Origin: an uncultured Bacteroidota bacterium
Lineage (GTDB): Bacteria > Bacteroidota > Bacteroidia > Bacteroidales > DTGW01
NCBI GenBank assembly: GCA_963851385.1
Contig: CAWKPE010000019.1
Coordinates: 24,355 to 88,354 of the forward strand
Direction: 5' to 3'
Length of the DNA stretch: 64,000 nucleotides
The position numbers were made by a program, and so were the translations under genes. The notes under the pieces are model-generated. The model did not search any database and had not been told where the DNA came from. It saw nothing but the letters and a program-made list of their open reading frames with translations. Shown here in pieces: positions 1 through 64,000 of the stretch; the first letter of the stretch is position 1, and the number at the start of each line of letters is the position of its first letter.

Positions 1-275
1 AAGAAAAACCTAATCTGTCAAAGTAGAACTAATATCGCAGAATTTGAAATTTTGCTAATGTATATTTAATAAATACGAGTCTGTCAATAAAGTTAAAATT
101 TCTCGCAAAGCATGCTAAGATTTAGTAAAGAAACTTACATCTAAAGTACTTTGCGTTCTCTTCGTTATTCTTTGCCGACCTTAACGTGAAAATATTATTA
201 ACTTATATACAGACAATAATTAAATCAGGATATGAATACTTTTTTTTCTATATTTAGTCGCAATATTTAACACAA

Positions 276-731
276 ATGGAGCAAATAGATATTTCATTAG
301 TCAAAGATGAAGAACGCAAATCAGTCGCTGAGATGCTTGCTCAATCCGAACCATGGATTACTCTATGCACTACAATGTCACAATGTCTCAAAACTTGCAA
401 TGATTTGGAATATATCATATTTGTAGCGCATTTGAAATCAATTCTGGTTGGAGCAATAATTCTTCATCACCGTGGTGTTGCAAGTTCTCCTTATGTCAAA
501 TCCATCATAGTGGCTAACGGATATCGCAGTCATGGTATTGGAGCAAATCTTATGAAATATGCAGAAAATTATTTCAGAAAAGAATCAAAACATATGTTCT
601 TATGTGTTTCATCATTCAACAAAGAAGCACAATTATTTTATAATCGGATTGGTTACAACAAGGTTGGTGAATTTAAAGATTACATAATAGAAGGTGAATC
701 AGAAATTCTAATGCATAAAAGATTGCGATGA
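276..731 (+). CDS. GNAT-family N-acetyltransferase
   Basis: 151-aa ORF. It has a motif-A-like acetyl-CoA binding segment (VANGYRSHGIGANLM) followed by FYNRIGY. The stop overlaps the next start (ATGA at 728-731). Confidence 0.8.
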   Translation: MEQIDISLVKDEERKSVAEMLAQSEPWITLCTTMSQCLKTCNDLEYIIFVAHLKSILVGAIILHHRGVASSPYVKSIIVANGYRSHGIGANLMKYAENYFRKESKHMFLCVSSFNKEAQLFYNRIGYNKVGEFKDYIIEGESEILMHKRLR

Positions 732-1090
732 GAAACAATCAAGTGCCCTGGTCAATTGTCATCATGCTCTGTGCAACTGCCACTGCCAGCTATATATGCC
801 GAGTGAATATCTCAACAGCAGGTCCATTGCTGATGAAAGAATTTAAACTTTCTCAGCCTGCAATGGGAAGAATTTTCAGCGCGTTAATATTAGGTTATGC
901 CTTATTCCAGGCTCCTGCCGGAGCACTAGCTGACCGTTGGGGTGCACGAAAAGTGCTTATGTTTGTTTCCTGGCTTTGGGTAGCCATAACAGTAATTCAA
1001 ATATTCATTAATTGGGGACCATTTCAAACATCTACAACAATTGCATTATTATCGTTTATGACAATCCGCTTTCTATTAGGAATTCGATAA
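728..1090 (+). pseudogene. MFS transporter, 5' fragment only (about the first three TM helices)
   Basis: 120-aa ORF with hydrophobic helices and the MFS loop signature GALADRWGARKVL, then a stop. I see no transporter continuation in any frame downstream. Confidence 0.55.
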
Positions 1091-1582
1091 ACTCATTATA
1101 ATTTTTTTCACTTTGGTCTCTTTTAAAATCAAAAATTAAATCCTCAATAATATCACATAACACATCCAGTTCATCGTCATCACAATCCTGTAAGAAGGAC
1201 ATTGTTTCAGTCATATTGTTACCTAAACGAATCCAGATTTAGGCAGTATATTCAGCATGTCTTTCACTTGTAAAATGCATCTCACACCTTTTTTGCATGT
1301 ACCATTTTACAAGCTCAGTGTCAAGAGGCAATTCGTGCTTTTTTTCTTCTTCAAATATTATGAGGTTTTCTAACAAAAGTACAAAATTGGTGCGGTATGT
1401 AACTATATTAGCTACATATTGGAATTTTTATCGATACCTTTCGTCCTTTTACTATAGGAACCTATTATTAGAGATGGTTACAGGATTAGCGTGAGTTTTG
1501 TTAGAACTGCTGGCGATACTCCTTACAAAACAATAATAAATAACTGTTGTATATAAAAAAATAATTTATTTTATTTGTAAGG

Positions 1583-2125
1583 ATGATTAAATCATCAATT
1601 TTTAAATTTAAGAAAATGAAAAAAATATTAATAATATTAATTCTGCCATTCATGTTAACCGGTTGCAATAAGGATACTTTACCAGATGCAACTGACACTG
1701 GTGCAGGTACCTGTGGCATGTTGGTGAATGGGAAAGTTTGGGAATCGCACAAAATGGGATCGTTTTTTCAGATTTCTGGTTTAGGAGCTATAATCATTCA
1801 TATTAAAAAAGAGTCCACTTTTTTGATTAGTGGTTTTTCAGGTAATGAAACATTAACAATGTTTTTTACAGTTAATAATATTGGAAAATATCATTTTGAT
1901 AATTCATTTAAACAACAACCGGATTCTTTAAGTTCCAATACTTCCTTTGTAATAGATACTATTTCCTATCAATTGACAGATACCCTGCAATCCGAAATTG
2001 AAATTACACGTTATGACACAGTTGTTAATATTATTTCAGGCACATTTTCAATGAATTTATTTAATTTCAAAGGGCAAGAATTAAGAATTACAGAAGGCAG
2101 ATTCGATTTACGTTATAATCCATAA
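1583..2125 (+). CDS. small lipoprotein, unknown function
   Basis: Lipoprotein signal MKKILIILILPFMLTGC. An internal ATG at 1616 gives a canonical 17-aa signal, so it is an alternative start. The ORF is otherwise uninterrupted. Confidence 0.7.
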   Translation: MIKSSIFKFKKMKKILIILILPFMLTGCNKDTLPDATDTGAGTCGMLVNGKVWESHKMGSFFQISGLGAIIIHIKKESTFLISGFSGNETLTMFFTVNNIGKYHFDNSFKQQPDSLSSNTSFVIDTISYQLTDTLQSEIEITRYDTVVNIISGTFSMNLFNFKGQELRITEGRFDLRYNP

Positions 2126-2135
2126 TATCAAAAAT

Positions 2136-3950
2136 ATGAAAACTTTAAAATTAATTTTAGTTATTTTTCTATTTATGGTAATTGATTGTTATAGTCAACC
2201 TTTTAACGTTACTGCATCAATAGCTTATAATGGAACAACAGCTTCCGGACAATACATCATTTATAGGGATCAAAATACTTACAATATAACTATTAGCAAT
2301 CTTAGGAAACCATTGATATTTATTCCTGGATTTGATCCTAATGGACAATATGCCATTGATCCTTCCGGCCAATACAGTAAATGTGACGGAACAGGTAAAT
2401 CAGATTTATATAGCCTGATAAACAGTGGAACTTATGATGGAAATACAAGCCTGGCATCCAGGCTTCACAGCCAGGGATATGATATAGTGGTTTTAAAATT
2501 CGATAATGCAGGCGATTACATACAAAGAAATGCCTTTTTATTGGTTGAATTAATAAATGAAATCAATGCAAATAAGCCAAGTACAAGTGGGCCATTGGTT
2601 ATTATGGGATATAGCATGGGTGGCTTGGTTGCCCGGTACGCGCTTGCTTATATGGAAGCAAACGGAATGAACCACCAAACCAGGTTATATGTATCGTACG
2701 ATTCGCCTCATAAAGGTGCCCATGTTCCCGTTGGCATACAGGCGTTTGGATTAACTTTTAATGGCGATTATTATAAATTATTATACCCTCAACTGGCGAG
2801 TGCATTAAATATGTTTATGGCCCCTGCTGCCATGCAAATGTTAAGGTATCGCCTTACAAATATTCAAAATGAGAAAAATGATACAGGCATGATACCGTTA
2901 AGCACAACGTATATTAGTTTTATGACAGAATTGAACGGGTTGAACAGTTGTGGAGGGTTCCCTAAAAATTGCAGGAACATAGCTGTATCGTTAGGAAGCT
3001 GGAACGGTATTCCACAACGATCAAATCTCGATTTGGACAATGACGGTATTAACGATTATCAATACCCCTCGTTCCCTTATGCCTATATTAATTTTTCTAA
3101 GGGAGACAATGGCAGTCCAACATCAATATGGCAGTTAAATACATGTGATATTGTAGCTAATGTTTCATTTCAGGTTATAATCAGTACTATGTGGTCAAAT
3201 AATTATCCATATTCTTCACAAAGAAGCTCATATGCAAATTTGGGAAATTATGGTTCAGACACATATTTATATTATCAGAATCCCACCAGTCCGATAGCAA
3301 ATGAGTTTCCCGGAGGTTTATTTACCTGTATTTGGTATTACCAGAACTATGAACCTACAGATTTTGCACCTGGTTCATTTGTCCCTGCTTACGATCAGAT
3401 GGTAAATGCTCTTAGTTCGCAAATTAATTGTAGTTTCGATTATGCAAGCAATGCAACATTTATCCCAACAGTAAGCGCTTTATGTTTTGATACTAACAAT
3501 TTATTTTACGATATAGGTGATGATCCTAATATGCTCGACAAAACGCCGTTTGATGCAATTTATGGCTTAACAGGAGATAATACTGGTCATTTAGGAGATA
3601 ATTATTATGTCTCAGCTAATATGCCTTGTGAATCATGTATCTCCACAGACCCGGGATTAGTAAATTGGCTTGTTGACCAAATAACCAATAATTATATAAA
3701 AGGTTGCGCAAAAAGAAGTACCGCTTTAAGTGGTGACGTTACAAGTGGAAGTAATGTTTTGATTTCGCAAACAAATAATATTGTTACTACAAATTACACA
3801 ATAGAAACAGGCGCCAATGTTCAACTTAAGGCAGCAACCGGTATTACCTTGCAATCAGGAATCACATTTAAAGTTGGCAGTCCATTTAGTATGACTATAT
3901 TACCCTGCTCTTCAAAAAGTTGTTATATGACAATCTCTAACCCGTATTAA
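2136..3950 (+). CDS. secreted alpha/beta-hydrolase (lipase/esterase-like) with a C-terminal beta-rich domain
   Basis: N-terminal signal peptide. Nucleophile elbow GYSMGG in LVIMGYSMGGLVARYAL, then SYDSPHKGAHVP. The C-terminal ~80 aa (ATGITLQSGITFKVGSPFSMTI) resemble a Bacteroidota surface-protein repeat. Confidence 0.7.
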   Translation: MKTLKLILVIFLFMVIDCYSQPFNVTASIAYNGTTASGQYIIYRDQNTYNITISNLRKPLIFIPGFDPNGQYAIDPSGQYSKCDGTGKSDLYSLINSGTYDGNTSLASRLHSQGYDIVVLKFDNAGDYIQRNAFLLVELINEINANKPSTSGPLVIMGYSMGGLVARYALAYMEANGMNHQTRLYVSYDSPHKGAHVPVGIQAFGLTFNGDYYKLLYPQLASALNMFMAPAAMQMLRYRLTNIQNEKNDTGMIPLSTTYISFMTELNGLNSCGGFPKNCRNIAVSLGSWNGIPQRSNLDLDNDGINDYQYPSFPYAYINFSKGDNGSPTSIWQLNTCDIVANVSFQVIISTMWSNNYPYSSQRSSYANLGNYGSDTYLYYQNPTSPIANEFPGGLFTCIWYYQNYEPTDFAPGSFVPAYDQMVNALSSQINCSFDYASNATFIPTVSALCFDTNNLFYDIGDDPNMLDKTPFDAIYGLTGDNTGHLGDNYYVSANMPCESCISTDPGLVNWLVDQITNNYIKGCAKRSTALSGDVTSGSNVLISQTNNIVTTNYTIETGANVQLKAATGITLQSGITFKVGSPFSMTILPCSSKSCYMTISNPY

Positions 3951-4064
3951 ATACTAAAAAAAGCATAATACAGGTAAAGCGCAATTGTGCCGAAAAACCT
4001 TTCATTTAACCATAAATAAAACAATATATTAAAAGATAATTTTAAAAAATAAAAACATAGCACT

Positions 4065-5339
4065 ATGAAAAAGATTCTTTTTATTTTGGCAATAATGGTA
4101 ATTTTCTTTAGCGTAGCTAAGGCTCAACTTTCCATGAATTCTTCTGGTCTTATTGGTATAGGTAGTTCTGCAACAAATTCAGCTTCCAGTTTAGCCATAA
4201 ACACAAATGGTTCTGGCAATAATGCTGTATCAATAGTACCATTAGCAACTCAAAATGTTGGAATAAGTTATAGTAATAGCAGTGTGCATCTATCGACCGT
4301 CTTTGGAATAGTAAGTTCTCAAGACAATACGGGATACAGTAATATTCTACGCTCAGTTTATAGCGTTGCATGTAGTTCAACTGCACAAAGTTGTGGACAG
4401 GCTTATGCAATACATGGAATAGCCGGGAATAACACAAATGGTTATAATATAGGAATATATGGTCAGTTACAGGGTTCTAATAACGGTGCTGCTGTTTATG
4501 GTCAAGCTGGTACAGCTTCAGCATTCCCATTAGATAATATGTATGCCGGCTATTTTTATGGCAATGTAAAAATTACTGGATCAATCTGGGCCCAGAGTGG
4601 CACTATAACAGGTTCTGATCAAAAATTAAAAAAGAATATTGTAGTCCTTGATTCCACTGATAAAATTTTTAATCTTAAGCCTGTAAAATATTATCTGAAA
4701 AGCCCTCGTGAATTAGCAAGTACTGTTTCGAAATCAGATACATCAAAAACACCAGTTTCATTTTTACCCGATCCAGATTATACAAAAAAATTACATTATG
4801 GCTTTTTGGCTCAAGATATGCAACAGGTTTGCCCTGATTTAGTCTATACAAGTGGTGATGGTACTCTTGGCATTGACTATCAAGGCTTAATACCATTAAT
4901 TATAGATCAATTAAAGAAAATGAAGCAATCTTTACAAGATAAAGATGCACGAATTGATTCACTTGAGCAAAGGTTAAATAATTGTTGTGGTTCATCAAGC
5001 CTAAAAAGTGCAAAGGCCACCTCGATGAATGACACAGCAATTATTTCCAAAAGCAATTCCAGTGTATTCCTAAATGGTACCGCTACCCTCAGTCAAAACG
5101 CTCCTAATCCGTTCAGTAAAAGCACGAATATTGGTTATTATTTGCCAGAATCTGTTCAAAATGCTACATTATATATTTATAACATGAACGGTGTTCAAAT
5201 CAAATCCATCCCAGTAACATCAAAAGGGAACGGAAACATAACTATTAACGGGTACGAACTTGGCCCCGGCATGTATTTATATACTCTCATTGCCGATGGT
5301 CAGGAAGTGGCCACCAAACGAATGATTTTAACCCAATAA
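4065..5339 (+). CDS. tail-fibre-like protein with a peptidase S74 intramolecular-chaperone domain and a T9SS C-terminal sorting domain
   Basis: Signal peptide and a Gly/Ser/Asn-rich N-terminal half. The S74-type segment is SDQKLKKNI...HYGFLAQDMQQVCPDLV...IDYQGLIPLIIDQLKKM plus a coiled coil. The last ~80 aa (SQNAPNPFSKSTNIGYYLP...GMYLYTLIADGQEVATKRMIL) are a typical T9SS type-A CTD. Confidence 0.7.
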   Translation: MKKILFILAIMVIFFSVAKAQLSMNSSGLIGIGSSATNSASSLAINTNGSGNNAVSIVPLATQNVGISYSNSSVHLSTVFGIVSSQDNTGYSNILRSVYSVACSSTAQSCGQAYAIHGIAGNNTNGYNIGIYGQLQGSNNGAAVYGQAGTASAFPLDNMYAGYFYGNVKITGSIWAQSGTITGSDQKLKKNIVVLDSTDKIFNLKPVKYYLKSPRELASTVSKSDTSKTPVSFLPDPDYTKKLHYGFLAQDMQQVCPDLVYTSGDGTLGIDYQGLIPLIIDQLKKMKQSLQDKDARIDSLEQRLNNCCGSSSLKSAKATSMNDTAIISKSNSSVFLNGTATLSQNAPNPFSKSTNIGYYLPESVQNATLYIYNMNGVQIKSIPVTSKGNGNITINGYELGPGMYLYTLIADGQEVATKRMILTQ

Positions 5340-5559
5340 AAAGGATAAAATACATAGCTTAAGGAAGGGTATAATTGGTTGAGAAATTTACAAAAAGTAC
5401 ACCCCAGCTTCTTTGCGCACTGGTGTTATGGTTTTAAACAATGAATTAAAATGACAAGAGCCGTATAACAGGAGACTGTCACGTACGGTTTTGTAAGAGG
5501 CTTTGGTTGAAGTGTTATTGCCTATTTGATTTTTATAGGAAATATTGCCAACACCCCAT

Positions 5560-7473
5560 TTAGATTTTGGTTTTTTTCTTTTTAATTTTCTCCCAATGGA
5601 TTTTAATTAAATTTGCCGGATCTGACTTGCCTTCAACTCGAACTAATTCAAACAAAGAAGGATATTTCTGATTAATAAGAATGATGTAGCGTTTTAAAGT
5701 AGAACTAATTGGTTTATTTCCATGACCGATTTCAACATTAATTCTTGCATCTATAATATAATCAAATCTTTCAGAGTATAATTTATCGAGCAAACTATCT
5801 GGATAAACCACCAAACTTTCTTTTAATTTAGCCAGAATCTTTAAAGTATCAAAACTACATGTATGCAATAGCTTAAATTGATAAACTTTTGAAAGCAAAT
5901 TATCTTTATTCGTAGAATCCAAAAGAATTATTCCCAATTTGCAGGTAGGTTTCAATATTATAGCCCAAAGATTTTGTTTGAAAATAAGTTGATTTTCAAT
6001 TGAAAGTTTTGAATTGATTTCATCCAATCTGACCAATAAAATTGAAGACATTTTTTTTGCTACATTAAGAAACGAATCAAGTTGATAAGCAGGAAACTGA
6101 TAAATACCTTTAAATTCCCTGCCATTTCCATAAATAAAACTCAAAGAAGGTTTGCGACAGCCTATTACAGCTTCTTTAGGCAGATTTTCTGAACACCATT
6201 CACTTAGTTTAAGATAATTCTTATAATCTTTACTAAAACCATAATATTTGTCATTAATGAGATTTTCAGATAGAATTGGTAGATTTTCCTTAATCTTCGT
6301 AACTGTATTAATTAGAACCAGGAAAGTCAAAATAATTCCAATAACAAATGGAATAATTTTTATTATTACATTCTTACTGTTAGAAGTAGTCTCATGCAGC
6401 CAGGAAAATAGGAATATAAAAATCAATGGAAAATAGATTAAAACTAATCGTCCCTGGTTCCAGAAAACTTGTTGACTTATGAATGTAGCGCATAACGCAA
6501 TAAAGATGTATATACCAATAAAACCTAAATATTTATCCTTTTTATTATATCTCCATAATGCAATAAGGAAAACAATTACAAATATTACAGTTATGAATAT
6601 ACTAATACTTGAAGATATATCTAATTTAATTCCAAAGTCCGATAATATGTGTCCTGATATATAATTATGTGTATTTATAAAAAATCTATCGATAAAACCT
6701 TTAAAATTTTCGGTTCCTATTTCCGGATAATAAGGATTCTTAAGAAACATTGTACTAAATTGGTCCTCAATACCAATTTTTGAAAAACTCCAGAATAAAT
6801 TTTTATAGATTAAAAAGAGAATTTGGTACACTGCATAAGGAATCACAGCAAATAGCGAAGCAATCCAATTTCTGTAAATTAAAAATAATATAACAGTTGA
6901 TACTACCATTGAAATTCCTATATTTCTTGTAATTGCCAATAAGAACATAAAAAAACCTAGTATGAACCATTCTTTCCATAATTTTATCAAAGGAATATTT
7001 TGATCCAATTTTTCAATTATCTTAAAAACGTAATAAATGCAAATTATTTGAAGTACAAAGTACAATGCTTCACTGTATGTTAGACTGGAATAGATTAGAA
7101 TATTGGCATTTATACTTAAAAAAACCACCGTTAGCAGTAATATATAAGAAGGTATTTTATTCTTAAAAGTAATAAACAGCCAATATAGATGAAAGGTGAT
7201 TAAAATAAGTGAGAGAAATTTCAGAAATATGATATTTAAACCAAATAATCTAATAAAAGTACTCAAAAAAATTTGATAAAATGAACCATGCCAGGTTGGA
7301 AATGAGAAACCTTTCATGAAATTCCATGCTCCTTCAATATAATCAGAATCGTCTCCACTTTCTGAAATTTTTAAATTGAAAAGCAAACAGGAAATGATAA
7401 CACATAATATAAGTGCTAAATATAAAATAGGTTTACTATTTTTCTCAAAAAATGAAATATTTTTTTCGGTCAT
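5560..7473 (-). CDS. polytopic membrane protein, GT-C / ArnT-PMT-like glycosyltransferase (tentative)
   Basis: 637-aa uninterrupted ORF. It has ten or more hydrophobic helices in the N-terminal two-thirds and a soluble C-terminal domain. The family call rests on architecture only. Confidence 0.5.
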   Translation of the reverse strand: MTEKNISFFEKNSKPILYLALILCVIISCLLFNLKISESGDDSDYIEGAWNFMKGFSFPTWHGSFYQIFLSTFIRLFGLNIIFLKFLSLILITFHLYWLFITFKNKIPSYILLLTVVFLSINANILIYSSLTYSEALYFVLQIICIYYVFKIIEKLDQNIPLIKLWKEWFILGFFMFLLAITRNIGISMVVSTVILFLIYRNWIASLFAVIPYAVYQILFLIYKNLFWSFSKIGIEDQFSTMFLKNPYYPEIGTENFKGFIDRFFINTHNYISGHILSDFGIKLDISSSISIFITVIFVIVFLIALWRYNKKDKYLGFIGIYIFIALCATFISQQVFWNQGRLVLIYFPLIFIFLFSWLHETTSNSKNVIIKIIPFVIGIILTFLVLINTVTKIKENLPILSENLINDKYYGFSKDYKNYLKLSEWCSENLPKEAVIGCRKPSLSFIYGNGREFKGIYQFPAYQLDSFLNVAKKMSSILLVRLDEINSKLSIENQLIFKQNLWAIILKPTCKLGIILLDSTNKDNLLSKVYQFKLLHTCSFDTLKILAKLKESLVVYPDSLLDKLYSERFDYIIDARINVEIGHGNKPISSTLKRYIILINQKYPSLFELVRVEGKSDPANLIKIHWEKIKKKKTKI

Positions 7474-7778
7474 AAATTATGTATTAATAATGGTCGTCAA
7501 AGATACAAAATTAGGGATAAAAATATAACTTGCTTTTAACTTAGAAGATGTTTTGGATTTTTCATTTAATTCAACTTAATATCAATTAAAACCGTGATAA
7601 ATATCATTTTTTTAACTGTACAAAAAGACTCAAAAAAAAGGTAATCAGATACGCACAGAATTTTAATCAATTACAATTTAATTGCTTTTATTTATCCTGT
7701 CAAAACGGTGAATACATTAAAAAAATAAAAATAACATGGTTTCTTTAATTTTATCATCGAAAACAAAAAATCGTTGTT

Positions 7779-8321
7779 ATGAAAGTATTTGTTTCATCTG
7801 CTGAAAAAGTTGAAATTAATGGAGAAAATGTTTATGCAATAATTGATGGAATGGGCATATTTAAATCAAAGGCAATTAAAATTCTGGCTGAAAACGGAAT
7901 TGTTGATCCCAAACCCGGTCAATGGTACAGTCAACAAGCCTGGCTAAATGCATTCAAGACCATTACTGAACAAATTGGAGCGTTGACTTTATATGCAGTA
8001 GGTCAAAAAATAACTGAAAATGCAAAACTTCCTCATCATATTGACAACATTCATCAAGCCCTTGCTTCAATAGATATAGCTTATCAAACGAATCACAGGA
8101 ATGGTTTTACAGGAAATTATTTTTATGAAAAAACAGGTGAAAAATCAGCAAGAATTACATGCTCTAATCCATATCCTGATATCTTTGATAAAGGAATTAT
8201 AACAGCAATGGCAAACAAATTTAACAATGGAGAATTAAATAACCTGAAAATATATATTGACGAATCAATGCCGGTACGTATGAAGGGAGGAGAATCTACC
8301 ACTTTTATAATTTCCTGGTAA
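7779..8321 (+). CDS. hypothetical protein
   Basis: 180-aa ORF with an ATG start and no antisense competitor. I recognise no motif. Confidence 0.55.
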   Translation: MKVFVSSAEKVEINGENVYAIIDGMGIFKSKAIKILAENGIVDPKPGQWYSQQAWLNAFKTITEQIGALTLYAVGQKITENAKLPHHIDNIHQALASIDIAYQTNHRNGFTGNYFYEKTGEKSARITCSNPYPDIFDKGIITAMANKFNNGELNNLKIYIDESMPVRMKGGESTTFIISW

Positions 8322-8448
8322 AAGTTTTTCTCTATACTTTTTCTCCCATTCTATTATGAAAGAGATAAAATGGTTTTTCCCATTTGAAATAAAAGAAGGG
8401 ACAGATAGTATGTCAAAATAACAGTCCTGATAAAAATACTTATTTAGT

Positions 8449-9675
8449 TTAACCTGTCTTTTCAGTCAATAATTTTGATTCCTTAAGCCTGGTACAAATA
8501 AGTATACTCAAGAAAATTAGCCCTATTAAAATCAGCATTGGAAATGACATTGCACCTGAATCCGGTGACCTCAATCTGTCCATTCCAAATATGAATACAA
8601 CACCTGCGATTTGCCCCATCAGCATTAACATTCCGTTAGATGTTCCTTCAGGTGCCGGTACTGTAATCTCAGCACCATATTGAAATCCAACCGGACCAGC
8701 ACTTAATAAACAAAATCCTAATAAAAAAGAAGATGCCAATAGCAACCAGTAATTTGTAACATAAGCAATACCTAATAGACCGGGTATTGTACCAATTAAA
8801 GCAAAAAAGATAAAAGGAACACGCTTGCGAAGACGATCAGAGAGGGGAGGTATCAGGACAGCACCAACTATACCGCCTACAACCATTATGCCTCCGACAA
8901 TCCCGGCCTGAATACTTGAAAAATGTCTGGGTTTTATAATGTCTTCTATCCATGTAGTTACTGCATTGAACACACCTAATCCTACAAAGAAAACTAACAT
9001 CAAAAAAATGAAATTGCGTTGACGAAGACTATTTTTTAAGCCTTCCAACGCTAAAGAACGAATGGCTTGCTCAGGTGGACAAGGAGGTGAAAGAGGGCGC
9101 TCTTTAACCAATGCTATAAAAAGTATTGCAGCTACAACCGAAAAAATTCCATATCTTACAAGCATTCCTGGAATACAAAAATTACCCGTTAACCAGGGTG
9201 TCAAAGCCAGACCTAATATAATTCCCAGGTATGCTGACAGTGAGCCAAGTCCGGTAGCAGTTGCGCGCTCCCTGATAGGAAACCAATGAGCAGCAACAGT
9301 AGTCTGCGCGTTAAGAATAAAGGGTTGTCCTATTGCTATACCTATTTGCGATAAAAGAACCAGGTCATAATTCGTGGCAAAAACGCCTCGCAATAAACCA
9401 AAAATTCCTGTTAGTACTGCACCAATTCCCACTGATATATGTATTCCATAAGTATCTATTACCCATGAAGCAGGAATCGCGAACACAATATAAACCAGCA
9501 TGAAAATAAGAGAAAGAAAACCTATACTCATATCAGATACTTTATAATAGCCAGCAGCAGTACTGGTAATTGCAGCAAATGTAATCCAGAGTAACTGGTT
9601 CATAAGTACGATAAACATGAATACCGATAAAACCACCCACCGGTATTTATATACATTGAAGTTATCTTGTTCCAT
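8449..9675 (-). CDS. MFS transporter (full length, about 12 TM)
   Basis: 408-aa ORF made almost entirely of hydrophobic helices, with a central cytoplasmic loop (KERPLSPPCPPEQAIRS) and PLSDRLRKR between helices in the second half. Confidence 0.8.
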   Translation of the reverse strand: MEQDNFNVYKYRWVVLSVFMFIVLMNQLLWITFAAITSTAAGYYKVSDMSIGFLSLIFMLVYIVFAIPASWVIDTYGIHISVGIGAVLTGIFGLLRGVFATNYDLVLLSQIGIAIGQPFILNAQTTVAAHWFPIRERATATGLGSLSAYLGIILGLALTPWLTGNFCIPGMLVRYGIFSVVAAILFIALVKERPLSPPCPPEQAIRSLALEGLKNSLRQRNFIFLMLVFFVGLGVFNAVTTWIEDIIKPRHFSSIQAGIVGGIMVVGGIVGAVLIPPLSDRLRKRVPFIFFALIGTIPGLLGIAYVTNYWLLLASSFLLGFCLLSAGPVGFQYGAEITVPAPEGTSNGMLMLMGQIAGVVFIFGMDRLRSPDSGAMSFPMLILIGLIFLSILICTRLKESKLLTEKTG

Positions 9676-9993
9676 AGTAATTGCTTTTGGTTGATGTAGA
9701 TAAAACTAAATAAAAATGATGAAAAAAGCAAAACTCGGATTGACTGCAATATTTTGTTCAATTTTCTACAATAAGCTATCAGGTTAACATTAATTATTTT
9801 TGCATTGATATTCAAATATTTATTTACTTCCATTAAATAAAAAGTAAAATTTTATCATAGTTTTAGTAATTTTGGCATAGTTTGAATTTGGGTTTAATAA
9901 AAAATAAATACATATTTGTAACAATCAAATATAAATTGCGTTTAGTTAGTATTATTTGAAAAGATGAGTTAGAAAACAATTAAATTGATTAAT

Positions 9994-10188
9994 ATGTTTA
10001 AAAATCTGATTGAAGCTTCGAAACAACAAATTGAAAAGGGGGCTTATCAATTATCTTTTGATGAAAGAAACGAATCAGTTATAGTTCTTAATAAAAAAAA
10101 TAAAGAAAAAAGTTATGTCGTTATTGGTGACAATGACGAGATGCTTACAGCAACATTAGACTATTTCGGGTTAAGAAAGAAAAAATAA
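9994..10188 (+). CDS. small hypothetical protein
   Basis: The track ORF starts at TTG 9985 and the first ATG is at 9994. It is short with no recognisable motif, so this is a weak call. Confidence 0.3.
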   Translation: MFKNLIEASKQQIEKGAYQLSFDERNESVIVLNKKNKEKSYVVIGDNDEMLTATLDYFGLRKKK

Positions 10189-10341
10189 TTCATAACCATC
10201 TGCTTTTTAAATATATTTTACAAGCTTTTTTTAATATGCTTGAATGATTTTGCTTTGTATTTTATTTAAAGCATAATATTAAAAAATATTCTTGATATAA
10301 AAATTTGAGAAAGCTAACAAAATTACAAATAAGTTCTGCCA

Positions 10342-11826
10342 TTACTTAATCACAAAACTCTTCTTCTCTTTTTTACATATTTGCTTAATAACCTTCTTTC
10401 CCCAAAGTGCCGAAGGTGGTAATCCTCCACCTGGTGTGAGCCATTGTCCAGCCATGTAAAAGTTTTCTAAATTAGGTAAAGTATTTTTTAACTCTTTGGT
10501 AATATTTTTTGATGTCGGTAAAAACCCTTCGTAAGAAGCTTTCCAAACTCCTGTGTAACGAACATCTGAAAGCGGCGTTGCTACATCAATTACTTCTATT
10601 TTATCAGATATTCCCGGGAAATGCGATTCCAATATTGTTGTTGTTTCAGCTTTCACCTTTTCTTTTTCAGCTTTGTAATCTTCATCTTTAATATTTTCCC
10701 ATAATTTCCAGGGACTTTCAAAACGTATAACAATAACATTTTTCCCTTTAGGTGCCATTGTGGGATCAAAAGAATAATTCATTATAGAATATCCTTGTTT
10801 TAATTCTGTTGATCCAATTTTCTTATTTTCCGTAATAAAACTTTGAGATGGAAATTCTGATTTGATTTCATCATTTATTCCGAAAGAAACCTGCACAATA
10901 GGCGAAAAAAGTTCCCATGAACTGTAAGCTTCATTTATTTGTTTTGAAATATATCTGCCTTCAAGCATGTCAAAAATAGTAGCATGCCCGTCCGCAGCGC
11001 TTACAATATAATCTGCTTTACAAGTTGTACTATCTGATAAAACAATACCTGTAGCTGAGTTATTTTCAACTATAATTTTTGACACTTTTTTACCTGATGA
11101 AAGTTTGCCTCCTAATGAGAGGTAACGGTTAGTCATTCTTTCAGCCAGCGGCTTCGAGCCTCCAATCAGGTACCCTGCATTCTTCTTGTCAAACCAACCG
11201 AGCATCATGATAAAAGCAATTGCTGAAAAATCACGCCCACCAAACATTTTTCCTAAAAAATAAGCCAATTTGGAATTTTTAAAATTTAATTCTTTGAAAT
11301 AATTATTACAATCCTTCCTTCCATATTTTATGAACAAAGGAATTACCGGGAGCAAACTTAAAAGGAACTTAATCCTTTTACCTAAATCTTTAATGCCTTT
11401 CGTGGCTTCCGGGAAATCGAAAGAAGCTCCTTTCCTCATATCATTGCACATTTTCCTAATTGACTTGTCATCTTCAGGAGCAAAGTTTAAAAGGTACTTT
11501 TCCCAGCGATTTATATTGGCATAAATTATAAATTCATCACCTTTCTCATCATTCATCTTAAGAAATACATCATGATCAATAATCTTCACCTGGTTATTGA
11601 TTACATCGAGTTCTTTCCAAATTTCATGAAATCCTCCTTTTGCAGTGCCTACCAACCAGTGCAGGCAGTAGTCAAAACGATAACCTTTCCTGTCCCAGGC
11701 AGTACATTGTCCTCCGGGAATTTTATTCATTTCTATTATTTCGGTATCATAACCGTTCATTTGTCCGTAAATGCCGGTAGAAAGACCTGCTACTCCGCCA
11801 CCGATGATAATTATCTTTTTTGTCAT
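10342..11826 (-). CDS. FAD/NAD(P)-dependent oxidoreductase, phytoene-desaturase (CrtI-like) family
   Basis: N-terminal dinucleotide-binding motif KKIIIIGGGVAGLSTG. The 494-aa length and C-terminal FYMAGQWLTPGGGLP segment are typical of this amine-oxidase/desaturase fold. Confidence 0.75.
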   Translation of the reverse strand: MTKKIIIIGGGVAGLSTGIYGQMNGYDTEIIEMNKIPGGQCTAWDRKGYRFDYCLHWLVGTAKGGFHEIWKELDVINNQVKIIDHDVFLKMNDEKGDEFIIYANINRWEKYLLNFAPEDDKSIRKMCNDMRKGASFDFPEATKGIKDLGKRIKFLLSLLPVIPLFIKYGRKDCNNYFKELNFKNSKLAYFLGKMFGGRDFSAIAFIMMLGWFDKKNAGYLIGGSKPLAERMTNRYLSLGGKLSSGKKVSKIIVENNSATGIVLSDSTTCKADYIVSAADGHATIFDMLEGRYISKQINEAYSSWELFSPIVQVSFGINDEIKSEFPSQSFITENKKIGSTELKQGYSIMNYSFDPTMAPKGKNVIVIRFESPWKLWENIKDEDYKAEKEKVKAETTTILESHFPGISDKIEVIDVATPLSDVRYTGVWKASYEGFLPTSKNITKELKNTLPNLENFYMAGQWLTPGGGLPPSALWGKKVIKQICKKEKKSFVIK

Positions 11827-12367
11827 TACAAATTGTAGTTAATTATAAAATATGTTTATTTGGATGAATATTTTATAAAATTAACATCTTACAATATATT
11901 ATAAAAAACAAAACCGGTAAACAAGGAAAATTAAAAGGTAATAAGGTAAAAACCAGAAGCCAATATGAATAATTTATAATAATAGTTTATTAGATCAGTA
12001 ACGAATTCTATTGTTACCACTAAGATACATACTCGTTCAAAGAATGCCTTTATAAAAAAGAACACCTTAATAAAAAATTTAATCTCAGAAACTAATTGCT
12101 TTGAGGACTTATCATAATTATTATTAAACACAAGCACTGTAAAATATATGTTAAATAAATGCATTTTCAGAAAACATGAATCTTTTTTTCTACTTTTACC
12201 CTCGTTAAAACAATTGCCAAATTCCATACTTCATTAAATATTTAAAAAAAAGTGATAATTGCAATAGGGGTTTGTATTGGTTTTTTAGTCTTATATTAGG
12301 ACTTTTTATTATATAACAGTATCAATTAATTTATGACAAATATTAATTATTATATGTTTTTAAGCTG

Positions 12368-15073
12368 ATGAGATTTTACAAATTGCAATTTTTAAGGATG
12401 TTATTTTTGAGTTTTTTCATTTTTAATTTTGTCAAAACATTTTCAAACCCGGATGATAACATAAAAATAACAGGCACATTTAATGAAAGTTTTGTTGACT
12501 TTTTAAAAGATATTGGTAAAACCAATAATTTAAACTTTTTCTTTCAGACCAAATGGTTTAATTCTATAATTGTAAATAAAACCTATGAAGATGAATCTCT
12601 AACAACAGTTTTAGAGGATTTATTGCACAATTTGCCTTATAAGTTTTATTATATCCAATCGAATGTAATTGTATTTCTGCCAAAAGATGAAGTTTTAAAT
12701 TTACTTAGTAAATCTTCGTTTCAAACAAATGAAACAGACAATAACATCCAGGTAATTGGGAAACTCGAAGATATTGGAAAAGTTAAAAAGCCTGAAATGC
12801 GTGGGACAGTTGTTGATGGGAAAACCGGTGAACCCATTATTGGCGCGACAATTGTGGTGCAAAATACTACTTTGGGAAGCGCTACAGATGTTAAAGGTAA
12901 ATATGTATTATCATTATCTCCCGGAGTTTACAACCTGGTAATCTCAAGCGTTGGTTTTGAATCTAAAACTTCTACAGTAAAACTTATAGGAAATGGTAAT
13001 TTAAATTTTGAGCTTTTCGATCAATCCATAAAATTAGATGAAGTAATTGTTTCAGCCCAAAAAGCAGATAAAAATGTTAAAAGTAACCAAATGAGTTTAA
13101 TCGAACTCGATAAAAAAACATTAAAACAACTCCCTTCGCTTTTTGGAGAAAAAGATGTTATTAAAAGTTTAACAATGATGCCCGGTGTTAGTTCTGTGGG
13201 TGAATTCGGGGCCGGTATTAATGTGCGTGGTGGCAGTAGCGATCAAAATTTATTTTTAATGGAAGGAACTCCTATTTTCAACTCATCGCATGTTTTTGGG
13301 CTAATATCAGTAGTCAATCCTGACGCAGTAACTAATGTTTCTTTATTTAAAGGTTACATTCCACAAAATTATGGTGAAAGAGTTTCTTCTGTTATGGATA
13401 TTCAACTGAAAGAAGGAAATTTTAAAAAAGTACATGCAAATGGTGGTATCGGTTTACTTGACAGCCGTTTGATGGTTGAGGGCCCAATTATTGAAGATAA
13501 AGCTTCCATAATTATTAGCGCCCGTTCAAGTTATTCCGATTGGTTATTGAAACAAATGCCAGATTTGGACTTGCGAAAAAGTTCTGCAAGATTTTACGAT
13601 ATCAATAGTACTATCAGTGTTATTGCAAATACTAAAAATAAAATTACACTTTTCGGTTACACAAGTAACGACTTTTTCCAATATTCAGACCAATTAAAAT
13701 ATAATTATGCAAACTATCTTGGGAGCCTGACCTGGGATCATAAATTCAACAATGATTTTAATTCAAAAATAGTATTAGCCACCAGTAATTATTCTATTAA
13801 TAAAGATGCCATAGATGATGTAACAGAAGCAACCACGAAAAACAGGGTTAGTACCGGAATTAAATATAACAGTCTGAAACTCGATTTCAATTATAACCTG
13901 TTAGCCTCAAATACAATTAATTTTGGTTCACAAATAATTAATTATTCAAATAACCCTGGAATACAGTCACCGCTTGATTCATCTTCTACTCTTATAAAAA
14001 ACTTCAAAATGAACATGCTATTGAGTCTGCACTATATTTAGGCGATAAATATGATATATCGGAGAGAATAAGTTTGCAGGCTGGAATCAGGGTTTCGGGG
14101 TATGCGTTTCTTGGTCCATAAAGCCAAATATTCAATATCAGCCAGGTATTCCAAAAGACGATACGTCATTGGTACAAAATATACAATAGTGCCATTATAA
14201 AAGCATATTATAATTTCGAACCAAGAGCTGCTTTAAAAATATTACTCGCTGAAACAAATTCTTTAAAATTAAGCTACAATCAGAAACGTTCAATATTTAA
14301 ACCTGGTTTCTTATACCTCTATTCCTTCACCTGATGATGTATGGAAACTAAGCAGTCCTTATTATTTTACCTATAAAATGTGATCAGGTTGCTTTTGGAT
14401 ATTTTCAGAATTTTAAAAAAAATACTTTCGAAACATCTGTTGAAGTCTATTATAAAAATTTATCAAATTTAATTGATTATAAGAATGGAGTAAATATCAG
14501 TATGAATGACATGCTTGAGACAGGTTTAATGAATGCAAGAGGGAACAAATTATGGTATTGAGATTCCTGGTCAAAAAAAATACAGGTGAGATTGATGGTT
14601 GGATAAGTTATACTTATTCAAGATCGCTAAAACAAACATACAGCAATTATGCGGAAGAACAAATTAATGGAAACAAGGTTTATCCATCATCTTATGACCG
14701 GCCAAACAACTTAATAATAATGGGCACTTACCATTATAACAGAAGAATAAGATTGTCATTCAATTACAATTACTCTTCAGGACGTCCCGTTACATTGCCA
14801 GAACAGATTTTTGATCTTGATGGAAAACAATATGTTCAATATTCCGACAGGAATAAATATCGTTTACCTGATTATGAGAGGCTTGATCTTTCTTTGAGCA
14901 TTGATGAAACACTTTATCATAAACGAAAATGGAAAGGTAGTTGGACCATTTCTGTTATCAATGTCCTTTCTGATCAAAATATTTATTCGGTTATTTATAA
15001 TTCACCAAACTTATATAAGTTGCTTATAATTAACCAACCTTTACCGACATTAACTTATAATTTTATTTTCTAA
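12368..15073 (+). pseudogene. TonB-dependent receptor (STN-like N-terminus, CarboxypepD_reg, plug, barrel), multiply frameshifted
   Basis: 12368-14041 is an intact 557-aa N-terminal part (GTVVDGKTGEPIIGATIVV; plug GINVRGGSSDQNLFLMEGTPI). 14552-15073 is the C-terminal barrel (GWISYTYSRS...RLPDYERLDLSLS). In 13996-14560 recognisable receptor peptides appear in alternating frames (YLGDKYDISERISLQAGIRVSGYAFLGP, FEPRAALKILLAETNSLKLSYNQ, TFETSVEVYYKNLSNLIDYKNG). Confidence 0.8.
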
Positions 15074-15074
15074 T

Positions 15075-16213
15075 ATGAGAAGCTCTTAATTATATTTTTA
15101 TAATTGCATTATTAGCTCAAGCATGTAAAAACCTTATGATGATCCCCCCGTTCAGGCAGTCATATCAAGTTTGGTCGTTGAATGCACAATAACTACTGAT
15201 CCTCCACCCTATGCAGTAAAGTTGACTACTTCGATTGCTTATAATTCCACCAGCTATCCTAAAAAAGTATCAAATGCAAAGATCAGTATTTTAGATGATG
15301 CAGGAAATATTGAAAATGTAATTGAGAAACCTTCCGGTTCCGGAAACTATAGACATCTGTTACTGGGATGCAGGGACAAATTGGCAAAAGTTACAAATTA
15401 AAAATAGCATTAACTGATAGCAAAGGTAAAATATACAGCACTTATGAATCTGATTGGGTTAGAATAAATGAACCTCCGCAAATAGATTCACTTTATGCCG
15501 AAACAGGGCAGTTGCAATCTTTAATGCAGAATTCTGACGGAAGTTACTATATAGCCACCAGGTTGGGAATAAATGTGTACATGGATGCCAGTCCGCCAGC
15601 TAAACAGGATTATTATTATATGTTCAATTCATCAATGATACTAGAATACACGCAAACTTATTATCCCGATACCATAGCAGGTAGGTATACAAAGCTACCT
15701 ATTTTACCAGAAGTCCTTTATGGCTGGTATAGCAGTGAAATATATGTTGCTAATGATTTAATAGAAGGTTCGTCCCAATATCCTTCACCAATTAAAAAAC
15801 ATTTTATTGGATTTATACCCGAATTTTTCTCAACTGTAACGGATACTTTTCATGATGAACCCATATCTGCAGGAGATGTTACTACAACAACAATATATTC
15901 AGTATCAAATAAAATATATCAAATTTTCACGGAAGAAAATACTCAAACACAACCAGTGAATTCTATTTTTGATCCTATTCCTACACAACTCACATCAAAT
16001 ATTAAATGCACCAGTGATACTACAAAAAGTGTATTTGGGTATTTTAATGCAGCTTCAGTAATTCGCGGGTATCACTATTTTTTGTGGGTACATGGCTTTG
16101 ATAAAATCTATTCTTATAAGGTTGATTCTTTGCCACCAGGCATAACTGACTCTGGATTGGATACCGCCGCAGCTCCAAGCTTTTGGTTTTATGATAACGG
16201 GAAATACAAGTGA
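15075..16213 (+). pseudogene. DUF4249-like lipoprotein, frameshifted
   Basis: ATG at 15075 sits right after the receptor stop. The signal and lipobox region is broken by stops (MRSS*). The body is split between ORFs 15171-15401 and 15368-16213. Position and layout match the intact DUF4249 gene at 52824-53672. Confidence 0.65.
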
Positions 16214-16248
16214 AAAAACAAAATAAAAAATATTTAAAAGTTTATAAC

Positions 16249-18560
16249 ATGCGAGCCATTAAATATGGAGTTTCTAAGTTGCTAATTTTAGTTCTTTTTT
16301 GTACAACGTTATCTGCAAAAAAATTAAACAATGATAATCCTGTAGATTGCTATTATTCAGGTATTCAAAAAGTATTTTTACATTTAAATAAAGACGTTTA
16401 TATAACCGGTGAAGATGTTTTATTTAAAGCATATATAGTAAATGCAACCAACATCCCTGATACTTTATGCAAAGTAATTTATGTAGAGCTGCAAAATCCA
16501 TTCAATCAAAAAATACTGGGCTTTTCCGTTAATCTTTTTAAAGGCAGTTGCAACAGCTACTTTGCATTGCCCGATACACTAACAACAGGTTATTATTATA
16601 TAAAGGCATTTACAAATCAAATGCGTAATTTTGATCACGATTACTATTTTTCTGCAAAAATTATTGTCGCCAACCAGGCCGATGACCGGCTTGAAAAATT
16701 AATTACCGATAACGATCATAACCTCGATTCAGCAAAAGTTTTATTTTACACACAAAATGGTAAACTTATTACTGGGATAGATAATAAAATATCATTTAAA
16801 ATAAAAAATTTTTCTGAAGATTGGGATAACCAACCTGTTGAAATTATAAATGACTCAGGCAAAGTAGTTATATCAGTCATTCCAGACAACAAAGGAATTG
16901 GTGACTTTAGTTTAGTCCCTGAAAAAAATAAAAATTATTTTGCAAGATGGAATAAAAAGAAATTTTACCTGCCTACCCAAGTAGCAGAAGGTTTTATAAT
17001 TCAGGCACAACAATCAGAAGAAAACAAAATTAATATAACAATCCTTAGTAGTACTCATGAACTATCGGACATTTTAAATTTCAAAGTTTATAATAATGGT
17101 AAAAGCATTTTCGAAAAGGAATTTACTTTATCAAATGGGATTGCTACATTTACGATACCTACTGAGAAAAACAAAAACGGTTTCAAAATACTTGCATTAT
17201 TCAATTCTTCACATGGAATTATTATGTAAGTTGCCATTATTTCTTCATGAAAACCCAGGAGAAATTAATATCAATAGTAATAAAAAGGCTTATCATCCTA
17301 GAGAAAAAGTTAAAATTGATATTGATTTAAAGAATAAAGAACTTATAAAAGATAGTTTAAATTTATTGATAAGCATTTCTCAAAAAGGTAACCTGGGGAA
17401 TAATAAACAATTCCATTGCAATTGATACTTATTTGGGGCTTTTATCAAACATAGGGAAAAAGAATTCCGAAATATTAGAATCAGATTCTATTTCAAAGCA
17501 ACAAATAAATAAAGTTCTTCCTTTGTTCGATTTTCCCAAAACTCTATCGAATTCAGTTTGCCAATTCTTGCCGGAAAATAAAGGATATATAATTTCCGGT
17601 TATGTATTTTCAAAAAATAATATTCCTTCTCCAAATGTTTGTGTTTACTTATCAGTGGCTGATTCATTTGCCAGTTTAAAATATTGCTTTACCGATTCAA
17701 CCGGTAGGTTCTTTTTCCGATTGAGCAGGTTTTATGATAATAAAAATCTTATTTTTCAGGCAAAAGGTAACAACAGTGAATCGCTGAAAATTGAAATTGA
17801 AGATAAATTTAATGGAGAATCAACTAAGCATACAGGTTTTGAATATATACCTGCCAATTTAAAAAATTATTTAAAATATTCTCAAAATATTGTTCTTACA
17901 AATAAAATTTTTAAACCCGGTTTATTATCCCTGCTTTCAGAAAATAATTTTGATGCAAGTGCTTATAATTATGCCATTTTTATGGTTTCCTGATGCGACT
18001 ATTTATCTTTCGGATTATGATGAACTGGAAGATTTTAAAGAAATTGTAAGGAATATTCTTCCCGGAGTATTCTATAACCGATCGGAAAACAAAGTTAGGG
18101 TTATAGACCGGGGAACACAAACACTATGGCCTAATGAAGCACTGGTACTATTAAATAATATCCCATTCCCCGACCCGGCTTTTATTGCAAAATTGGGTTC
18201 CAAACAAATTAAAAAAATAGATTTGAAAAAAAATCATATAATTTATGGTAATATTGATTTATATGGAATTTTATCCATCACTACCAATCAAAAAAATGTA
18301 TATGCCTTAAATCCTTCATTTGCCAATATTACCATTCCGAATATTGTACGAAATGTTCCGGTAATACTTACTGGTCCAGATTATATAGATATCTACCTAA
18401 AAACCTTCCTGATTTCAGACAAACCTTATATTGGAACCCTGAATTAAAATTGTCGGCTGATGGTAAAGCTAGTGTTGAGTTTTATACTTCTGATTTAATA
18501 GGAAATTATACAATTGAAGTTGAAGGTATTACATCAAACGGTATTAATAATTTATTCTAA
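16249..18560 (+). pseudogene. large secreted protein (MG2 / alpha-2-macroglobulin-like N-terminus, tentative), five or more frameshifts
   Basis: Four overlapping or abutting ORFs (16210-17229, 17096-17425, 17433-17993, 17890-18447) plus a tail to 18560 read as one continuous protein if the frame is switched at about 17225, 17415, 17980 and 18400-18447. The N-terminus has a signal peptide and LNKDVYITGEDVLFKAYIV. The C-terminal tail reads SADGKASVEFYTSDLIGNYTIEVEGITSNG. Confidence 0.65.
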
Positions 18561-18602
18561 GTCTGCGATTGAGGTTAAATAAATATACATTATATATATA
18601 TT

Positions 18603-19287
18603 ATGAAACATATTATTTTCATCCTTTTACTAAATGCTTTTTTCATATCAGCTCAAGCACAAGAAAAGAACTGTCACTGTAATTATTATAAAGTTAGCGA
18701 GGAAGTTCTTGAAGATAAAATAACAGGAATTGCACTTTCAGATGTATAATATTAAATTACCTGAAGGAGAAATTTATAATCAATGGAGTCATAGGAGATA
18801 TTATATTGAGTAATGGTGAAAAAATTACCAACAGGGTAATGAGATACGATGGAATTTCCGACCAGTTAATTGTAAGTTCTTTAGATAAAGGCGTTAAACT
18901 TGCTGTTGAAAAAAGTACAATTAAAGGTTTTGATATTCAAATGTATAATTCAGATAAAATTTTTCATTATAAAAAATTAAATATTAAAGACATTTTTTCA
19001 GGCGAATTATGAAGATGGTTATGCGCAATTATTGGTATCGGGCAAAACGTCTCTTATATGCTTCACGGAAGCTTCAGTATATTGGAAGCACAAATGATTT
19101 ACAAACTTATTACAGTTACATTATAGTTAAAGAGGATGGGACTATGTTCCATTTTTTGAACTATTCCCGAAGATACATTGCAAAACTTTTTCCAGAGAAA
19201 AAAGAAATATTTAAACCACAACTTCGCAAGCATCACAATCGTGTGCGTAACGAAGATCAACTGATACAAGCTATTGAATTAATATAA
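18603..19287 (+). pseudogene. small secreted protein, frameshifted
   Basis: ATG at 18603 gives a signal peptide (MKHIIFILLLNAFFISAQAQ) that stops after 48 aa. The remainder continues in other frames as ORFs 18806-19012 and 19009-19287. Confidence 0.5.
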
Positions 19288-19396
19288 TTCGCTTTAACAA
19301 ATTAATTCGCAAATTATAATTTCTCTCATGCCATTTCTTTCTTTGGTATAATTCATGCAGCATATATATTTTTATTATAAATAGCGATTTTAAATA

Positions 19397-21625
19397 ATGG
19401 ATTATAAACTTCTCCAGGAAAAATATAACCAATGCTGCCAACTTGTCACTGGTCAGAGATTGCAGGAAGCTTTTCCAGTGCTCGAGGAACTTGTAAAGGA
19501 AAGCCACAGCGGGGATTTGAATGTACAACTGGAGCATTACCGGGAAACATTCAATAATATCCTCAGGTACTCTTTTGGGGAAATTGAAGATCCTGAAAAG
19601 AAAACTGTATACCTGCATCTTCTTCGTTCTGTATTGGAACTGGCCGACAAAGTGAGGGAATCTATAATAACCTCTAAACTTCTCCTCAGTTATTGTACTA
19701 CAAAAAATGATGCCTGGGAAAAACTTACAATTTTGCCTGAAGAGGTAAATTTTTTCCTGGAAAGTCTAGGAAATTCCCTGACTACGAAATCAAAAGATGA
19801 ATTTGTCGATGAAGAAATTCATTTAAAGGATCAACAGAAAAAAGTTATACGTTTGTTTAAACTATTATGGCTGACCGATAAGTACCAAGATGCAGAAAAA
19901 AATATTGCTTCACAATCCATTCAGTCAGAATACATACCCTGGTGGATCCAATGCCTTGTGATTTCAGCAATAACATTAAGCCTTCAAAGATATTTTGATG
20001 AAACTAAGTTTGTAATATTGTCGGAGGCTTATAAAAAAAATAAAAAACAAATATGGCAACGGGCGCTTGCAGGAATAATCATTTCCCTTTACCAATATAA
20101 ACAGCGATTGTACTTGTATCCAAAAATAAAAGAATTGTTTGAAGATCTGCAAAAGAATTCCAATATTGAAAAACAAACGGAAGCTATAATCATTCAGTTT
20201 ATCAAAGCAAAAGATACGGAAAAAATTGCGCAGAAATTTCATGATGAGATACTTCCAGAGATGTCGCGCATCCAAAGCAGGATTCATGACAAGTTGGATA
20301 TAAAAAACATGTTGCAGGATCCGTTTTCGGATGAAAAAAACCCTGACTGGGAGCATGTGTTCCAGGACACACCGGAGTTACTAAATAAGCTGGAGGAATT
20401 CTCAATGTTGCAGGTGGAAGGTTCTGATGTATTTATGAGCACTTTTTCAATGTTAAAGCAATTTGATTTTTTTAACCCGATAAGTAATTGGTTTATTCCT
20501 TTTTATAAAGAAAACCCGGAGATGCATGAAGCACTAAAAGACGATAATGAGTCTTTTGATGCCAATGGCTTTGTTGAAGGATTGGAAAAGTCATCAATTT
20601 TATGTAATTCGGATAAATATTCATTTTGTCTGAACATAAAACTGGTACCACCGGCTAACCGCAATTCAATGATTGAATTGTTCAATATGGAATTAAAAGC
20701 CATGCAAGAGGTTAATGAAGATGATAAATTATTGAACAAACCGGCATATGAAAGAATAATCTTTACCCAATATATCCAGGACCTTTACCGGTTTAATAAA
20801 CTGTACAAGTATAAAAATGAGTTTTATGATATTTTCTCAACCAGGGCGGATTTTCATAATACACTTTTTTTCAGATGGCTTATTAAAGATGAATCTGTTG
20901 TCAGAAACATAGGAGAATTCTTTTTTGAAAAAAAACATTACAAGGATGCTATTGAAGTATTTTTGCAAACCGATAAGACCAAAGGCAACTCCGAATTATG
21001 GCAAAAGATTGCATATAGCTACCAGCAGCTAGGAAATTATCAAAAAGCATTGGAATATTATCTGCAGGCTGATTTGGAAGATACCGGGAAAGCATGGAAT
21101 ATTAAAAAGATTGCACTTTGTTACCGGCGGTTAGGTAATTTTTCAAAGGCATTGGAATATTACCTTGACTCAGAAAAATTAGAACAGGAAAACTTGTATG
21201 TCCAGGCTAATCTTGCACATACATACCTGGATATGAAGGACTATGAAAATGCTTTAAAAGTTTATTTTAAAGTTGAGTACCTTGCTCCTGATAATATAAA
21301 AATTCAACGACCAATTGCCTGGTGTTCCTTTATGCTGGAAAAGCTTGATACAGCTAAAAAATATTTTGAAAAAATCTTAAATACAGAAGGCAATCGGCAC
21401 GATTTGCTCAACCTGGGACATATAGAATGGTGCCTCGGCAACAAACAAAAAGCTATAGAAAGATACAGGCAATCTATACAAAAATCTGAATCTGACTTTA
21501 ACTGGTTTGCCCAGGAATTTATGGCCGATAGTGAAATTCTCATTCGTTATGGTATTGATCCTGTTAATATTCCTCTTATGCGGGATTATTTAAAATTTTG
21601 CTGGAGAAATAAAATTAGTATTTGA
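19397..21625 (+). CDS. TPR-repeat protein
   Basis: 742-aa ORF. The C-terminal third has clear TPR units (WQKIAYSYQQLGNYQKALEYYLQA, ALCYRRLGNFSKALEYYLDS, LAHTYLDMKDYENALKVYFKV). One central hydrophobic stretch may be a TM helix. Confidence 0.8.
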   Translation: MDYKLLQEKYNQCCQLVTGQRLQEAFPVLEELVKESHSGDLNVQLEHYRETFNNILRYSFGEIEDPEKKTVYLHLLRSVLELADKVRESIITSKLLLSYCTTKNDAWEKLTILPEEVNFFLESLGNSLTTKSKDEFVDEEIHLKDQQKKVIRLFKLLWLTDKYQDAEKNIASQSIQSEYIPWWIQCLVISAITLSLQRYFDETKFVILSEAYKKNKKQIWQRALAGIIISLYQYKQRLYLYPKIKELFEDLQKNSNIEKQTEAIIIQFIKAKDTEKIAQKFHDEILPEMSRIQSRIHDKLDIKNMLQDPFSDEKNPDWEHVFQDTPELLNKLEEFSMLQVEGSDVFMSTFSMLKQFDFFNPISNWFIPFYKENPEMHEALKDDNESFDANGFVEGLEKSSILCNSDKYSFCLNIKLVPPANRNSMIELFNMELKAMQEVNEDDKLLNKPAYERIIFTQYIQDLYRFNKLYKYKNEFYDIFSTRADFHNTLFFRWLIKDESVVRNIGEFFFEKKHYKDAIEVFLQTDKTKGNSELWQKIAYSYQQLGNYQKALEYYLQADLEDTGKAWNIKKIALCYRRLGNFSKALEYYLDSEKLEQENLYVQANLAHTYLDMKDYENALKVYFKVEYLAPDNIKIQRPIAWCSFMLEKLDTAKKYFEKILNTEGNRHDLLNLGHIEWCLGNKQKAIERYRQSIQKSESDFNWFAQEFMADSEILIRYGIDPVNIPLMRDYLKFCWRNKISI

Positions 21626-21671
21626 ACAAGATGACACTTACCTCCGTAACTTTATTCCGTTTAATTAATAT

Positions 21672-23111
21672 TTATGACATTTCATTAGCAATTTCACCTA
21701 ATTTTTTTAAAGCCTCCTCAGTTTTTTCATTCCAGGGCATCCCATAACTGATTCGCATACAATTATGAAATTGGTTTTTCAAAGTAAACATTCGACCGGG
21801 AGCAATGCTAATATTATATTTCATGGCTTTTTTGTAAAGCTGGTAAGTATCAAAATTAATATTGAATTCAACCCACAAAAACAATCCTCCCTGTACACGG
21901 CTGATGCGTGTACCCTTTGGAAAAAACTCACTTATGGTTCTGACATATTGTAAACTGTTTGACTGAAGAGTATTTCTCAATTTTCGAAGATGATGCTCAT
22001 AGCGGCCATTTTCAAGAAACAAAGCAATGGCTTCCTGTTGCAGTGTAGCTGAAGATACTTCGCGGTAAAGTTTCAACCGTTTTATTTTTTCAAGGAATTT
22101 TCCAGGAACAACCCATCCCACGCGATAACCCGGAGCAAGTGTCTTTGAAAACGAACTGCAGTAAAGTACTATACCTGAATCATCAAATGTTTTGCAACTC
22201 TTTGGACGTTTTTTTGTGAAATAAATATCTCCATAAATATCATCTTCTATTAACGGGATATTTTGGTTTTGAAGAAGCGCTACAATATCTTTTTTCTGCT
22301 CATCAGGGATACAACATCCCAAAGGATTACTGAAATTACTCATAAGTATTACAGTTGCAAGTTTTCTATTGTTTGCAGTCTTGCGTAGAACATTAATATC
22401 AATTCCTGTATTAGGATCGGTAGGCAATTCGATAACCTTCAAACCCATACTTTCTGCAAGCTGCAAAATTGAAAAAAAACATGGGCTTTCAACAGCAATA
22501 CTATCGCCACGTTCTGTAACAGCAGCCAATGAAAGTGCCAATGCATCCATGCAACCAGTTGTCGTGACAATTTCTTCAGGACTTATTTGACCACCCCAAA
22601 TCATTGTCCATTTTGCTATTTGTCTTCGCAATCGAAGATTCCCCTGCACATTCTCAAAGCCTGTTCCTCCGGCAGGAAGTTTTCTTACAGCCTCAACAAT
22701 AGATTTATTAAGTTTTGAAACTGGAATAAGTTCAGGCGATGGCAGTCCCATTGAGAATAATATCCTTTCCCTGTCAGAGATATTATAATATACTTCATCT
22801 ATGATTTCTTCAGCAGTACTGCCTTCTGAATGGCACTCAGGCTGGCTTTTTAAAGGTTCTGCAGGAAAACGTGCCGGTGAGAATCGCACATAATAGCCAG
22901 ATTGAGGCTTTGCTTCAATTAAACCTTTTGATTCAAGATTATAGTATGTCTGTAAAACAGTACTTGCACTTACTCCATGTTCTTTTTGCATAACGCGTAC
23001 AGAAGGCAACTTATCACCAATTTTCAATACTTCCTTATTAATCTGACTTTCTATTAAATCTGACAATTTCAAATATAGATGCTGATGGTCGGTTTTACTT
23101 TTAGATAACAT
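21672..23111 (-). CDS. MocR-type regulator (GntR winged HTH fused to a PLP aminotransferase-like domain)
   Basis: N-terminal GntR HTH (LPSVRVMQKEHGVSASTVLQTYYNLESKGLIEAKPQSGYYV), a linker, then a fold-type-I aminotransferase domain with the SFSKTLAPGYRVGW lysine motif. Confidence 0.85.
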   Translation of the reverse strand: MLSKSKTDHQHLYLKLSDLIESQINKEVLKIGDKLPSVRVMQKEHGVSASTVLQTYYNLESKGLIEAKPQSGYYVRFSPARFPAEPLKSQPECHSEGSTAEEIIDEVYYNISDRERILFSMGLPSPELIPVSKLNKSIVEAVRKLPAGGTGFENVQGNLRLRRQIAKWTMIWGGQISPEEIVTTTGCMDALALSLAAVTERGDSIAVESPCFFSILQLAESMGLKVIELPTDPNTGIDINVLRKTANNRKLATVILMSNFSNPLGCCIPDEQKKDIVALLQNQNIPLIEDDIYGDIYFTKKRPKSCKTFDDSGIVLYCSSFSKTLAPGYRVGWVVPGKFLEKIKRLKLYREVSSATLQQEAIALFLENGRYEHHLRKLRNTLQSNSLQYVRTISEFFPKGTRISRVQGGLFLWVEFNINFDTYQLYKKAMKYNISIAPGRMFTLKNQFHNCMRISYGMPWNEKTEEALKKLGEIANEMS

Positions 23112-23138
23112 ACCTATTAGTTTTTGCGATAAAAAACT

Positions 23139-23194
23139 TTGAACCTGAACGCTAAAGCCAGTTATTGAACTTTGAATTTTAAATCTTGAACTTT
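23139..23194. promoter_or_regulatory. TTGAAC-type direct repeats in the MocR / aminotransferase divergent intergenic region
   Basis: TTGAAC at 23139, 23165 and 23186. CTGAAC at 23145 and TTGAAT at 23172. The longer unit TTGAACTTT occurs at 23165-23173 and 23186-23194, 21 bp apart. Confidence 0.4.
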
Positions 23195-23294
23195 ATAATC
23201 AACAACTGTTATGGTCAAAATTACAAAATCTGAATCTGTTTTGGTAGTTTAAAATAACAGAAATTTGAATTGCAAAACAATAGAAAAAATTCTT

Positions 23295-24359
23295 ATGGAA
23301 ACAACAATGCAAATTACCGTCAGAAAGGCCAAAGAAAGCCGTACCAATGAAGTTGATTTTAATAATCTGGGGTTTGGTAAAGATGTGACAGACCACATGT
23401 TTGTTGCTGACTTTAAAAATGGTTCATGGAATGATGCCCGAATTATACCATTCGGGAATCTGTCAATGGCGCCTACTGCATTGGCTTTCCATTATGGGCA
23501 AACTGTTTTTGAAGGAATGAAAGCATTTCGTATGGCAGATGGAAAAATTTCAATTTTCAGAATTGACAAACATTATAAGCGTTTTAATATCTCTTTGGAA
23601 CGTATGTCCATGCCAACCGTTCCTTATGAATTATTTGCCGAAAGCATCAGATTATTAGTTGCGACAGATGAAGCATGGGTGAAAAATATTAATGGGACAT
23701 CGCTATATATAAGGCCATTTGAAATAGCTACTGAAGAACGATTTGGCGTTCATATATCAGATGAATATAAATTTATTGTTTTTACCGGACCTGTGGGCGA
23801 ATACTATTCAAAACCATTAAAAGTAAAAATTGAAGATAAATTTATCCGCGCAGCTAAAGGCGGAACCGGCTTTACAAAATGCGGAGGTAATTATGGAGCA
23901 TCTTTCTATCCAGCAAAACAAGCGAGTCTTCAAGGATTTGACCAGGTAATATGGACCGATGGCACAGAAGAATTAAATATTGAAGAATCTGGAACTATGA
24001 ATATAATTTTTGTAATTAATGGAATACTAACTACACCTCCTTTATCAGATACAATTTTGGACGGTGTTACAAGAGATTCTATTTTAAAATTGGCAACTTT
24101 TATGGGATTTAAAACTTCCGAAAGAAAAATCAGTACTCCCGAATTACAAAATAAATTTATTGAAGGTAGAATACAGGAAGCATTTGGATGCGGTACTGCT
24201 GCAGTTGCCACACCAATTTCATGTATCAATATTAAGGGTATGGATTTTTATCTGCCGGAATACAATTCAGATAGTTTTGTTCAAAAAGTATCTAAACTCC
24301 TTAATGAAATTCGATTGGGGATAAAACCTGATATCTATAATTGGAACACGTTAATATAA
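23295..24359 (+). CDS. ilvE: branched-chain amino acid aminotransferase (fold-type IV)
   Basis: The track ORF begins at a TTG (23265). ATG codons at 23295 and 23307 are likelier starts. Motifs are YGQTVFEGMKAF, LYIRP, GGTGFTKCGGNY and IEESGTMNIIF. Confidence 0.85.
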   Translation: METTMQITVRKAKESRTNEVDFNNLGFGKDVTDHMFVADFKNGSWNDARIIPFGNLSMAPTALAFHYGQTVFEGMKAFRMADGKISIFRIDKHYKRFNISLERMSMPTVPYELFAESIRLLVATDEAWVKNINGTSLYIRPFEIATEERFGVHISDEYKFIVFTGPVGEYYSKPLKVKIEDKFIRAAKGGTGFTKCGGNYGASFYPAKQASLQGFDQVIWTDGTEELNIEESGTMNIIFVINGILTTPPLSDTILDGVTRDSILKLATFMGFKTSERKISTPELQNKFIEGRIQEAFGCGTAAVATPISCINIKGMDFYLPEYNSDSFVQKVSKLLNEIRLGIKPDIYNWNTLI

Positions 24360-24515
24360 TTCGTAAAAGAGTTTTTGATATTCATTCCAGTTAGAAAAAA
24401 TCAAAAACTCTTAATAAAAGCAAACAATTAACAAATATTTAAGTTAAAAAAGCTTTTGAAATTGATAGAATACTCGTTACTTTGATAGAATCAATTCAAC
24501 TAAATAAAATAGACT

Positions 24516-26582
24516 ATGAATAATATGAATGAATATCCGGGGAGTTTGGAAAGATTAAGAAAAAAATTATCGTCTATTAAGCTTTCTGCAAAAGTTATTT
24601 TCATAATTATAGGAATAGCATCAACGATTTGGTTCCTATTTAGAGTTATTCCAAAACCACAAAGAGCTACTTATCCATGCATGAGGGCTGCAGCTCCCAT
24701 AATGTCAGGGTTTATTATTTACTTGTTTTCTTTGGGAGGTTCAGTAATCTTATTTCGGAAAGCTTTTGCTAATCTGAAAAAAGCTAAATATTGGTCAGCC
24801 ATTATTGCATTTATAATTTGTTTTTTGCTAATACTGGTTTTCAACCTAAGTAATGTGAAAAATATTTATTCAAATGTTTTAGGAATTACCTGGACAAAAG
24901 GAGTATTGCCTGATGCACCTAATACTCCTATGGGTACACCATGGGGCATTAATCCAGGTCGTGTAGCCTGGGCTTGGAGTCCTAGCGCAACAAATGAGAA
25001 CTGTCCCAATACAATTGATAATGCTTATTTTATGGCTGCCAACAATAACCAAGATACAATTAACAAACTTGCCAATAAAGCTATTATGATTATTGCCGGA
25101 AAAAATACTGTTGCAGCATCATGGGACACAATTTTTAAAAGTTTCAATAAAAGAAAAACTGGCACTGCGACAGGTTATTCTTCAGGACAGAAAATTTTTA
25201 TAAAAGTCAATAATGGCCAGGCAGGATGGGCTATTGATGATAGCTTAGCTGAAACAGGACAATATTCCCCAGGAACAGGGATCAGTAATTGTGCAATGTC
25301 AAATACATCTCCTCAAGCAGTGTTGGCATTTCTTGTACAGCTTATTGACAGTTGTGGAATTGCCCAGGGAAATATTATGATAGGTGAACCAATGACACAT
25401 GTGTACAAAAGTATGTATGATATCGTACATCCGAAATATCCATCTGTTAAATTAATGGATAAAGAAAATCATACAAATCTTGGAAGAACTACTTCAACTG
25501 GTTGGATTAGTAATGTGATTATCTACTCAGATAGTGCTCATGTCATGACTGGTGCTGGTAAGGATGATATGATGAAGGAAATGTACAATGCGGATTATGT
25601 CATCAATATTGCAGCATTAAAAGCACATGCACGAAGTGGTGTAACATTATGTGCTAAGAATAATTTTGGATCAAGTACTCATGGAGGTTCATACAGTGCA
25701 AGTGTTTTACATTCAGGTTCAATAAATCCAAACGCAGATAATGACGATCTTACCAATGCCCGAGGCAGTTATCACATGTACCGTGTATTGACTGACCTTA
25801 TGGGACACAAAAAAATTGGAAGAAATACAGTATTATTTGTAGTTGATGGATTATGGGGTGGTATAGAAGCTACAGATATGCCAGTAAAATGGCAGATGGC
25901 TCCTTTTAATAATGATTTTCCCAGCTCGCTCTTTGTTTCTCAGGACGAAATTGCCGTTGAATCAGTTTGTCTTGACTTTCTCAGAGCAGAAGCTGATATA
26001 AATACTTACTTTAATAATCGCCCGTTCTTCCCTGCAGTTGATGATTATCTGCACCAAGGTGCTACTAAAGCTAATTGGCCCGACAGTATTATTAATTTAA
26101 GTAATATATGGTATCCATTTGCCGGATACGATCCTGAAGGAGATGGAACTTTTATGCCTTCTCTTGGTGTCCATGAACATTGGAACAATTCTACAGATAA
26201 ACAATACAGCCGTAACCTGTTTATTAATGGAACTGGTATTGAACTTAAAACTTATCCTTCAAATCTTGTTACTTATGGTTCTGCAACAGCCTTAAACTTG
26301 ACTGTCAACGTGACCGATGGAACCTCTCCATTAGCAGATGCTATAGTTATTATAAAAGGTTCTAATTATTTAACTGATGCTAATGGGCAAGTTGTAATTG
26401 GAAATCTTCAGACAACTACAGGATTAAATTATACAATTCAAAAAAAAGGTTTTAACTCGTATACAGGACAAATAGATATTAATGCCGATACTGAAATAAC
26501 TAAGTCACTTTCTGCAATAAAAGTTTCAGTAAAATCTATCGAAAATTTCTCCTTCACAGCTTTCAATTTCGATTTCTCCTAA
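24516..26582 (+). CDS. membrane-anchored/secreted protein with a DUF362-like core (tentative) and a CarboxypepD_reg-like domain; its C-terminal sorting domain is out of frame
   Basis: 688-aa ORF with N-terminal TM helices. It has a GQKIFIKVNNGQ segment typical of DUF362. The beta-sandwich-like tail reads LTVNVTDGTSPLADAIVIIKGSNYLTDANGQVVIGNL. Confidence 0.55.
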   Translation: MNNMNEYPGSLERLRKKLSSIKLSAKVIFIIIGIASTIWFLFRVIPKPQRATYPCMRAAAPIMSGFIIYLFSLGGSVILFRKAFANLKKAKYWSAIIAFIICFLLILVFNLSNVKNIYSNVLGITWTKGVLPDAPNTPMGTPWGINPGRVAWAWSPSATNENCPNTIDNAYFMAANNNQDTINKLANKAIMIIAGKNTVAASWDTIFKSFNKRKTGTATGYSSGQKIFIKVNNGQAGWAIDDSLAETGQYSPGTGISNCAMSNTSPQAVLAFLVQLIDSCGIAQGNIMIGEPMTHVYKSMYDIVHPKYPSVKLMDKENHTNLGRTTSTGWISNVIIYSDSAHVMTGAGKDDMMKEMYNADYVINIAALKAHARSGVTLCAKNNFGSSTHGGSYSASVLHSGSINPNADNDDLTNARGSYHMYRVLTDLMGHKKIGRNTVLFVVDGLWGGIEATDMPVKWQMAPFNNDFPSSLFVSQDEIAVESVCLDFLRAEADINTYFNNRPFFPAVDDYLHQGATKANWPDSIINLSNIWYPFAGYDPEGDGTFMPSLGVHEHWNNSTDKQYSRNLFINGTGIELKTYPSNLVTYGSATALNLTVNVTDGTSPLADAIVIIKGSNYLTDANGQVVIGNLQTTTGLNYTIQKKGFNSYTGQIDINADTEITKSLSAIKVSVKSIENFSFTAFNFDFS

Positions 26583-26811
26583 CCCTTCCTGGGACAAAAC
26601 AACAATAACTTATACCATTAAATCGAACACGAATGTCTCTTTGTTTTTAGTTTCGATGGATGGGAAAATTGTTCAACATATCAAACAGGCTCAATTACCA
26701 AGCGGTAATTACTCTGAAAAAATAAATGTAGAAAACCTAAAAAGTGGAACGTACATTTGTGTATTGAAAACAGCAGATGGTATAAAAACTACTAAACTTG
26801 AAGTACGATAA
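26533..26811 (+). pseudogene. T9SS type-A C-terminal sorting domain, displaced into another frame from the 24516 gene
   Basis: This alternative frame is open from about 26533 and overlaps the end of the 24516 ORF. It reads ISPNPSWDKTTITYTIKSNTNVSLFLVSMDGKIVQHIKQAQLPSGNYSEKINVENLKSGTYICVLKTADGIKTTKLEVR, ending at TAA 26809-26811. It has no start codon of its own. Confidence 0.7.
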
Positions 26812-26913
26812 TTCAATGATTAAAAGAATTGAAATAATTATTCAGATTTCCCCCAACGGGAGCATTTTATATGCTTCCGTTGATTAAAAAAATAGTATCA
26901 TAAAACTGTTATA

Positions 26914-28149
26914 ATGAAAAATTTTAGCCTTATTTTTTTTACAATATTTTTTATCAGTTTTGTTTCTTGTAAAAAAGAAGAAGCAAAAAGTGATCAAAAA
27001 GAATTATTATCATTTACACTAAAAGAGCAAATTGATAGCGCAATAATTGACAACACAGATCATACCGTAATGATTTCAGTCGCAACTAATGCAAATTTGA
27101 AAAAACTTTCTCCTAAAATTGTTATTTCAGAAAAAGCATCTATTAAACCTGTATCGGGTGATAGTATCGATTTTTCTATTGGCCCGGTTATTTTTACCAT
27201 AACCGCTGAAGATAATAGTACTCAAGCGTGGCAGGTTATTGTCAATCAATTTTTCCCTAATATTAATCAAAAATCAATATTATGTATTGTTATAGATAAT
27301 TCTGACATAATGTGGATTGGAACAGACAGTGGGTTATACAAAAGTTATGAAAGTGGTTATCTTATTGAGAATATTTTAAGCCCATCAAAAATTTTATCTC
27401 TATTCTACGAACAAAGCTCAAACTCTTTATGGGTTGGAACTGATAACGGGCTTTCCAAAGTAATCATGAGCAGTTCTGGAATTTCGCTTAACGTTATTCC
27501 ATCGATAAATTTAAGCAATCAATCCGTACAGACTGCTTATGTGGATTCCTCATCAAAAAGATGGTTTGGTACAGCCGATGGTTTGTCATTAAATAAAAAT
27601 ACAACATGGAAAAAGGCAAATTTCTATTATAATTTATATGACAATTTAGTTCCGCTGGATATTGAAAAAGCAAGTATCAACTCCATTGCCAGTTGGGATG
27701 GCGATTATTATTTTGCCACCAATCTTTATGGTTTGTACAGAACATATAATTATAATGATTCTGTTGATGCTTTTACAGGTGCAACCCAATGGGGAAACCC
27801 ATATAATGGCACTGCCATTACAGATACAATGTTTGTAGTATTCGTCGATTCAAAAGGGAACCAATGGATGGGAGGCACAAATGGAGTTCAAGTCCATTCA
27901 GGACATGATTCGAAATCGAACATTATTTATTATGGTAACAAACTGCCAAATTTATATGTTCATGCCATTGCTGAAGCTCCTGATGGAAAAATTTGGGTCG
28001 GTACCGAAAATGGAATTGCTATTTTTAATGGTAGTACCTGGACAAATAATACAACCATTTTACCAGATCCATTTGTTACAGCTATTGCATTTGACAAAGA
28101 TGGAAGCGCCTGGATTGGAACAAAAAAAGGACTCGTAAATATTAATTAA
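26914..28149 (+). CDS. lipoprotein with two-component-regulator propeller (Reg_prop) repeats
   Basis: Lipoprotein signal FFISFVSC. Repeated W-x-G-T-x-x-G-L units are present: WIGTDSGLYK, WVGTDNGLSK, WFGTADGLSL, WMGGTNGVQV, WVGTENGIAIF, WIGTKKGLVNI. Confidence 0.75.
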   Translation: MKNFSLIFFTIFFISFVSCKKEEAKSDQKELLSFTLKEQIDSAIIDNTDHTVMISVATNANLKKLSPKIVISEKASIKPVSGDSIDFSIGPVIFTITAEDNSTQAWQVIVNQFFPNINQKSILCIVIDNSDIMWIGTDSGLYKSYESGYLIENILSPSKILSLFYEQSSNSLWVGTDNGLSKVIMSSSGISLNVIPSINLSNQSVQTAYVDSSSKRWFGTADGLSLNKNTTWKKANFYYNLYDNLVPLDIEKASINSIASWDGDYYFATNLYGLYRTYNYNDSVDAFTGATQWGNPYNGTAITDTMFVVFVDSKGNQWMGGTNGVQVHSGHDSKSNIIYYGNKLPNLYVHAIAEAPDGKIWVGTENGIAIFNGSTWTNNTTILPDPFVTAIAFDKDGSAWIGTKKGLVNIN

Positions 28150-28356
28150 CAAGACAACGGAGGAAACTTTCAGTTTTCAAGAAATTTAAGTTAGTGTTGT
28201 TTAATGGAGCTTTCCATAAACCCACTTAAAATTTATCTCATCAGAATTTAATATCATATCCAGTTATCAACTAAACGTTTAATGATTTGTTTTTGAATAA
28301 ACTTATATTGAAAGGAAATGTGATATTTCTGTTCTTCAAAAATTAAAAAATGTTTT

Positions 28357-29385
28357 ATGAATGCAATGCTCATTAATGCAATAACAAGTCTTTCCAATAA
28401 TCGTGAACCACTTCAAAAAGCTGATATTTCCATTCCAAGACCGGGTGAAAATGAAATATTAATCCGGGTAAGTATTTGTGGCGTGTGCCATACTGAAATT
28501 GATGAAATAGAAGGCAGAACACCACCACCAAAATTACCGGTAATTCCGGGTCACCAGGTTATCGGATTTGTACATGATTCTAACGGATATGATTTAATTG
28601 TCAAACCAGGAACTAGAGTTGGTGTAGCTTGGATATATTCCTCCTGTGGCAATTGCAGTTTTTGTAAATCAGGGAATGAGAATCTTTGTTCTTCTTTTTT
28701 AGCTACCGGCCGCGACAGAAATGGCGGTTATGCAGAATACATGGTTGCCCACAAAGATTTTGTTTATGAAATACCAAAGGAAATAAGCAATGAACAAGCA
28801 GCACCATTATTATGTGCCGGTGCAGTGGGATATCGTTCATTACGCCTAACGGGAATAGAAAATGGTCAAATTTTAGGATTGACTGGATTTGGAGCATCAG
28901 GTCATCTTGTGTTAAAGCTTGCAAAATATCTATATCCAAAATCTAAAATTTTCATATTCGCCCGCAATATTGAAGAGAGGAAATTTGCTATTGAACTTGG
29001 TGCCACATGGGCCGGCGATACTAGTGACACCCCTCCTGAAAAAATTGATGCAATTATTGATACAACCCCAGTATGGAAACCTGTTTTAGATGAATTAAAA
29101 AATCTAAATCCAGGTGGACGCCTTGTTATTAATGCTATTCGTAAAGAAGATGTAGATAAAAAAAGCCTTGAATCAATTGATTATTCAACTCATTTATGGA
29201 ATGAAAAAGAAATTAAAAGCGTTGCCAATGTTACAAGAAACGATGTAAAGGAATTTCTTCAACTGGCTGCAAAAATTCCAATTTTTCCCGAAATACAAAC
29301 TTATCCGTTGTCAAAAGCAAATATTGCTTTGCTTGAAATAAAAGAAAGAAAAATTAAGGGCGCTAAAGTCTTAGTTATTAAATAA
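28357..29385 (+). CDS. zinc-dependent alcohol dehydrogenase (MDR superfamily)
   Basis: Catalytic zinc motif GVCHTEIDEIEG...GHQVIG. Structural-zinc cysteines CGNCSFCKSGNENLC. NAD-binding motif GLTGFGASGHL. Confidence 0.85.
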   Translation: MNAMLINAITSLSNNREPLQKADISIPRPGENEILIRVSICGVCHTEIDEIEGRTPPPKLPVIPGHQVIGFVHDSNGYDLIVKPGTRVGVAWIYSSCGNCSFCKSGNENLCSSFLATGRDRNGGYAEYMVAHKDFVYEIPKEISNEQAAPLLCAGAVGYRSLRLTGIENGQILGLTGFGASGHLVLKLAKYLYPKSKIFIFARNIEERKFAIELGATWAGDTSDTPPEKIDAIIDTTPVWKPVLDELKNLNPGGRLVINAIRKEDVDKKSLESIDYSTHLWNEKEIKSVANVTRNDVKEFLQLAAKIPIFPEIQTYPLSKANIALLEIKERKIKGAKVLVIK

Positions 29386-29465
29386 CAGTATTATTTTGCA
29401 AATAATCCACTAATTAAAAGGGAAAGTATATATTATAAATACAAGGTACAAAAAGTGCCTCCTTT

Positions 29466-29840
29466 TTAAAACGATTCCACTTCTTCAAGAATGAAAGGCA
29501 GTTTTAAAATCGATTTAAAATCTTCACCCAGAGTTTGTATTTCCAAATCACCTTTTACAAAATACCAATTAACAATAACATCGTTACCTTTAGCATATAA
29601 TGATTCCAAAGCTTCAAATATTGTCATTAAGGAGCGGTTTGAACTGCTGTTTGAATATTCAAGATATATTTTTGCCTTAGTATGTGTTAAAGGATTTTTA
29701 GAATATTCTTCAATTAATTCGATAATTGGCTCATATAAAAAAGTACTGTCTTCAGGTATTGATCTTCCTGAAATTATTAAAGTATCATTATCGAACTTTA
29801 TCAATGGAGTATGTGATGTTTTTTCAATAAAATAGTTCAT
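29466..29840 (-). CDS. DUF1987 / SiaC-like small regulatory protein
   Basis: 124 aa, of typical family length. Segments: TPLIKFDNDTLIISGRSIPEDS...FLYEPIIELIEEY...YLEYSNSSSNRSLMTIFEAL...VNWYF. Confidence 0.65.
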   Translation of the reverse strand: MNYFIEKTSHTPLIKFDNDTLIISGRSIPEDSTFLYEPIIELIEEYSKNPLTHTKAKIYLEYSNSSSNRSLMTIFEALESLYAKGNDVIVNWYFVKGDLEIQTLGEDFKSILKLPFILEEVESF

Positions 29841-30180
29841 TTTACAGGTAATTTACATTACTTTTTTTTTCGATAATTTATTTATTATTAATTGAAAATA
29901 ACAAACCACAAATTACTACATCTAAAATTTGCTTTATTTAACTTTAAAATTAGCAAACTACTTATTCAATAACAACTTTAATTGTGATTTTTAATTTGCG
30001 TACTTTATTTTCTCAATACCTGAAAAATAAAATCAGATTTTTGTGCTATTAAAATTCTTTCCTGTTATTTGCAGCAAACACATGAAGATGAAAATCCATC
30101 AGTTTATGATTATCACTTTAATGCCACCAATGACGTTCATTATTATTTGTGCCAATTATTACCATCGGATTTATAAATTG

Positions 30181-33100
30181 CTATTTACTAATATTTATCC
30201 CTTCAGCAATTACAGCAGGTTTTTCACCACGAGTATCAGCATTTTCGACTTCTATCTTTACTGTTCGTTTTTCACCTGGCATTAGTGAAATATAGTTATC
30301 GCTGTAAATTACAGGAAGTATAAGATCGCCTGTCTTTTCCCTGATTACTTTCAATCTTACCATTAGAGCAGGATATTTAGTTGAATTGGTCAAAGTAGTT
30401 AATAAATACCATCGATTGTCTTTTTGTTCCATTGATGTTTCCTGAACTAACTTTACTTTTGGCATTTCTCTAATGGCTTTCCCATTTCCATTTTCCAACC
30501 CTCTGCAATAGAAATTCTCTGAAATTATTTTGTCTCCTTTCATCAATTTTAGCCTTATGAAATATATATTTGCAAGTCCTGTTGGGTACTGCATTTTAAA
30601 GCATCTTACAATATTATCTTCCCGGCAATCAAGTGCAGTATCTCTTTCCCATTTTACTGAACCGTCAAAATTCAGGACTTGCATGTTAGCCGTAAGTCCA
30701 GTACCCTCTCCGGAACTGTAGTTCACAACTTCAATACTGTCGGTGTAAGCGTTCCATTGTATATGCAAAGGTTCCGAGGCTTTTTTACATCCAAAATAAG
30801 CAGCAGTAGGTTCGAAATAATAGTCATAAGTCTGCCAAACCAAGGAAGGCCAGGCAGGATGGCTCATCCATAGAAGCATACCCATACGGTTTTTCCCCTG
30901 TGCTTCAAACATGGCACGATAACCCTCGTAGTTTATCCATTGAGCCAAACAGAGCCATTCTTTTATTTTATCAACTAGGCCAAAACTTTCAATTATCATT
31001 TGATTGAATGTTGATCCCTTTTGTGCACCATCCTGACAAAAATCATGAAGTCCCCACATATCATTCTGTGGCCACATTGATGAATCTGGCATCATATTTT
31101 TTAAACTTTCATAATTGACAATATTTGGCATTCCCAATTCACTGTGTAGTTTTGTCGTGGCTCTTTCTTTAAAATAAAATGAAACCGGCATAGCCCTGTA
31201 AGGCCCTCCCCCACTGACAATACCAGAAGCTGAATTGGAAATATATTTTATTTCCGGATGATTTATTGATAATATCTTCCTGATTGATGTATCAATAATA
31301 AGAGGAGGATTGCCTTCATTGCGCCCACAATATAAAGCAAGGGAAGGATGATTACGTATACGTTTCACATAATCCTCAACATTATTTATAAACATCTTAT
31401 TATCATCCGGATCTGGTCCGTCAAAAGGATTAGCCAGCCAAAAGTCCTGCCAGATCATAATACCATATTTATCACATGCATCATAAAATTCATCATTGCC
31501 TGTTTGACCCACCCAGTTTCGAATCATAGTAAAGTTCATTTCTTTATGATAACGTACAGCAATGTCATATTCTCTACTCCTGTATTGAAGCATAGATTCC
31601 GGGAAACCCCAATTTCCACCACGACCAATAAATCGTTTGCCGTTTATCCAAATTTTAAGTACTCCTCCTTCTTCTGAATAAGTCATTTTCCTGATACCTG
31701 TTTTTATTAATTTGTCATCCGACACCAGATTATCATTTGTTATAAACTTCAGTTCAACAGGATAAAGATTTTGTTCACCGTATCCGCAAGGCCACCAAAG
31801 TTTAGGATTATGGATTTTCAAAGCCGGATTTGCAGATGTATCGACTTTCACTATTTTTGTTTCCAAAGCTTTTAATGAAACAGATTGTTCAAAAACAATA
31901 TTACCGAATTTTCCTGCCAATTTTCCTGATAAAGCTGTAGAATCATGATTAACTAACAATACTTCTAAACTAATATTTGCTACTGTAGTATCCGGAAGTG
32001 GAATATCTGATTTAATAAAAGGATTATCAATTGTTACTTGTCCGTTAGCTGTAAGATAAACATTATTCCAAATCCCGGCATTTCTGCCACGAATTGTTGG
32101 AATCCAATCCCATCCTACCGATGCATGAAAAGTGGGATTATCTGCTCCCAGCTCACCTCCGTTTTTATCGGGAGTCATCTTCGATTGTTCTGTAACATAA
32201 CCAGGTTTATCATTTTTTTCAATGCAAACGGCAAGAGAATTTCTTAGCCCTGGGATAAGCAAATTACTGACATCAAATTTTCCCCGCATGAATGCTCCTT
32301 CAATGCGTCCTAACTTTTTGCCGTTTAAAAAAATATTTGCTTTCCAGTTTATACCATCAAAATTCAGAAAAACGTGTTTCCCTTTAAATGAAACCGGAGG
32401 TACAAATTCAGTTCGATACCAAAAGTCAGAATAAAAATATGAATCCGATATAAGTGTTTGGTTGTTACTAAAGTTCGGATCAGGTATGGCTCCGGCATTA
32501 AGGTAACTAACCAGTACAGTTCCCGGAACGGTTGCAACAACCCAATCATTATCACGAAATCCTGGAATAGAAAGCTCTTCTCCATTAACTTTGACCAATG
32601 ATTCTCGTTGCACTTTCCAGGAGCCACCTGATAAAAACATTTTTCCATCATTACCGATTGGTGGTGATGGCTTTGGACTTGCTACAAGTCCGCCCCGGCC
32701 AAATACTTCAATTTCGCTAAGTATATATCCATCTGATGATGCAGGCTGATTCATTAATAGTCGCACATACCTTCCTTTCACGGCTTGACCAAAATTGAAT
32801 TTATCTATTAATCCCTTTCCATTTGTATAGGTTTTTATATTTATCCAATTTGCAGCATCTTCTGATACTTGAATAGAACCATCCAATGCACGACGAATCC
32901 AATAAATATTTATTTGATCGAAATAACATGAAGCACCTAAATCAACATACACCCACTCATCCTTATTTCCCAGGCTTTTCCATGCGCTGGTGAAATTGTA
33001 AGGACCACCAATTTCAACTTTCTTATTATGATTAAAAACTGATACTTCAGCAACCCGCCAACTTTTTGAATTTAAAGAATTCAGTTCTACTTTATAAAAT

Positions 33101-33783
33101 TTATGAGAAGAACTTTTTTGTATATTGATAGAATAGTTATATGATCGCAGGTCTTTGGGCATCCAGCTTCTATAAGTTTCAGGAAACATTTCGCCCGGAA
33201 AACCTTTGCCATTGATCCGTCCAATTTCTTCCCATGAAATTGTATCATCAGAACCAAAAACTATACATTCCCAACCTTTAGCATCCAAATCATTTATTGA
33301 TAAATTACCCGAGATATTTATGTTGTCTATTCCAGTTTTTAATGTGTTTCCATTAGTTCCAAATATCATCCAAACCTTTGAGCCATTTAAAGTAATCGAA
33401 GACATCGGATTATGATCAAAGAAATACTCGCGTTCTTTTTTTATCAGATTACCGTATTCACTGCATGATGCAATTATCCACTCTGGCATTACAGTATCCT
33501 TAATACCATCAGTCAGCAATTGAGCCGTAAGATTGTAATCGTAACTGCTGGATTGATAAACTGGTCTCAGTAAGGCAAGATTCCGGTAAGTAGAATTGTC
33601 AATGAGCAATATTGGAGAAAAGTCTTCTTTAACATTTCCCGGATAAACACCTATACCTCTAGTACATTCCTGCGCATAAAGCGTAACTTTTGGATATAAT
33701 CCAAATATCAAAACAAAGACAAATGTAATACAAAACAAGTATAATTTGGATGTTTCACGATTTTGCAGGTAAATATCTCTCAT
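30181..33783 (-). CDS. glycoside hydrolase family 2 enzyme (beta-mannosidase / exo-glucosaminidase-like) with N-terminal discoidin-like domains
   Basis: 1200-aa uninterrupted ORF with a signal peptide. The GH2 TIM-barrel region reads GGNWGFPESML...AVRYHKEMNFTMIRNWVGQ...IMIWQDFWLANP...LALYCGRNEGNPP. The N-terminal 350 aa look like carbohydrate-binding beta-sandwiches. Confidence 0.75.
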   Translation of the reverse strand: MRDIYLQNRETSKLYLFCITFVFVLIFGLYPKVTLYAQECTRGIGVYPGNVKEDFSPILLIDNSTYRNLALLRPVYQSSSYDYNLTAQLLTDGIKDTVMPEWIIASCSEYGNLIKKEREYFFDHNPMSSITLNGSKVWMIFGTNGNTLKTGIDNINISGNLSINDLDAKGWECIVFGSDDTISWEEIGRINGKGFPGEMFPETYRSWMPKDLRSYNYSINIQKSSSHKFYKVELNSLNSKSWRVAEVSVFNHNKKVEIGGPYNFTSAWKSLGNKDEWVYVDLGASCYFDQINIYWIRRALDGSIQVSEDAANWINIKTYTNGKGLIDKFNFGQAVKGRYVRLLMNQPASSDGYILSEIEVFGRGGLVASPKPSPPIGNDGKMFLSGGSWKVQRESLVKVNGEELSIPGFRDNDWVVATVPGTVLVSYLNAGAIPDPNFSNNQTLISDSYFYSDFWYRTEFVPPVSFKGKHVFLNFDGINWKANIFLNGKKLGRIEGAFMRGKFDVSNLLIPGLRNSLAVCIEKNDKPGYVTEQSKMTPDKNGGELGADNPTFHASVGWDWIPTIRGRNAGIWNNVYLTANGQVTIDNPFIKSDIPLPDTTVANISLEVLLVNHDSTALSGKLAGKFGNIVFEQSVSLKALETKIVKVDTSANPALKIHNPKLWWPCGYGEQNLYPVELKFITNDNLVSDDKLIKTGIRKMTYSEEGGVLKIWINGKRFIGRGGNWGFPESMLQYRSREYDIAVRYHKEMNFTMIRNWVGQTGNDEFYDACDKYGIMIWQDFWLANPFDGPDPDDNKMFINNVEDYVKRIRNHPSLALYCGRNEGNPPLIIDTSIRKILSINHPEIKYISNSASGIVSGGGPYRAMPVSFYFKERATTKLHSELGMPNIVNYESLKNMMPDSSMWPQNDMWGLHDFCQDGAQKGSTFNQMIIESFGLVDKIKEWLCLAQWINYEGYRAMFEAQGKNRMGMLLWMSHPAWPSLVWQTYDYYFEPTAAYFGCKKASEPLHIQWNAYTDSIEVVNYSSGEGTGLTANMQVLNFDGSVKWERDTALDCREDNIVRCFKMQYPTGLANIYFIRLKLMKGDKIISENFYCRGLENGNGKAIREMPKVKLVQETSMEQKDNRWYLLTTLTNSTKYPALMVRLKVIREKTGDLILPVIYSDNYISLMPGEKRTVKIEVENADTRGEKPAVIAEGINISK

Positions 33784-33878
33784 ATGTCTTTTCTATATAA
33801 TAATTGTTCCTATCAGGTATATGATATATCTTAAAATTGAACAGTATGAATCCCTGTATTTACTTTATCTTTATATAC

Positions 33879-35099
33879 TTAAAGGAATTTCAAGCAGACT
33901 GGACTTGAAATTACCGTTTGATTTCCGGTACTTGTAAGTGTGCCATCAGAATAATTTATTTTGAAAATAATAATCTTATTTCCATCCTGGCATGCAACCA
34001 AAAGAAATTTTCCGCTTGGATCTATAACGAAATTGCGCGGTGTTGTTCCACCTACAGACTGGTACCCAATATTGCTCAGTTCACCCGTACTCTGGTCTAT
34101 GGAATACATGGCAATGTTATTGTACGCGCCACGATTAGATGCATAAAGGTATTTGCCATCAGGAGTAATATGAATATCAGCAGCAGAAGGATTAGTCGAT
34201 CCTGCCGGAAGAGTTGAAATTGTATCAATTAAAGTTAATACACCTGTTGAATTATTCACACTATACTCTTCAATCAAACCCATTAACTCACATACCACAT
34301 AGAACCATTTCTGATTGGGATGAATTGAAATGTGCCTTGGTCCTGCCCCGGTTATTGTAGATACATCATCACCTATATCTGTCAAGAGCCCGGTAGTGGT
34401 ATTGAGGCTATAAATAAATATTTTATCAAGACCTAAATCGGTATTGTACACAAAATTGTTTGCTGCCTGAATTATCATGTGAGCATGGGGCGATGTACCT
34501 GTATGCTGGTCAGTAGAAGTTGCATTTCCAAGCGAACCGTCAGCATTTATGGGACAAACTGCTACACTTCCACTATTATAGTTAGCTGTCATTACGTATT
34601 TCTCAGTATTATCAATACTTATGAAGCATGGACCATTTCCCCCGGAAGAAACCGAATTAATAGCTGTTATTTTATTTTGAACCGAATCGAAACTAAAAGA
34701 ACTTAAGGTATTTGCAGATTCATTTACTGAATAAATCCATTTCTTATTCGGATGTATTACCAGATAAGATGGATCAATTGTATTTGATGAAGTACAGACA
34801 TAACTCAGCGCACCTGTTGAAGTGTCCATTTTATAAACATATATTCCTGTTGATGATCCGGAAGTATAAGTGCCAATGAAAACCAAATCAGTCTTTTCTG
34901 TCTCTATAGACTTACTGGTTGTATCATTTGTTTTTATTTGTGCTGAAGTAGTATCCTTATTAAGGACCTTTGAAGTACTTGTCTGTTCTTTTACCACTAA
35001 CTTTTCCTTTTCAGAACAATTGAGGTTAAAAAATATACCTATACCAATGAGGATTACCGCGAATGTTATTTGACAGATATTTTTTGTTTTCATAATCAA
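33879..35099 (-). CDS. lactonase, 7-bladed beta-propeller family (Pgl-like), lipoprotein
   Basis: Signal with Cys (IFFNLNCS) and a Thr/Ser-rich linker. Repeated propeller blades are present (GPRHISIHPNQKWFYV, IHITPDGKYLYASNRG, PRNFVIDPSGKFLLVA). It is co-directional with the GH2 gene and 95 bp downstream of it. Confidence 0.7.
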   Translation of the reverse strand: MIMKTKNICQITFAVILIGIGIFFNLNCSEKEKLVVKEQTSTSKVLNKDTTSAQIKTNDTTSKSIETEKTDLVFIGTYTSGSSTGIYVYKMDTSTGALSYVCTSSNTIDPSYLVIHPNKKWIYSVNESANTLSSFSFDSVQNKITAINSVSSGGNGPCFISIDNTEKYVMTANYNSGSVAVCPINADGSLGNATSTDQHTGTSPHAHMIIQAANNFVYNTDLGLDKIFIYSLNTTTGLLTDIGDDVSTITGAGPRHISIHPNQKWFYVVCELMGLIEEYSVNNSTGVLTLIDTISTLPAGSTNPSAADIHITPDGKYLYASNRGAYNNIAMYSIDQSTGELSNIGYQSVGGTTPRNFVIDPSGKFLLVACQDGNKIIIFKINYSDGTLTSTGNQTVISSPVCLKFL

Positions 35100-35228
35100 T
35101 ATTTTTATAGTTCAAATTTATCCAATTATTTTGAACGTTTTGGGATTGAATGTGTATTATCATTGAATTCGAATAAAAGTAATGTGCATTACTCTATCAA
35201 TTTTGTAAAATATTTAAAAATAAATAAA

Positions 35229-36401
35229 ATGAGAAAAATAGTTTTTATTAGCTTGACTATAGCAATGTGCACGGCCTTTTTAAAAGCCCAGGAACCTGAA
35301 CAGGTTTATTCTATTGCAAGAGTTCCTAAGCCTCATGAATGGTATCTAAAGCAAGCCGAACTCTGGTGGAAGGAAATTCAAAAAGACAAGAAAAATGAAA
35401 ATGCCTGGTATAATTATTTTATGGCTAACCGAATGGCTGCTTTTGGTTTTGACAATCATGGTGACAATAACAAAAAGTACTATGAAGAAATAACATTTCT
35501 AATGAATCCGGATTCACTCGTAAATCAAGCTCAAAAATATGTACCAAATACTTTTACGAGCCATTATTTAATTTGGAGAAACCAAGGTTGTACACCAAAA
35601 AATTTTCCCCATTTAGAAAAGGCATATTCAATAAATCCTAATTTTTATGGCATTAATGAAGAAATGATGATACATTATGAAACCCAATGTAATTTAGAGA
35701 AACGAAAAGAATATAATATTAAGTGGTACAAAATTAACGAATTGTCTTCTGGCTTACTTGCCTATAATTATAATGTTTTAATGACTCTAAAACCAAATGC
35801 AGCAATTATTACATTTATGGATAACGATTCTTGTCCTCTTTGGATGCTGCAAGATGCTCTTGGAATTCGACAAGATGTAACAGTATTAAATGTTTTCACG
35901 CTTAGTATTCAAGAATATCGGGAAAAGATCTTTAAAAAATTGAATATCCCTCAACTGCCTAAAATTTCTTCAGATAGTTCAAATTATGCTAGTATGGATG
36001 ACATTTTTAACCACATTATTAAAAATAAACCTACAAATTTACCTTTATATATAGGCTTACCTGCATGGAAACAATTTAAAGATTACAGTCAGAATCTTTA
36101 TTTAGTTGGGTTAGCTTTAGAGTACTCCTCTGAAAATATTGATAATATTGCACTATTAAAAAACAATTTCGAAAATAATTACGTTCTTGATTATATAAAA
36201 ATCAGATTTGAAAATGATATTAGTAAAGAAGAGGTAGAAAGAGTCAATATTAATTATTTGCCAGGAATATTCAAACTTTATGAACATTATACCTTAAGCG
36301 GCGATTTAACCTATGCTCAAAAAATGAAAGAACTTGGGTTATTTATTGCCCAAAAAGCCGGAAAAGAATGGTACGATAAAGCAATAGCAATTCTTAAATA
36401 G
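35229..36401 (+). CDS. secreted hypothetical protein
   Basis: The track ORF starts at TTG 35070. ATG at 35229 gives a clean signal peptide (MRKIVFISLTIAMCTAFLKAQ). I recognise no family motif. Confidence 0.6.
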   Translation: MRKIVFISLTIAMCTAFLKAQEPEQVYSIARVPKPHEWYLKQAELWWKEIQKDKKNENAWYNYFMANRMAAFGFDNHGDNNKKYYEEITFLMNPDSLVNQAQKYVPNTFTSHYLIWRNQGCTPKNFPHLEKAYSINPNFYGINEEMMIHYETQCNLEKRKEYNIKWYKINELSSGLLAYNYNVLMTLKPNAAIITFMDNDSCPLWMLQDALGIRQDVTVLNVFTLSIQEYREKIFKKLNIPQLPKISSDSSNYASMDDIFNHIIKNKPTNLPLYIGLPAWKQFKDYSQNLYLVGLALEYSSENIDNIALLKNNFENNYVLDYIKIRFENDISKEEVERVNINYLPGIFKLYEHYTLSGDLTYAQKMKELGLFIAQKAGKEWYDKAIAILK

Positions 36402-36406
36402 ATTTT

Positions 36407-36940
36407 ATGAAATCATTCACAGACGAGCAATTAATGAATATATTTCAGACTGACAGAGGCAGTCAGAAGCAAGTTGCATTTGACTGTCTTTACCAACGTT
36501 ATTCTAAAGCAATATTACAGTTTTTTTATTTTGCTTTAAAAAATGATCATGCAAAAGCACAAGATTTTGTACATGATCTCTTTGTCAAAATAATTGAAAA
36601 GCCAAACTTGTTTGATTTAAACCAAAATTTTAAAGCCTGGATTTACCGTGTTGCTTCAAATATGTGTAAAAATGAATACCGGAGAAGTTTAATTAACCAG
36701 AAGTATTACTCGTATATGACCGATGCCAGAGAAAATATAGTTGTAATTAACGATACAGAAAAAAAACTTCACAATTGTATTTGCCGGTTAAGCCAGGAAC
36801 ACCGGTCGCTAATTGCATTACGTTTTAAAATGAATTTGACGGTAAAAGAAATAGCCGGTATTTATGAATGCCCTGAAGGTACAATAAAATCAAGGCTTTT
36901 TTATGCAACCAAAGAATTGTCAAAACTATATAAACAATAA
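36407..36940 (+). CDS. ECF-type RNA polymerase sigma-70 family factor
   Basis: 177 aa. Region 2 reads AQDFVHDLFVKI...KAWIYRVASNMCKNEYR. The region 4 HTH reads LTVKEIAGIYECPEGTIKSRLFYATKEL. Confidence 0.8.
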   Translation: MKSFTDEQLMNIFQTDRGSQKQVAFDCLYQRYSKAILQFFYFALKNDHAKAQDFVHDLFVKIIEKPNLFDLNQNFKAWIYRVASNMCKNEYRRSLINQKYYSYMTDARENIVVINDTEKKLHNCICRLSQEHRSLIALRFKMNLTVKEIAGIYECPEGTIKSRLFYATKELSKLYKQ

Positions 36941-36944
36941 TATT

Positions 36945-37568
36945 ATGGCAACAGATCAAAATATTGAAAAAATATATCAGCTGGTGGAACAATTTGAATT
37001 TACTGAATTACCTGCTGAAGATAAATTATTTGTAATAACCTATTTTTCTGAGTCTGACTACCAGAGGATGCGTGAAACGATTAAAGAAACCAAAAATTAT
37101 TTTGAAAATACTCCGGAATTAACACTAGATGATTCGATATATAAATCTTTGTCAGTTCTGGTAAGGAATAAAAACGTTATACTTAAATTTGCGAAATATC
37201 CTTTAGAATTATACAAAGTTGCAGCATCTGTCCTCATTATTTTAGGTATCACTTTAATGGCATTTTATAAAAGCTATCAAAGCTATTCCAGTAACGTTGT
37301 CGTTAAGGATACAATTTATATAAAGAAAACTGATACAGTATTTTCAATAATAAGAGATACTATTCAAATTGTAAAAAATCTGGTTGTATACATTCCGCAA
37401 AAATCTGATACAAATATTCGGAATACTTATCTTGCAAATAATATTGGCACATCGAATTGCAGGAATGAAATTTGTCCTTCCGATATTGAAAAAATTACCG
37501 GACTGGCAGGTACCAATAACATTTCAAGGGATTCCTTCCTTACGGATTTCATGGTGTCTTTAAAATAG
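36945..37568 (+). CDS. putative anti-sigma factor (single-pass membrane protein)
   Basis: ATG at 36945 is 5 nt after the sigma gene stop. It has one TM helix (VAASVLIILGITLMAFY). The call rests on position and topology only. Confidence 0.5.
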   Translation: MATDQNIEKIYQLVEQFEFTELPAEDKLFVITYFSESDYQRMRETIKETKNYFENTPELTLDDSIYKSLSVLVRNKNVILKFAKYPLELYKVAASVLIILGITLMAFYKSYQSYSSNVVVKDTIYIKKTDTVFSIIRDTIQIVKNLVVYIPQKSDTNIRNTYLANNIGTSNCRNEICPSDIEKITGLAGTNNISRDSFLTDFMVSLK

Positions 37569-37642
37569 CTTTGAGTAGTAATCAATTAATTCAAAGTTGA
37601 TATTTCAATGAAAATAAAATTGTTTGAAGTACAAAAAAAACT

Positions 37643-37650
37643 TATCTTTG
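37643..37650 (+). promoter_or_regulatory. candidate Bacteroidota -7 box (TATCTTTG = TAnnTTTG)
   Basis: It is an exact match to TAnnTTTG. A TTTG lies about 17 nt upstream (37623-37626). The intrinsic terminator at 37790-37820 lies about 150 nt downstream. Confidence 0.35.
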
Positions 37651-37789
37651 TTTCATAGAAAATAAAAATGAGTATTAACAGAAAGCATACTTCCTCAGTT
37701 AAAAGGTCCACAAAGAGTGTGACTCGGGAGGGTATTTGCTATTTGTTTGTGAAAATTTGATATGAAAAATAAATACACAAAATAGTTTG

Positions 37790-37820
37790 GCCCTCCGAAT
37801 TTCGGGGGGCTTTTTGTTTT
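37790..37820 (+). terminator. rho-independent terminator
   Basis: GCCCTCCG / CGGGGGGC forms an 8-bp GC-rich stem with one G-U pair and a 5-nt loop. It is followed by TTTTTGTTTT. Confidence 0.7.
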
Positions 37821-37839
37821 ATATATAATTTAAAAACTT

Positions 37840-38580
37840 ATGATTACTTCAATAGAAATTAAAAAGATGGCCTTGCGCAATGGTGCTGACCTGTGCGGTA
37901 TTGCCCCGGTGGAGCGTTTTGAACACGCACCTGTAGGATTTCATCCTACCGACATTTATCCTGGAACAAAATCTGTAATAGTTATTGCAAAACAGGAAAT
38001 TGAAAGTACTTTGTACTCCAAATCAGCTGTAGCATATACATTTGCTACCGAAATGATCTTGAATGAAGTGTTCAGGATAACTATTGAAATAGCTGAAAAA
38101 TTAGAGCAGAAAGGCGTAATCGCAATTCCTGTTCCTTCCGAGCCATATGAATACTGGGATGAAAAAGAACTGACCGGGAAAGGAATTCTCTCATTAAAAC
38201 ATGCTGCTCATTTATCCGGTTTAGGCGTTATCGGTAAAAACACATTGCTTATAAATAAAAAATATGGCAATTTGATCAGATTGGGAGCCATACTAACTGA
38301 TGCAAAACTTGAAGGTGACTGCATAGATGATTCTGTACTTTGCAAAGACACTTGTAATCTTTGTTTGAAGAGCTGTCCGGTTAACGCTATAAATGGGAAT
38401 ATTGTAATTCAAAAGAAATGCAGACCTAATTCCGGAATTACTAATAAAAAAGGATATTCGCTCTATATTTGCAACACTTGTCGGAAGGTTTGTCCTTACA
38501 GAGCCGGCGGCATTGTGAATAATAATAATGACCCGATCAAATTGAAAACTCTTATTCAAATTAAACATTTAATGAAATAA
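37840..38580 (+). CDS. 4Fe-4S ferredoxin-domain protein, epoxyqueuosine-reductase / reductive-dehalogenase-like
   Basis: 246 aa with two cluster motifs, CKDTCNLCLKSCP and CNTCRKVCP. The N-terminal part resembles the QueG-type fold (GADLCGIAPVERF). Specific function is uncertain. Confidence 0.6.
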   Translation: MITSIEIKKMALRNGADLCGIAPVERFEHAPVGFHPTDIYPGTKSVIVIAKQEIESTLYSKSAVAYTFATEMILNEVFRITIEIAEKLEQKGVIAIPVPSEPYEYWDEKELTGKGILSLKHAAHLSGLGVIGKNTLLINKKYGNLIRLGAILTDAKLEGDCIDDSVLCKDTCNLCLKSCPVNAINGNIVIQKKCRPNSGITNKKGYSLYICNTCRKVCPYRAGGIVNNNNDPIKLKTLIQIKHLMK

Positions 38581-38602
38581 TTGAACTGAGTTTATGTAGT
38601 CT

Positions 38603-41034
38603 TTATTTCTTTTTTAAATAAAGATAGTCGAGATAGTAAATTACTTTAACTGAAAAACTATTGGTTTGAGGAGAATTAATAATATTCTCAAAATTTTTAA
38701 AATATGAATATGTTATTATATTATCGTCCCTTTCAATTATGTTTTTCCAGACAACATACAGTTCGCTTCCGGGTGCAAAACGCCATGAATATATCATATC
38801 AATATTAAATGCGTTATAACATTTGTTATTATTGTCAGAATAATTGCTTTTTTTTAATGTTCCGTCATTATTCAACTCATAATATTGATTATCATAGACT
38901 GCATTTTGATTATAGTGTCTTAAACGAAAGCTGAGATAAGAGTTACAACTAAAAATATATTTTGTAGTAAACGTATTTGTAATAGTTCTCACGTTACGTT
39001 TACCAAAATAAATTGTGTCTTCATGAACACTTGTATTGACCCATCCTTTTAATTTATGAATATAGTCATAATCTAATTCATAGGAAAATGAAAGTTTATC
39101 CGTTACGCGATAATATATCCATTGATTAAACCAGTATTCAAAAAGTTCGGGATCATCAGTCCATTTTCTTCCCGGGTTAAACATTAAAGATATTTTTTCC
39201 CTTGGGTCTGTATTTATCCAACCTCCAAAATGATATAATTTGTTAAAAGGAATAACGTACCTGCCTTTTACCCTGGGTTCATAATAATCTTTGTCACCAT
39301 CAGGGTAATAAGTTGCATTTATACCTGCTGAATATTGATTGCTGAATGTAGCATCAGAATGAAAAAACAAATTTGTAGATGTATATACAGAAGGGTTGTA
39401 CATACTATTATAATACATATCTAAATATGTAAACCAATACAAAATTTTCCAAAAAGGCTTTGTTACTTCGTACCTGATAAAAAGTTCAGTAGATTTATAA
39501 TTGTTTTTCTCCAAATATCCCAAATCGTTTATATCATACTTATCCGATAATAAAAGATAAGAAAGATAACCCTGGAATTTGCCGGCTATTCTTCCAGCTT
39601 TTAGATAATATGAATGACCGAATTCAGAATTTGCTAGTATCCCTGTGTTTTTGACTTATATACTCCCCTGGTTTGTATCCCATAGGTTTTTGTTTTGTTT
39701 TTAAGTAACCAGTTCGCTTCCTGTAACATTTGCCATATAACCGTCCTTTTCCATCCAGGAGTTGTATTGGTAAGATTTATATAAGAATTGTTTTTTAGCT
39801 CTTGATCTAAAACAATCAGGTTATAATTGGTGAACGGTTGTGTTTCAAATTTTCTTTCTACACCGTTAGAATCAGCAATAGTAGCATATGTGCTCCCCGT
39901 TATCGCATTGAAAAAACCAATTCCTAATCCTGTATTTGTTCTCCCTGATATTTTTGTTGCATTAATTATACGGGTTGTTAAGGGGTTTGAAATAATTGTA
40001 TCGCCGTTTTTTAAATAATTAACTACGCTATCGTGTCTGTATGGTGTTCCACCGATTCTCCTGGAGTAAAATAGACCCAGTTTGTTGAACAATTCCGTTC
40101 CTTCAGTAAAAAAGGGTCTCTTTTCACCATAATATGTTTCATATGGAGAAAGATTCAAAATTCTATCATCGGATTGAACCTGGCCAAAATCAGGAATCAT
40201 GGTCATATCGAGTGTAAAACTTTCGTTTATTCCATATTTAAGATCCAAACCTCCATTGAATGTGGAACCCCATTTTTTATAATCAGGATTCTTTTCAACA
40301 TACTCCGAAATATAGGGCATCAAAGAAAGCCGTAAGGGAGGTTTAATATTTTCAACACCCATCATCTTACCTGATTGGTTTAGAATACCATCTTTTTGCC
40401 TGTCTACAAAAACCCAGTTGGTGTTTTGCCGATGCCGCATTATATTTCTCCAGATGTTTATTTTCCAATTTTGTACATCGGTTCTGGGAAATCGAAGAGC
40501 AGTGAAAGGAATTTTAATTTCAGCTATCCAACCACTGTCTGTTATACTTACACAACTTTGCCACACTGCATCCCAACTCGCATCCTCATTATAATGATCG
40601 ACTTTCACATCATATTGCACACCTGAAGCTGTAACAAAGAAACCAAATCCATTCATTCCGGTTCCAGATGGATCAAAATAAATGCCCATATAATCGGCAT
40701 TGTAAATATTGTCTCTTTCACTTAATTCTGTTAAAATACTGTCTGGTGCTGAATCGTATAACATAGCACCTATATATAAAGCTGTATTATCATATAAAAA
40801 TTTAATTTCCGATTTTTGCCAGGCAGGAGCTCCGTTATTTGGAGAAAATTGAACAAAATCTTTAGCAACGGGAACATTTTTCCAGGCTTCATCATTCAGC
40901 TTTCCATCAATAATAGGCGGATTATCTGTCCTCACTACCTTGATAGTTTTAGTGCTATCTTGGGCTACCAGTGACATTGAATTCATCATTAATAAAATTA
41001 ATTCACTGCAAAAAAATATGAGGTTTCTGGTCAT
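38603..41034 (-). pseudogene. CBM9-like / DUF5916 outer-membrane-associated protein, frameshifted
   Basis: The N-terminal ORF (39634-41106; likely start MTRNLIFF at 41034) has DGKLNDEAWKN...F.QFSPNNG. The C-terminal ORF is 38603-39523. Between about 39,620 and 39,780 the reading frame must change at least three times to keep a sensible protein (NSWMEKDGYMANVTGSELVT / KNKTKTYGIQTRG / VKNTGILANSEFGHSYYLKAGR). Confidence 0.7.
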
Positions 41035-41412
41035 ACCGTTATTCTGTACAAATATGTAACGTAAATGAATATTTAATTTAAAGAAATTTCTATTTTTGAA
41101 ATGCAACGTATTAAGGTTGACTAAGGACTTAAAAAATAAACTTAAAAATACGAATATATAAAATTTGTCTGCTTTATTGCTATTATAGAAACTAGTTTTA
41201 CGGCAGCTTTAAAAATAAATTTTAAGTACTATTAATATTCAATTTCAATGCAAAATGCTGAATTTATAAAACAGATAGATTATAACATTACAAAATGTAC
41301 AATTTAATGCAATAACTATTTTGTTTAAGTCTACCTTAAATATTAAATGTATCATAAATTAACATCAGTTCTATGTAAGAAAATATTTAAATGCTTTGTT
41401 TTAAACACTTTT

Positions 41413-41704
41413 CCTTTTGTCTTGACACAAAAGGTGACCAAAAAATCAATCCCGCCTTAGGCGGGATGAAGCTTCCACCCACGAGCTTTCGCACCCTCGC
41501 CAGATTTTCTGGCCAACGCACTTTCCGTTTCACGGAAATTAGAAGAGAATTCCTTATCGGCTGCGTGCTTTCCGAAATTTCGGGATGAGCAAAGGTGGCA
41601 GCCGAAACGAGTTCACTCAGCCAAGTCTTTTTACTCACTTCGTTCGTGAGATCGCTCCGCTAAGTTCTTTGGTTCATTTCTTTTTTGACGAAAAAAGAAA
41701 TGAA
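41413..41704. repeat. GC-enriched multi-hairpin element (candidate structured RNA or palindromic repeat element)
   Basis: The hairpins are 41413-41434 (8 bp), 41450-41466 (7 bp), 41523-41539 (6 bp), the palindrome 41572-41583, 41634-41650 (5 bp) and a perfect 14-bp stem at 41673-41704. The palindrome is enclosed by the long-range pair CGGCTGC 41558-64 / GCAGCCG 41598-604. The element sits in a 900-bp AT-rich intergenic gap. Confidence 0.6.
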
Positions 41705-42010
41705 TAATATTCTGATTATCTGTAACAAGTATGTTATCTTAGGTCGAACTTACAATAAATTCTTGAAATTCAATTAATAGTCACCCCTTAAAGTATTTTT
41801 TTAATTTCCTTCAATTGAAATCTTAATTATATCAAAATAAGATTGAGTTCGTATCAAAAATTTTTGACATTTATCTAACATTGTAATATTGTAAATCTGT
41901 TTATCAAAAATCAATTCTTAAAAAAACTAAAATAGACTTGTTTGGCTCATATTTTGCAGGTATTAGATTAACTTTTTGGCCTTCAAAAACCAAAATAAAA
42001 ATTAAAGATT

Positions 42011-42691
42011 ATGAAACGTACAAATTTAAATTTAGAACTGAGTGCATCATTAAAGTATATTAAAAAATTTGCTTTATTTATCATGATATTGCTAGCTTTG
42101 GAAATATCTACAATATCTAACGCAGATGCACAGAGACATGGCGGATTTGGCCATGGTGGATTTGGACACGGTGGATACTACGGATGGGGAGGCGGACCTT
42201 TTTGGCACTATTCATTTCTTCCCATTTGGGGAGCCTTTTATTGGTATTTGCCCTATGCTGCCGTAAGCTTTTATTATGCAGGACTTGACTATTATGCATG
42301 CGATGGTGTTTATTATCAGAATTTTGATGGAAAATATGAGATGGTTCCTGCCCCAATTGGATACAGGGTGAAAGAGCTTCCCAAGGGTACTGTACAATTC
42401 ACTTTCAACGGATTGCCATATTTTTATTACTATGGTACATTCTATAAACCCGTAGACAAAAAGTATGAGGTAGTGCCAGCACCTGTTGGTGTGGTAGTAG
42501 AAAATATTCCTGCCGGATATGAAAAGATCGAGATTGGCGGTCAAACTTATTATACCGTAAATGGCATTCAGTTCAAACCGGTAATCAGGAATAACGAAAT
42601 ATGGTACCAGGTAATTAAAAGTAATGGAAATGCACCTGTACCTTCTTCACCTTCGCAGCAGGAGCAAAATCCTAAAGATAGCATCAATTGA
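42011..42691 (+). CDS. secreted Gly/His/aromatic-rich repeat protein (DUF6515-like, tentative)
   Basis: It has a signal peptide, then HGGFGHGGFGHGGYYGWGGG. Two internal repeats of the type Y..(F/V)DGKYEMVPAPIGYRV / VDKKYEVVPAPVGVVV follow. Confidence 0.65.
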   Translation: MKRTNLNLELSASLKYIKKFALFIMILLALEISTISNADAQRHGGFGHGGFGHGGYYGWGGGPFWHYSFLPIWGAFYWYLPYAAVSFYYAGLDYYACDGVYYQNFDGKYEMVPAPIGYRVKELPKGTVQFTFNGLPYFYYYGTFYKPVDKKYEVVPAPVGVVVENIPAGYEKIEIGGQTYYTVNGIQFKPVIRNNEIWYQVIKSNGNAPVPSSPSQQEQNPKDSIN

Positions 42692-42834
42692 ATTTGAATA
42701 ATATCCAACAAATAAACCAAAAAATGGCAAGAATTTAGTTTCTTGTCATTTTTTGGTTTACGATTAAATATATAACTTGTCATATAATCTGTTATAAATT
42801 CTTAGACTTCCTTATTATCAAAAAATAATAGAGA

Positions 42835-45330
42835 ATGAGAACCATACTAATTTTAATCATTACTGTAATTTTCACGTTAGATTCCGGAATGATTCTTGCT
42901 CAAGTGCAAGGATGGGGCGGCAATCAGAGTAATATGCCAAAAGATGCTAAAATTACCGGAACCATTGTTGACGAGAGTAATGGACAGCATGTTCCATATG
43001 CCGTTGTTGCTATTTACAGGGCAAAGGATTCCTCTTTAGTTACCGGGGTAATGAGCAATGATGATGGAAGTTTTACTATTCAGGAACTTCCATACGGTAA
43101 GTTTTTTATCTTAGTAACTTCAATAGGATATAAAAAGCATAAATATAATAATGTAATTCTTACCCCTGCCCAGAAAGTTGCAAGCATAGGTACTATAAAA
43201 GTAAATCCATCAGCCACATCGCTTAATGAAGTAAAAGTAGTAGGAACAGCGCCTCCTATACTTTATCAGATTGATAAAAAAGTTATCAATATTGAACAAA
43301 ACGTCACAGCTTCTGGAGGTACATTAGCAGATGCTCTTCAAAATGCACCATCTGTTCAAACAGATGTACAAGGAAATATTACGCTGCGTGGAAGTTCAAA
43401 CTTCACTGTCCTGGTTGATGGCAGGCCTTCTCCCATTGAAGGAAGCGAAGCTTTGCAACAAATTCCCGCGAGCCTAGTACAAAATGTTGAAATCATTACC
43501 AACCCTTCGGCAAAATACGATGCTGAAGGAAGTGCAGGAATTATCAATATTATCATGAAAAAACAAAAAGTTCAGGGTGAAAGCGGAATGGTTAATGTTA
43601 CTGCAGGAAACGGTAATAAATACAGTGCCAATCTAAATCTGAACTATAAGATATCGAAATTTAATTTTACACTTGGTGGCGATTTTACTGACATGAAATC
43701 TGTTGTTAAAAACAACATGAGCAACACAGATACATTGAAACAGCAAACTATAAAAAATCAGGAAATCAACGGTAATGGGAATTTTCACCGTCAGGGTATG
43801 GGACTTAACGCAGGAATTGATTATGCCATTGATGATAAAAATTCTTTGACATTAACTGGCAGTATAGGTAGTAGAACTTTTAGTCGCCCTTTAAATTCAA
43901 ACTATCACGATGTATATGATACTATCTCAAAGCCACCCGCCAATATTTATTATCTTAACAGCACTAATCCCGAGCTTAAAAGAAGTTATGGAACTCTAAA
44001 CCTCGATTACCTTTTAAAATTAGATAGTGCAGGACAACAACTTTCTGCCTCGGTTTATTTTTTAGCGGGACCAAATGATAATATAAGTAGTCTTGAGGAA
44101 GATACTACTGATGCAAACTGGAATTCATTAGGAAAAGCAAAAATTAACCAACAAACGTCACAAAACATCAATGGCACTGATTTACGCACCAAGGCTGATT
44201 ATACATTGCCCGTTAGCACCAAAGGCAAACTTGAAGCCGGTTACCAGGGTAGGTATTCTAATAGCACTGGTGAATATATTTTAAAAAATTATGTAGGGGA
44301 TGCATGGGTTGAAGATACTTCTCAAAGAGATAATTTTACCTTTAAAGATCAGATTCAGGCCAGTTATGTTACTTTTTCAAATTCAATGTTTCTTTTTGAT
44401 TATCAGCTTGGGTTACGCTCTGAATATGAAGACCGAATACTAAACCAGGAAATACTAAATAAGGAATACAAGGTCAATCGCATCGATTTTTTCCCGACCA
44501 TTCATTTGACCAGGCAATTACCCTGGGATTTTCAAATACAAGCCAGTTATACACGCCGTATAAACCGTCCACAACAGTGGAAAATTGATCCATTTGTTAT
44601 ACATCTCGACCCACAAACAATACAACACGGATATCCCGGCTTGTTACCTGAATTTGCTAATTCTTATGAATTGAACCTTGAGAAAAAATTAACTGAAACG
44701 TCATTCATTTCTATAGAAGGTTATTTGAGACAGACTTCAAATTTGATTCAGCAAATCAGTACTTTTGATCAAAGCACACAGATTACTACCAATACTTTTG
44801 CAAACATAGACCATGATCGTGCCATGGGTTCTGAGTTTATGACGTACCTGGAACCAGTAAAGTGGTTTAATCTGAACTGCTCTTTCAATGTCTACAATTA
44901 TCATATGTTTGGAACCCCCATTCCCACTGTTGCCAACAACATAAATACGTGGAATATCCGCGTTAATCCTACTTTTCGCGTAAGCAGGCATACGACCGTC
45001 CAGGCAAGTTACGCATATAATGCCCCTACCATAACTGCACAAGGTTCTCGTTCCGCTTACTATTTTTCAACAGTAGGTATCAAGCAGAGTTTATTCAAAC
45101 AAAAGGGCAGCCTGACCTTACAGGTTCGTGATTTGGTTGGACATACTAATTACATTACCACAACTGAAAGTCCGCACCAATACAAATACAGTAACTTCCA
45201 ACGCGAATCCCAGGTTTTTCTGTTAACATTTAGTTACCGTATCAACAATTACAAGGTTAAACAAAATAAAAAACAAAATCAGGATACGAATAGTGATAAC
45301 AATGAAGAAGACATGGAACAGGGATTTTAA
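42835..45330 (+). CDS. TonB-dependent receptor-like outer-membrane beta-barrel protein
   Basis: 831 aa with a signal peptide. CarboxypepD_reg segment GTIVDESNGQHVPYAVVAIY...DDGSFTIQELPYGKF. Plug segment ITLRGSSNFTVLVDGRPS. A long beta-rich C-terminus ends in an aromatic-rich strand before a charged tail. Confidence 0.75.
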   Translation: MRTILILIITVIFTLDSGMILAQVQGWGGNQSNMPKDAKITGTIVDESNGQHVPYAVVAIYRAKDSSLVTGVMSNDDGSFTIQELPYGKFFILVTSIGYKKHKYNNVILTPAQKVASIGTIKVNPSATSLNEVKVVGTAPPILYQIDKKVINIEQNVTASGGTLADALQNAPSVQTDVQGNITLRGSSNFTVLVDGRPSPIEGSEALQQIPASLVQNVEIITNPSAKYDAEGSAGIINIIMKKQKVQGESGMVNVTAGNGNKYSANLNLNYKISKFNFTLGGDFTDMKSVVKNNMSNTDTLKQQTIKNQEINGNGNFHRQGMGLNAGIDYAIDDKNSLTLTGSIGSRTFSRPLNSNYHDVYDTISKPPANIYYLNSTNPELKRSYGTLNLDYLLKLDSAGQQLSASVYFLAGPNDNISSLEEDTTDANWNSLGKAKINQQTSQNINGTDLRTKADYTLPVSTKGKLEAGYQGRYSNSTGEYILKNYVGDAWVEDTSQRDNFTFKDQIQASYVTFSNSMFLFDYQLGLRSEYEDRILNQEILNKEYKVNRIDFFPTIHLTRQLPWDFQIQASYTRRINRPQQWKIDPFVIHLDPQTIQHGYPGLLPEFANSYELNLEKKLTETSFISIEGYLRQTSNLIQQISTFDQSTQITTNTFANIDHDRAMGSEFMTYLEPVKWFNLNCSFNVYNYHMFGTPIPTVANNINTWNIRVNPTFRVSRHTTVQASYAYNAPTITAQGSRSAYYFSTVGIKQSLFKQKGSLTLQVRDLVGHTNYITTTESPHQYKYSNFQRESQVFLLTFSYRINNYKVKQNKKQNQDTNSDNNEEDMEQGF

Positions 45331-45408
45331 ATTTCTCTTGGAATAATATTGATCATTGATATTTTTTTAACAGCGAATTTACGATTGAATTACTTGTTCA
45401 TGATGTTA

Positions 45409-47113
45409 TTATTTTAAGGGAATGGTAAAATTAAATTCACTTCCTTTTCCTTCAATACTTTCAATCAAAATTTTTCCACCGTGTTTTTCAATAAATTCTT
45501 TACATAATAATAGTCCCAACCCTGTTCCCTTCTCATTAGCAGTACCAGGATTAGTATATTTAATGTCGATCCTGAAAAGCTTGTCTAAATCATTTTTCGG
45601 TATTCCAACTCCAGTATCTTTTACTGTTAATATTAAATCATTACTGTTCACCTGTGCGCTTACCGAAACTGCACCACCTCTGTGAGTGAATTTCAGCGCA
45701 TTGTTCAACAGGTTTCGCAGTATGGTATTTAACATATCTTTATCTGCAAATGCTTTTAAATCATTTGAAATGTCAGAGAATAATTTTATCTCTTTATGAT
45801 TTGCAAGCATTTTCACATTGGTCAGGTTTTGGGCTACCAAATTTGCTACATTTACTTCTTGAGGATTATATGCCAAATTACCTGTTTGCGATTTTGACCA
45901 TTCTAATAAATTTTCAAGCAAACTATATCCCTGTTTGGCAGCTTCATTTAATAACTTGCCAAATTTTTTGATACTTTCTAGGTCATATTGATATATATCG
46001 TTAGATAATACTTCAGAAGCTCCAAGCAGGCTGGCAAACGGATTTTTCATATCGTGGGCAATAATTCCGAAAAATTTATCTTTTGTGGCATTGAGGTTTT
46101 TAAGATCCTCAGCATATTTTTTTAATTGTTGTTCAGCAATTTTTTGTTCTGTGATGTCTTGAATTAACAGATAATAAGCAACAACTTTCCCTTTAAATCT
46201 GAATGAGGAATATAATAAAGATTAAGAAAATGATGCTGTCCATTTGGATAATAAAAAGTGCTTTCATAAAACACCGTTTCGCCTGCTAAAACTTTTTGTA
46301 TACTATTAAAAGCGTTTTCAAAGTCTTGTTTGGGTATTATTTCAAATACTTTTTTACCTATAATTTCTTCTTTGCTTTTTTCATATCTGTTGGCAAATTT
46401 CTGATTGACGAATAAGTATTTAAGATCTTTATCTATATAAGCAATATTCACTGGAATATTGTCAGTAATTAAGCGTCAATTGTTTTTCGTTTTCAATAAT
46501 TTTATTTACAATCGGGTTTGAAATTCTTACAAAGAAGAAGTATTCCGATAAAAACCAATATTATGGCTGATAATAAGGCGTAAATACCAGCTTTATAAAA
46601 TGGTTCATTCATTTCAGCGATATTGATTTTTGTGACAATTCCCCAATGAAGTTCCGGAATATAATCACAAAATGCCAAGACCTTATTTCTACTGTAATCT
46701 AATCCCATAATAAAACCAGTATGTTTTAATAAGGCATGCTGTATAGGAATACCAATTTTTGATTTTAATGGAACTGGCTTGGGATTGGAAAAATCATAAT
46801 ATAAGTGATCTAACAGAAAAAAAACAGTGTCGTTTTTCAAATACCCGATAATAAATTCACCTGTTTTTCCTAAAACATTGTTGAATTTTTGTTGGTTCTT
46901 TAAAAATCGCAAAATGTTTTTTTCATCTTTAGTTTCTTTATATAATGATTTGATAGTGCCTATTTGGTTTTCAGATAATTCTTTTAAATATTCCTTTTTT
47001 TCATTTAATACTACGTTGTATAAAATCATTAGTGATTTTCCGGTTGCGATTAGCGCAACCAAAATCATAATAATCAATAATTGAAAAGTGCCTTTTCTAT
47101 CTGATATTTTCAT
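45409..47113 (-). pseudogene. sensor histidine kinase (TM, Cache-like sensor, TM, PAS, HisKA, HATPase_c), three frameshifts
   Basis: It is split into three ORFs: 46502-47113 (two TM helices flanking a sensor domain), 46164-46451 (PAS: NIAYIDKDLKYLFVNQKF) and 45409-46050 (HATPase N, G1 and G2 boxes). The H-box FFGIIAHDMKNP lies in the last frame upstream of its first ATG. Linking peptides (ISNPIVNKIIENEKQL; KGKVVAYYLLIQDITEQK) appear in other frames. Confidence 0.75.
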
Positions 47114-47481
47114 TGAATGCTTTAAATGGTTATTTCAAATTTAAAATTATTTGCAAAATTTCTGAGTCCAAAAAAACTTATCATATAAGTAATTTTTTCT
47201 TTAACATAACTTAAAAAATTTTATAATATTTTAAATTAGAAATGAAAATTAATCAACGAGAGTTCAGTACAAATAATAAGGACTAATGCTTTTATTTATG
47301 TAAGTTACATTAATGTTCTCTCTTTTTCAAATTTTCTTTATCCCTAATTTAAAACTAATTTCATCTATGTTTTAAAGAGGAAAATTTTTAATACTGATTT
47401 TTAGCATTATTTAACGCAGGCAAACACACTAAAATTGGCAATTACGAGTCTAATTACCATTATGAACTAATATGTAAAAAA

Positions 47482-47751
47482 ATGAACCCGACAAACATGT
47501 TAGAATTGCAAGAACTTGTATTAGAAAATTTGTATGAAAATAATTTATTATTTGAGAAAGAGCTCAGAAAAGCATTCAAATGGCTTGGACATGAAGATTT
47601 ATTTATCTTGTATAACTGGGCTATGGAAAAATTCAATGAAAGATGCCGCGATATAATTGATCGCGTGTATTCAGGTTTTGATTTTCAGAATTCAAATCCA
47701 TTAAACCGTAATAGTCAAAATCAGTCCCTATGGCAGGCGAGTATTGTTTGA
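47482..47751 (+). CDS. small hypothetical protein
   Basis: 89-aa ORF with an ATG start and no recognisable motif. Confidence 0.4.
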   Translation: MNPTNMLELQELVLENLYENNLLFEKELRKAFKWLGHEDLFILYNWAMEKFNERCRDIIDRVYSGFDFQNSNPLNRNSQNQSLWQASIV

Positions 47752-48031
47752 AATAAAATAACCATAAGGATTTGCAATATCCCTTCGCATATTTTTGTCT
47801 AATAAATTGTAAATTATTTTGAAATTAAAATCAAACATATTGCTATGTTGATACGTATTTACTCGGGTGAGAAAGGAATTTTGCTTTTATTTTTTTGAAT
47901 GTTTTTATTATTCCAAAATTAATAGAAGTGTTTCACGGGATTTTATTCTTGATGTTATTTAAAAACAATTATTAATTTTTAATAAATGCATTTAAAAATA
48001 CTTCGTGAGAATTAAAAAAAGATACTTCAAA

Positions 48032-50173
48032 ATGATAAAAACAATAAAATATTTTCTTTTCGGATTGACATTTAGCTTTTGTCACTTGATTTCCTATGGA
48101 CAACAAAGTAATATTGATTCACTCTTATCCCTTTTAAAAAAGGCAAAACAAGATACGCTTAAAATAAGATTACGAGCAGAAATTGGTGAAGAGATACCTA
48201 TACTCAGAATTTCTTATTGGGATAGTATTAAAGTAGATGCTGAAAAATGGAATTTAAAAAAAAATATTGCTGAGGCACTTAATAATATTGGCTTTGTCAA
48301 CGATAATCAGGGTGACATTTCAAAAGCATTAGAATATTATGATGAAGGATTGAAGATGCGCGAAGAAATTGGAGATAAGCATGGAATAGCAGAATCATTG
48401 AACAATATCGCGATCATATTTGAGAAACATGGTGATATTCCTCATGCATTGGAATATCACTACAAAGGACTCAAAGTACAGGAAGAGATAAATGACAAGC
48501 AGGGTGTTTCCCTATCATTAAATAATATCGGCCATATTTACGAGTACCAGGGTGATATTCTAAATGCCTTAGAGTACTATCAGAAAAGTTTGAAAATAGG
48601 TGAAGAACTCAATAATAAAGATCGAATTGCAACCGAGCTGAACAATATTGGTTTGGTATATCATAACCAGGCTCAACAAAGCGCTATATCAAAGAATGCC
48701 GGAACAGATTCATTATATAATAAATCAATGGAATACTTCATCAGGAGTTTGAAATTGTTCAAAGAACTTAATGATAAAGAAGCAATCGCTACTTTGTTAC
48801 AAAACATAGGAAATATTTATCAAGATAAGAACGAATATTCCACTGCAATGGAATATTTCAATAATGGTTTAATCATTAGAAAAGAAATAAATGACAAGCG
48901 GGGTATTGCTTATTCATTATATTACATGGGAAGAATTTATCTGGATAAAAAAAAATTTACCAAAGCTCTTATATATGAGAAAGATGCGCTGGTCATTGCA
49001 AACGAATTGGGCTATCCCATGGATATTAGCAATATAGCGAATATATTATCGGAAATTTATCAGGCACAAAATAAATGGCAGGATGCTTTTAAGATGCAAT
49101 ATCTTTATTTTTTAATGAAGGACAGTATTGATAACGAAAATACTCGAAAAGCATCAATAAAGAAACAATTTCAGTATGAATATGAGAAAAAAGAAACCAT
49201 ATTAAAAGCTGAACAGGAAAAAGAACGTGCAATAGCAGAAGAAAGAAGCAGAAAACAAAAAATTATTATCTGGTCATTTATTATTGGCTTCATATTAGTA
49301 GTAGTATTTGCAGGTCTTATATTCCGCTCATTGCGTATTACCCGTAAACAAAAACAGGTAATTGAAATCAAGAACAAGGAAACCGAGTTACAGAAAAAAA
49401 TTATTGAAGTTAAAAACAAAGACATTACCGACAGTATTAATTACGCCAAACGAATACAACAGGCAAAACTTCCTAAAAAAGAAGAAATTTATTCTTCGTT
49501 CCCGCAAAGTTTTGTACTTTTTAAACCAAAAGACATTGTAAGTGGTGACTTTTATTTCTTTCGTAAAATCAGTCAATCAATTTTCATTGCTGTAGCCGAT
49601 TGCACGGGTCACGGAGTGCCCGGAGCATTTATGAGTATGATTTGTTCCGAAAAATTAGAAGATGCCGTTTCCCTAAGCTCAGACACATCTGAAATTCTAA
49701 AGCTATTGAACAATGGCATTAAAAATTCATTACACCAATCGAACAGTGATGAATCAACCCGTGACGGAATGGACATTGCCCTTTGCCGTATAGATACTGT
49801 AAATCGTATCGTGCAATATGCTGGTGCTAACAGACCGTTTTGGTTTGTTCGCAAAGGACAGAAAGTTATTGAAGAAATTCAGGCAACTAAACAAGCAATC
49901 GGCGGTTTCACGGAGGATAACCAAAATTACGACACACATGAAATAAAAATACAGCAGGGCGATACATTTTATATTTTCTCTGATGGCTATTCAGACACAT
50001 TTGGCGGACAAGAAGGGAAAAAACTGACTATAAAAAAATTTAAACAAATACTTCTCGATATTCAGAACAGGACAATGCAGGAACAAGAAAAACATTTAGA
50101 CGACTTTATAGAAAACTGGAAAGCAGATATAGAACAAGTTGACGATATTTTAATAATCGGAGTACGTCTATGA
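48032..50173 (+). CDS. TPR-repeat, single-TM, SpoIIE/PP2C-type serine phosphatase
   Basis: The track ORF starts at GTG 48005. ATG at 48032 gives a signal-like N-terminus. It has about 8 TPR units (LNNIG.......A.EYY), a TM helix (IIIWSFIIGFILVVVFAGLIF), then a SpoIIE domain (VSGDFYFF...DCTGHGVPGAF...DGMD...FSDGY). Confidence 0.8.
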   Translation: MIKTIKYFLFGLTFSFCHLISYGQQSNIDSLLSLLKKAKQDTLKIRLRAEIGEEIPILRISYWDSIKVDAEKWNLKKNIAEALNNIGFVNDNQGDISKALEYYDEGLKMREEIGDKHGIAESLNNIAIIFEKHGDIPHALEYHYKGLKVQEEINDKQGVSLSLNNIGHIYEYQGDILNALEYYQKSLKIGEELNNKDRIATELNNIGLVYHNQAQQSAISKNAGTDSLYNKSMEYFIRSLKLFKELNDKEAIATLLQNIGNIYQDKNEYSTAMEYFNNGLIIRKEINDKRGIAYSLYYMGRIYLDKKKFTKALIYEKDALVIANELGYPMDISNIANILSEIYQAQNKWQDAFKMQYLYFLMKDSIDNENTRKASIKKQFQYEYEKKETILKAEQEKERAIAEERSRKQKIIIWSFIIGFILVVVFAGLIFRSLRITRKQKQVIEIKNKETELQKKIIEVKNKDITDSINYAKRIQQAKLPKKEEIYSSFPQSFVLFKPKDIVSGDFYFFRKISQSIFIAVADCTGHGVPGAFMSMICSEKLEDAVSLSSDTSEILKLLNNGIKNSLHQSNSDESTRDGMDIALCRIDTVNRIVQYAGANRPFWFVRKGQKVIEEIQATKQAIGGFTEDNQNYDTHEIKIQQGDTFYIFSDGYSDTFGGQEGKKLTIKKFKQILLDIQNRTMQEQEKHLDDFIENWKADIEQVDDILIIGVRL

Positions 50174-50402
50174 AAACGAATATATGATGCCCATTTCCTA
50201 AAACCTTCGTCTTATTAAAATATAAGTTTTATTAAACGACTGTTTGATAAGACCTTTTTTTCATCAATGATTTGCCGTAATATTGTCTTATAAATCCCAA
50301 GTCTTTTGGACATGATTATGTTTGATTGGCTTTGTCATTCTGTTCCAATTGCATCTATTATTGCAGTTTGCTAAAAAAAGAATTTGCGGTAGCGCAACTA
50401 TA

Positions 50403-50430
50403 TTGAGAGAAAAGTCACATACTATATTTG
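50403..50430 (+). promoter_or_regulatory. candidate Bacteroidota promoter (TTG ... TATATTTG)
   Basis: TATATTTG at 50423-50430 matches TAnnTTTG. A TTG lies at 50403-50405, about 17 nt upstream. It sits 50 nt upstream of the receptor start codon. Confidence 0.4.
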
Positions 50431-50479
50431 CAGATAATAAAAATAAGCAAATTCTTTATTAATAAATATTGGTTTAAGT

Positions 50480-52822
50480 ATGAGAGTTTTGCTCTGTTTT
50501 ATTGGACTTGTAATTTGTGTGGTTTGTCAAAGCCAGCAAAAGATCTTGGGTACAGTATACGATAATACAGGAGAGCCTCTGGCAGGGGTTATAATAACGG
50601 ATGAAAAACATAAGGTTCTATGTAATACAAATGATTCGGGTAAGTTCACTGTTGTTATTATGCCTGAAACAAATCTTTGTTTCACATTAATGGGTTTTTA
50701 TGATACTTGTATAACCTTACAAACCATAAAAAATAATTTTGAAGTTTTGATGAGGGTAAAACCCATTAATTCAAGTGAAATAATAATTAAAGCCAACAAA
50801 TCTGAGGAATATTTTAAGGGAACAAAAACAGGGCTATTCCAGATCAAGCCGGATAGTTTGAGGAATTTACCAAATATTGTCGGGGAAGCTGACCCGATGA
50901 GAATGCTTCAACTATCTCCTGGTGTGGCAAAAAGTGAGATAAACATGGGCATAAATGTAAGAGGCAGTAGCGCCGATCAAAACCTGATTTTTTTTGACGA
51001 TGCAATAGTTTATAACCCCACTCATTTAATGGGGTTCTTATCCATTTTCAATTCTGAGATAATTGATGATGTTACCCTTATTAAATCAGGATTACCGGCT
51101 TATTACGGTGGTCGGCTTTCATCTGTTACAATAATTGAATCAAATAAAACTATTCCCGAATCACCTCAATTTTCAGCTAATATTGGATTATTGCTCTCAG
51201 GTTTTATGTATAAGTTTCCGGTTGCAAAAAAAAAGATGAGTATTACGTTAGCCGCACGTAAATCTTACATCGATTATACTTTAAAACCTTTAAGTAAATT
51301 ACTATTTAACAAAGGCAAATCCACGTTTAATTTTACTGACTATGGATTTTACGATCTGAATTTTATAGCGGTTTATAAACCTTCAATATATGATATTATT
51401 TACATTTCTGCTTATACAGGAAGTGATAACTTTGATTTAAAAAAAGTTTCATTTGATATTCAAAATACGGTTGACTGGAATAATAGTACCCTTTCTGTAA
51501 AATGGCTTCATAACACAAATTCATTCCATTCAATGAAAACGATTGCAGGATTTTCTGGTAATAATTTTAGCTTTAGTTTAGTACAGGAAAACAACGGATA
51601 CTGGCTGTCATCAAATTTGAAGAACTACTATTTTAATCACGAGCATAGTTTCTATTTTAAAAAATTTACATTGAAAACCGGGTTCAACCAGGAAATATAT
51701 TCCGTTCTTCCTTCGAGGAATGAGGCAAATTTGTACGGACAAAGCGCTGTCATTGGCACTGTCAATACTTATCATGTCAGCATTAGTAATTTATATATCC
51801 ATACTGAAACTGATATTTCCGGCAGACTAAAAATTGCATTAGGAATAAGAAGTAGCTTTTATATGCATCTAGGACCTTATACAGGTTATAATCATGATTT
51901 TTCAGGTAATATTACTGATACTATTTTTTTTAAGAAAAATGAAATAATTAAAAAATACTCTGGCGTTGAACCAAGAATGAGTTTAAATTATACAATTAAT
52001 CCAGTTTCGTGGATTAAAATTTCCGCTACCGAAAATACTCAATACCTGCAGCAGGTAAACGTAACTTCTGTTGCACTTCCTACAGATTTCTGGCTTCCTT
52101 CAACCAGTTTTGTACCACCTGCACAAGGGTACCAATTTTCAGCAGGATATTTCAGGAAACTTTCAAGCAGTTATGATGGTTCTATAGACTTATTTTACAA
52201 AGGAATGAAGAATATTCTTGAATTTAATTCTGGCATATTAACTGCTTTAACAAAATCAACAATAGAAGAAAATGTAATTGTTGGGAAAGGGCGTTCATAT
52301 GGAGTAGAATTATTCCTTGCTAAAAAGACTGGGAAACTTACCGGCTGGTTAAGCTATACACTTTCACGTTCAGAAAGAATATTTGCTATGATTGATAGTG
52401 GAAGGCCTTATCCCTCAAAATATGATCATACGCATGACTTGTCTTTAGTTTTTCAATATCCGTTAACCCGAAAATGGAAAGCTTCAGCGATATTTGTTTA
52501 TACAACCGGAAATGCAATTACAATGCCCATTGGAAGATATATAATCCAGGGTCTGATTGTAAATCAGATGGGAAATTACAATTCTTTCCGGTTACCTTCA
52601 TATAACAGGTTAGATGTTTCATTTACCAGGAATATAAAAAAAACCGGGCGTTCGGAACAAAACCTGAACATAAGTATTTACAATGTATATAACAGGCCAA
52701 ACCCATATTTTATGTATTTTAATGTTACCGGCGATTTAAAAGAAAATAAACTAAATGTTACTTTGAAATCAGTTTCTATTTTTCCTATCATGCCTTCGGT
52801 GTCTTACGAAATAAGATTTTAG
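50480..52822 (+). CDS. TonB-dependent receptor (CarboxypepD_reg, plug, barrel), intact paralogue of the 12368 pseudogene
   Basis: 780 aa. Motifs are GTVYDNTGEPLAGVIITD, the plug GINVRGSSADQNLIFFDDAIVYNP, and the barrel GWLSYTLSRS...RLPSYNRLDVSF, ending in YEIRF. Confidence 0.85.
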   Translation: MRVLLCFIGLVICVVCQSQQKILGTVYDNTGEPLAGVIITDEKHKVLCNTNDSGKFTVVIMPETNLCFTLMGFYDTCITLQTIKNNFEVLMRVKPINSSEIIIKANKSEEYFKGTKTGLFQIKPDSLRNLPNIVGEADPMRMLQLSPGVAKSEINMGINVRGSSADQNLIFFDDAIVYNPTHLMGFLSIFNSEIIDDVTLIKSGLPAYYGGRLSSVTIIESNKTIPESPQFSANIGLLLSGFMYKFPVAKKKMSITLAARKSYIDYTLKPLSKLLFNKGKSTFNFTDYGFYDLNFIAVYKPSIYDIIYISAYTGSDNFDLKKVSFDIQNTVDWNNSTLSVKWLHNTNSFHSMKTIAGFSGNNFSFSLVQENNGYWLSSNLKNYYFNHEHSFYFKKFTLKTGFNQEIYSVLPSRNEANLYGQSAVIGTVNTYHVSISNLYIHTETDISGRLKIALGIRSSFYMHLGPYTGYNHDFSGNITDTIFFKKNEIIKKYSGVEPRMSLNYTINPVSWIKISATENTQYLQQVNVTSVALPTDFWLPSTSFVPPAQGYQFSAGYFRKLSSSYDGSIDLFYKGMKNILEFNSGILTALTKSTIEENVIVGKGRSYGVELFLAKKTGKLTGWLSYTLSRSERIFAMIDSGRPYPSKYDHTHDLSLVFQYPLTRKWKASAIFVYTTGNAITMPIGRYIIQGLIVNQMGNYNSFRLPSYNRLDVSFTRNIKKTGRSEQNLNISIYNVYNRPNPYFMYFNVTGDLKENKLNVTLKSVSIFPIMPSVSYEIRF

Positions 52823-52823
52823 T

Positions 52824-53672
52824 ATGAAAAATATATATAAAATAACAATTCTTTTAATTATTTGCTGGAGTTGCAACCCAGGACTGAATATAGAAATGCC
52901 CGGACTGAAAAAACAATTGGTAGTTGACGGATGGATTGAGAACGGTGGATATCCAATGGTTATATTGACATACAATTCATCATTTTTCAGCAATTTAGAT
53001 TCAGCATCGTTTAGGAGTCTTGTGGCTACCAGAGCAAAAGTAACTGTTTCCGATGATAACGAATCAGAAATTCTCACTCTCACGTTTGATACAACTTACT
53101 TCCCTCCGTTTGTTTATGAAGGAAATATATTAAAAGGTGTTGAAGGCAAGACTTATTATCTTACAGTTGAAGATGAGATTGATACCTTGCATGCTATCAC
53201 AACCATTCCAAATCATTCTCCAACGATCGATTCGTTATGGATGGATTATTTAAATAATATTGATACCATAGGAGTATTAAAGTGCAGGTTTACTGATAAT
53301 CCTGATGAAAAAAACTATTACCGCACATTTACAGAGATTGGGAGGTCTATTCATTTTGTCCCCACACTTTTTTCTTGTTTTAGTGATGAATATTTTAATG
53401 GAAATACTGTAACATTAAGCTTAAATAAAGGTAGTGACAATCAATTTTCACTTATGTCAAACATTTACTTTTCTAAAGGAGATTCAATACTCCTTAAATT
53501 TAGCGCAATTGATAAAGCAAGTTTTACATTTTGGTTGGCTTACGAGGAAGCCGTTTTAAATTCTTCAAGCCCATTTTCATCAGAACATAACCAATTGGTC
53601 TCAAATACTGATAATGGATTAGGAATTTGGTGTGGTTACAATTCTTCCTATTATGGTTTAATAGCAAAATAG
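52824..53672 (+). CDS. DUF4249-family lipoprotein
   Basis: It starts 2 nt after the receptor stop. Lipobox LLIICWSC. Segments LVVDGWIENGGYPMVILT and GVEGKTYYLTV are typical of DUF4249 partners of this receptor class. Confidence 0.7.
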   Translation: MKNIYKITILLIICWSCNPGLNIEMPGLKKQLVVDGWIENGGYPMVILTYNSSFFSNLDSASFRSLVATRAKVTVSDDNESEILTLTFDTTYFPPFVYEGNILKGVEGKTYYLTVEDEIDTLHAITTIPNHSPTIDSLWMDYLNNIDTIGVLKCRFTDNPDEKNYYRTFTEIGRSIHFVPTLFSCFSDEYFNGNTVTLSLNKGSDNQFSLMSNIYFSKGDSILLKFSAIDKASFTFWLAYEEAVLNSSSPFSSEHNQLVSNTDNGLGIWCGYNSSYYGLIAK

Positions 53673-53698
53673 GGCTGCAATTTTACAACCCTATTTTT
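53671..53698. terminator. hairpin between convergent genes (probable bidirectional terminator)
   Basis: AGGGCTG ... CAACCCT forms a stem with one mismatch, followed by ATTTTTA. It lies between the ends of the 52824 (+) and 53723 (-) genes. Confidence 0.4.
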
Positions 53699-53722
53699 AT
53701 CATTTAGGAACTTGAATCAACT

Positions 53723-55006
53723 TTACTTAGAAGTTTGAATTCCATAGGTATTTTGTAATTCAGTAAGGAACGTATTAAAATCACTTGTCAAATCGCTAAA
53801 CCCGCTTTGGAAATATGTACTTAAGTCGCTCTTCGAGTTATCAGCAAATACAAAACGAATGTCTATTTCTGACGATGTATAAGTATAATCATAAGATGTG
53901 TACTGATAAGTTTTTAAATAGGGTTCGGCTTTCGCAATCATTTGGTTCTTATCAGCATAAACCACTACCAAAGCTATATCATTTTTAATAAGAGTTATTG
54001 CTTCATTTTGTTTTACAGTATCGGCAGAAGTTTCTTTATCAATAGCAATCAAGCCATTATAAAAATCTTTAAAATCAACTTGTCCGGCAATTTTAATATT
54101 GTAAAACTGGAAATGAGCATTCGCGTTGGTAAGAATAGTTGTTGGATCTGGGTTCTGGCTGTTAGTAAAATTCTGTATGTTGGTTTTATCAAAATTACCA
54201 GTCATTTCCCAACCTATATCAACTATTGTAGTAGATGAATTTTTTATTGAATAACTCAAGCTTACATCTGATGTTTGGTAACTCCAACTCGTGTTAAATA
54301 CGAATGTGCCAATAGTTAAGGTACTTGATATTGAAGTCGGCATCCCATCAGAATTATATGCCCCGGTAAATGCGTAATTTAATGCTGTGGTTCCGTTAAC
54401 TTTAATATCATACTGGATGGAAGTAGGCAATTCAGTAATTGTAGTGTTGCCAAAAATATATGTGCCCGTTTGAACCGTAGGTTTTGCTATTTCGAATACA
54501 CCAGTGTTCTGCCCTGAATTTTTATCAGCCAATGTAGCAGGAAATAATATACTGAAAGTATTGGAAGGTGTTTTATCAAATCCCCCTGTATTAAAATCAT
54601 AAGTATATGTGCCTGCTATTGAATCGTAAATTTGCACCAACCCTATTTCATCAGATGTTTGCCGTAAAGATTTGAAAACACTTTCAACACCAGTTGTATT
54701 ATTACTAAAAGCGGCCATAGCTTTTAACGTCCCTAATGCTGGAGATTCTGTTGAAATTGATTCGGAGGAAGAACTTGCTACTAATAAAACAAGGTTCACT
54801 GTTGCTTGCATTCCCGATGTTTTATTTAAATCGCTCATTTGGGTTATCATATTAACACCGGTATTTTCCAAATCACTTTTCACTTGTGTCGGAGAATTGG
54901 GAGAATAAGGCGTACTGTTCAAATTAGAACTCCCGTTATTATCTTTTTTACAGGCCATAAAGGCTGCTATAATAAAAAGAATTGCAAATAAATTTATTTT
55001 TTTCAT
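53723..55006 (-). CDS. lipoprotein, unknown function
   Basis: 427-aa ORF with signal MKKINLFAILFIIAAFMAC. It is Thr/Ser/Asn-rich and beta-rich, with no recognisable family motif. Confidence 0.65.
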   Translation of the reverse strand: MKKINLFAILFIIAAFMACKKDNNGSSNLNSTPYSPNSPTQVKSDLENTGVNMITQMSDLNKTSGMQATVNLVLLVASSSSESISTESPALGTLKAMAAFSNNTTGVESVFKSLRQTSDEIGLVQIYDSIAGTYTYDFNTGGFDKTPSNTFSILFPATLADKNSGQNTGVFEIAKPTVQTGTYIFGNTTITELPTSIQYDIKVNGTTALNYAFTGAYNSDGMPTSISSTLTIGTFVFNTSWSYQTSDVSLSYSIKNSSTTIVDIGWEMTGNFDKTNIQNFTNSQNPDPTTILTNANAHFQFYNIKIAGQVDFKDFYNGLIAIDKETSADTVKQNEAITLIKNDIALVVVYADKNQMIAKAEPYLKTYQYTSYDYTYTSSEIDIRFVFADNSKSDLSTYFQSGFSDLTSDFNTFLTELQNTYGIQTSK

Positions 55007-55608
55007 TTTATTTTATTTTAAGTTAATTAAAAGCAGACATATTATAATACAAATTTCTATACAAAAATTCTTATTCATTAAATGATAACTTAAAAAATCA
55101 ATAAATAATAAGATAAATAATCTCTAACTGCGGGGACAAACTACATCCAGTTTTTCTTTCACCAAATTCAAAAGAAGCTTATCAACTATTCTAAAAATAG
55201 ATACGATATCGTAAAAATTCTTTCATAGTTATCTTCTATTAGCATTAATAATATTAAATTTTTGACATAATATATTGCAAAAAAGCAAATAGCTTATCAA
55301 AGTTAAAAAATATATTTCATACAAACATATAAGTTTAATAAACTAATCAGAAATAAAAATAAAGATTTGAATATAAGCCAGATAAAAAATATATTTGAGA
55401 CATATATCAGCTCAAAACAAAAATATTTTACAAAACCAAGTATTGAATAGATAAAATTTGTGATTTAAAATCAAATCATTTTGATTTGGTTCATCATAAC
55501 TATTACGAATTACAGAACTATCCCTAAATTGATAATGAAAAACTTAATTACCCAAATTTTTATTTGTTTTAAATAAAAAATGTGTGATATATTGTTTGAT
55601 GAAAAAAC

Positions 55609-55642
55609 TTAACCCTTGTAAAATTTAATTTACAAGGGTTAA
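55609..55642. other. perfect 14-bp inverted repeat (hairpin) at the presumed island edge
   Basis: TTAACCCTTGTAAA - ATTTAA - TTTACAAGGGTTAA. On the minus strand the hairpin is followed by GTTTTTTC, so it is terminator-like. Confidence 0.6.
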
Positions 55643-55715
55643 TGATTTTAATAGTAGCCCGTAGGGTATTACTTTTTTCATTTCATTCAATTTTATCTAA
55701 TTCTAATGTGACATT

Positions 55716-55748
55716 ATGAAGCCTAATAAATAGGCTTCATTTGTTTAC
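55716..55748 (+). terminator. terminator-like hairpin upstream of the integrase
   Basis: ATGAAGCCTA / TAGGCTTCAT forms a 10-bp stem with a 5-nt loop, followed by TTGTTT. No upstream plus-strand gene lies within 700 nt, so its role is unclear. Confidence 0.4.
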
Positions 55749-55794
55749 TAAAGGTATAATAAATATTATTACATTTCATTAGATTTAATCAAAT

Positions 55795-55827
55795 AGTGTA
55801 CGTAAATTTACCAAAAATACGTACACT
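55795..55827 (+). promoter_or_regulatory. 10-bp inverted repeat abutting the integrase start codon, enclosing a near-consensus -7 box
   Basis: AGTGTACGTA (55795-55804) and TACGTACACT (55818-55827) flank a 13-nt spacer. TAAATTTA at 55803-55810 resembles TAnnTTTG. ATG is at 55828. Confidence 0.5.
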
Positions 55828-57054
55828 ATGAGTTTGAAAATTAACTTCTATCTTGAAAGCAGACAGGGCAATGCTAAAAACTTGCCTATTAATATGCTGG
55901 TCTGGTTTGACGGTTACCGATTAAAATACTATACTGGTTATAGAATTGATTTAAAAAAATGGGATAAAGAAGACCAGGAAGTAAAAAAGAACAATCTTAA
56001 TGAGAATGGACAAACTGCATCGTTCCTCAACCAAAAATTAACAAATCTAAAAAATGAAGCCGCTAAGGTTTATAATGATTACGATGCACTTAAAAAATCT
56101 TTGACTATTGAAAATTTTCGAAATGAGTTAAAAGCCGTTGACAATAAGAATATCAAAAAGGTTAATGAAAAAAGTATTAACCATTGTTTTGAAATTTATA
56201 AATCACAAATAGCAGTCAGTTATGGGACACTAAAAATGATAAATGTTTTATTTAACCACTTTCAAACTTTCTTAAAAACCAATAAAGATATTAACGATAT
56301 TACCCATGAAACTTTAGTTTTATTTGAGAATTATTTAAGTGCAAGCAAAAATAAAGGGCATAACACAATAGTAAGTAATATGAAGCGCTTAAGGGCTTTC
56401 TTCAAGTTTGCTGAACGAAAAGAATGGATTAAAATCAACCCGTTTAAAAAATATAAAGTAGAATCTGAGAAGTATGGGAGACCAATTGCATTAACGAAAA
56501 ACGAGCTTGAACTACTTTATAATAAAGATATATCTGACAATCCCAAACTTGACAAAACAAGGGACATTTTTATTTTTCAGTGCTGCATTGGATGCAGAGT
56601 ATCAGATTTGATGCGATTGACCAAAGCAAATATTATTAACGGTTTTATTCAATATATACCTACCAAGACAAAAGAAGAAAGCCCAAACTCAGTGAGTGTC
56701 CCAATTAATGACAAGGCTAAGCAAATATTAAATAAATATTCAGGTAGTGATACTATTTTGCCTTTTATTAATGATGTTAAATATAACCTCTTTATAAAAG
56801 AACTATTTAATCATTGTGAATTAACAAGGCAAGTGATAAGATTAAACCCTTTGACAGGGATAGAAGAAAGCAAATCACTTGCTGACATAGCATCTTCACA
56901 TCTTGCCAGAAGAACATTTATCAGTATCTTGCATAAAAAAGTAAAAGATTCCATTATTGCAAGTATGACAGGCCATAAAAAAGATAGCAAAGCATTTTCT
57001 CGTTACTATGACATTGAAGACGAACAAAAAACCGAAATAATTAATTTGATTTAA
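55828..57054 (+). CDS. site-specific tyrosine recombinase (Bacteroidetes-type phage integrase)
   Basis: 408 aa. The N-terminal arm-binding-like region reads INFYLESRQG...YYTGYRIDLKKWD. Catalytic-domain residues are GCRVSDL (Arg), HLARRTF (H-x-x-R), MTGH and FSRYY (Tyr nucleophile). Confidence 0.9.
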   Translation: MSLKINFYLESRQGNAKNLPINMLVWFDGYRLKYYTGYRIDLKKWDKEDQEVKKNNLNENGQTASFLNQKLTNLKNEAAKVYNDYDALKKSLTIENFRNELKAVDNKNIKKVNEKSINHCFEIYKSQIAVSYGTLKMINVLFNHFQTFLKTNKDINDITHETLVLFENYLSASKNKGHNTIVSNMKRLRAFFKFAERKEWIKINPFKKYKVESEKYGRPIALTKNELELLYNKDISDNPKLDKTRDIFIFQCCIGCRVSDLMRLTKANIINGFIQYIPTKTKEESPNSVSVPINDKAKQILNKYSGSDTILPFINDVKYNLFIKELFNHCELTRQVIRLNPLTGIEESKSLADIASSHLARRTFISILHKKVKDSIIASMTGHKKDSKAFSRYYDIEDEQKTEIINLI

Positions 57055-57060
57055 TATACA

Positions 57061-58278
57061 ATGGAAATTGATATTGAAGAATTAAAAGAAAAGTTCGTAT
57101 TATATGTTTTTTGTCAAAGTACATATTCATATTTTGATAAAAAAAATGATTTTCAAATTGATTTGCAATATAAACCTGACAAAGTAAATTTTATAGAAAA
57201 AAAAGCAATTGAAATTGGAGAATTACTCTCTAATAGCGAATCAACAATTTATAAAGAAACATTCTCAATTAAACTTATACGTACGCATCTTTCAAACATT
57301 AAAGGTCAAAGTGAAATACGAAATTTGCATACACCTTTAATTGATACACTTCATTATCACATTTCTGATGGTTTACATAGAAGTAAATTAAAAGAATACT
57401 CCCTAAAATATAGTATTGAAGAAAATTTTGGATTCGATAAATTAGGCTCTGTTTTAATAGAATTTCTATCAAATCAAATGTTTTACGTTTACCTCACTGA
57501 TGATTTAAACAGAAATGATCGGCCTCTTAATACAATATTTAATGAAAATACTATAAACAAAAATAATTGGATTAGCTTTTTTGAGAGTATTGATATTAAA
57601 AAAGAACCTCAATTAGAACCAAAAATTTGGCGGGGCGAAATTGGGGAAACCTATGTTCAAAATTGCTATACAACTTCACTTATTCAGCATTTGTATGAGC
57701 TAAAAAAGAAAATTGGATATTTAAGAGATAGTTCCAAATTAACTTATCTCATTCAATTAAATTTGCCTTTGCCACAAATGCCAAACTTTGACCATGAAGC
57801 TGTAAATCAAGGTTTTTATGAGTGTGATATGCACTACTATGAGTTTATTAATGATTATATAGAATATTTAAAACAGAAAATTAATTTAGCTAATTCAACA
57901 CAATTTCATAAAAATGAAGATGCTAACAATAAGAAAAATACACACAAAAAGAAACATATTACTTTTGAAAATTATTCCATTAAACATGAATACATAAAGC
58001 TATTTTTTCAATCATTAAAGAATGAGAACCTATTTGATGAGGATAATATATTTAAAGGGAAGTTTAATGATATAAAGGACGAAATACATACTATTATTAA
58101 AGTGCTAACTGACAAGAAATATTTAACTGAGGCACCAAATTCAAATAATTATCTATTTGCCACTGCACTTGGTATTAAATCAAATATAAATGATAAAACA
58201 ATACGTAAAACCAATTGGACAGCGAAGAATGAAAGGTATTTGTACTATTCCCAAATAATACCAAATCTAATTAAATAA
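57061..58278 (+). CDS. hypothetical protein (ORFan to my eye)
   Basis: 405-aa uninterrupted ORF starting 7 nt after the integrase stop. I recognise no motif. Confidence 0.6.
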   Translation: MEIDIEELKEKFVLYVFCQSTYSYFDKKNDFQIDLQYKPDKVNFIEKKAIEIGELLSNSESTIYKETFSIKLIRTHLSNIKGQSEIRNLHTPLIDTLHYHISDGLHRSKLKEYSLKYSIEENFGFDKLGSVLIEFLSNQMFYVYLTDDLNRNDRPLNTIFNENTINKNNWISFFESIDIKKEPQLEPKIWRGEIGETYVQNCYTTSLIQHLYELKKKIGYLRDSSKLTYLIQLNLPLPQMPNFDHEAVNQGFYECDMHYYEFINDYIEYLKQKINLANSTQFHKNEDANNKKNTHKKKHITFENYSIKHEYIKLFFQSLKNENLFDEDNIFKGKFNDIKDEIHTIIKVLTDKKYLTEAPNSNNYLFATALGIKSNINDKTIRKTNWTAKNERYLYYSQIIPNLIK

Positions 58279-58379
58279 TCTACCAATTTACCAAAAGTTA
58301 CCATATGGTAATTAATGGTAAGTAATTATAATACAATACATTAAAATATATTTTCCTTTGCATAACAAATTAAATATTT

Positions 58380-58667
58380 ATGCAAATGGAACTTATTATT
58401 ACAACCCCTGAGAATTTAAAAATTGAAGTTGAGGCAGCGGTATCTCGTGCGCTTGCAAATCAAGCACCTCAACAACAAACCAAAGTACCACAAAAAGAGT
58501 TTGCTTACAGCATTAAAGAAGGTGCTGACTTTTTCCAATGTTCACCTGTAACATTTCAATCGTGGAAAAATTCCGGCTTTGTGAAATATACGCAACATGG
58601 CCGGAAATTAATAATTGATTTACCGGGTACATTGGAACTTTTGAATACTAAAAAAAAGAAAGTTTAA
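58380..58667 (+). CDS. AlpA/excisionase-type helix-turn-helix protein
   Basis: 95 aa. The HTH_17-like segment reads YSIKEGADFFQCSPVTFQSWKNSGFVKYTQHGRKLIIDLPGTLELL. Confidence 0.7.
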   Translation: MQMELIITTPENLKIEVEAAVSRALANQAPQQQTKVPQKEFAYSIKEGADFFQCSPVTFQSWKNSGFVKYTQHGRKLIIDLPGTLELLNTKKKKV

Positions 58668-58718
58668 AATTCTTTTTATGGTAAGTGTATTATATATTAA
58701 TGCAATCAGAGTTTTGAA

Positions 58719-60218
58719 ATGATAACCAAGTTGAATCATAGTGATGATTTACGCTTTTCAAGAAAATTCCTGTTGGAAAAATATTTTGAAAAACCTGCCA
58801 ATACCTTATTGCCGAAAATTCCACAAAAGACTATAATACAAAAAGTTACTAAGTCAAATAAAAAAACATATATTCAACAAATTCCAGAAAAAGTAAATGA
58901 TATATTTCCTGAAATAGTTGAACTATTGAAAGCAGAAATTGAAGGATTCACTGAAGAAAAATTAAGAGAAGTTATATCAATTGTTGCTTGTCATGTTCGT
59001 AGGGATAAAGACAATAATAATATCGAAACACCAATAAAAGCTGAATATATTAGAAAGTATGTGCCACGTGGTGACAAATATTTAAAGGGACTTATTGATT
59101 TAGGAATTATTCAGCGTTCCGGGAACTACAAAATAAATGTGATATGTTATAAATACTGTTTTGCTCCACAATATGTAAGTAAATATATATCGTTCCCCAT
59201 TAAAGATATGCACTTAATACGTAGATTAGAAAATGCTCAGCTTACTTTTAAAAAGAAAGCTGCTAAATCAGTAAGGAATCACTCAGAACAAACAATATAT
59301 CTGAATCAGCTAACAATTCAAGATAGTTTTATAGATTTTATAGAATCTCATTTTAAAGAAAATATAGATAAATATAATTATGCAATTGGATCAGCAAATA
59401 GGATTTGGAACGGTGATATTTTTTATTCAGTAGATAATACTTCAGGACGCTTTCATAGTAACATCACCAATATGCCAAAAGAATTACGACAATTTTTAAG
59501 AATAAAGAATGAACCGTTAGTAAACATAGACATTAAAAATTCACAGCCGTATCTTTCGACAATTATACTGACAAATCCAAGTAAAGTGTCATGGCTTACT
59601 CAAAATCCCGATTTTCAACAATTATTGCAAACTCTGAAGGTATCCCAAAATGAAGATGTCAAGAAATATATTTCCCTGGTTGTTATGGGTGAAATCTATG
59701 AATTTTTAAAAACTGAATTTTTGAAAAATAACATAATCCTTACCAGAGATGAGACCAAAAAACAAGTGTTAAGAATACTGTTTGCAAAAAACAGGATGCC
59801 AAAGGATGAAACAAATAAAAAATGTAGGCAAACTTTTATTGATAATTTTAAAACGGTTCATAAAATATTTTCCAAAGTTCGAGGTAAGGGGAAGGGCAAT
59901 AAATATCGAAACTACAAAAGATTCGCAATTTTATTGCAGCGAATCGAAAGTTATTTAATGTTAGATATTATTCTAAAACGGATTTATAAAGAATTGCCAG
60001 GCACTATTGCGGTAACAGTGCACGATAGCATAATGACAGGAATATTGACAAATAATGTTGAAGCTATAAAAAAAATAATGGAAGAAGAATTAACCTTTTT
60101 TGTCGGTTTTTCACCAAAAATTAAGATTGAAGAAAGAATTAAAGAAAAAAGGGAGAAAGAAAGAAAGGAAAAAGAGATAATGCAATACGGTGCCGGAACT
60201 TTTGTATGTGTCAATTAA
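58719..60218 (+). CDS. family-A (Pol I / T7-like) polymerase-domain protein with no exonuclease domain; putative island replicase
   Basis: By-eye motif alignment to E. coli Pol I. Residues 242-253 SGRFHSNITNMP match TGRLSS..PNLQNIP. LRQFL matches IRQAF. Residues 269-279 NIDIKNSQPYL match ADYSQIELR (motif A, Asp271 = nt 59529-31). Residues 315-329 KKYISLVVMGEIYEF match K..NFGLIYG (motif B). Residues 432-438 VTVHDSI match QVHDE (motif C, Asp436 = nt 60024-26). Confidence 0.6.
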   Translation: MITKLNHSDDLRFSRKFLLEKYFEKPANTLLPKIPQKTIIQKVTKSNKKTYIQQIPEKVNDIFPEIVELLKAEIEGFTEEKLREVISIVACHVRRDKDNNNIETPIKAEYIRKYVPRGDKYLKGLIDLGIIQRSGNYKINVICYKYCFAPQYVSKYISFPIKDMHLIRRLENAQLTFKKKAAKSVRNHSEQTIYLNQLTIQDSFIDFIESHFKENIDKYNYAIGSANRIWNGDIFYSVDNTSGRFHSNITNMPKELRQFLRIKNEPLVNIDIKNSQPYLSTIILTNPSKVSWLTQNPDFQQLLQTLKVSQNEDVKKYISLVVMGEIYEFLKTEFLKNNIILTRDETKKQVLRILFAKNRMPKDETNKKCRQTFIDNFKTVHKIFSKVRGKGKGNKYRNYKRFAILLQRIESYLMLDIILKRIYKELPGTIAVTVHDSIMTGILTNNVEAIKKIMEEELTFFVGFSPKIKIEERIKEKREKERKEKEIMQYGAGTFVCVN

Positions 60219-60312
60219 TCAATAAAATATTAATACTTACTAAATGAAAATAAAAACAAGAATTGCCGGGCTTATCTAGAATAGAATAGTAAATGAAACG
60301 TATTTTACAGTT

Positions 60313-60531
60313 TGTACGCACGTGTGAAGATATTCTAAAATAGAATGTTTTAGAAAGAGTTTTCTTACACTATAAAAATGGTCGAAAAAAGAATTACTGG
60401 ACTTTCTTGAGTAGAATTATTAGACAGATACGCGCGCGCGAAGGAATATTGAAGTTTTTTACAGTCCATAAAAAGGGCTTATGTAAAATAGAACAATTTA
60501 GAACTAAAATTGCGCTCTTACACTATAAAAA
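60313..60531 (+). repeat. two imperfect direct repeats (GC-rich TACGCRCG head, then TAAAATAGAA, TTTAGAA and CTTACACTATAAAAA)
   Basis: Unit A is 60315-60378. Unit B is 60429-60531 and equals unit A plus an insertion of about 35 nt. The CTTACACTATAAAAA box is identical at 60364-60378 and 60517-60531. A third GC-rich head, TACGCGCGTGAGAT, lies at 61903-61916. Confidence 0.65.
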
Positions 60532-60540
60532 AGAGTAGAT

Positions 60541-60816
60541 ATGTCAAGAAGAAAACTAGGAGATAGAAAAAAAGGCACAACAGACCAAGTAACCAGAGAC
60601 ATCAAAGAAGCATATAGTTTACTTATAGAAAATAATCTTAATAATATGGAAATTTGGTTAAATAAACTTGCATCTAAAGACCCAGGGAAAGCATTTAAGC
60701 TAATAATTAAGTTATCAAAATATATAATCCCTAAACTTAGCCGAAGTAATTTTGATTTAAAAGCAACGGAACATGAAAATAAAATTATTAAAGTCACCTA
60801 TGAAGATTTAAATTAA
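60541..60816 (+). CDS. small basic protein, phage-like (resembles the N-terminal regions of some small terminase / packaging proteins; unverified)
   Basis: 91 aa: RRKLGDRKKGTTDQVTRDIKEAYSLLIENNLNNMEIWLNKLASKDPGKAFKLIIKLSKYIIPKL. The pattern is familiar from phage small ORFs, recalled from memory only. Confidence 0.45.
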   Translation: MSRRKLGDRKKGTTDQVTRDIKEAYSLLIENNLNNMEIWLNKLASKDPGKAFKLIIKLSKYIIPKLSRSNFDLKATEHENKIIKVTYEDLN

Positions 60817-61036
60817 GAATTGTCCGAGTGTGAAAAATAAACTTTTGTTTTTAGTAAATAGAATTTAAGTGAATAATTGATTTTAACATTAATAAGAAAT
60901 ATGGCATTTACAAATTAGACAATATGTTAAGTTTATAACAAGTTCTTTCAATAGCATTACAAAGCAATAATATAAAGGCATTGAGGCCAATTTATAGAGT
61001 AAATGTAAAATTTAATCCCTAAAGATTTAGGTTATT

Positions 61037-61124
61037 AAAAAATGTACAAGAAACATTAGTTTTCACATGAAAATGCACAAGAATTTCACAAAAAACGCAA
61101 AATAAATGCAACAAAATTTCAAAA
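61037..61124 (+). repeat. three iteron-like direct repeats AAATGYACAAGAA...TTTCACA
   Basis: AAATG starts at 61040, 61071 and 61104, with spacings of 31 and 33 nt. Each repeat is followed by TTTCACA or TTTCAAA. Further TTTCA copies lie at 61138 and 61151. Confidence 0.55.
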
Positions 61125-61214
61125 TAAATTCTAAAAATTTTCAAAAGAGTTTTCAGTGTATTAACAGTATAAATACAGTATGAATTCCAAAAAATTGCAA
61201 CGTAAATTCAACTT

Positions 61215-61829
61215 ATGGGTAGACACACGACCGGAGCATTATCAACAAATGAAATATATAGGATTGAATTAAGTTTTTTAATAAAAAGAAAATTTATTCA
61301 AAAAGACCGAAACAATTCATTTAATCTGACTTGGTCTCCAGGTAGTAATAATATTTCTGTAATTAGTAATTATTTTTCATATGATATTTGGATAAGACTA
61401 GTTTATACTATTACTGATTATGAGGGTAAAAAATATGAATATGATTATAAAATTTATTTAGTTGAAAGACCCAGTAATTTAGGGATTGGAAACGTTTTAT
61501 ACTTTATTTGTCCTGATTCAGGTAAATTGTGTAGAGTTTTATATAGATGTTATGGCTCGCATATTTGGAAATCAAGAGAAGCATATAGAAATAGAATTTA
61601 TTATTCCAGTCAAATTTCCTCAAAACTGAATTACTTCAATGATAGATACTGGCAAATAGAAAGAACTTTAGAGAAGTTGAGGCAAGAAAGGAAAAGTTAT
61701 TATTATAAGAATTCTAAGACAAAAAGATTAAAGAGAATTGAAAGATTGGAGTGGCAAAAAATAAAGTTCGACAATTTAAGATGGAATGTGTTTGGTAAAA
61801 GTCTAGGACATCATTTCGGTGCTTTATAA
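61215..61829 (+). CDS. conserved-looking hypothetical protein
   Basis: 204 aa. The segment FNLTWSPGSNNISV...IRLVYTI...VLYFICPDSGKLCRVLY...YYSSQ recalls a widespread uncharacterised family with an F.CP....C.R...LY core. I cannot name the family. Confidence 0.55.
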   Translation: MGRHTTGALSTNEIYRIELSFLIKRKFIQKDRNNSFNLTWSPGSNNISVISNYFSYDIWIRLVYTITDYEGKKYEYDYKIYLVERPSNLGIGNVLYFICPDSGKLCRVLYRCYGSHIWKSREAYRNRIYYSSQISSKLNYFNDRYWQIERTLEKLRQERKSYYYKNSKTKRLKRIERLEWQKIKFDNLRWNVFGKSLGHHFGAL

Positions 61830-62179
61830 TTCTAAATCAGAAGGGAACAAGATAATAATTTCATTAATGAAGTGATCTATAACAAAGCGTATTCGTATAT
61901 CATACGCGCGTGAGATAAAATTATTATAATTCTAGATAACGTTTATGTAAAAATTAATTTATAAATTGCTTGTTAAATAATGATTTAAGTTTTAAAATTA
62001 AATTTATTCAATCTTAATCTATACTGCTATAACCGTAATACAGGAACGATTAATATTTATCTATAAGAAACTTATGGACAAGTTAAAAACGGTGTATCAA
62101 ATAATCATTATCGTACTATCAATGAGTTTAATAAATAATTGCGGAATGTCTGAAATGTTTTTAATTTATAATTAAATCT

Positions 62180-63337
62180 ATGCCTAATCCTCAAAATGAC
62201 AATTTAAACACTGAAGCAGACGATAAATCTTCTCTTCTTGCCTATGAAACAAGAGGTGCCAGAGAAGCGGCAAAATTTTATCCTGACTTTTTACAATATA
62301 AAGACAGAGCAAGAATCGTTTGCAATGAACATACACAAATAAGCCAGCAAGCTAAACAGAAAAAGATTGAAGGAGTTGAAAATGACATTGAGCAACAAAG
62401 ACAGATAATAGAAAGTAAAAAACTAGAGGTTCAGAAAATAGAATCAGAAAAAAATAAACACCAACTAGAATTAGCAGGCTTAAATATTGCACCGAGTAAA
62501 GCACCTCTTTTTATTGTTGGTAGTATAGTAATTTTTTTAGGAACTGCCCTGTTTCTTTTTTATGGACTTACATTGTCCAGTGTAATTGGAACACTTGTTA
62601 AATCAACAAGTGATCAGCTGCAAGGTCAGCAAATACAAGCTGCTATTCCAACATTATGGGACAACTTTTTAAAACTTCCTATTTTTCTTAAAATCATTTC
62701 TATTTTATTATCTGTTCTTCCGCTTGGTATTGGCTATTTGTTACAAGAATACAAGCAAAAAAAACAATGGCTTGGCTTTATTATAATTATACTATTCGTT
62801 TTTGTTCTTGATGTTGTAATTGCATTTGTTGTTGAAAAACAAATATACACTCAGGAATCATTAATAACCGAAATGAAACCATTTAGTCAATATATTAATG
62901 ATAGTATTTTAGGTTCATTTGGAGCAATAATATTGCTTGGGTTCGGTGCTTATTTAGTTTGGGGCATGTTGCTTGACTCTTTTTTAGAAAAATTAAATCC
63001 GCAAATTCATAAAACAAGAGTTGAACAGAAAATTAAATCTTTTGATTTATCAATTTCTATTTTAAAAAATGAAATTCAAAATATAGAAGCAACAATTACT
63101 GAATTTAAAAATAAAATAAAAGATTTGCTAGAATCTCAGATACGTTTATTAGACAAAGAAGCAGAAAAGGAATTGCAAAAGAATTTAAGTAACTATACTT
63201 CTGGATGGGAAAAATATATTATAATATATCATGGAAATGATAAACAAATGACTAAAGCTAAAATTGAGGAACTTTTTTCAAAAAAAAATGAAGTAATTAA
63301 GGAATTTAATGAAACCTTTGAAACAATAAAACAATGA
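62180..63337 (+). CDS. four-TM membrane protein flanked by coiled coils
   Basis: 385 aa. The N-terminal heptad-like region reads KQKKIEGVENDIEQQRQIIESKKLEVQKIESEKNKHQLEL. Four hydrophobic helices lie at roughly residues 108-135, 165-190, 197-218 and 243-265. The C-terminal coiled coil reads ILKNEIQNIEATITEFKNKIKDLLESQIRLLDKEAEKELQ. Confidence 0.65.
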   Translation: MPNPQNDNLNTEADDKSSLLAYETRGAREAAKFYPDFLQYKDRARIVCNEHTQISQQAKQKKIEGVENDIEQQRQIIESKKLEVQKIESEKNKHQLELAGLNIAPSKAPLFIVGSIVIFLGTALFLFYGLTLSSVIGTLVKSTSDQLQGQQIQAAIPTLWDNFLKLPIFLKIISILLSVLPLGIGYLLQEYKQKKQWLGFIIIILFVFVLDVVIAFVVEKQIYTQESLITEMKPFSQYINDSILGSFGAIILLGFGAYLVWGMLLDSFLEKLNPQIHKTRVEQKIKSFDLSISILKNEIQNIEATITEFKNKIKDLLESQIRLLDKEAEKELQKNLSNYTSGWEKYIIIYHGNDKQMTKAKIEELFSKKNEVIKEFNETFETIKQ

Positions 63338-64000
63338 AAATAATAACAGATTTTCACAGACAATATATAATTTATTTAAGTATTTATCTTATATCATCTT
63401 TTCTTTTATTTTCTTGTGTTACAGACACAAATGAATATTCAAAACGAGGAGGAGCATCTAATTTAGTCATTCCATATAATATTACAATCCTTATAGACCT
63501 TTCTGACAGAAATCTTTCTAATAATTATCCTCAACTTACAACTGATATACCTGTGAAGCATGACACAACAGCAATAAGAATTATTTTATCTGTCCTTAAA
63601 GAAACTTTTCGTTCATTGACAATAAAAGATAAATTAAACATTGAACCTGTTCATCAAGACAATTCAAATTACGACCAATATTATTCAGATAATTACGAGA
63701 AATTAAAAATTGATATGGAAAAAATTTTTCAAGAGTTGAAAAGTCAGGGAAAACCATGTCTCTCAATACCAGTAAGGAAAAAAGAATTTGACAAGCGTTG
63801 TAATACTTTAATAAAAAGTACTAGCGAATTAGAAAATATTGCCTTACAAAATCAAAATCCTTCAGGTGGTGATGTTACTAAATTTTTAAAAGAAAAACTT
63901 AAATACTATTTCAGACAAGATTATAAGAATGTTCTAGTTATACTTACTGACGGGGATGAAGCATTTAATAGCGATATTCAAAAGAGTAGAACAAAAATAG
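63334..64000 (+). CDS. lipoprotein with a vWA-like fold (partial; runs off the window)
   Basis: It is not in the ORF track because it has no stop in the window. The ATG at 63334 overlaps the upstream stop (ATGA). Lipobox FLLFSC. Segments NITILIDLSDR, SGGDVTKFL and VLVILTDGDE sit in the order and spacing of vWA beta1 (DxSxS-like), the Thr loop and the beta4 Asp. Confidence 0.5.
   Translation, partial: MKIITDFHRQYIIYLSIYLISSFLLFSCVTDTNEYSKRGGASNLVIPYNITILIDLSDRNLSNNYPQLTTDIPVKHDTTAIRIILSVLKETFRSLTIKDKLNIEPVHQDNSNYDQYYSDNYEKLKIDMEKIFQELKSQGKPCLSIPVRKKEFDKRCNTLIKSTSELENIALQNQNPSGGDVTKFLKEKLKYYFRQDYKNVLVILTDGDEAFNSDIQKSRTKI

Follow-up and report, generated by a model that had tools for sequence, protein, structure and literature searches.

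In Bacteroides, the mobilizable elements NBU1, NBU2, and Tn4555 are ~10 kb long, carry an IntN1-type integrase, and integrate at tRNA 3' ends; CTn and NBU elements of this genus typically carry IntN1-type integrases, DUF3853/HTH_17 proteins, and BT4734/PriCT-type primases. A 10-kb tRNA island of Riemerella with an IntN1-like integrase undergoes spontaneous excision (PMC6764341). On integrative islands with restriction-modification cargo a truncated PolA serves as primase (PMC7581432, PMC10061031), and marine VEIMEs (10.1101/2022.07.26.501625) and PICMIs (PMC10803314) are satellites without packaging genes, some of them from Flavobacteria. We analyzed a 64,000-nucleotide stretch of DNA (the window) and consider it reasonably likely that its last ~8.3 kb form the left portion of a mobile genomic island, site-specific and self-replicating, that is integrated at a tRNA-Glu 3' end in a Bacteroidales-like host. 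The region has these features:

55652..55666, +, attL core TAGTAGCCCGTAGGG, a 15-bp copy of the tRNA-Glu 3' end
55796-55804, +, and 55818-55826, -, GTGTACGTA twice, in inverted orientation, right before the start codon of int
55828-57054, +, int, tyrosine integrase of 408 aa (Pfam, PHROG, and NCBIfam matches)
57061-58278, +, ORF2, orphan protein of 405 aa with no family match
58380-58667, +, small HTH protein of 95 aa (DUF3853, 5.8e-7; HTH_17, 4.7e-3, weak)
58719-60218, +, PolA-like protein of 499 aa (fold search, six PolA motifs)
60219-60540, non-coding block with a ~150-bp-spaced imperfect duplication
60541-60816, +, basic helical protein of 91 aa, divergent DUF5681-type
60817-61214, AT-rich non-coding stretch with a weak 22-bp tandem repeat
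61215-61829, +, basic Cys-containing protein of 204 aa, in the swapped module and absent from the sister element
61830-62179, non-coding stretch with the third TACGCRCGYG and a module breakpoint
62180-63337, +, cargo, membrane/coiled-coil protein of 385 aa (transmembrane segments and coiled coils)
63334-64000, +, cargo, lipoprotein-like, N-terminal 222 aa of an ORF cut by the window end

The order given in a preliminary description of this DNA (integrase, ORF, HTH, replicase candidate, repeats, basic protein, and accessory genes) was thus recovered in full on the plus strand, as was its view of a discrete island arranged as int, unknown, AlpA-type HTH, replication protein, and cargo.

Boundaries and mobility of the island

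The direct-repeat search proposed earlier for 55,600-55,830 found attL at 55652-55666, and this repeat also bounds a sister element, L084, on a metagenome contig, where its right copy lies in tRNA-Glu. The true left boundary of the island is 55652, where it is marked by the attL core, which duplicates the final ~13 nt of tRNA-Glu(UUC) together with 2-3 further nt; TAGTAGCCCGTAGGG occurs once in the 64-kb window against 0.01 expected. Homology among the window, L084, and a third element, L104 (integrase 84% identical, exact left boundary in common), starts exactly at this core, and the left flanks are unrelated in all three. The start at 55609 given in the preliminary description was rejected, as the hairpin at 55609-55642 is flanking DNA missing from both related elements. 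That description had also put both att sites outside the window: attL lies inside it, whereas attR does fall beyond 64000, since there is no tRNA gene in the 64-kb window. In L084, which is 11.3 kb long and 92-94% identical to the island, the attL-type 16-mer is at 4207 and 15490, the right copy overlapping the 3' end of tRNA-Glu (15493-15567, minus strand). We predict a whole island of ~13 kb, its right end, attR, and tRNA being extrapolated from this sister, which has a different middle module.

While the island is 92-94% identical between the window and the sister contig, their common backbone, located elsewhere, is 77% identical, and at the level of sequence comparison the island was shown to be mobile relative to the backbone. 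With the right end of the island beyond the window, one could still read the region as conserved backbone or a decayed prophage remnant without current mobility; we regard this as very improbable given that one element boundary is found in three contexts with three unrelated left flanks, that island identity is far above that of the backbone, that the integrase, att core, and arm sites are all intact, and that phage structural genes are absent. The sister's cargo comprises membrane and VWA-like proteins and a Type IIG restriction-modification enzyme, and no capsid, terminase, relaxase, or T4SS genes were found in L084; the downstream prophage, relaxase, or T4SS that the preliminary description had named as evidence against an island of this kind is thus absent there.

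The GTGTACGTA pair is a candidate for arm-type integrase sites or an int operator. Only these two copies are present in 64 kb (0.10 expected), and L084 has four (0.03 expected), none of them away from the element ends: one pair is beside int, and the other pair, in direct orientation, is 55-75 bp inside attR.

Integrase, ORF2, and HTH genes

The integrase matched Pfam Phage_int_SAM_5 (6e-14) and, weakly, Arm-DNA-bind_5 (8e-4), PHROG phrog_1 integrase (3e-33), and an NCBIfam XerC/D-like family, and had 1,711 homologues at E<=1e-30; by these matches it is assigned to the Bacteroidota IntN1/IntDOT-like type with a predicted arm-binding N-terminus. The adjacent ORF2 had no match in Pfam, PHROG, NCBIfam, or PADLOC, its only homologues among 5.8e9 proteins were itself and the sister's copy, and its AF2 model was unusable (pLDDT 32). 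Its position is kept across the island family and its sequence is not, the relatives holding a variable ORF of 170-550 aa; in addition, its C-terminal ~100 aa switch along with the replication module, with the module break at 57918. The 95-aa HTH protein is presumed from its matches to be MerR/AlpA/excisionase-like and to act as an excision or transcription regulator. An HTH_17 gene lies immediately 5' of the PolA-like gene in most related loci (families f2 and f3, ~30 loci each).

A PolA-like protein in the replication slot

The preliminary description had assigned the replication slot to a Pol-A-like protein, not a primase-helicase, and the fold search and six PolA motifs agree. The 499-aa protein had no Pfam, NCBIfam, or PDB-sequence match, its PolA likeness being invisible to sequence profiles, and hhalign to T7 DNAP gave an E-value of 0.047. 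Its AF2 model (pLDDT 79.7, pTM 0.75) has a disordered N-terminal tail (1-46), a winged-helix-like domain (~50-160), and then thumb, palm, and fingers. Foldseek searches against the PDB with this model returned top matches that were all PolA or single-subunit RNAP (probability 1.0, E from 5e-4), i.e., T7 DNAP, Pol theta, KlenTaq, Msm Pol1, Pol gamma, and POLRMT, with TM-scores to solved structures of only ~0.3; in BFVD it matched ~400-aa phage proteins with E-values of 8e-21 and 2e-17 and TM-scores of 0.6-0.72. One of the BFVD matches bears the name 'putative DNA polymerase I'. Six motifs line up in the same order with those of E. coli Pol I and T7 DNAP, with both catalytic aspartates kept, and R244, D271, N274, Q276, K347, Q407, and D436 are invariant in relatives down to 23% identity. 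As modelled, the protein is a minimal family-A polymerase without an exonuclease domain, a pared-down DNA polymerase I relative that had not been annotated before. Its R..Q 'motif 6' and the Gln that occupies the steric-gate position favor DNA synthesis over RNA synthesis, and we infer that the enzyme may both polymerise DNA and prime. Neither a helicase nor an SSB partner could be recognised in the window.

Supporting a replication role for the PolA-like protein, the equivalent slot after Int-ORF-HTH is taken in L084 by a rolling-circle Rep_1 initiator whose HUH and Tyr motifs are intact, and in a cousin element (L107) by an AAA_25 helicase plus a BT4734_N/PriCT_1 primase; in other related islands it holds DUF6291 or unknown proteins. 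The slot is thus interchangeable with known replication initiators, and we propose that the PolA-like protein is the island's replication initiator-polymerase. It might instead be a promoter-specific single-subunit RNA polymerase for island genes, or a (anti-)defence effector that synthesises nucleic acid, on an island with no autonomous replication: motif C reads HDS, the T7 RNAP form, instead of HDE, POLRMT is among the fold matches, and defence cargo is abundant on these islands. Moreover, a 16-mer present twice just 3' of the gene contains ACACTATA, which resembles SP6/K11-type promoters, in a layout that recalls the two promoters after T7 gene 1. We nevertheless think such a role distinctly unlikely, as this 16-mer is missing from the relatives, the gene belongs to the conserved Int-HTH core and lies outside the variable cargo, PADLOC gave no match, the Pol I/T7 DNAP-specific R..LLQ motif and the steric-gate Gln are conserved, and the slot is occupied by a bona fide RCR initiator or primase-helicase in the sister and cousin islands.

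Non-coding blocks, small proteins, and cargo

The block adjoining the PolA-like gene (60219-60540) has the exact 16-mer TCTTACACTATAAAAA at 60363 and 60516 and the GC-rich motif TACGCRCGYG at 60315 and 60429, plus AATAGAA-type words. It is a candidate origin or regulatory region, and we infer that it may function as the origin; no comparable conserved repeat was found 3' of the PolA-like gene in the relatives. A third TACGCRCGYG, within a short palindrome, is at 61903-61912, close to the right breakpoint of the exchanged replication module (~61914, where blastn homology to the sister resumes at 61914). The three copies in the window, against 0.02 expected for this pattern, which was chosen post hoc, are all inside the replication module. 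The tandem repeat at 61098-61146 has a TRF score of 70 (2.2 copies of 22 bp, 85% matches). The earlier wording 'repeat-rich' is true only to a moderate degree: it holds for the 16-mer, the three TACGCRCGYG copies, and the weak tandem repeat, but not for the other repeats, which are AT-rich and at chance level.

The 91-aa protein had been described as a small phage-like basic protein in a packaging-redirection slot; it is DUF5681-type and not a recognised packaging protein. It is 45% identical to the ORF immediately 3' of the PolA-like gene in one related locus (L016) and groups with family f30, members of which match Pfam DUF5681 (1e-6) as well as phrog_8771 and phrog_4114, both of unknown function; the window protein itself had no match in PHROGs or GenBank phages. 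The 204-aa protein had no significant family match and no homologue in related loci or GenBank phages. Among the cargo, the 385-aa protein is 92% identical to the sister's copy, with weak family matches of coiled-coil type only, and the ORF at 63334 is 96% identical to L084 9804-10469, the full-length sister protein (293 aa) having a weak VWA match (3e-3).

The PolA-like family

Related proteins number in the thousands, most of them encoded on comparable mini-islands: the family comprises 4,916 clusters at 50% identity, and its hosts are Bacteroidota, with one Melioribacteraceae MAG. A tyrosine integrase lies within 10 kb of the PolA-like gene in 75 of 86 loci, the usual order is Int-(ORF)-HTH_17-PolA-cargo, and a tRNA is at one boundary in nearly all family loci; of 13 loci tested, 12 contain an element of 6.8-12.2 kb with direct repeats from a tRNA at its ends. 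The family is thus linked phylum-wide to Int-HTH on 7-12-kb tRNA-bounded elements. One relative (L007) is a 7,032-bp scaffold of island genes only with a 123-bp terminal overlap, giving a 6.9-kb circle, although a tandem array or an artefact of assembly could also produce such an overlap. In Hymenobacter, a plasmid that carries a homologue also encodes a conventional Rep, so the PolA-like protein need not suffice for replication.

Proposed mechanism and transfer between cells

We propose that the tyrosine integrase would recombine the 15-bp tRNA-derived core and excise the island as a circle, probably aided by the GTGTACGTA arm sites and the DUF3853/HTH_17 protein as excision or regulatory factor. 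The circle would then be copied by the island-encoded module, in which a minimal family-A polymerase is fused to an N-terminal winged-helix DNA-binding domain. This protein would recognise an origin within or close to the non-coding block with repeats that adjoins its gene. Like CcPol of SCCmec, it might start DNA synthesis there, in the role of initiator or primase-polymerase, and would then hand over to host replication proteins; the remainder of the island would be cargo.

For movement between cells, we tentatively name packaging of replicated concatemers by a helper phage as the single most likely route. The preliminary description had gone from a PICI-like order to a phage satellite, a step that we could not follow as there were no packaging genes and no virome copies. 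If the island were a true satellite of the PICI, PICMI, or VEIME type, its excision would be triggered by a helper phage, its amplification would fall to the PolA-like module, and the resulting concatemers would be packaged in helper capsids, with no capsid-remodelling genes of the island's own. Consistent with this are the 7-12 kb size, tRNA att sites, and Int plus AlpA-type HTH plus autonomous replication module; the hypervariable ORF beside int, reminiscent of Stl-type sensors, and the defence cargo; the sister's rolling-circle Rep, which makes concatemers; the relative with a circular or tandem assembly; PolA-like homologues in phage genomes and on a 15.6-kb viral contig with a large terminase; and the precedent of VEIMEs and PICMIs for satellites without packaging genes. 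Against it, no terS, capsid, portal, cpm, ppi, or rpp(-type) gene was found in the window, the sister, or ~85 related loci, and no helper phage was identified. The virome search suggested earlier likewise found the island and its close relatives absent from IMG/VR and GenBank phages: GenBank phages showed no similarity, and the sole IMG/VR matches were PolA-like proteins of 21-43% identity on larger phage contigs. On this evidence we rate a satellite as possible but doubtful.

We consider it unlikely that the island is an integrative mobilizable element like NBU/Tn4555 of Bacteroides, moved between cells by a conjugative transposon of the same host via an oriT in the non-coding block. Such an element would fit the IntN1-type integrase at a tRNA 3' end, the DUF3853/HTH_17 protein, the BT4734/PriCT-type primases of the cousins, and the parallel of the spontaneously excising Riemerella island, and would account for the palindrome-bearing non-coding block. 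Yet there was no relaxase/Mob, T4SS, or coupling protein in the window, sister, or related loci, no oriT was recognised, and PLSDB plasmids showed no similarity.

Comparison with known systems

NBU1/NBU2, Tn4555, and the Riemerella 10K island (PMC6764341) share with the present island an IntN1-type integrase, a tRNA 3'-end site, a size of ~10 kb, and small accessory ORFs that separate int from a replication or primase-like gene, and spontaneous circular forms were shown for the Riemerella island (PMC6764341), the att sequence of which was absent from every locus examined. Unlike NBU/Tn4555, the present island shows no Mob relaxase or recognisable oriT, and a PolA-like gene replaces the PrmN1-type primase. 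Gram-negative PICIs and PICMI/VEIMEs (PMC10803314, 10.1101/2022.07.26.501625) have the same int, AlpA-type HTH, replication module, and cargo, with sizes of 7-13 kb, att repeats, and defence cargo, and capsid genes are absent in PICMI and most VEIMEs. They differ in having a primase-helicase where this island has the PolA-like gene, and in host phylum; no terS or packaging/redirection gene was detected here. The best structural matches to the PolA-like protein were minimal PolA-type proteins of ~400 aa from uncultured marine phages (BFVD A0A516L5C2 and A0A8D9FR19; TM 0.6-0.72, E 1e-17 to 1e-21), which are of similar size and also without an exonuclease domain, but are phage-borne, 19-22% identical, and of putative function.

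Among known systems, the CcPol primase of SCCmec islands comes closest. In the CcPol-MP(SSB)-Cch2 primase-helicase operon of SCCmec and related Bacillota islands (Bebel et al. 2020, PMC7581432; Rice 2023, PMC10061031), as here, a truncated family-A catalytic domain without a working exonuclease is encoded by a core gene of a small site-specific integrative island with restriction-modification or defence cargo. The two proteins have no detectable sequence relationship, and the N-terminus is a winged-helix-like domain here and a partial exonuclease in CcPol; the CcPol operon has an OB-fold partner and the Cch2 helicase, neither of which was recognised here. A tyrosine integrase with a tRNA target contrasts with the large serine recombinase and rlmH or ssrA of the CcPol islands, and Bacteroidota (with one Melioribacteraceae MAG) with CcPol examples that are all from Bacillota (Rice 2023, PMC10061031). 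CcPol was shown to start island DNA replication, and by analogy we propose that the PolA-like protein may do the same here.

Gene layout and ends of the island

The ORF listing placed eight genes, all on the + strand, between position 55828 and the end of the window. Together with domain matches to the integrase and the HTH protein, this confirmed the co-directional gene order claimed in the preliminary description, which had read the region as a PICI-like phage-satellite island with a Pol-A-like replication module. Domain scans found no match for island proteins other than these two. Three non-coding blocks of 320-400 bp each separate the island genes, an Rfam search gave no real match, and there is no tRNA gene within the 64-kb window.

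Genes of the island in the window
55828-57054, +: int, 408 aa; Phage_int_SAM_5, Arm-DNA-bind_5, phrog_1
57061-58278, +: unknown ORF2, 405 aa; no family match
+: HTH protein, 95 aa; DUF3853, weak HTH_17
58719-60218, +: PolA-like protein, 499 aa; no domain-scan match
+: basic protein, 91 aa; divergent DUF5681-type
+: 204-aa protein; no domain-scan match
+: membrane/coiled-coil protein, 385 aa; no domain-scan match
+: last ORF, cut by the window end at 64000

A contig search found no relative of the terminal ORF in genome contigs, and as a proxy for the DNA beyond the window end we used the sister element on metagenome contig L084 (92-96% identical). The window matched L084 at 55652-57918 (94% identity) and 61914-64000 (92% identity); the sole backbone shared by the two contigs (77% identity, window 37677-41038) lies in a different neighbourhood from the island. 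Window 38603-41106 (minus strand) holds two ORFs of 306 aa and 490 aa versus a single 809-aa gene in L084 (929-3358), and one of the two contigs could have a sequencing error or a frameshift there, or carry a pseudogene. The complete sister element is 11.3 kb long, and after the shared genes it carries DUF4760, a split Type IIG restriction-modification enzyme and a GNAT, followed by the tRNA. The split enzyme (L084 11230-14269) is encoded by 856-aa and 158-aa ORFs that jointly span positions 1-1013 of a 1024-position PADLOC model, and it is likely frameshifted, phase-variable or inactivated. The window island is predicted to be ~13.4 kb if it continues like its sister.

Homology between the window and L084 begins exactly at TAGTAGCCCGTAGGG, which occurs as a direct repeat in L084 (at 4207 and 15490), the right copy overlapping the 3' end of tRNA-Glu(UUC). 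The window has a single copy, at 55652-55666, which is attL; the island therefore does not start at 55609, as first proposed, and that position falls in a flanking hairpin. The att sites had also been thought to lie outside the window, which now applies only to attR, seen solely in the sister at tRNA-Glu. With int at 55828-57054, attL in the window and attR in the sister only, the island has the integrase and direct repeats of a PICI. A third element (L104), whose integrase is 84% identical, has the same boundary with one mismatch, and yet another left flank. The hairpin itself (55609-55642; perfect 14-bp stem TTAACCCTTGTAAA…TTTACAAGGGTTAA, T-runs on both sides) resembles a bidirectional terminator in flanking DNA 10 bp left of attL, and is missing from the flanks of both related elements.

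The 9-mer GTGTACGTA is confined to element ends, with an inverted pair before int in both the window and L084 and, in L084, a direct pair close to attR on its inner side; from their placement these look like candidate arm-type integrase sites. We would expect attR of the window island to read CCCTACGGGCTACTA at the 3' end of a tRNA-Glu(UUC) gene on the minus strand about 5-8 kb past 64000, preceded by GTGTACGTA copies, and the attP junction of the excised island would read AACTAC, then TTAGTAGCCCGTAGGG, then TATTAC.

The 499-aa protein as a putative, divergent family-A polymerase

Hundreds of homologues ~60% identical to the 499-aa protein were present in Bacteroidales, Prolixibacteraceae and Melioribacteraceae MAGs; the named ones are all annotated as hypothetical, and Pfam recognises no domain in any of them. 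From 36 sequences AlphaFold gave a confident model (pLDDT 79.7, pTM 0.75). In a Foldseek search of the PDB with this model, the top 17 matches were all to family-A DNA polymerases or mitochondrial RNA polymerases, the first four being T7 DNAP, Pol theta, KlenTaq and M. smegmatis Pol1 (probability from 1.0 for the best to ~0.4, E-values from 5e-4, TM ~0.3). Against predicted viral structures (BFVD) the model matched ~400-aa phage proteins (E-values of 8e-21 and 2e-17, TM 0.6-0.72), one of them named 'putative DNA polymerase I', with more phage DNA polymerases below. The model is thus predicted to contain the palm, fingers and thumb of a Klenow-type fold. The exonuclease domain is absent. A winged helix is suggested for the N-terminal ~110 residues, which weakly matched MarR/HxlR-type regulators in Foldseek.

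Six collinear PolA motifs emerged on comparison with the sequences of Pol I, T7 DNAP and T7 RNAP, in an alignment made partly by eye and partly with hhalign; they include motifs A, B and C with both catalytic aspartates and the O-helix Arg/Lys, as well as TGR, DIH-like and R..Q motifs. Residues R244, R257, D271, N274, Q276, G324, Y327, K347, L406, Q407, E410 and D436 were invariant down to 23% identity, and R343, F355, H435 and S437 were nearly so in the family alignment. The steric-gate residue, a Gln, would lean toward DNA over RNA synthesis, as would the minor-groove motif R..Q, whereas motif C is HDS, like that of T7 RNAP.

PolA motifs of the window protein and of E. coli Pol I
TSGRFHS (window); TGRLSS (Pol I)
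D271-IKNSQPYL (window); D705-YSQIELR (Pol I)
GEIYE (window); GKDIH (Pol I)
R343-DETK347…F355 (window); R754-RSAK758…Y766 (Pol I)
R401-FAILLQ407 (window); R841-AAINAPMQ849 (Pol I)
H435-D436-S (window); H881-D882-E (Pol I)

Sequence profiles did not link the family to PolA. The Pfam DNA_pol_A model matched neither the protein nor 31 family members, and phmmer and profile searches of PDB sequences found nothing, even with family profiles. In hhalign, single Pol I and T7 RNAP sequences were uninformative and T7 DNAP alone gave a weak, motif-consistent alignment. The family is a very divergent branch, known solely as hypothetical proteins and covered by neither Pfam nor NCBIfam. Searching 1.84 billion representatives with its profile returned 4,916 clusters at E<=1e-3, of which 2,862 passed E<=1e-10 (the total of ~4,900 being counted at 50% identity).

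The replication slot and its exchange

Between the conserved arms the window carries the HTH, 499-aa, 91-aa and 204-aa proteins, and the sister carries a 96-aa HTH protein and a Rep_1 rolling-circle initiator of 370 aa, whose HUH (NPHFHLIV) and Tyr (VKYGTK) motifs are intact. Where the integrases are 50-55% identical, the islands still run from Int through a variable ORF to DUF3853/HTH_17 and still finish at a tRNA; what comes after the HTH gene is AAA_25 with a BT4734_N/PriCT_1 primase in some and a DUF6291 protein in others. Judged by gene order, this position is a cassette-like slot. Textbook replication initiators occupy it in at least two cases, and a replication role for the 499-aa protein is argued mainly from this. 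The proposal that the slot is occupied in the window by a Pol-A-like protein rather than a primase-helicase stood up well, given the predicted fold and the motifs; Pfam, PHROGs and NCBIfam found no helicase or primase domains. Slot proteins of L104 and L106 (434 aa and 419 aa) were considered as further PolA-like candidates and rejected.

The exchanged segment begins inside ORF2, at 57918, with the last ~100 aa of ORF2 differing between the sister islands, and ends at 61914, at a short palindrome with the third TACGCGCGTG copy. This suggests that the ORF2 C-terminus co-varies with the replication module, and the TACGCGCGTG word may mark a recombination or binding site. ORF2 has no homologues beyond the sister copy, and its AF2 model (pLDDT 32) was unusable.

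The non-coding DNA had been called repeat-rich, which was true only of an exact 16-mer found twice (60363 and 60516, spacing 153 bp), a GC-rich word and a weak 22-bp tandem repeat in the module's non-coding DNA; most remaining repeats were AT-rich noise. The GC-rich word, TACGCRCGYG, is a pattern picked post hoc, with three copies in the whole 64 kb where 0.02 were expected, all within the replication module; absent from related loci, it was rejected as a family-wide iteron. The 16-mer pair might act as a T7-style promoter or origin; relatives have no equivalent repeat or CACTATA pair 3' of the gene, and we keep this idea only as a minor rival. By comparison with the iteron origins of PICIs the adjacent repeats are modest. 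GC skew is strongly positive (0.11-0.30) at 60000-62000, the non-coding/small-gene part, and ~0 elsewhere in the island.

Related elements across Bacteroidota

We collected 86 loci with a PolA-like gene, mainly from species-representative genomes (Bacteroidales, Prolixibacteraceae, Flavobacteriaceae, Chitinophagaceae, Dysgonomonas, Bacteroides, Alistipes, Riemerella and one Melioribacteraceae MAG), and in 75 of them a tyrosine integrase was encoded <=10 kb from that gene. Carriers of a family member include strains of Algibacter, Winogradskyella, Lutibacter and Dysgonomonas. The usual order was Int, a variable ORF, HTH_17, in some loci HNH or VRR-NUC, the PolA-like gene and then cargo, which included Type I, IIG or III restriction-modification systems, GmrSD and metal-efflux sets (CzcA-like, P-type ATPase, FUR, TonB receptor). 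A distant clade has the layout Int, PolA-like, 90-aa protein, AAA_24 (Sak4-like) and DUF3871. A tRNA gene borders nearly all loci on one side: tRNA-Ser beside int in Flavobacteriaceae, and one of several tRNAs at the far end in Bacteroidales. A repeat of 13-45 nt from the 3' end of the tRNA lies just upstream of int in 12 of 13 Bacteroidales-type loci and delimits elements of 6.8-12.2 kb. The Riemerella '10K GI' was considered as a described member; its 53-bp att was absent from the Riemerella locus examined, which makes it a possible member at most.

One relative (L007; JALNXG010000111.1), a 7,032-bp Melioribacteraceae MAG scaffold with a PolA-like protein 61% identical to that of the window, has a 123-bp exact terminal overlap. 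No genes are present in its 6,909-bp unit besides Int, an ORF2-like gene, HTH, the PolA-like gene, small ORFs and a DUF5681-type gene, and the scaffold resembles a family member excised as a circle or arrayed in tandem. The scaffold was binned into a non-Bacteroidota (Ignavibacteriota-type) MAG.

Nine Flavobacteriaceae loci (L029, L031, L035, L038, L040, L043, L045, L062 and L082) carry conserved cargo after Int-HTH-PolA-like at tRNA-Ser(TGA): DUF6660, a TonB-dependent receptor, FUR, DUF3703, a P-type ATPase and a CzcA-like RND pump. This set looks like a metal-resistance island common to several marine genera.

Distant homologues occur in Lak-like megaphage records (LR756501/03/11, LR745206 and related; uncultured 0.6-0.7-Mb phages) at 24-30% identity. 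Another lies on a viral contig of 15.6 kb that also encodes a large terminase and a serine recombinase. In Pinkberry virus OP947160.1 (L086), a CDS at 1695-2762 named 'DNA methyltransferase' matches the PolA-like palm/fingers (26% identity, E-value 3e-5), and its annotation may be wrong. The 35-kb Hymenobacter qilianensis plasmid NZ_CP060788.1 (L085/L087) encodes a 524-aa PolA-like homologue (2824-4398) beside a ParA-like gene and adjoining a ~2-kb gene-free stretch; a separate ParA and conventional Rep pair lies elsewhere on the plasmid, which may be a two-replicon cointegrate.

Phage satellite or other mobile element

That the island is a phage satellite is one hypothesis. Its layout and predicted size would fit Gram-negative PICIs, and better still the gene-poor PICMIs and VEIMEs, some of which are from Flavobacteria (PICMI, PMC10803314; VEIMEs, 10.1101/2022.07.26.501625). 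The sister (11.3 kb) and relatives (6.8-12.2 kb) compare with ~7-15 kb for PICIs, the size of the window island being a prediction, as its right end lies past 64000. A DUF3853/HTH_17 protein is encoded near int, where PICIs have an AlpA- or Stl-type regulator, its regulatory role being predicted only. No virion, relaxase or T4SS genes were found in the complete sister element or the window part, so the island reading stands against a full prophage or a conjugative module.

The island and Pol-A-like replication parts of the initial interpretation are well supported; the phage-satellite step found neither packaging genes nor virome copies behind it. Among the proteins of the window, of the sister and of neighbour families that recur in related loci, Pfam and PHROGs detected no terS, cpm, ppi, rpp or capsid products, and PICMI-type satellites likewise lack most packaging and capsid-redirection genes. 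There is no PICI-type pri-rep primase-helicase in the window; a cousin island has AAA_25 plus PriCT. The small basic protein had been described as phage-like, and this was not upheld: the 91-aa protein is of divergent DUF5681 type and, like the 204-aa protein, has no phage homologues. The suggested virome search was negative in IMG/VR for the left end (attL/left-end 21-mer), ORF2 and close PolA-like relatives (PolA profile), and neither GenBank phages nor PLSDB plasmids had DNA similarity to the island.

As an alternative, the island shares with NBU/Tn4555-type elements an IntN1-type integrase targeting a tRNA 3' end, but the Mob relaxase and oriT of those elements were not found in it. No Mob relaxase was detected in the window, sister or relatives and no oriT was recognised, giving no support for conjugative mobilisation. 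Helper-phage packaging would be the likeliest single transfer route, a tentative choice rated below even odds.

Implications

Bacteroidota dominate gut and marine particle communities, and their small non-conjugative islands are almost uncharacterised. A family of ~4,900 clusters, whose named members seen were all 'hypothetical protein', is now visible and testable as a polymerase family, together with a phylum-wide island architecture in which a predicted minimal family-A polymerase sits in the Int-Xis core of 7-12-kb tRNA-integrating islands whose cargo comprises restriction-modification, GmrSD and metal-efflux genes. Should the enzyme initiate replication, it would be a compact new polymerase scaffold, and Int-HTH_17-PolA-like beside a tRNA would be an annotation handle for thousands of mobile defence islands. 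The question of PICI-like satellites in Bacteroidota also becomes directly testable on a defined element family. At the speculative end, and improbable as a whole, wHTH-PolA would be a new class of self-sufficient initiator (origin recognition plus primase-polymerase) defining an undescribed, phylum-wide family of Bacteroidota elements, either minimal phage satellites or replicative islands. These would move defence/metal-resistance cargo from one tRNA site to another and, although they encode no packaging genes themselves, would be packaged as concatemers.

Comparison with known systems

The nearest functional precedent for a PolA-like island protein is CcPol-MP-Cch2 of SCCmec and related Bacillota islands, where the primase is a truncated PolA paired with an OB-fold protein (PMC7581432, PMC10061031). 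According to Rice (2023, PMC10061031), such PolA/OB-fold pairs occur only in Bacillota, on serine-recombinase islands with restriction-modification cargo. The main text of a survey of PolA subfamilies contains no mention of 'Bacteroid', and no comparable family was noticed there. The window family shares with the CcPol type a truncated PolA encoded on an integrative island; however, there is no detectable sequence similarity between them, the N-terminal domain is different, and the window family has no recognised SSB or helicase (Cch/Cch2), no helicase domain being found in scans. The ORF after the PolA-like gene, an OB-fold SSB in the CcPol type, is DUF5681-type in the window and appears helical by sequence inspection, and other loci have small, apparently beta-rich ORFs there. 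The window family is associated with a tyrosine integrase, a tRNA target and Bacteroidota, in contrast to the large serine recombinase and Bacillota hosts of CcPol islands. Given this likeness and these differences, we class the window element as an integrative replicative island with a proposed PolA-derived initiator, and if the enzyme initiates replication, the CcPol paradigm of PolA as a primase of mobile elements would extend beyond Bacillota.

Follow-up and report, generated by a model that had tools for sequence, protein, structure and literature searches.

Family-A DNA polymerases are normally unable to start chains. Transposon-Virus polymerases (TV-Pols), described by Iyer, Abhiman and Aravind in 2008 (Biol Direct 3:39; PMC2579912), are built around a minimal core of this type, and those that carry an added N-terminal domain and are encoded beside lambda-type integrases, in Bacteroidetes among other hosts, were predicted to be primase-polymerases. 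A distant member of the group, CcPol-MP of staphylococcal SCCmec, has since been proven to be a dNTP primase-polymerase (PMC7581432, PMC10061031). It is the sole TV-Pol-type enzyme with biochemistry, and its template-dependent de novo DNA synthesis needs the polymerase active site (PMC7581432). CcPol is without the TV-Pol N-terminal domain and requires a small OB-fold partner, MP, to prime (PMC7581432, PMC10061031). Its gene shares an operon with those for a helicase and serine recombinases, and the protein retains the steric-gate Glu of Pol I.

We analysed a stretch of 64,000 nt from a Bacteroidales genome (hereafter the window) in which one gene encodes a TV-Pol-type protein of 499 residues (Table 1), and this gene is our main finding. 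Its product is an uncharacterised yet genuine addition to the TV-Pol type and not a new kind of enzyme. Like TV-Pols, it presents an exonuclease-free, minimal family-A-like core with a hairpin Arg, two palm Asp residues at the catalytic positions and the RxxxK motif of the fingers. It also has an extra N-terminal domain and belongs to a small integrase-bearing mobile element, and Bacteroidetes are among the published TV-Pol hosts. We infer that it is the same as the published Bacteroidetes TV-Pol sequences; the architecture of the elements, with their tRNA att sites and their genes of the HTH_17 and DUF5681 families, is a result of the present analysis. The initial annotation of this protein, a stand-alone family-A polymerase-like enzyme in an integrase island, is partly supported as a whole. 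Its novelty was overstated, since TV-Pols beside lambda-type integrases, including those of Bacteroidetes, were described in 2008 (PMC2579912) and the CcPol-MP primase in 2020 (PMC7581432).

Table 1. Features of the island, in window coordinates; residue numbers refer to the 499-aa product.
Feature	Position	Strand	Evidence or remark
Tyrosine (lambda-type) integrase, 408 aa	55828..57054	+	Pfam Phage_int_SAM_5 (6e-14), weak Arm-DNA-bind_5
Variable ORF, 405 aa	57061..58278	+	lies between integrase and HTH gene
Small HTH protein, excisionase/AlpA-like, 95 aa	58380..58667	+	Pfam DUF3853 (5.8e-7), HTH_17 (0.005)
TV-Pol-type minimal family-A-like polymerase gene	58719..60218	+	499 aa, ATG start
N-terminal leader, residues 1-46	58719..58856	+	predicted disordered, pLDDT about 30
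Winged-helix-like N-terminal domain, residues 47-163	58857..59207	+	separate AF2 model, pLDDT 85
Thumb-like helical region, residues 164-235	59208..59423	+	AF2 secondary structure
Catalytic core, residues 236-470	59424..60128	+	invariant residues, hhalign against PolA profile
Lys/Glu-rich linker and conserved C-terminal tail, residues 471-499	60129..60215	+	low pLDDT
Motif of about 45 nt, two copies	60336..60531	+	in 322-nt spacer 3' of polymerase gene
Small ORF related to the DUF5681 (phage-associated) family F3, 91 aa	60541..60816	+	45% identity to an ORF of related locus L015
ORF, 204 aa, island gene	61215..61829	+	no significant family match (Pfam, PHROG, NCBIfam, PADLOC)
ORF, 385 aa, coiled-coil and membrane-like segments	62180..63337	+	weak coiled-coil-type matches only
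ORF open to window end	63334..64000	+	ATG at 63334, frame open through base 64000

Family size, fold and catalytic motifs

The ORF is present exactly as it was first annotated, in coordinates, strand, start codon and length. Homologues of its product are abundant, with at least 487 among 90%-identity clusters, and among 50%-identity clusters 3,577 representatives at E ≤ 0.001 and 1,462 at E ≤ 1e-10. Across a set of 114 diverse family members, which share only 24-57% identity, six residues are invariant (R244, D271, Y327, K347, E410 and D436), R343 is conserved in at least 90% of the sequences and Gln276 is near-invariant. Loss of the two Asp residues among homologues would have spoken against the initial annotation, and both are among the invariant positions. 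The large family of homologues and the invariance of D271 and D436 exclude a chance ORF.

Profile libraries do not recognise this family. Neither the window protein nor 90 distant family members gave a polymerase match in Pfam, NCBIfam, PHROGs or PADLOC; the window protein had no match to Pfam DNA_pol_A at E ≤ 1, and the families listed in a scan of the 90 distant members at E ≤ 0.1 did not include DNA_pol_A. No nuclease domain was seen in the window protein with Pfam, PHROGs or NCBIfam either. Nothing was retrieved from PDB sequences by phmmer with the protein or by hmmsearch with the family HMM, and the clusters of the distant members are named "hypothetical protein" throughout. Close relatives are absent from the viral contigs of IMG/VR; the scan turned up no more than two distant homologues, which belong to phages of 143-152 kb.

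The initial annotation had proposed profile and structure searches, and it is the structural one that gave a match: in the PDB, Foldseek with the AlphaFold model led to family-A enzymes only. The best 50 matches in the PDB are all family-A polymerases (E about 1e-4, probability 1.0), in support of the annotated stand-alone core without exonuclease domains. They include Aquifex Pol I, apicoplast Pol, T7 DNAP (gp5), KlenTaq, Pol nu and POLRMT. Canonical enzymes (Pol I Klenow, KlenTaq, T7 gp5 and apicoplast Pol) are the top structural matches, with global TM-scores against solved polymerases of only about 0.3. In BFVD, phage proteins of about 400 aa were matched at TM up to 0.62/0.75 (E=2e-20), one of them named "putative DNA polymerase I". 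The BFVD matches also take in replication proteins of the virophages Zamilon and Qinghai Lake, which we take to be of the Sputnik V13 type.

Profile-profile alignment placed the catalytic motifs. With hhalign, the profile of the 114 sequences aligned with a profile of 19 PolA sequences at P=0.0044 over 123 columns, and the 19-sequence profile was needed to attain this value: alignments with a lone Pol I or T7 DNAP sequence were not significant (E=0.1-0.3), although they paired the correct motifs. The aligned columns equate R343/K347/L351/F355 with R754/K758/F762/Y766, Q407 with Q849, and H435-D436 with H881-D882; greedy extension of the alignment adds R244 = R668 and D271 = D705. R343 and K347 also align with R518 and K522 of T7 DNAP. 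All reference numbers for Pol I and T7 were confirmed on the real sequences. In the AF2 model, strands at residues 236-238 and 245-247 flank the invariant R244 and form the hairpin before the palm. From these correspondences, D271 and D436 are the likely metal-binding Asp pair of an RRM-like palm.

Most of the motif map drawn by eye in the initial annotation was reproduced by this alignment and by residue invariance. The quoted strings stand at the residues given for them (SGRFHSNITN...SQPYL at 242-279, KKYISLVVMGEIYEF at 315-329, VTVHDSI at 432-438), and the TGR-like motif, motif A and motif C are correctly placed. The spacing of 165 residues between D271 and D436, against 177 between D705 and D882 of Pol I, held when checked on the E. 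coli sequence. Motif B had been misplaced at residues 315-329; we dropped this position in favour of the O-helix RxxxKxxx[F/L]xxxF at 343-355, which contains the invariant K347 and lies in the stretch from motif B to motif C that hhalign aligns at P=0.004.

The protein thus shares with canonical family-A polymerases the order of the motifs and equivalents of R668, D705, R754, K758, F762, Y766, Q849, H881 and D882. It differs from them in scoring below any Pfam DNA_pol_A threshold, in having neither a 3'-5' nor a 5'-3' exonuclease domain and in the size of its polymerase core, which is about 300 residues here. At the fifth position beyond the Asp of motif A, Gln276 takes the place of the steric-gate Glu (E710 in Pol I, E480 in T7 DNAP); Y766 and E883 have F355 and S437 as their counterparts. 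The two oddities singled out by the initial annotation, an HDS motif C and the loss of the gate Glu, are both real. Finally, the family has invariants of its own, Y327 and E410.

Domain layout and comparison with other TV-Pols

About 240 N-terminal residues had been annotated as being of unknown nature. This description can now be replaced by a leader, a winged-helix-like domain, thumb-like helices and the Arg hairpin. The leader is missing from most homologues, which begin near residue 48, and a similar extension is present in a few (P0041, P0047 and P0113). Foldseek searches with the modelled domain 47-163 ranked winged-helix DNA binders and the N-domains of staphylococcal plasmid Rep proteins at the top, with non-significant scores (best E=0.07). 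Judging by the model, this domain is a putative module for DNA binding or origin recognition and a relative of TV-PolN. It differs from the published TV-PolN, which was predicted to be all-helical (PMC2579912), in its modelled winged-helix-like alpha/beta fold. The region that follows contains long predicted helices at residues 164-185 and 216-230 and would match in position the bi-helical thumb of TV-Pols (PMC2579912). Within the core, the Arg hairpin (R244) is followed by the motif A strand (D271, Q276), the fingers O-helix (R343/K347/L351/F355), an LLQRIE motif (Q407, E410) and the motif C hairpin (H435-D436-S437). The C-terminal tail has the consensus NQYxATTxVxxN, and Q489, Y490, A492 and N499 are conserved in at least 90% of close homologues; as a guess, it may be a partner-binding segment.

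We also compared the family with that of MAP_030 from phage Ma-LMM01, which is probably the TV-Pol of this phage, one of those named by Iyer et al. (PMC2579912). The N-terminal halves of the two families align at P=3e-4 over 180 columns in hhalign, and the LLQRIE and HD motifs are found in MAP_030 as well. The catalytic C-terminal halves gave no significant hhalign alignment, and a HMMER search of the ORFs in the first 50 kb of the Ma-LMM01 genome with the family HMM did not detect MAP_030 (E=3). The assignment to the TV-Pol type comes with modest profile-profile P-values and with a protein that no sequence-profile library recognises.

With CcPol-MP, the window protein shares a family-A polymerase core that is encoded in an integrative element, in the position expected of a primase. 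In contrast to CcPol, it has a fused N-terminal domain, a tyrosine integrase as neighbour, Gln at the steric gate and HDS instead of HDE. A conserved SSB/MP-like or helicase neighbour is likewise lacking in the 19 related loci described below, and the operon of PolA-SSB primases, with an adjacent small OB-fold SSB (MP) gene and a helicase, was not found among them.

The island and related loci

The gene was annotated as part of an integrase island, and a tyrosine integrase is indeed encoded 1.7 kb 5' of it. This integrase also matches XerD/XerC-like NCBIfam families at 1e-15 to 2e-17. The 405-aa ORF that follows the integrase has no match in Pfam, PHROG, NCBIfam or PADLOC. On the other side of the polymerase gene, the motif of about 45 nt (TAAAATAGAA..TTTAGAA..TCTTACACTATAAAAA) is present in two copies about 150 nt apart, the second directly against the start of the next ORF. 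A 16-mer of this motif has two exact occurrences and no others in the window, and a search of the sequence 3' of the gene in 10 relatives gave no equivalent. The motif might be a promoter/operator or an origin. The 91-aa ORF that comes next is similar to an ORF of L015 (E=1e-18) that exceeds the Pfam threshold for DUF5681. It was considered as an MP/SSB-like partner, and this idea proved unsupported. The 385-aa ORF is probably cargo. The island extends past the window, because the frame from 63334 is still open at the last base. Neither a tRNA gene nor an att repeat was found inside the window, and an Rfam scan of 54-64 kb detected no RNA family.

A survey of homologues had been suggested at the outset, and in most of the 19 related loci that we collected an integrase does lie in the neighbourhood of the polymerase gene. 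The conserved core has a fixed order: tyrosine integrase, variable ORF, HTH_17 excisionase-like gene, polymerase. BLAST clustering of the neighbourhoods assigned the integrase to a single family (F0) in 17 of the 19 loci, usually 5' of the polymerase gene, and the HTH_17 gene (F2) is located 5' of it in 16-17. Between these two genes, most loci have an ORF of 173-405 aa, but sequence clustering does not group these ORFs together. The DUF5681 family (F3) lies 3' of the polymerase gene in six other loci, and DUF5681 occurs in seven elements overall. Recurrent neighbours comprise HTH_17, DUF5681, HNH and nuclease-like ORFs; no locus has a helicase or a recurrent SSB/MP-like neighbour. Iterons or other origin features 3' of the gene were searched in 10 relatives, where nothing is conserved.

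Element ends could be mapped in two loci only. In L003, an exact direct repeat of 42 nt, which is the 3' end of a tRNA-Arg gene, brackets an element of 9.3 kb; in L018, a 20-nt repeat at tRNA-Val brackets 12.2 kb. A tRNA gene is present at the expected element end in nine loci. The defence-type cargo of related elements includes a TIR/SEFIR protein and a KAP NTPase, as well as large ORFs that resemble subunits of type I restriction-modification systems by inspection. Among the relatives, one has a gene for a caudoviral prohead protease (Peptidase_S78, 6e-31), and others have HNH endonuclease genes. No other gene of the element is as well conserved as that of the polymerase, which lies in the fixed core beside the integrase and the excisionase, outside the variable cargo. 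The family is one of small Bacteroidales integrative elements with variable and often defence-type cargo, in which the polymerase is the sole conserved gene of replication type.

Possible roles of the enzyme

The most likely reading, to which we give a probability of about 0.6, is that this TV-Pol-type enzyme is the primase-polymerase or replication initiator of the island. The element would excise and the N-terminal domain would bind element DNA; the polymerase core would then begin a strand de novo and extend it for a short distance, as a primase-polymerase like CcPol-MP. The host helicase and replisome would take over from there, because the element has no helicase gene. Our results show the fold, the motif map, the conserved catalytic residues, the architecture of the elements and their tRNA att sites, whereas priming, binding to an origin, the preferred nucleotide sugar and a part in replicating the element are inferred.

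The unusual residues of the active site raise the question of whether the enzyme mainly synthesises RNA, either as an RNA primase or as a small single-subunit transcriptase of element genes. Motif C is HDS as in T7 RNAP, a likeness drawn in the initial annotation that we confirmed on the real sequence (H811-D812-S813), and the gate Glu is replaced by a near-invariant Gln, whereas the dNTP-using CcPol retains this Glu (PMC7581432). In addition, Iyer et al. put forward primase (RNA polymerase) activity as the ancestral function of TV-Pols (PMC2579912), and the motif of about 45 nt is repeated 5' of downstream ORFs. However, this motif has just two copies and was not seen in the 10 relatives searched, and Foldseek places DNA polymerases well above RNA polymerases, with POLRMT at rank 50 in the PDB and a phage RNAP at E=0.03 in BFVD. 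HDS is the only feature shared with T7-like single-subunit RNAPs: the protein has no Pfam RNA_pol match, and the residue five positions after the motif A Asp is Gln and not Gly. The position of Tyr639, which senses the 2'-OH in T7 RNAP, is occupied by Phe355. Neither a promoter-recognition domain nor a specificity loop was identified in the 499 aa of the protein, against 883 aa for T7 RNAP. We therefore consider a mainly RNA-synthesising enzyme unlikely.

Alternatively, the protein might be an active DNA polymerase that does not initiate replication, either with a part in repair or gap filling when the element integrates or excises, or as a cargo protein with anti-phage or anti-defence effect. 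The defence-type cargo of related elements would agree with this, as would the finding that no origin, helicase or SSB is conserved beside the gene. Against it, the gene exceeds all others of the element in conservation and has its place in the fixed core, not in the variable cargo region, PADLOC gave no match, and TV-Pol genes generally hold the primase place beside helicases (PMC2579912). Such a role appears quite improbable. A catalytically dead fold retained as a DNA-binding initiator or scaffold can be largely set aside: some mobile-element "Pol" partners keep little beyond a possibly vestigial RRM core (Rice 2023, PMC10061031) and Glu is lost here from both motif A and motif C, but both metal-binding Asp, the Arg of the hairpin, the Lys of the O-helix and the His of motif C are (nearly) invariant over the divergent members, as expected under selection on catalysis, and T7 RNAP is fully active despite its HDS.

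The elements were also compared with phage satellites. Similar to the PICI, P4-like and PICMI satellites, they have the order integrase, small HTH gene (AlpA/Xis-like), replication gene, small phage-type gene and cargo, as well as small sizes (9.3 and 12.2 kb where ends were mapped, against about 5-15 kb for PICI-like islands), integration at tRNA genes and defence cargo. They differ from them in having no consistent capsid, packaging, terminase or helper-interference genes. To our knowledge, known satellites use primase-helicase or Rep initiators and not a family-A-type polymerase. We tentatively raise the idea, which we regard as doubtful, that these tRNA-targeting elements of about 7-15 kb are unrecognised phage satellites or replicative islands of Bacteroidota with a self-sufficient TV-Pol as their single replication protein. 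The fused winged-helix domain would recognise the origin, and the family-A core with its Gln gate and HDS motif would prime de novo, possibly with ribonucleotides, and would require no SSB partner and no helicase from the element. If true, this would be a mechanistically distinct third solution to priming beside DnaG and the AEP primases, and unlike that of CcPol-MP.

CcPol-MP, the only enzyme of TV-Pol type shown to prime, depends on a separate SSB-like subunit. The clade described here is very large (thousands of 50%-identity clusters), yet Pfam, NCBIfam and PHROG miss every member tested, and it departs from known enzymes at residues that govern sugar selectivity. A profile of the family would improve the annotation of thousands of "hypothetical proteins". 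Characterisation of the enzyme would put the primase-polymerase activity predicted for TV-Pols in 2008 to the test and would indicate how a fused DNA-binding domain might substitute for the SSB partner. It would also reveal how the small, common, defence-carrying islands of Bacteroidales replicate.

The polymerase family and its catalytic residues

The ORF at 58719-60218 (+) is genuine, with an ATG start and a product of 499 aa, and the peptide strings quoted in the initial annotation were found at the residues to which they had been assigned. Homologues of this protein fall into at least 487 clusters at 90% identity in a word-indexed search, nearly all of about 450 aa with identities of 57-68%, and all are named 'hypothetical' and lack a Pfam domain. 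When 1.84 billion representatives were scanned exhaustively with HMMER, 3,577 clusters reached E<=1e-3, 1,462 of them E<=1e-10. Across an alignment of 114 diverse family members (mutual identity 24-57%), R244, D271, Y327, K347, E410 and D436 are invariant, and conservation is 90% or more at T250, N274, Q276, P277, G324, Q407, T433 and H435. The pattern is the same in a second alignment, of 90 distant members. Strong selection acts on the gene, which is part of a very large unannotated family. Neither the window protein nor its distant relatives matched any profile in Pfam, NCBIfam, PHROGs or PADLOC, and PDB sequence searches were negative.

Two distant family members carry HNH_3/NUMOD4 homing-endonuclease domains, one of them with NUMOD1 as well. 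The only relatives that tblastn detected in phage genomes (24-30% identity) lie in unannotated 'huge phage' genomes of 595-735 kb (LR756511, LR756501/03, LR745206, LR756502/04) and in two IMG/VR viral contigs, L118 and L119 (143-152 kb). Pinkberry virus was matched as well, through a product annotated as a DNA methyltransferase.

With E. coli polA and T7 genes 5 and 1 as reference sequences, we aligned the family profile to a PolA profile of 19 sequences built from viral contigs (hhalign, P=0.0044 over 123 columns). This alignment pairs TRDETKKQVLRILF with the Pol I O-helix (R343=R754, K347=K758, L351=F762, F355=Y766), LLQRIES with NAPMQGT (Q407=Q849) and VHDS with VHDE (H435=H881, D436=D882, S437=E883). 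Greedy extension adds TSGRFHSNITNMP with TGRLSSTDPNLQNIP (R244=R668) and VNIDIKNSQ with VSADYSQIE (D271=D705). Single-sequence comparisons gave identical motif pairings but were not significant. Based on the profile-profile pairings, the initial annotation had located the TGR motif, motif A and motif C correctly but misplaced motif B at residues 315-329; the O-helix pairs instead with the R343-F355 stretch, and the conservation of G324 and Y327 within 315-329 has a cause other than motif B. The proposed spacing of the catalytic aspartates (165 residues for D271-D436, against 177 for D705-D882) is confirmed on the E. coli Pol I sequence itself, and motif C of T7 RNAP is indeed H811-D812-S813.

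At the position five residues beyond the Asp of motif A, the window protein has a near-invariant Gln276, where Pol I and T7 DNAP have the steric-gate Glu and T7 RNAP has Gly. The Tyr766/Tyr639 position is occupied by Phe355. With these residues at the sugar-sensing positions, sugar selectivity is not readable from the sequence. That the protein synthesises RNA is a less likely alternative, suggested by the HDS form of motif C and the missing steric-gate Glu.

Predicted fold and relation to TV-Pols

The AlphaFold2 model, built with 30 homologues (mean pLDDT 78.7, pTM 0.73), has high confidence between residue 50 and about 470. Its top 50 Foldseek matches in the PDB are exclusively family-A polymerases, including Aquifex Pol I, apicoplast Pol, T7 DNAP, KlenTaq, Pol nu and POLRMT (probability ~1.0, with modest E of ~1e-4 and global TM of ~0.3). 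Matches to predicted viral structures are much stronger: A0A516L5C2 (E=2e-20, TM 0.62/0.75) and, from an uncultured marine phage, a 403-aa 'putative DNA polymerase I' (E=8e-17), with weaker matches to virophage replication proteins (Zamilon, Qinghai Lake virophage).

Residues 1-46 are predicted to be disordered and are missing from most homologues. Modelled separately, residues 47-163 (pLDDT 85) form a helix-turn-helix followed by a beta wing, and their top matches are almost all winged-helix DNA binders (ArsR/SmtB, MarR, ScpB, Fur), among them the DNA-bound N-domain of staphylococcal plasmid Rep initiators (5kbj, 4pt7, 4pql). Since the best E is only 0.07, the model is suggestive of a winged-helix-like DNA-binding domain rather than proof of one. 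Residues 164-235 are predicted to be helical and correspond in position to the thumb. In close homologues, residues 471-499 (60129-60215) comprise a charged, Lys/Glu-rich low-complexity linker and a conserved tail, NQYxATTxVxxN, a pattern characteristic of peptides that dock onto partner proteins; the tail differs from the classical beta-clamp motif.

TV-Pols, as defined by Iyer, Abhiman and Aravind (2008, PMC2579912), are minimal family-A-like polymerases with a bi-helical thumb, an Arg hairpin, a two-Asp palm and RxxxK fingers. The window protein shares with them the family-A-like core free of exonuclease domains, the hairpin Arg, the two conserved Asp residues, the RxxxK motif and the setting in an integrase-bearing mobile element. 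According to the same study, TV-Pols occur in viruses and mobile elements of several phyla, including Bacteroidetes, are never linked to nucleases and are predicted primase-polymerases; a subset has an extra N-terminal domain, TV-PolN, and adjoins lambda-type integrases, resolvases or transposases. For the SCCmec member CcPol, primase-polymerase activity with dNTPs was demonstrated in combination with the small protein MP, and at that time no other TV-Pol had been characterised (Bebel et al. 2020, PMC7581432). Rice (2023, PMC10061031) widened this picture to PolA-SSB pairs in Bacillota.

Microcystis phage Ma-LMM01 is a named TV-Pol host (PMC2579912). Its MAP_030 (L117 22746-24266), a 506-aa 'hypothetical protein' adjoining two transposase genes, has a conserved Arg (GLRxYE), NYD, a Lys-containing helix (K..NGA), SALLQRIE and QHDG, the same invariant set as the window family, including the family-specific LQxxE. 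We infer that MAP_030 is the published Ma-LMM01 member. No more than 7 homologue clusters of MAP_030 are detectable in a collection of 5.8 billion proteins, and HMMER alone does not connect the two families. In profile-profile comparison, the full-length profiles matched at P=0.004 and the N-terminal halves at P=3e-4 (180 columns). With only 8 sequences in the MAP_030 profile, no significant alignment of the catalytic halves was obtained.

The island and related elements

Across 55-64 kb, G+C is 0.23-0.30, below most of the window. The proposed integrase island is borne out by a tyrosine integrase at 55828-57054, upstream of the polymerase gene. The island runs past base 64000, and neither a tRNA nor an att repeat was found within the window; the left att site probably lies in the AT-rich stretch preceding the integrase. 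A ~45-nt motif present twice, with a 16-mer core that is identical in the two copies and occurs nowhere else in the window, could be a promoter/operator or origin element.

Features of the window island and gene layout of related elements
Feature	Position	Properties	Context
AT-rich non-coding stretch	55007-55827	820 nt, G+C ~0.23	precedes integrase
Bidirectional terminator-like hairpin	55609-55642	14-bp stem	inside the 820-nt stretch
Paired ~45-nt motif, TAAAATAGAA-N-TTTAGAA-N-TCTTACACTATAAAAA	60336-60531	copies ~150 nt apart	spacer 3' of polymerase gene
Partial third copy, AAGAGTTTTC...	61138-61154		precedes orf204 (61215-61829, +)
Tyrosine integrase	core position 1		19-locus neighbour clustering
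Variable ORF	after integrase	173-405 aa	core
HTH_17 excisionase-like gene	after variable ORF		core
HNH-AP2 endonuclease or nuclease-like ORF	between HTH_17 and polymerase genes		sometimes present
Polymerase gene	after HTH_17 or occasional nuclease gene		core
DUF5681 gene	3' of polymerase gene		often present; window orf91 (60541-60816, +) is a member
Variable genes	last		

We compared 19 related loci from MAGs of Bacteroidales, Prolixibacteraceae, Rikenellaceae and Melioribacteraceae. Neighbour clustering revealed a fixed core of tyrosine integrase, variable ORF, HTH_17 gene and polymerase gene, the last being by far the most conserved; no conserved helicase or SSB-like partner was found among the 19 loci. 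An exact 42-nt direct repeat of the tRNA-Arg 3' end flanks a 9.3-kb element in L003, and a 20-nt repeat at tRNA-Val flanks 12.2 kb in L018. In seven loci whose integrase is upstream, a minus-strand tRNA follows 3-10 kb downstream; in two of inverse layout, the tRNA lies immediately upstream of the HTH gene. The integrase-to-tRNA spacing puts the remaining elements at roughly 7-15 kb. Among the cargo genes are those for a TIR/SEFIR protein and a KAP NTPase, and large ORFs resembling, by inspection, restriction-modification subunits. In one element, the 9.3-kb one of L003, the TIR/SEFIR protein accompanies a clear caudoviral prohead serine protease (12276-12911; Peptidase_S78 6e-31, PHROG head maturation protease 4e-35), which hints at a phage-satellite lifestyle.

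Several loci show individual variation. L006 and L015 have separate HNH-AP2 endonuclease genes immediately upstream of the polymerase gene. In L001, a 289-aa ORF (9135-10004) overlapping the polymerase start codon matches PHROG 6247 'DNA topoisomerase' (1e-62) and contains GDYDPSGEDIP, which by eye resembles a toprim motif; the product may serve that element as an alternative accessory replication protein. In L009, two fragments (3247-3608) matching the polymerase N-terminus (residues 43-99) and C-terminus (425-490) are located 6.5 kb upstream of the intact gene and point to a second, decayed element in tandem. The L021 polymerase gene is split in two ORFs by a frameshift or an assembly error.

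Proposed replication mode and significance

Alongside the observed fold, catalytic-residue conservation and element anatomy, the best-supported reading is a three-step scheme, with priming, origin binding and nucleotide choice taken from analogy with CcPol-MP and from gene position. The element would be excised by integrase and Xis, after which the N-terminal DNA-binding domain would place the enzyme on it; the family-A core would then synthesise a primer and extend it briefly, and the host helicase and replisome would finish replication. A polymerase with a role outside replication is a less likely alternative. A dead scaffold is unlikely because the catalytic residues are invariant.

The initial description of this enzyme as unusual was overstated, since enzymes of this kind, and their linkage to integrase-bearing elements, were already in the literature. 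The novelty is modest and lies in how large this uncharacterised Bacteroidota clade is, in its distinctive substitutions at the active site, a winged-helix-like N-domain, the lack of SSB or helicase partners, and a defined tRNA-att element architecture with a phage-satellite flavour.
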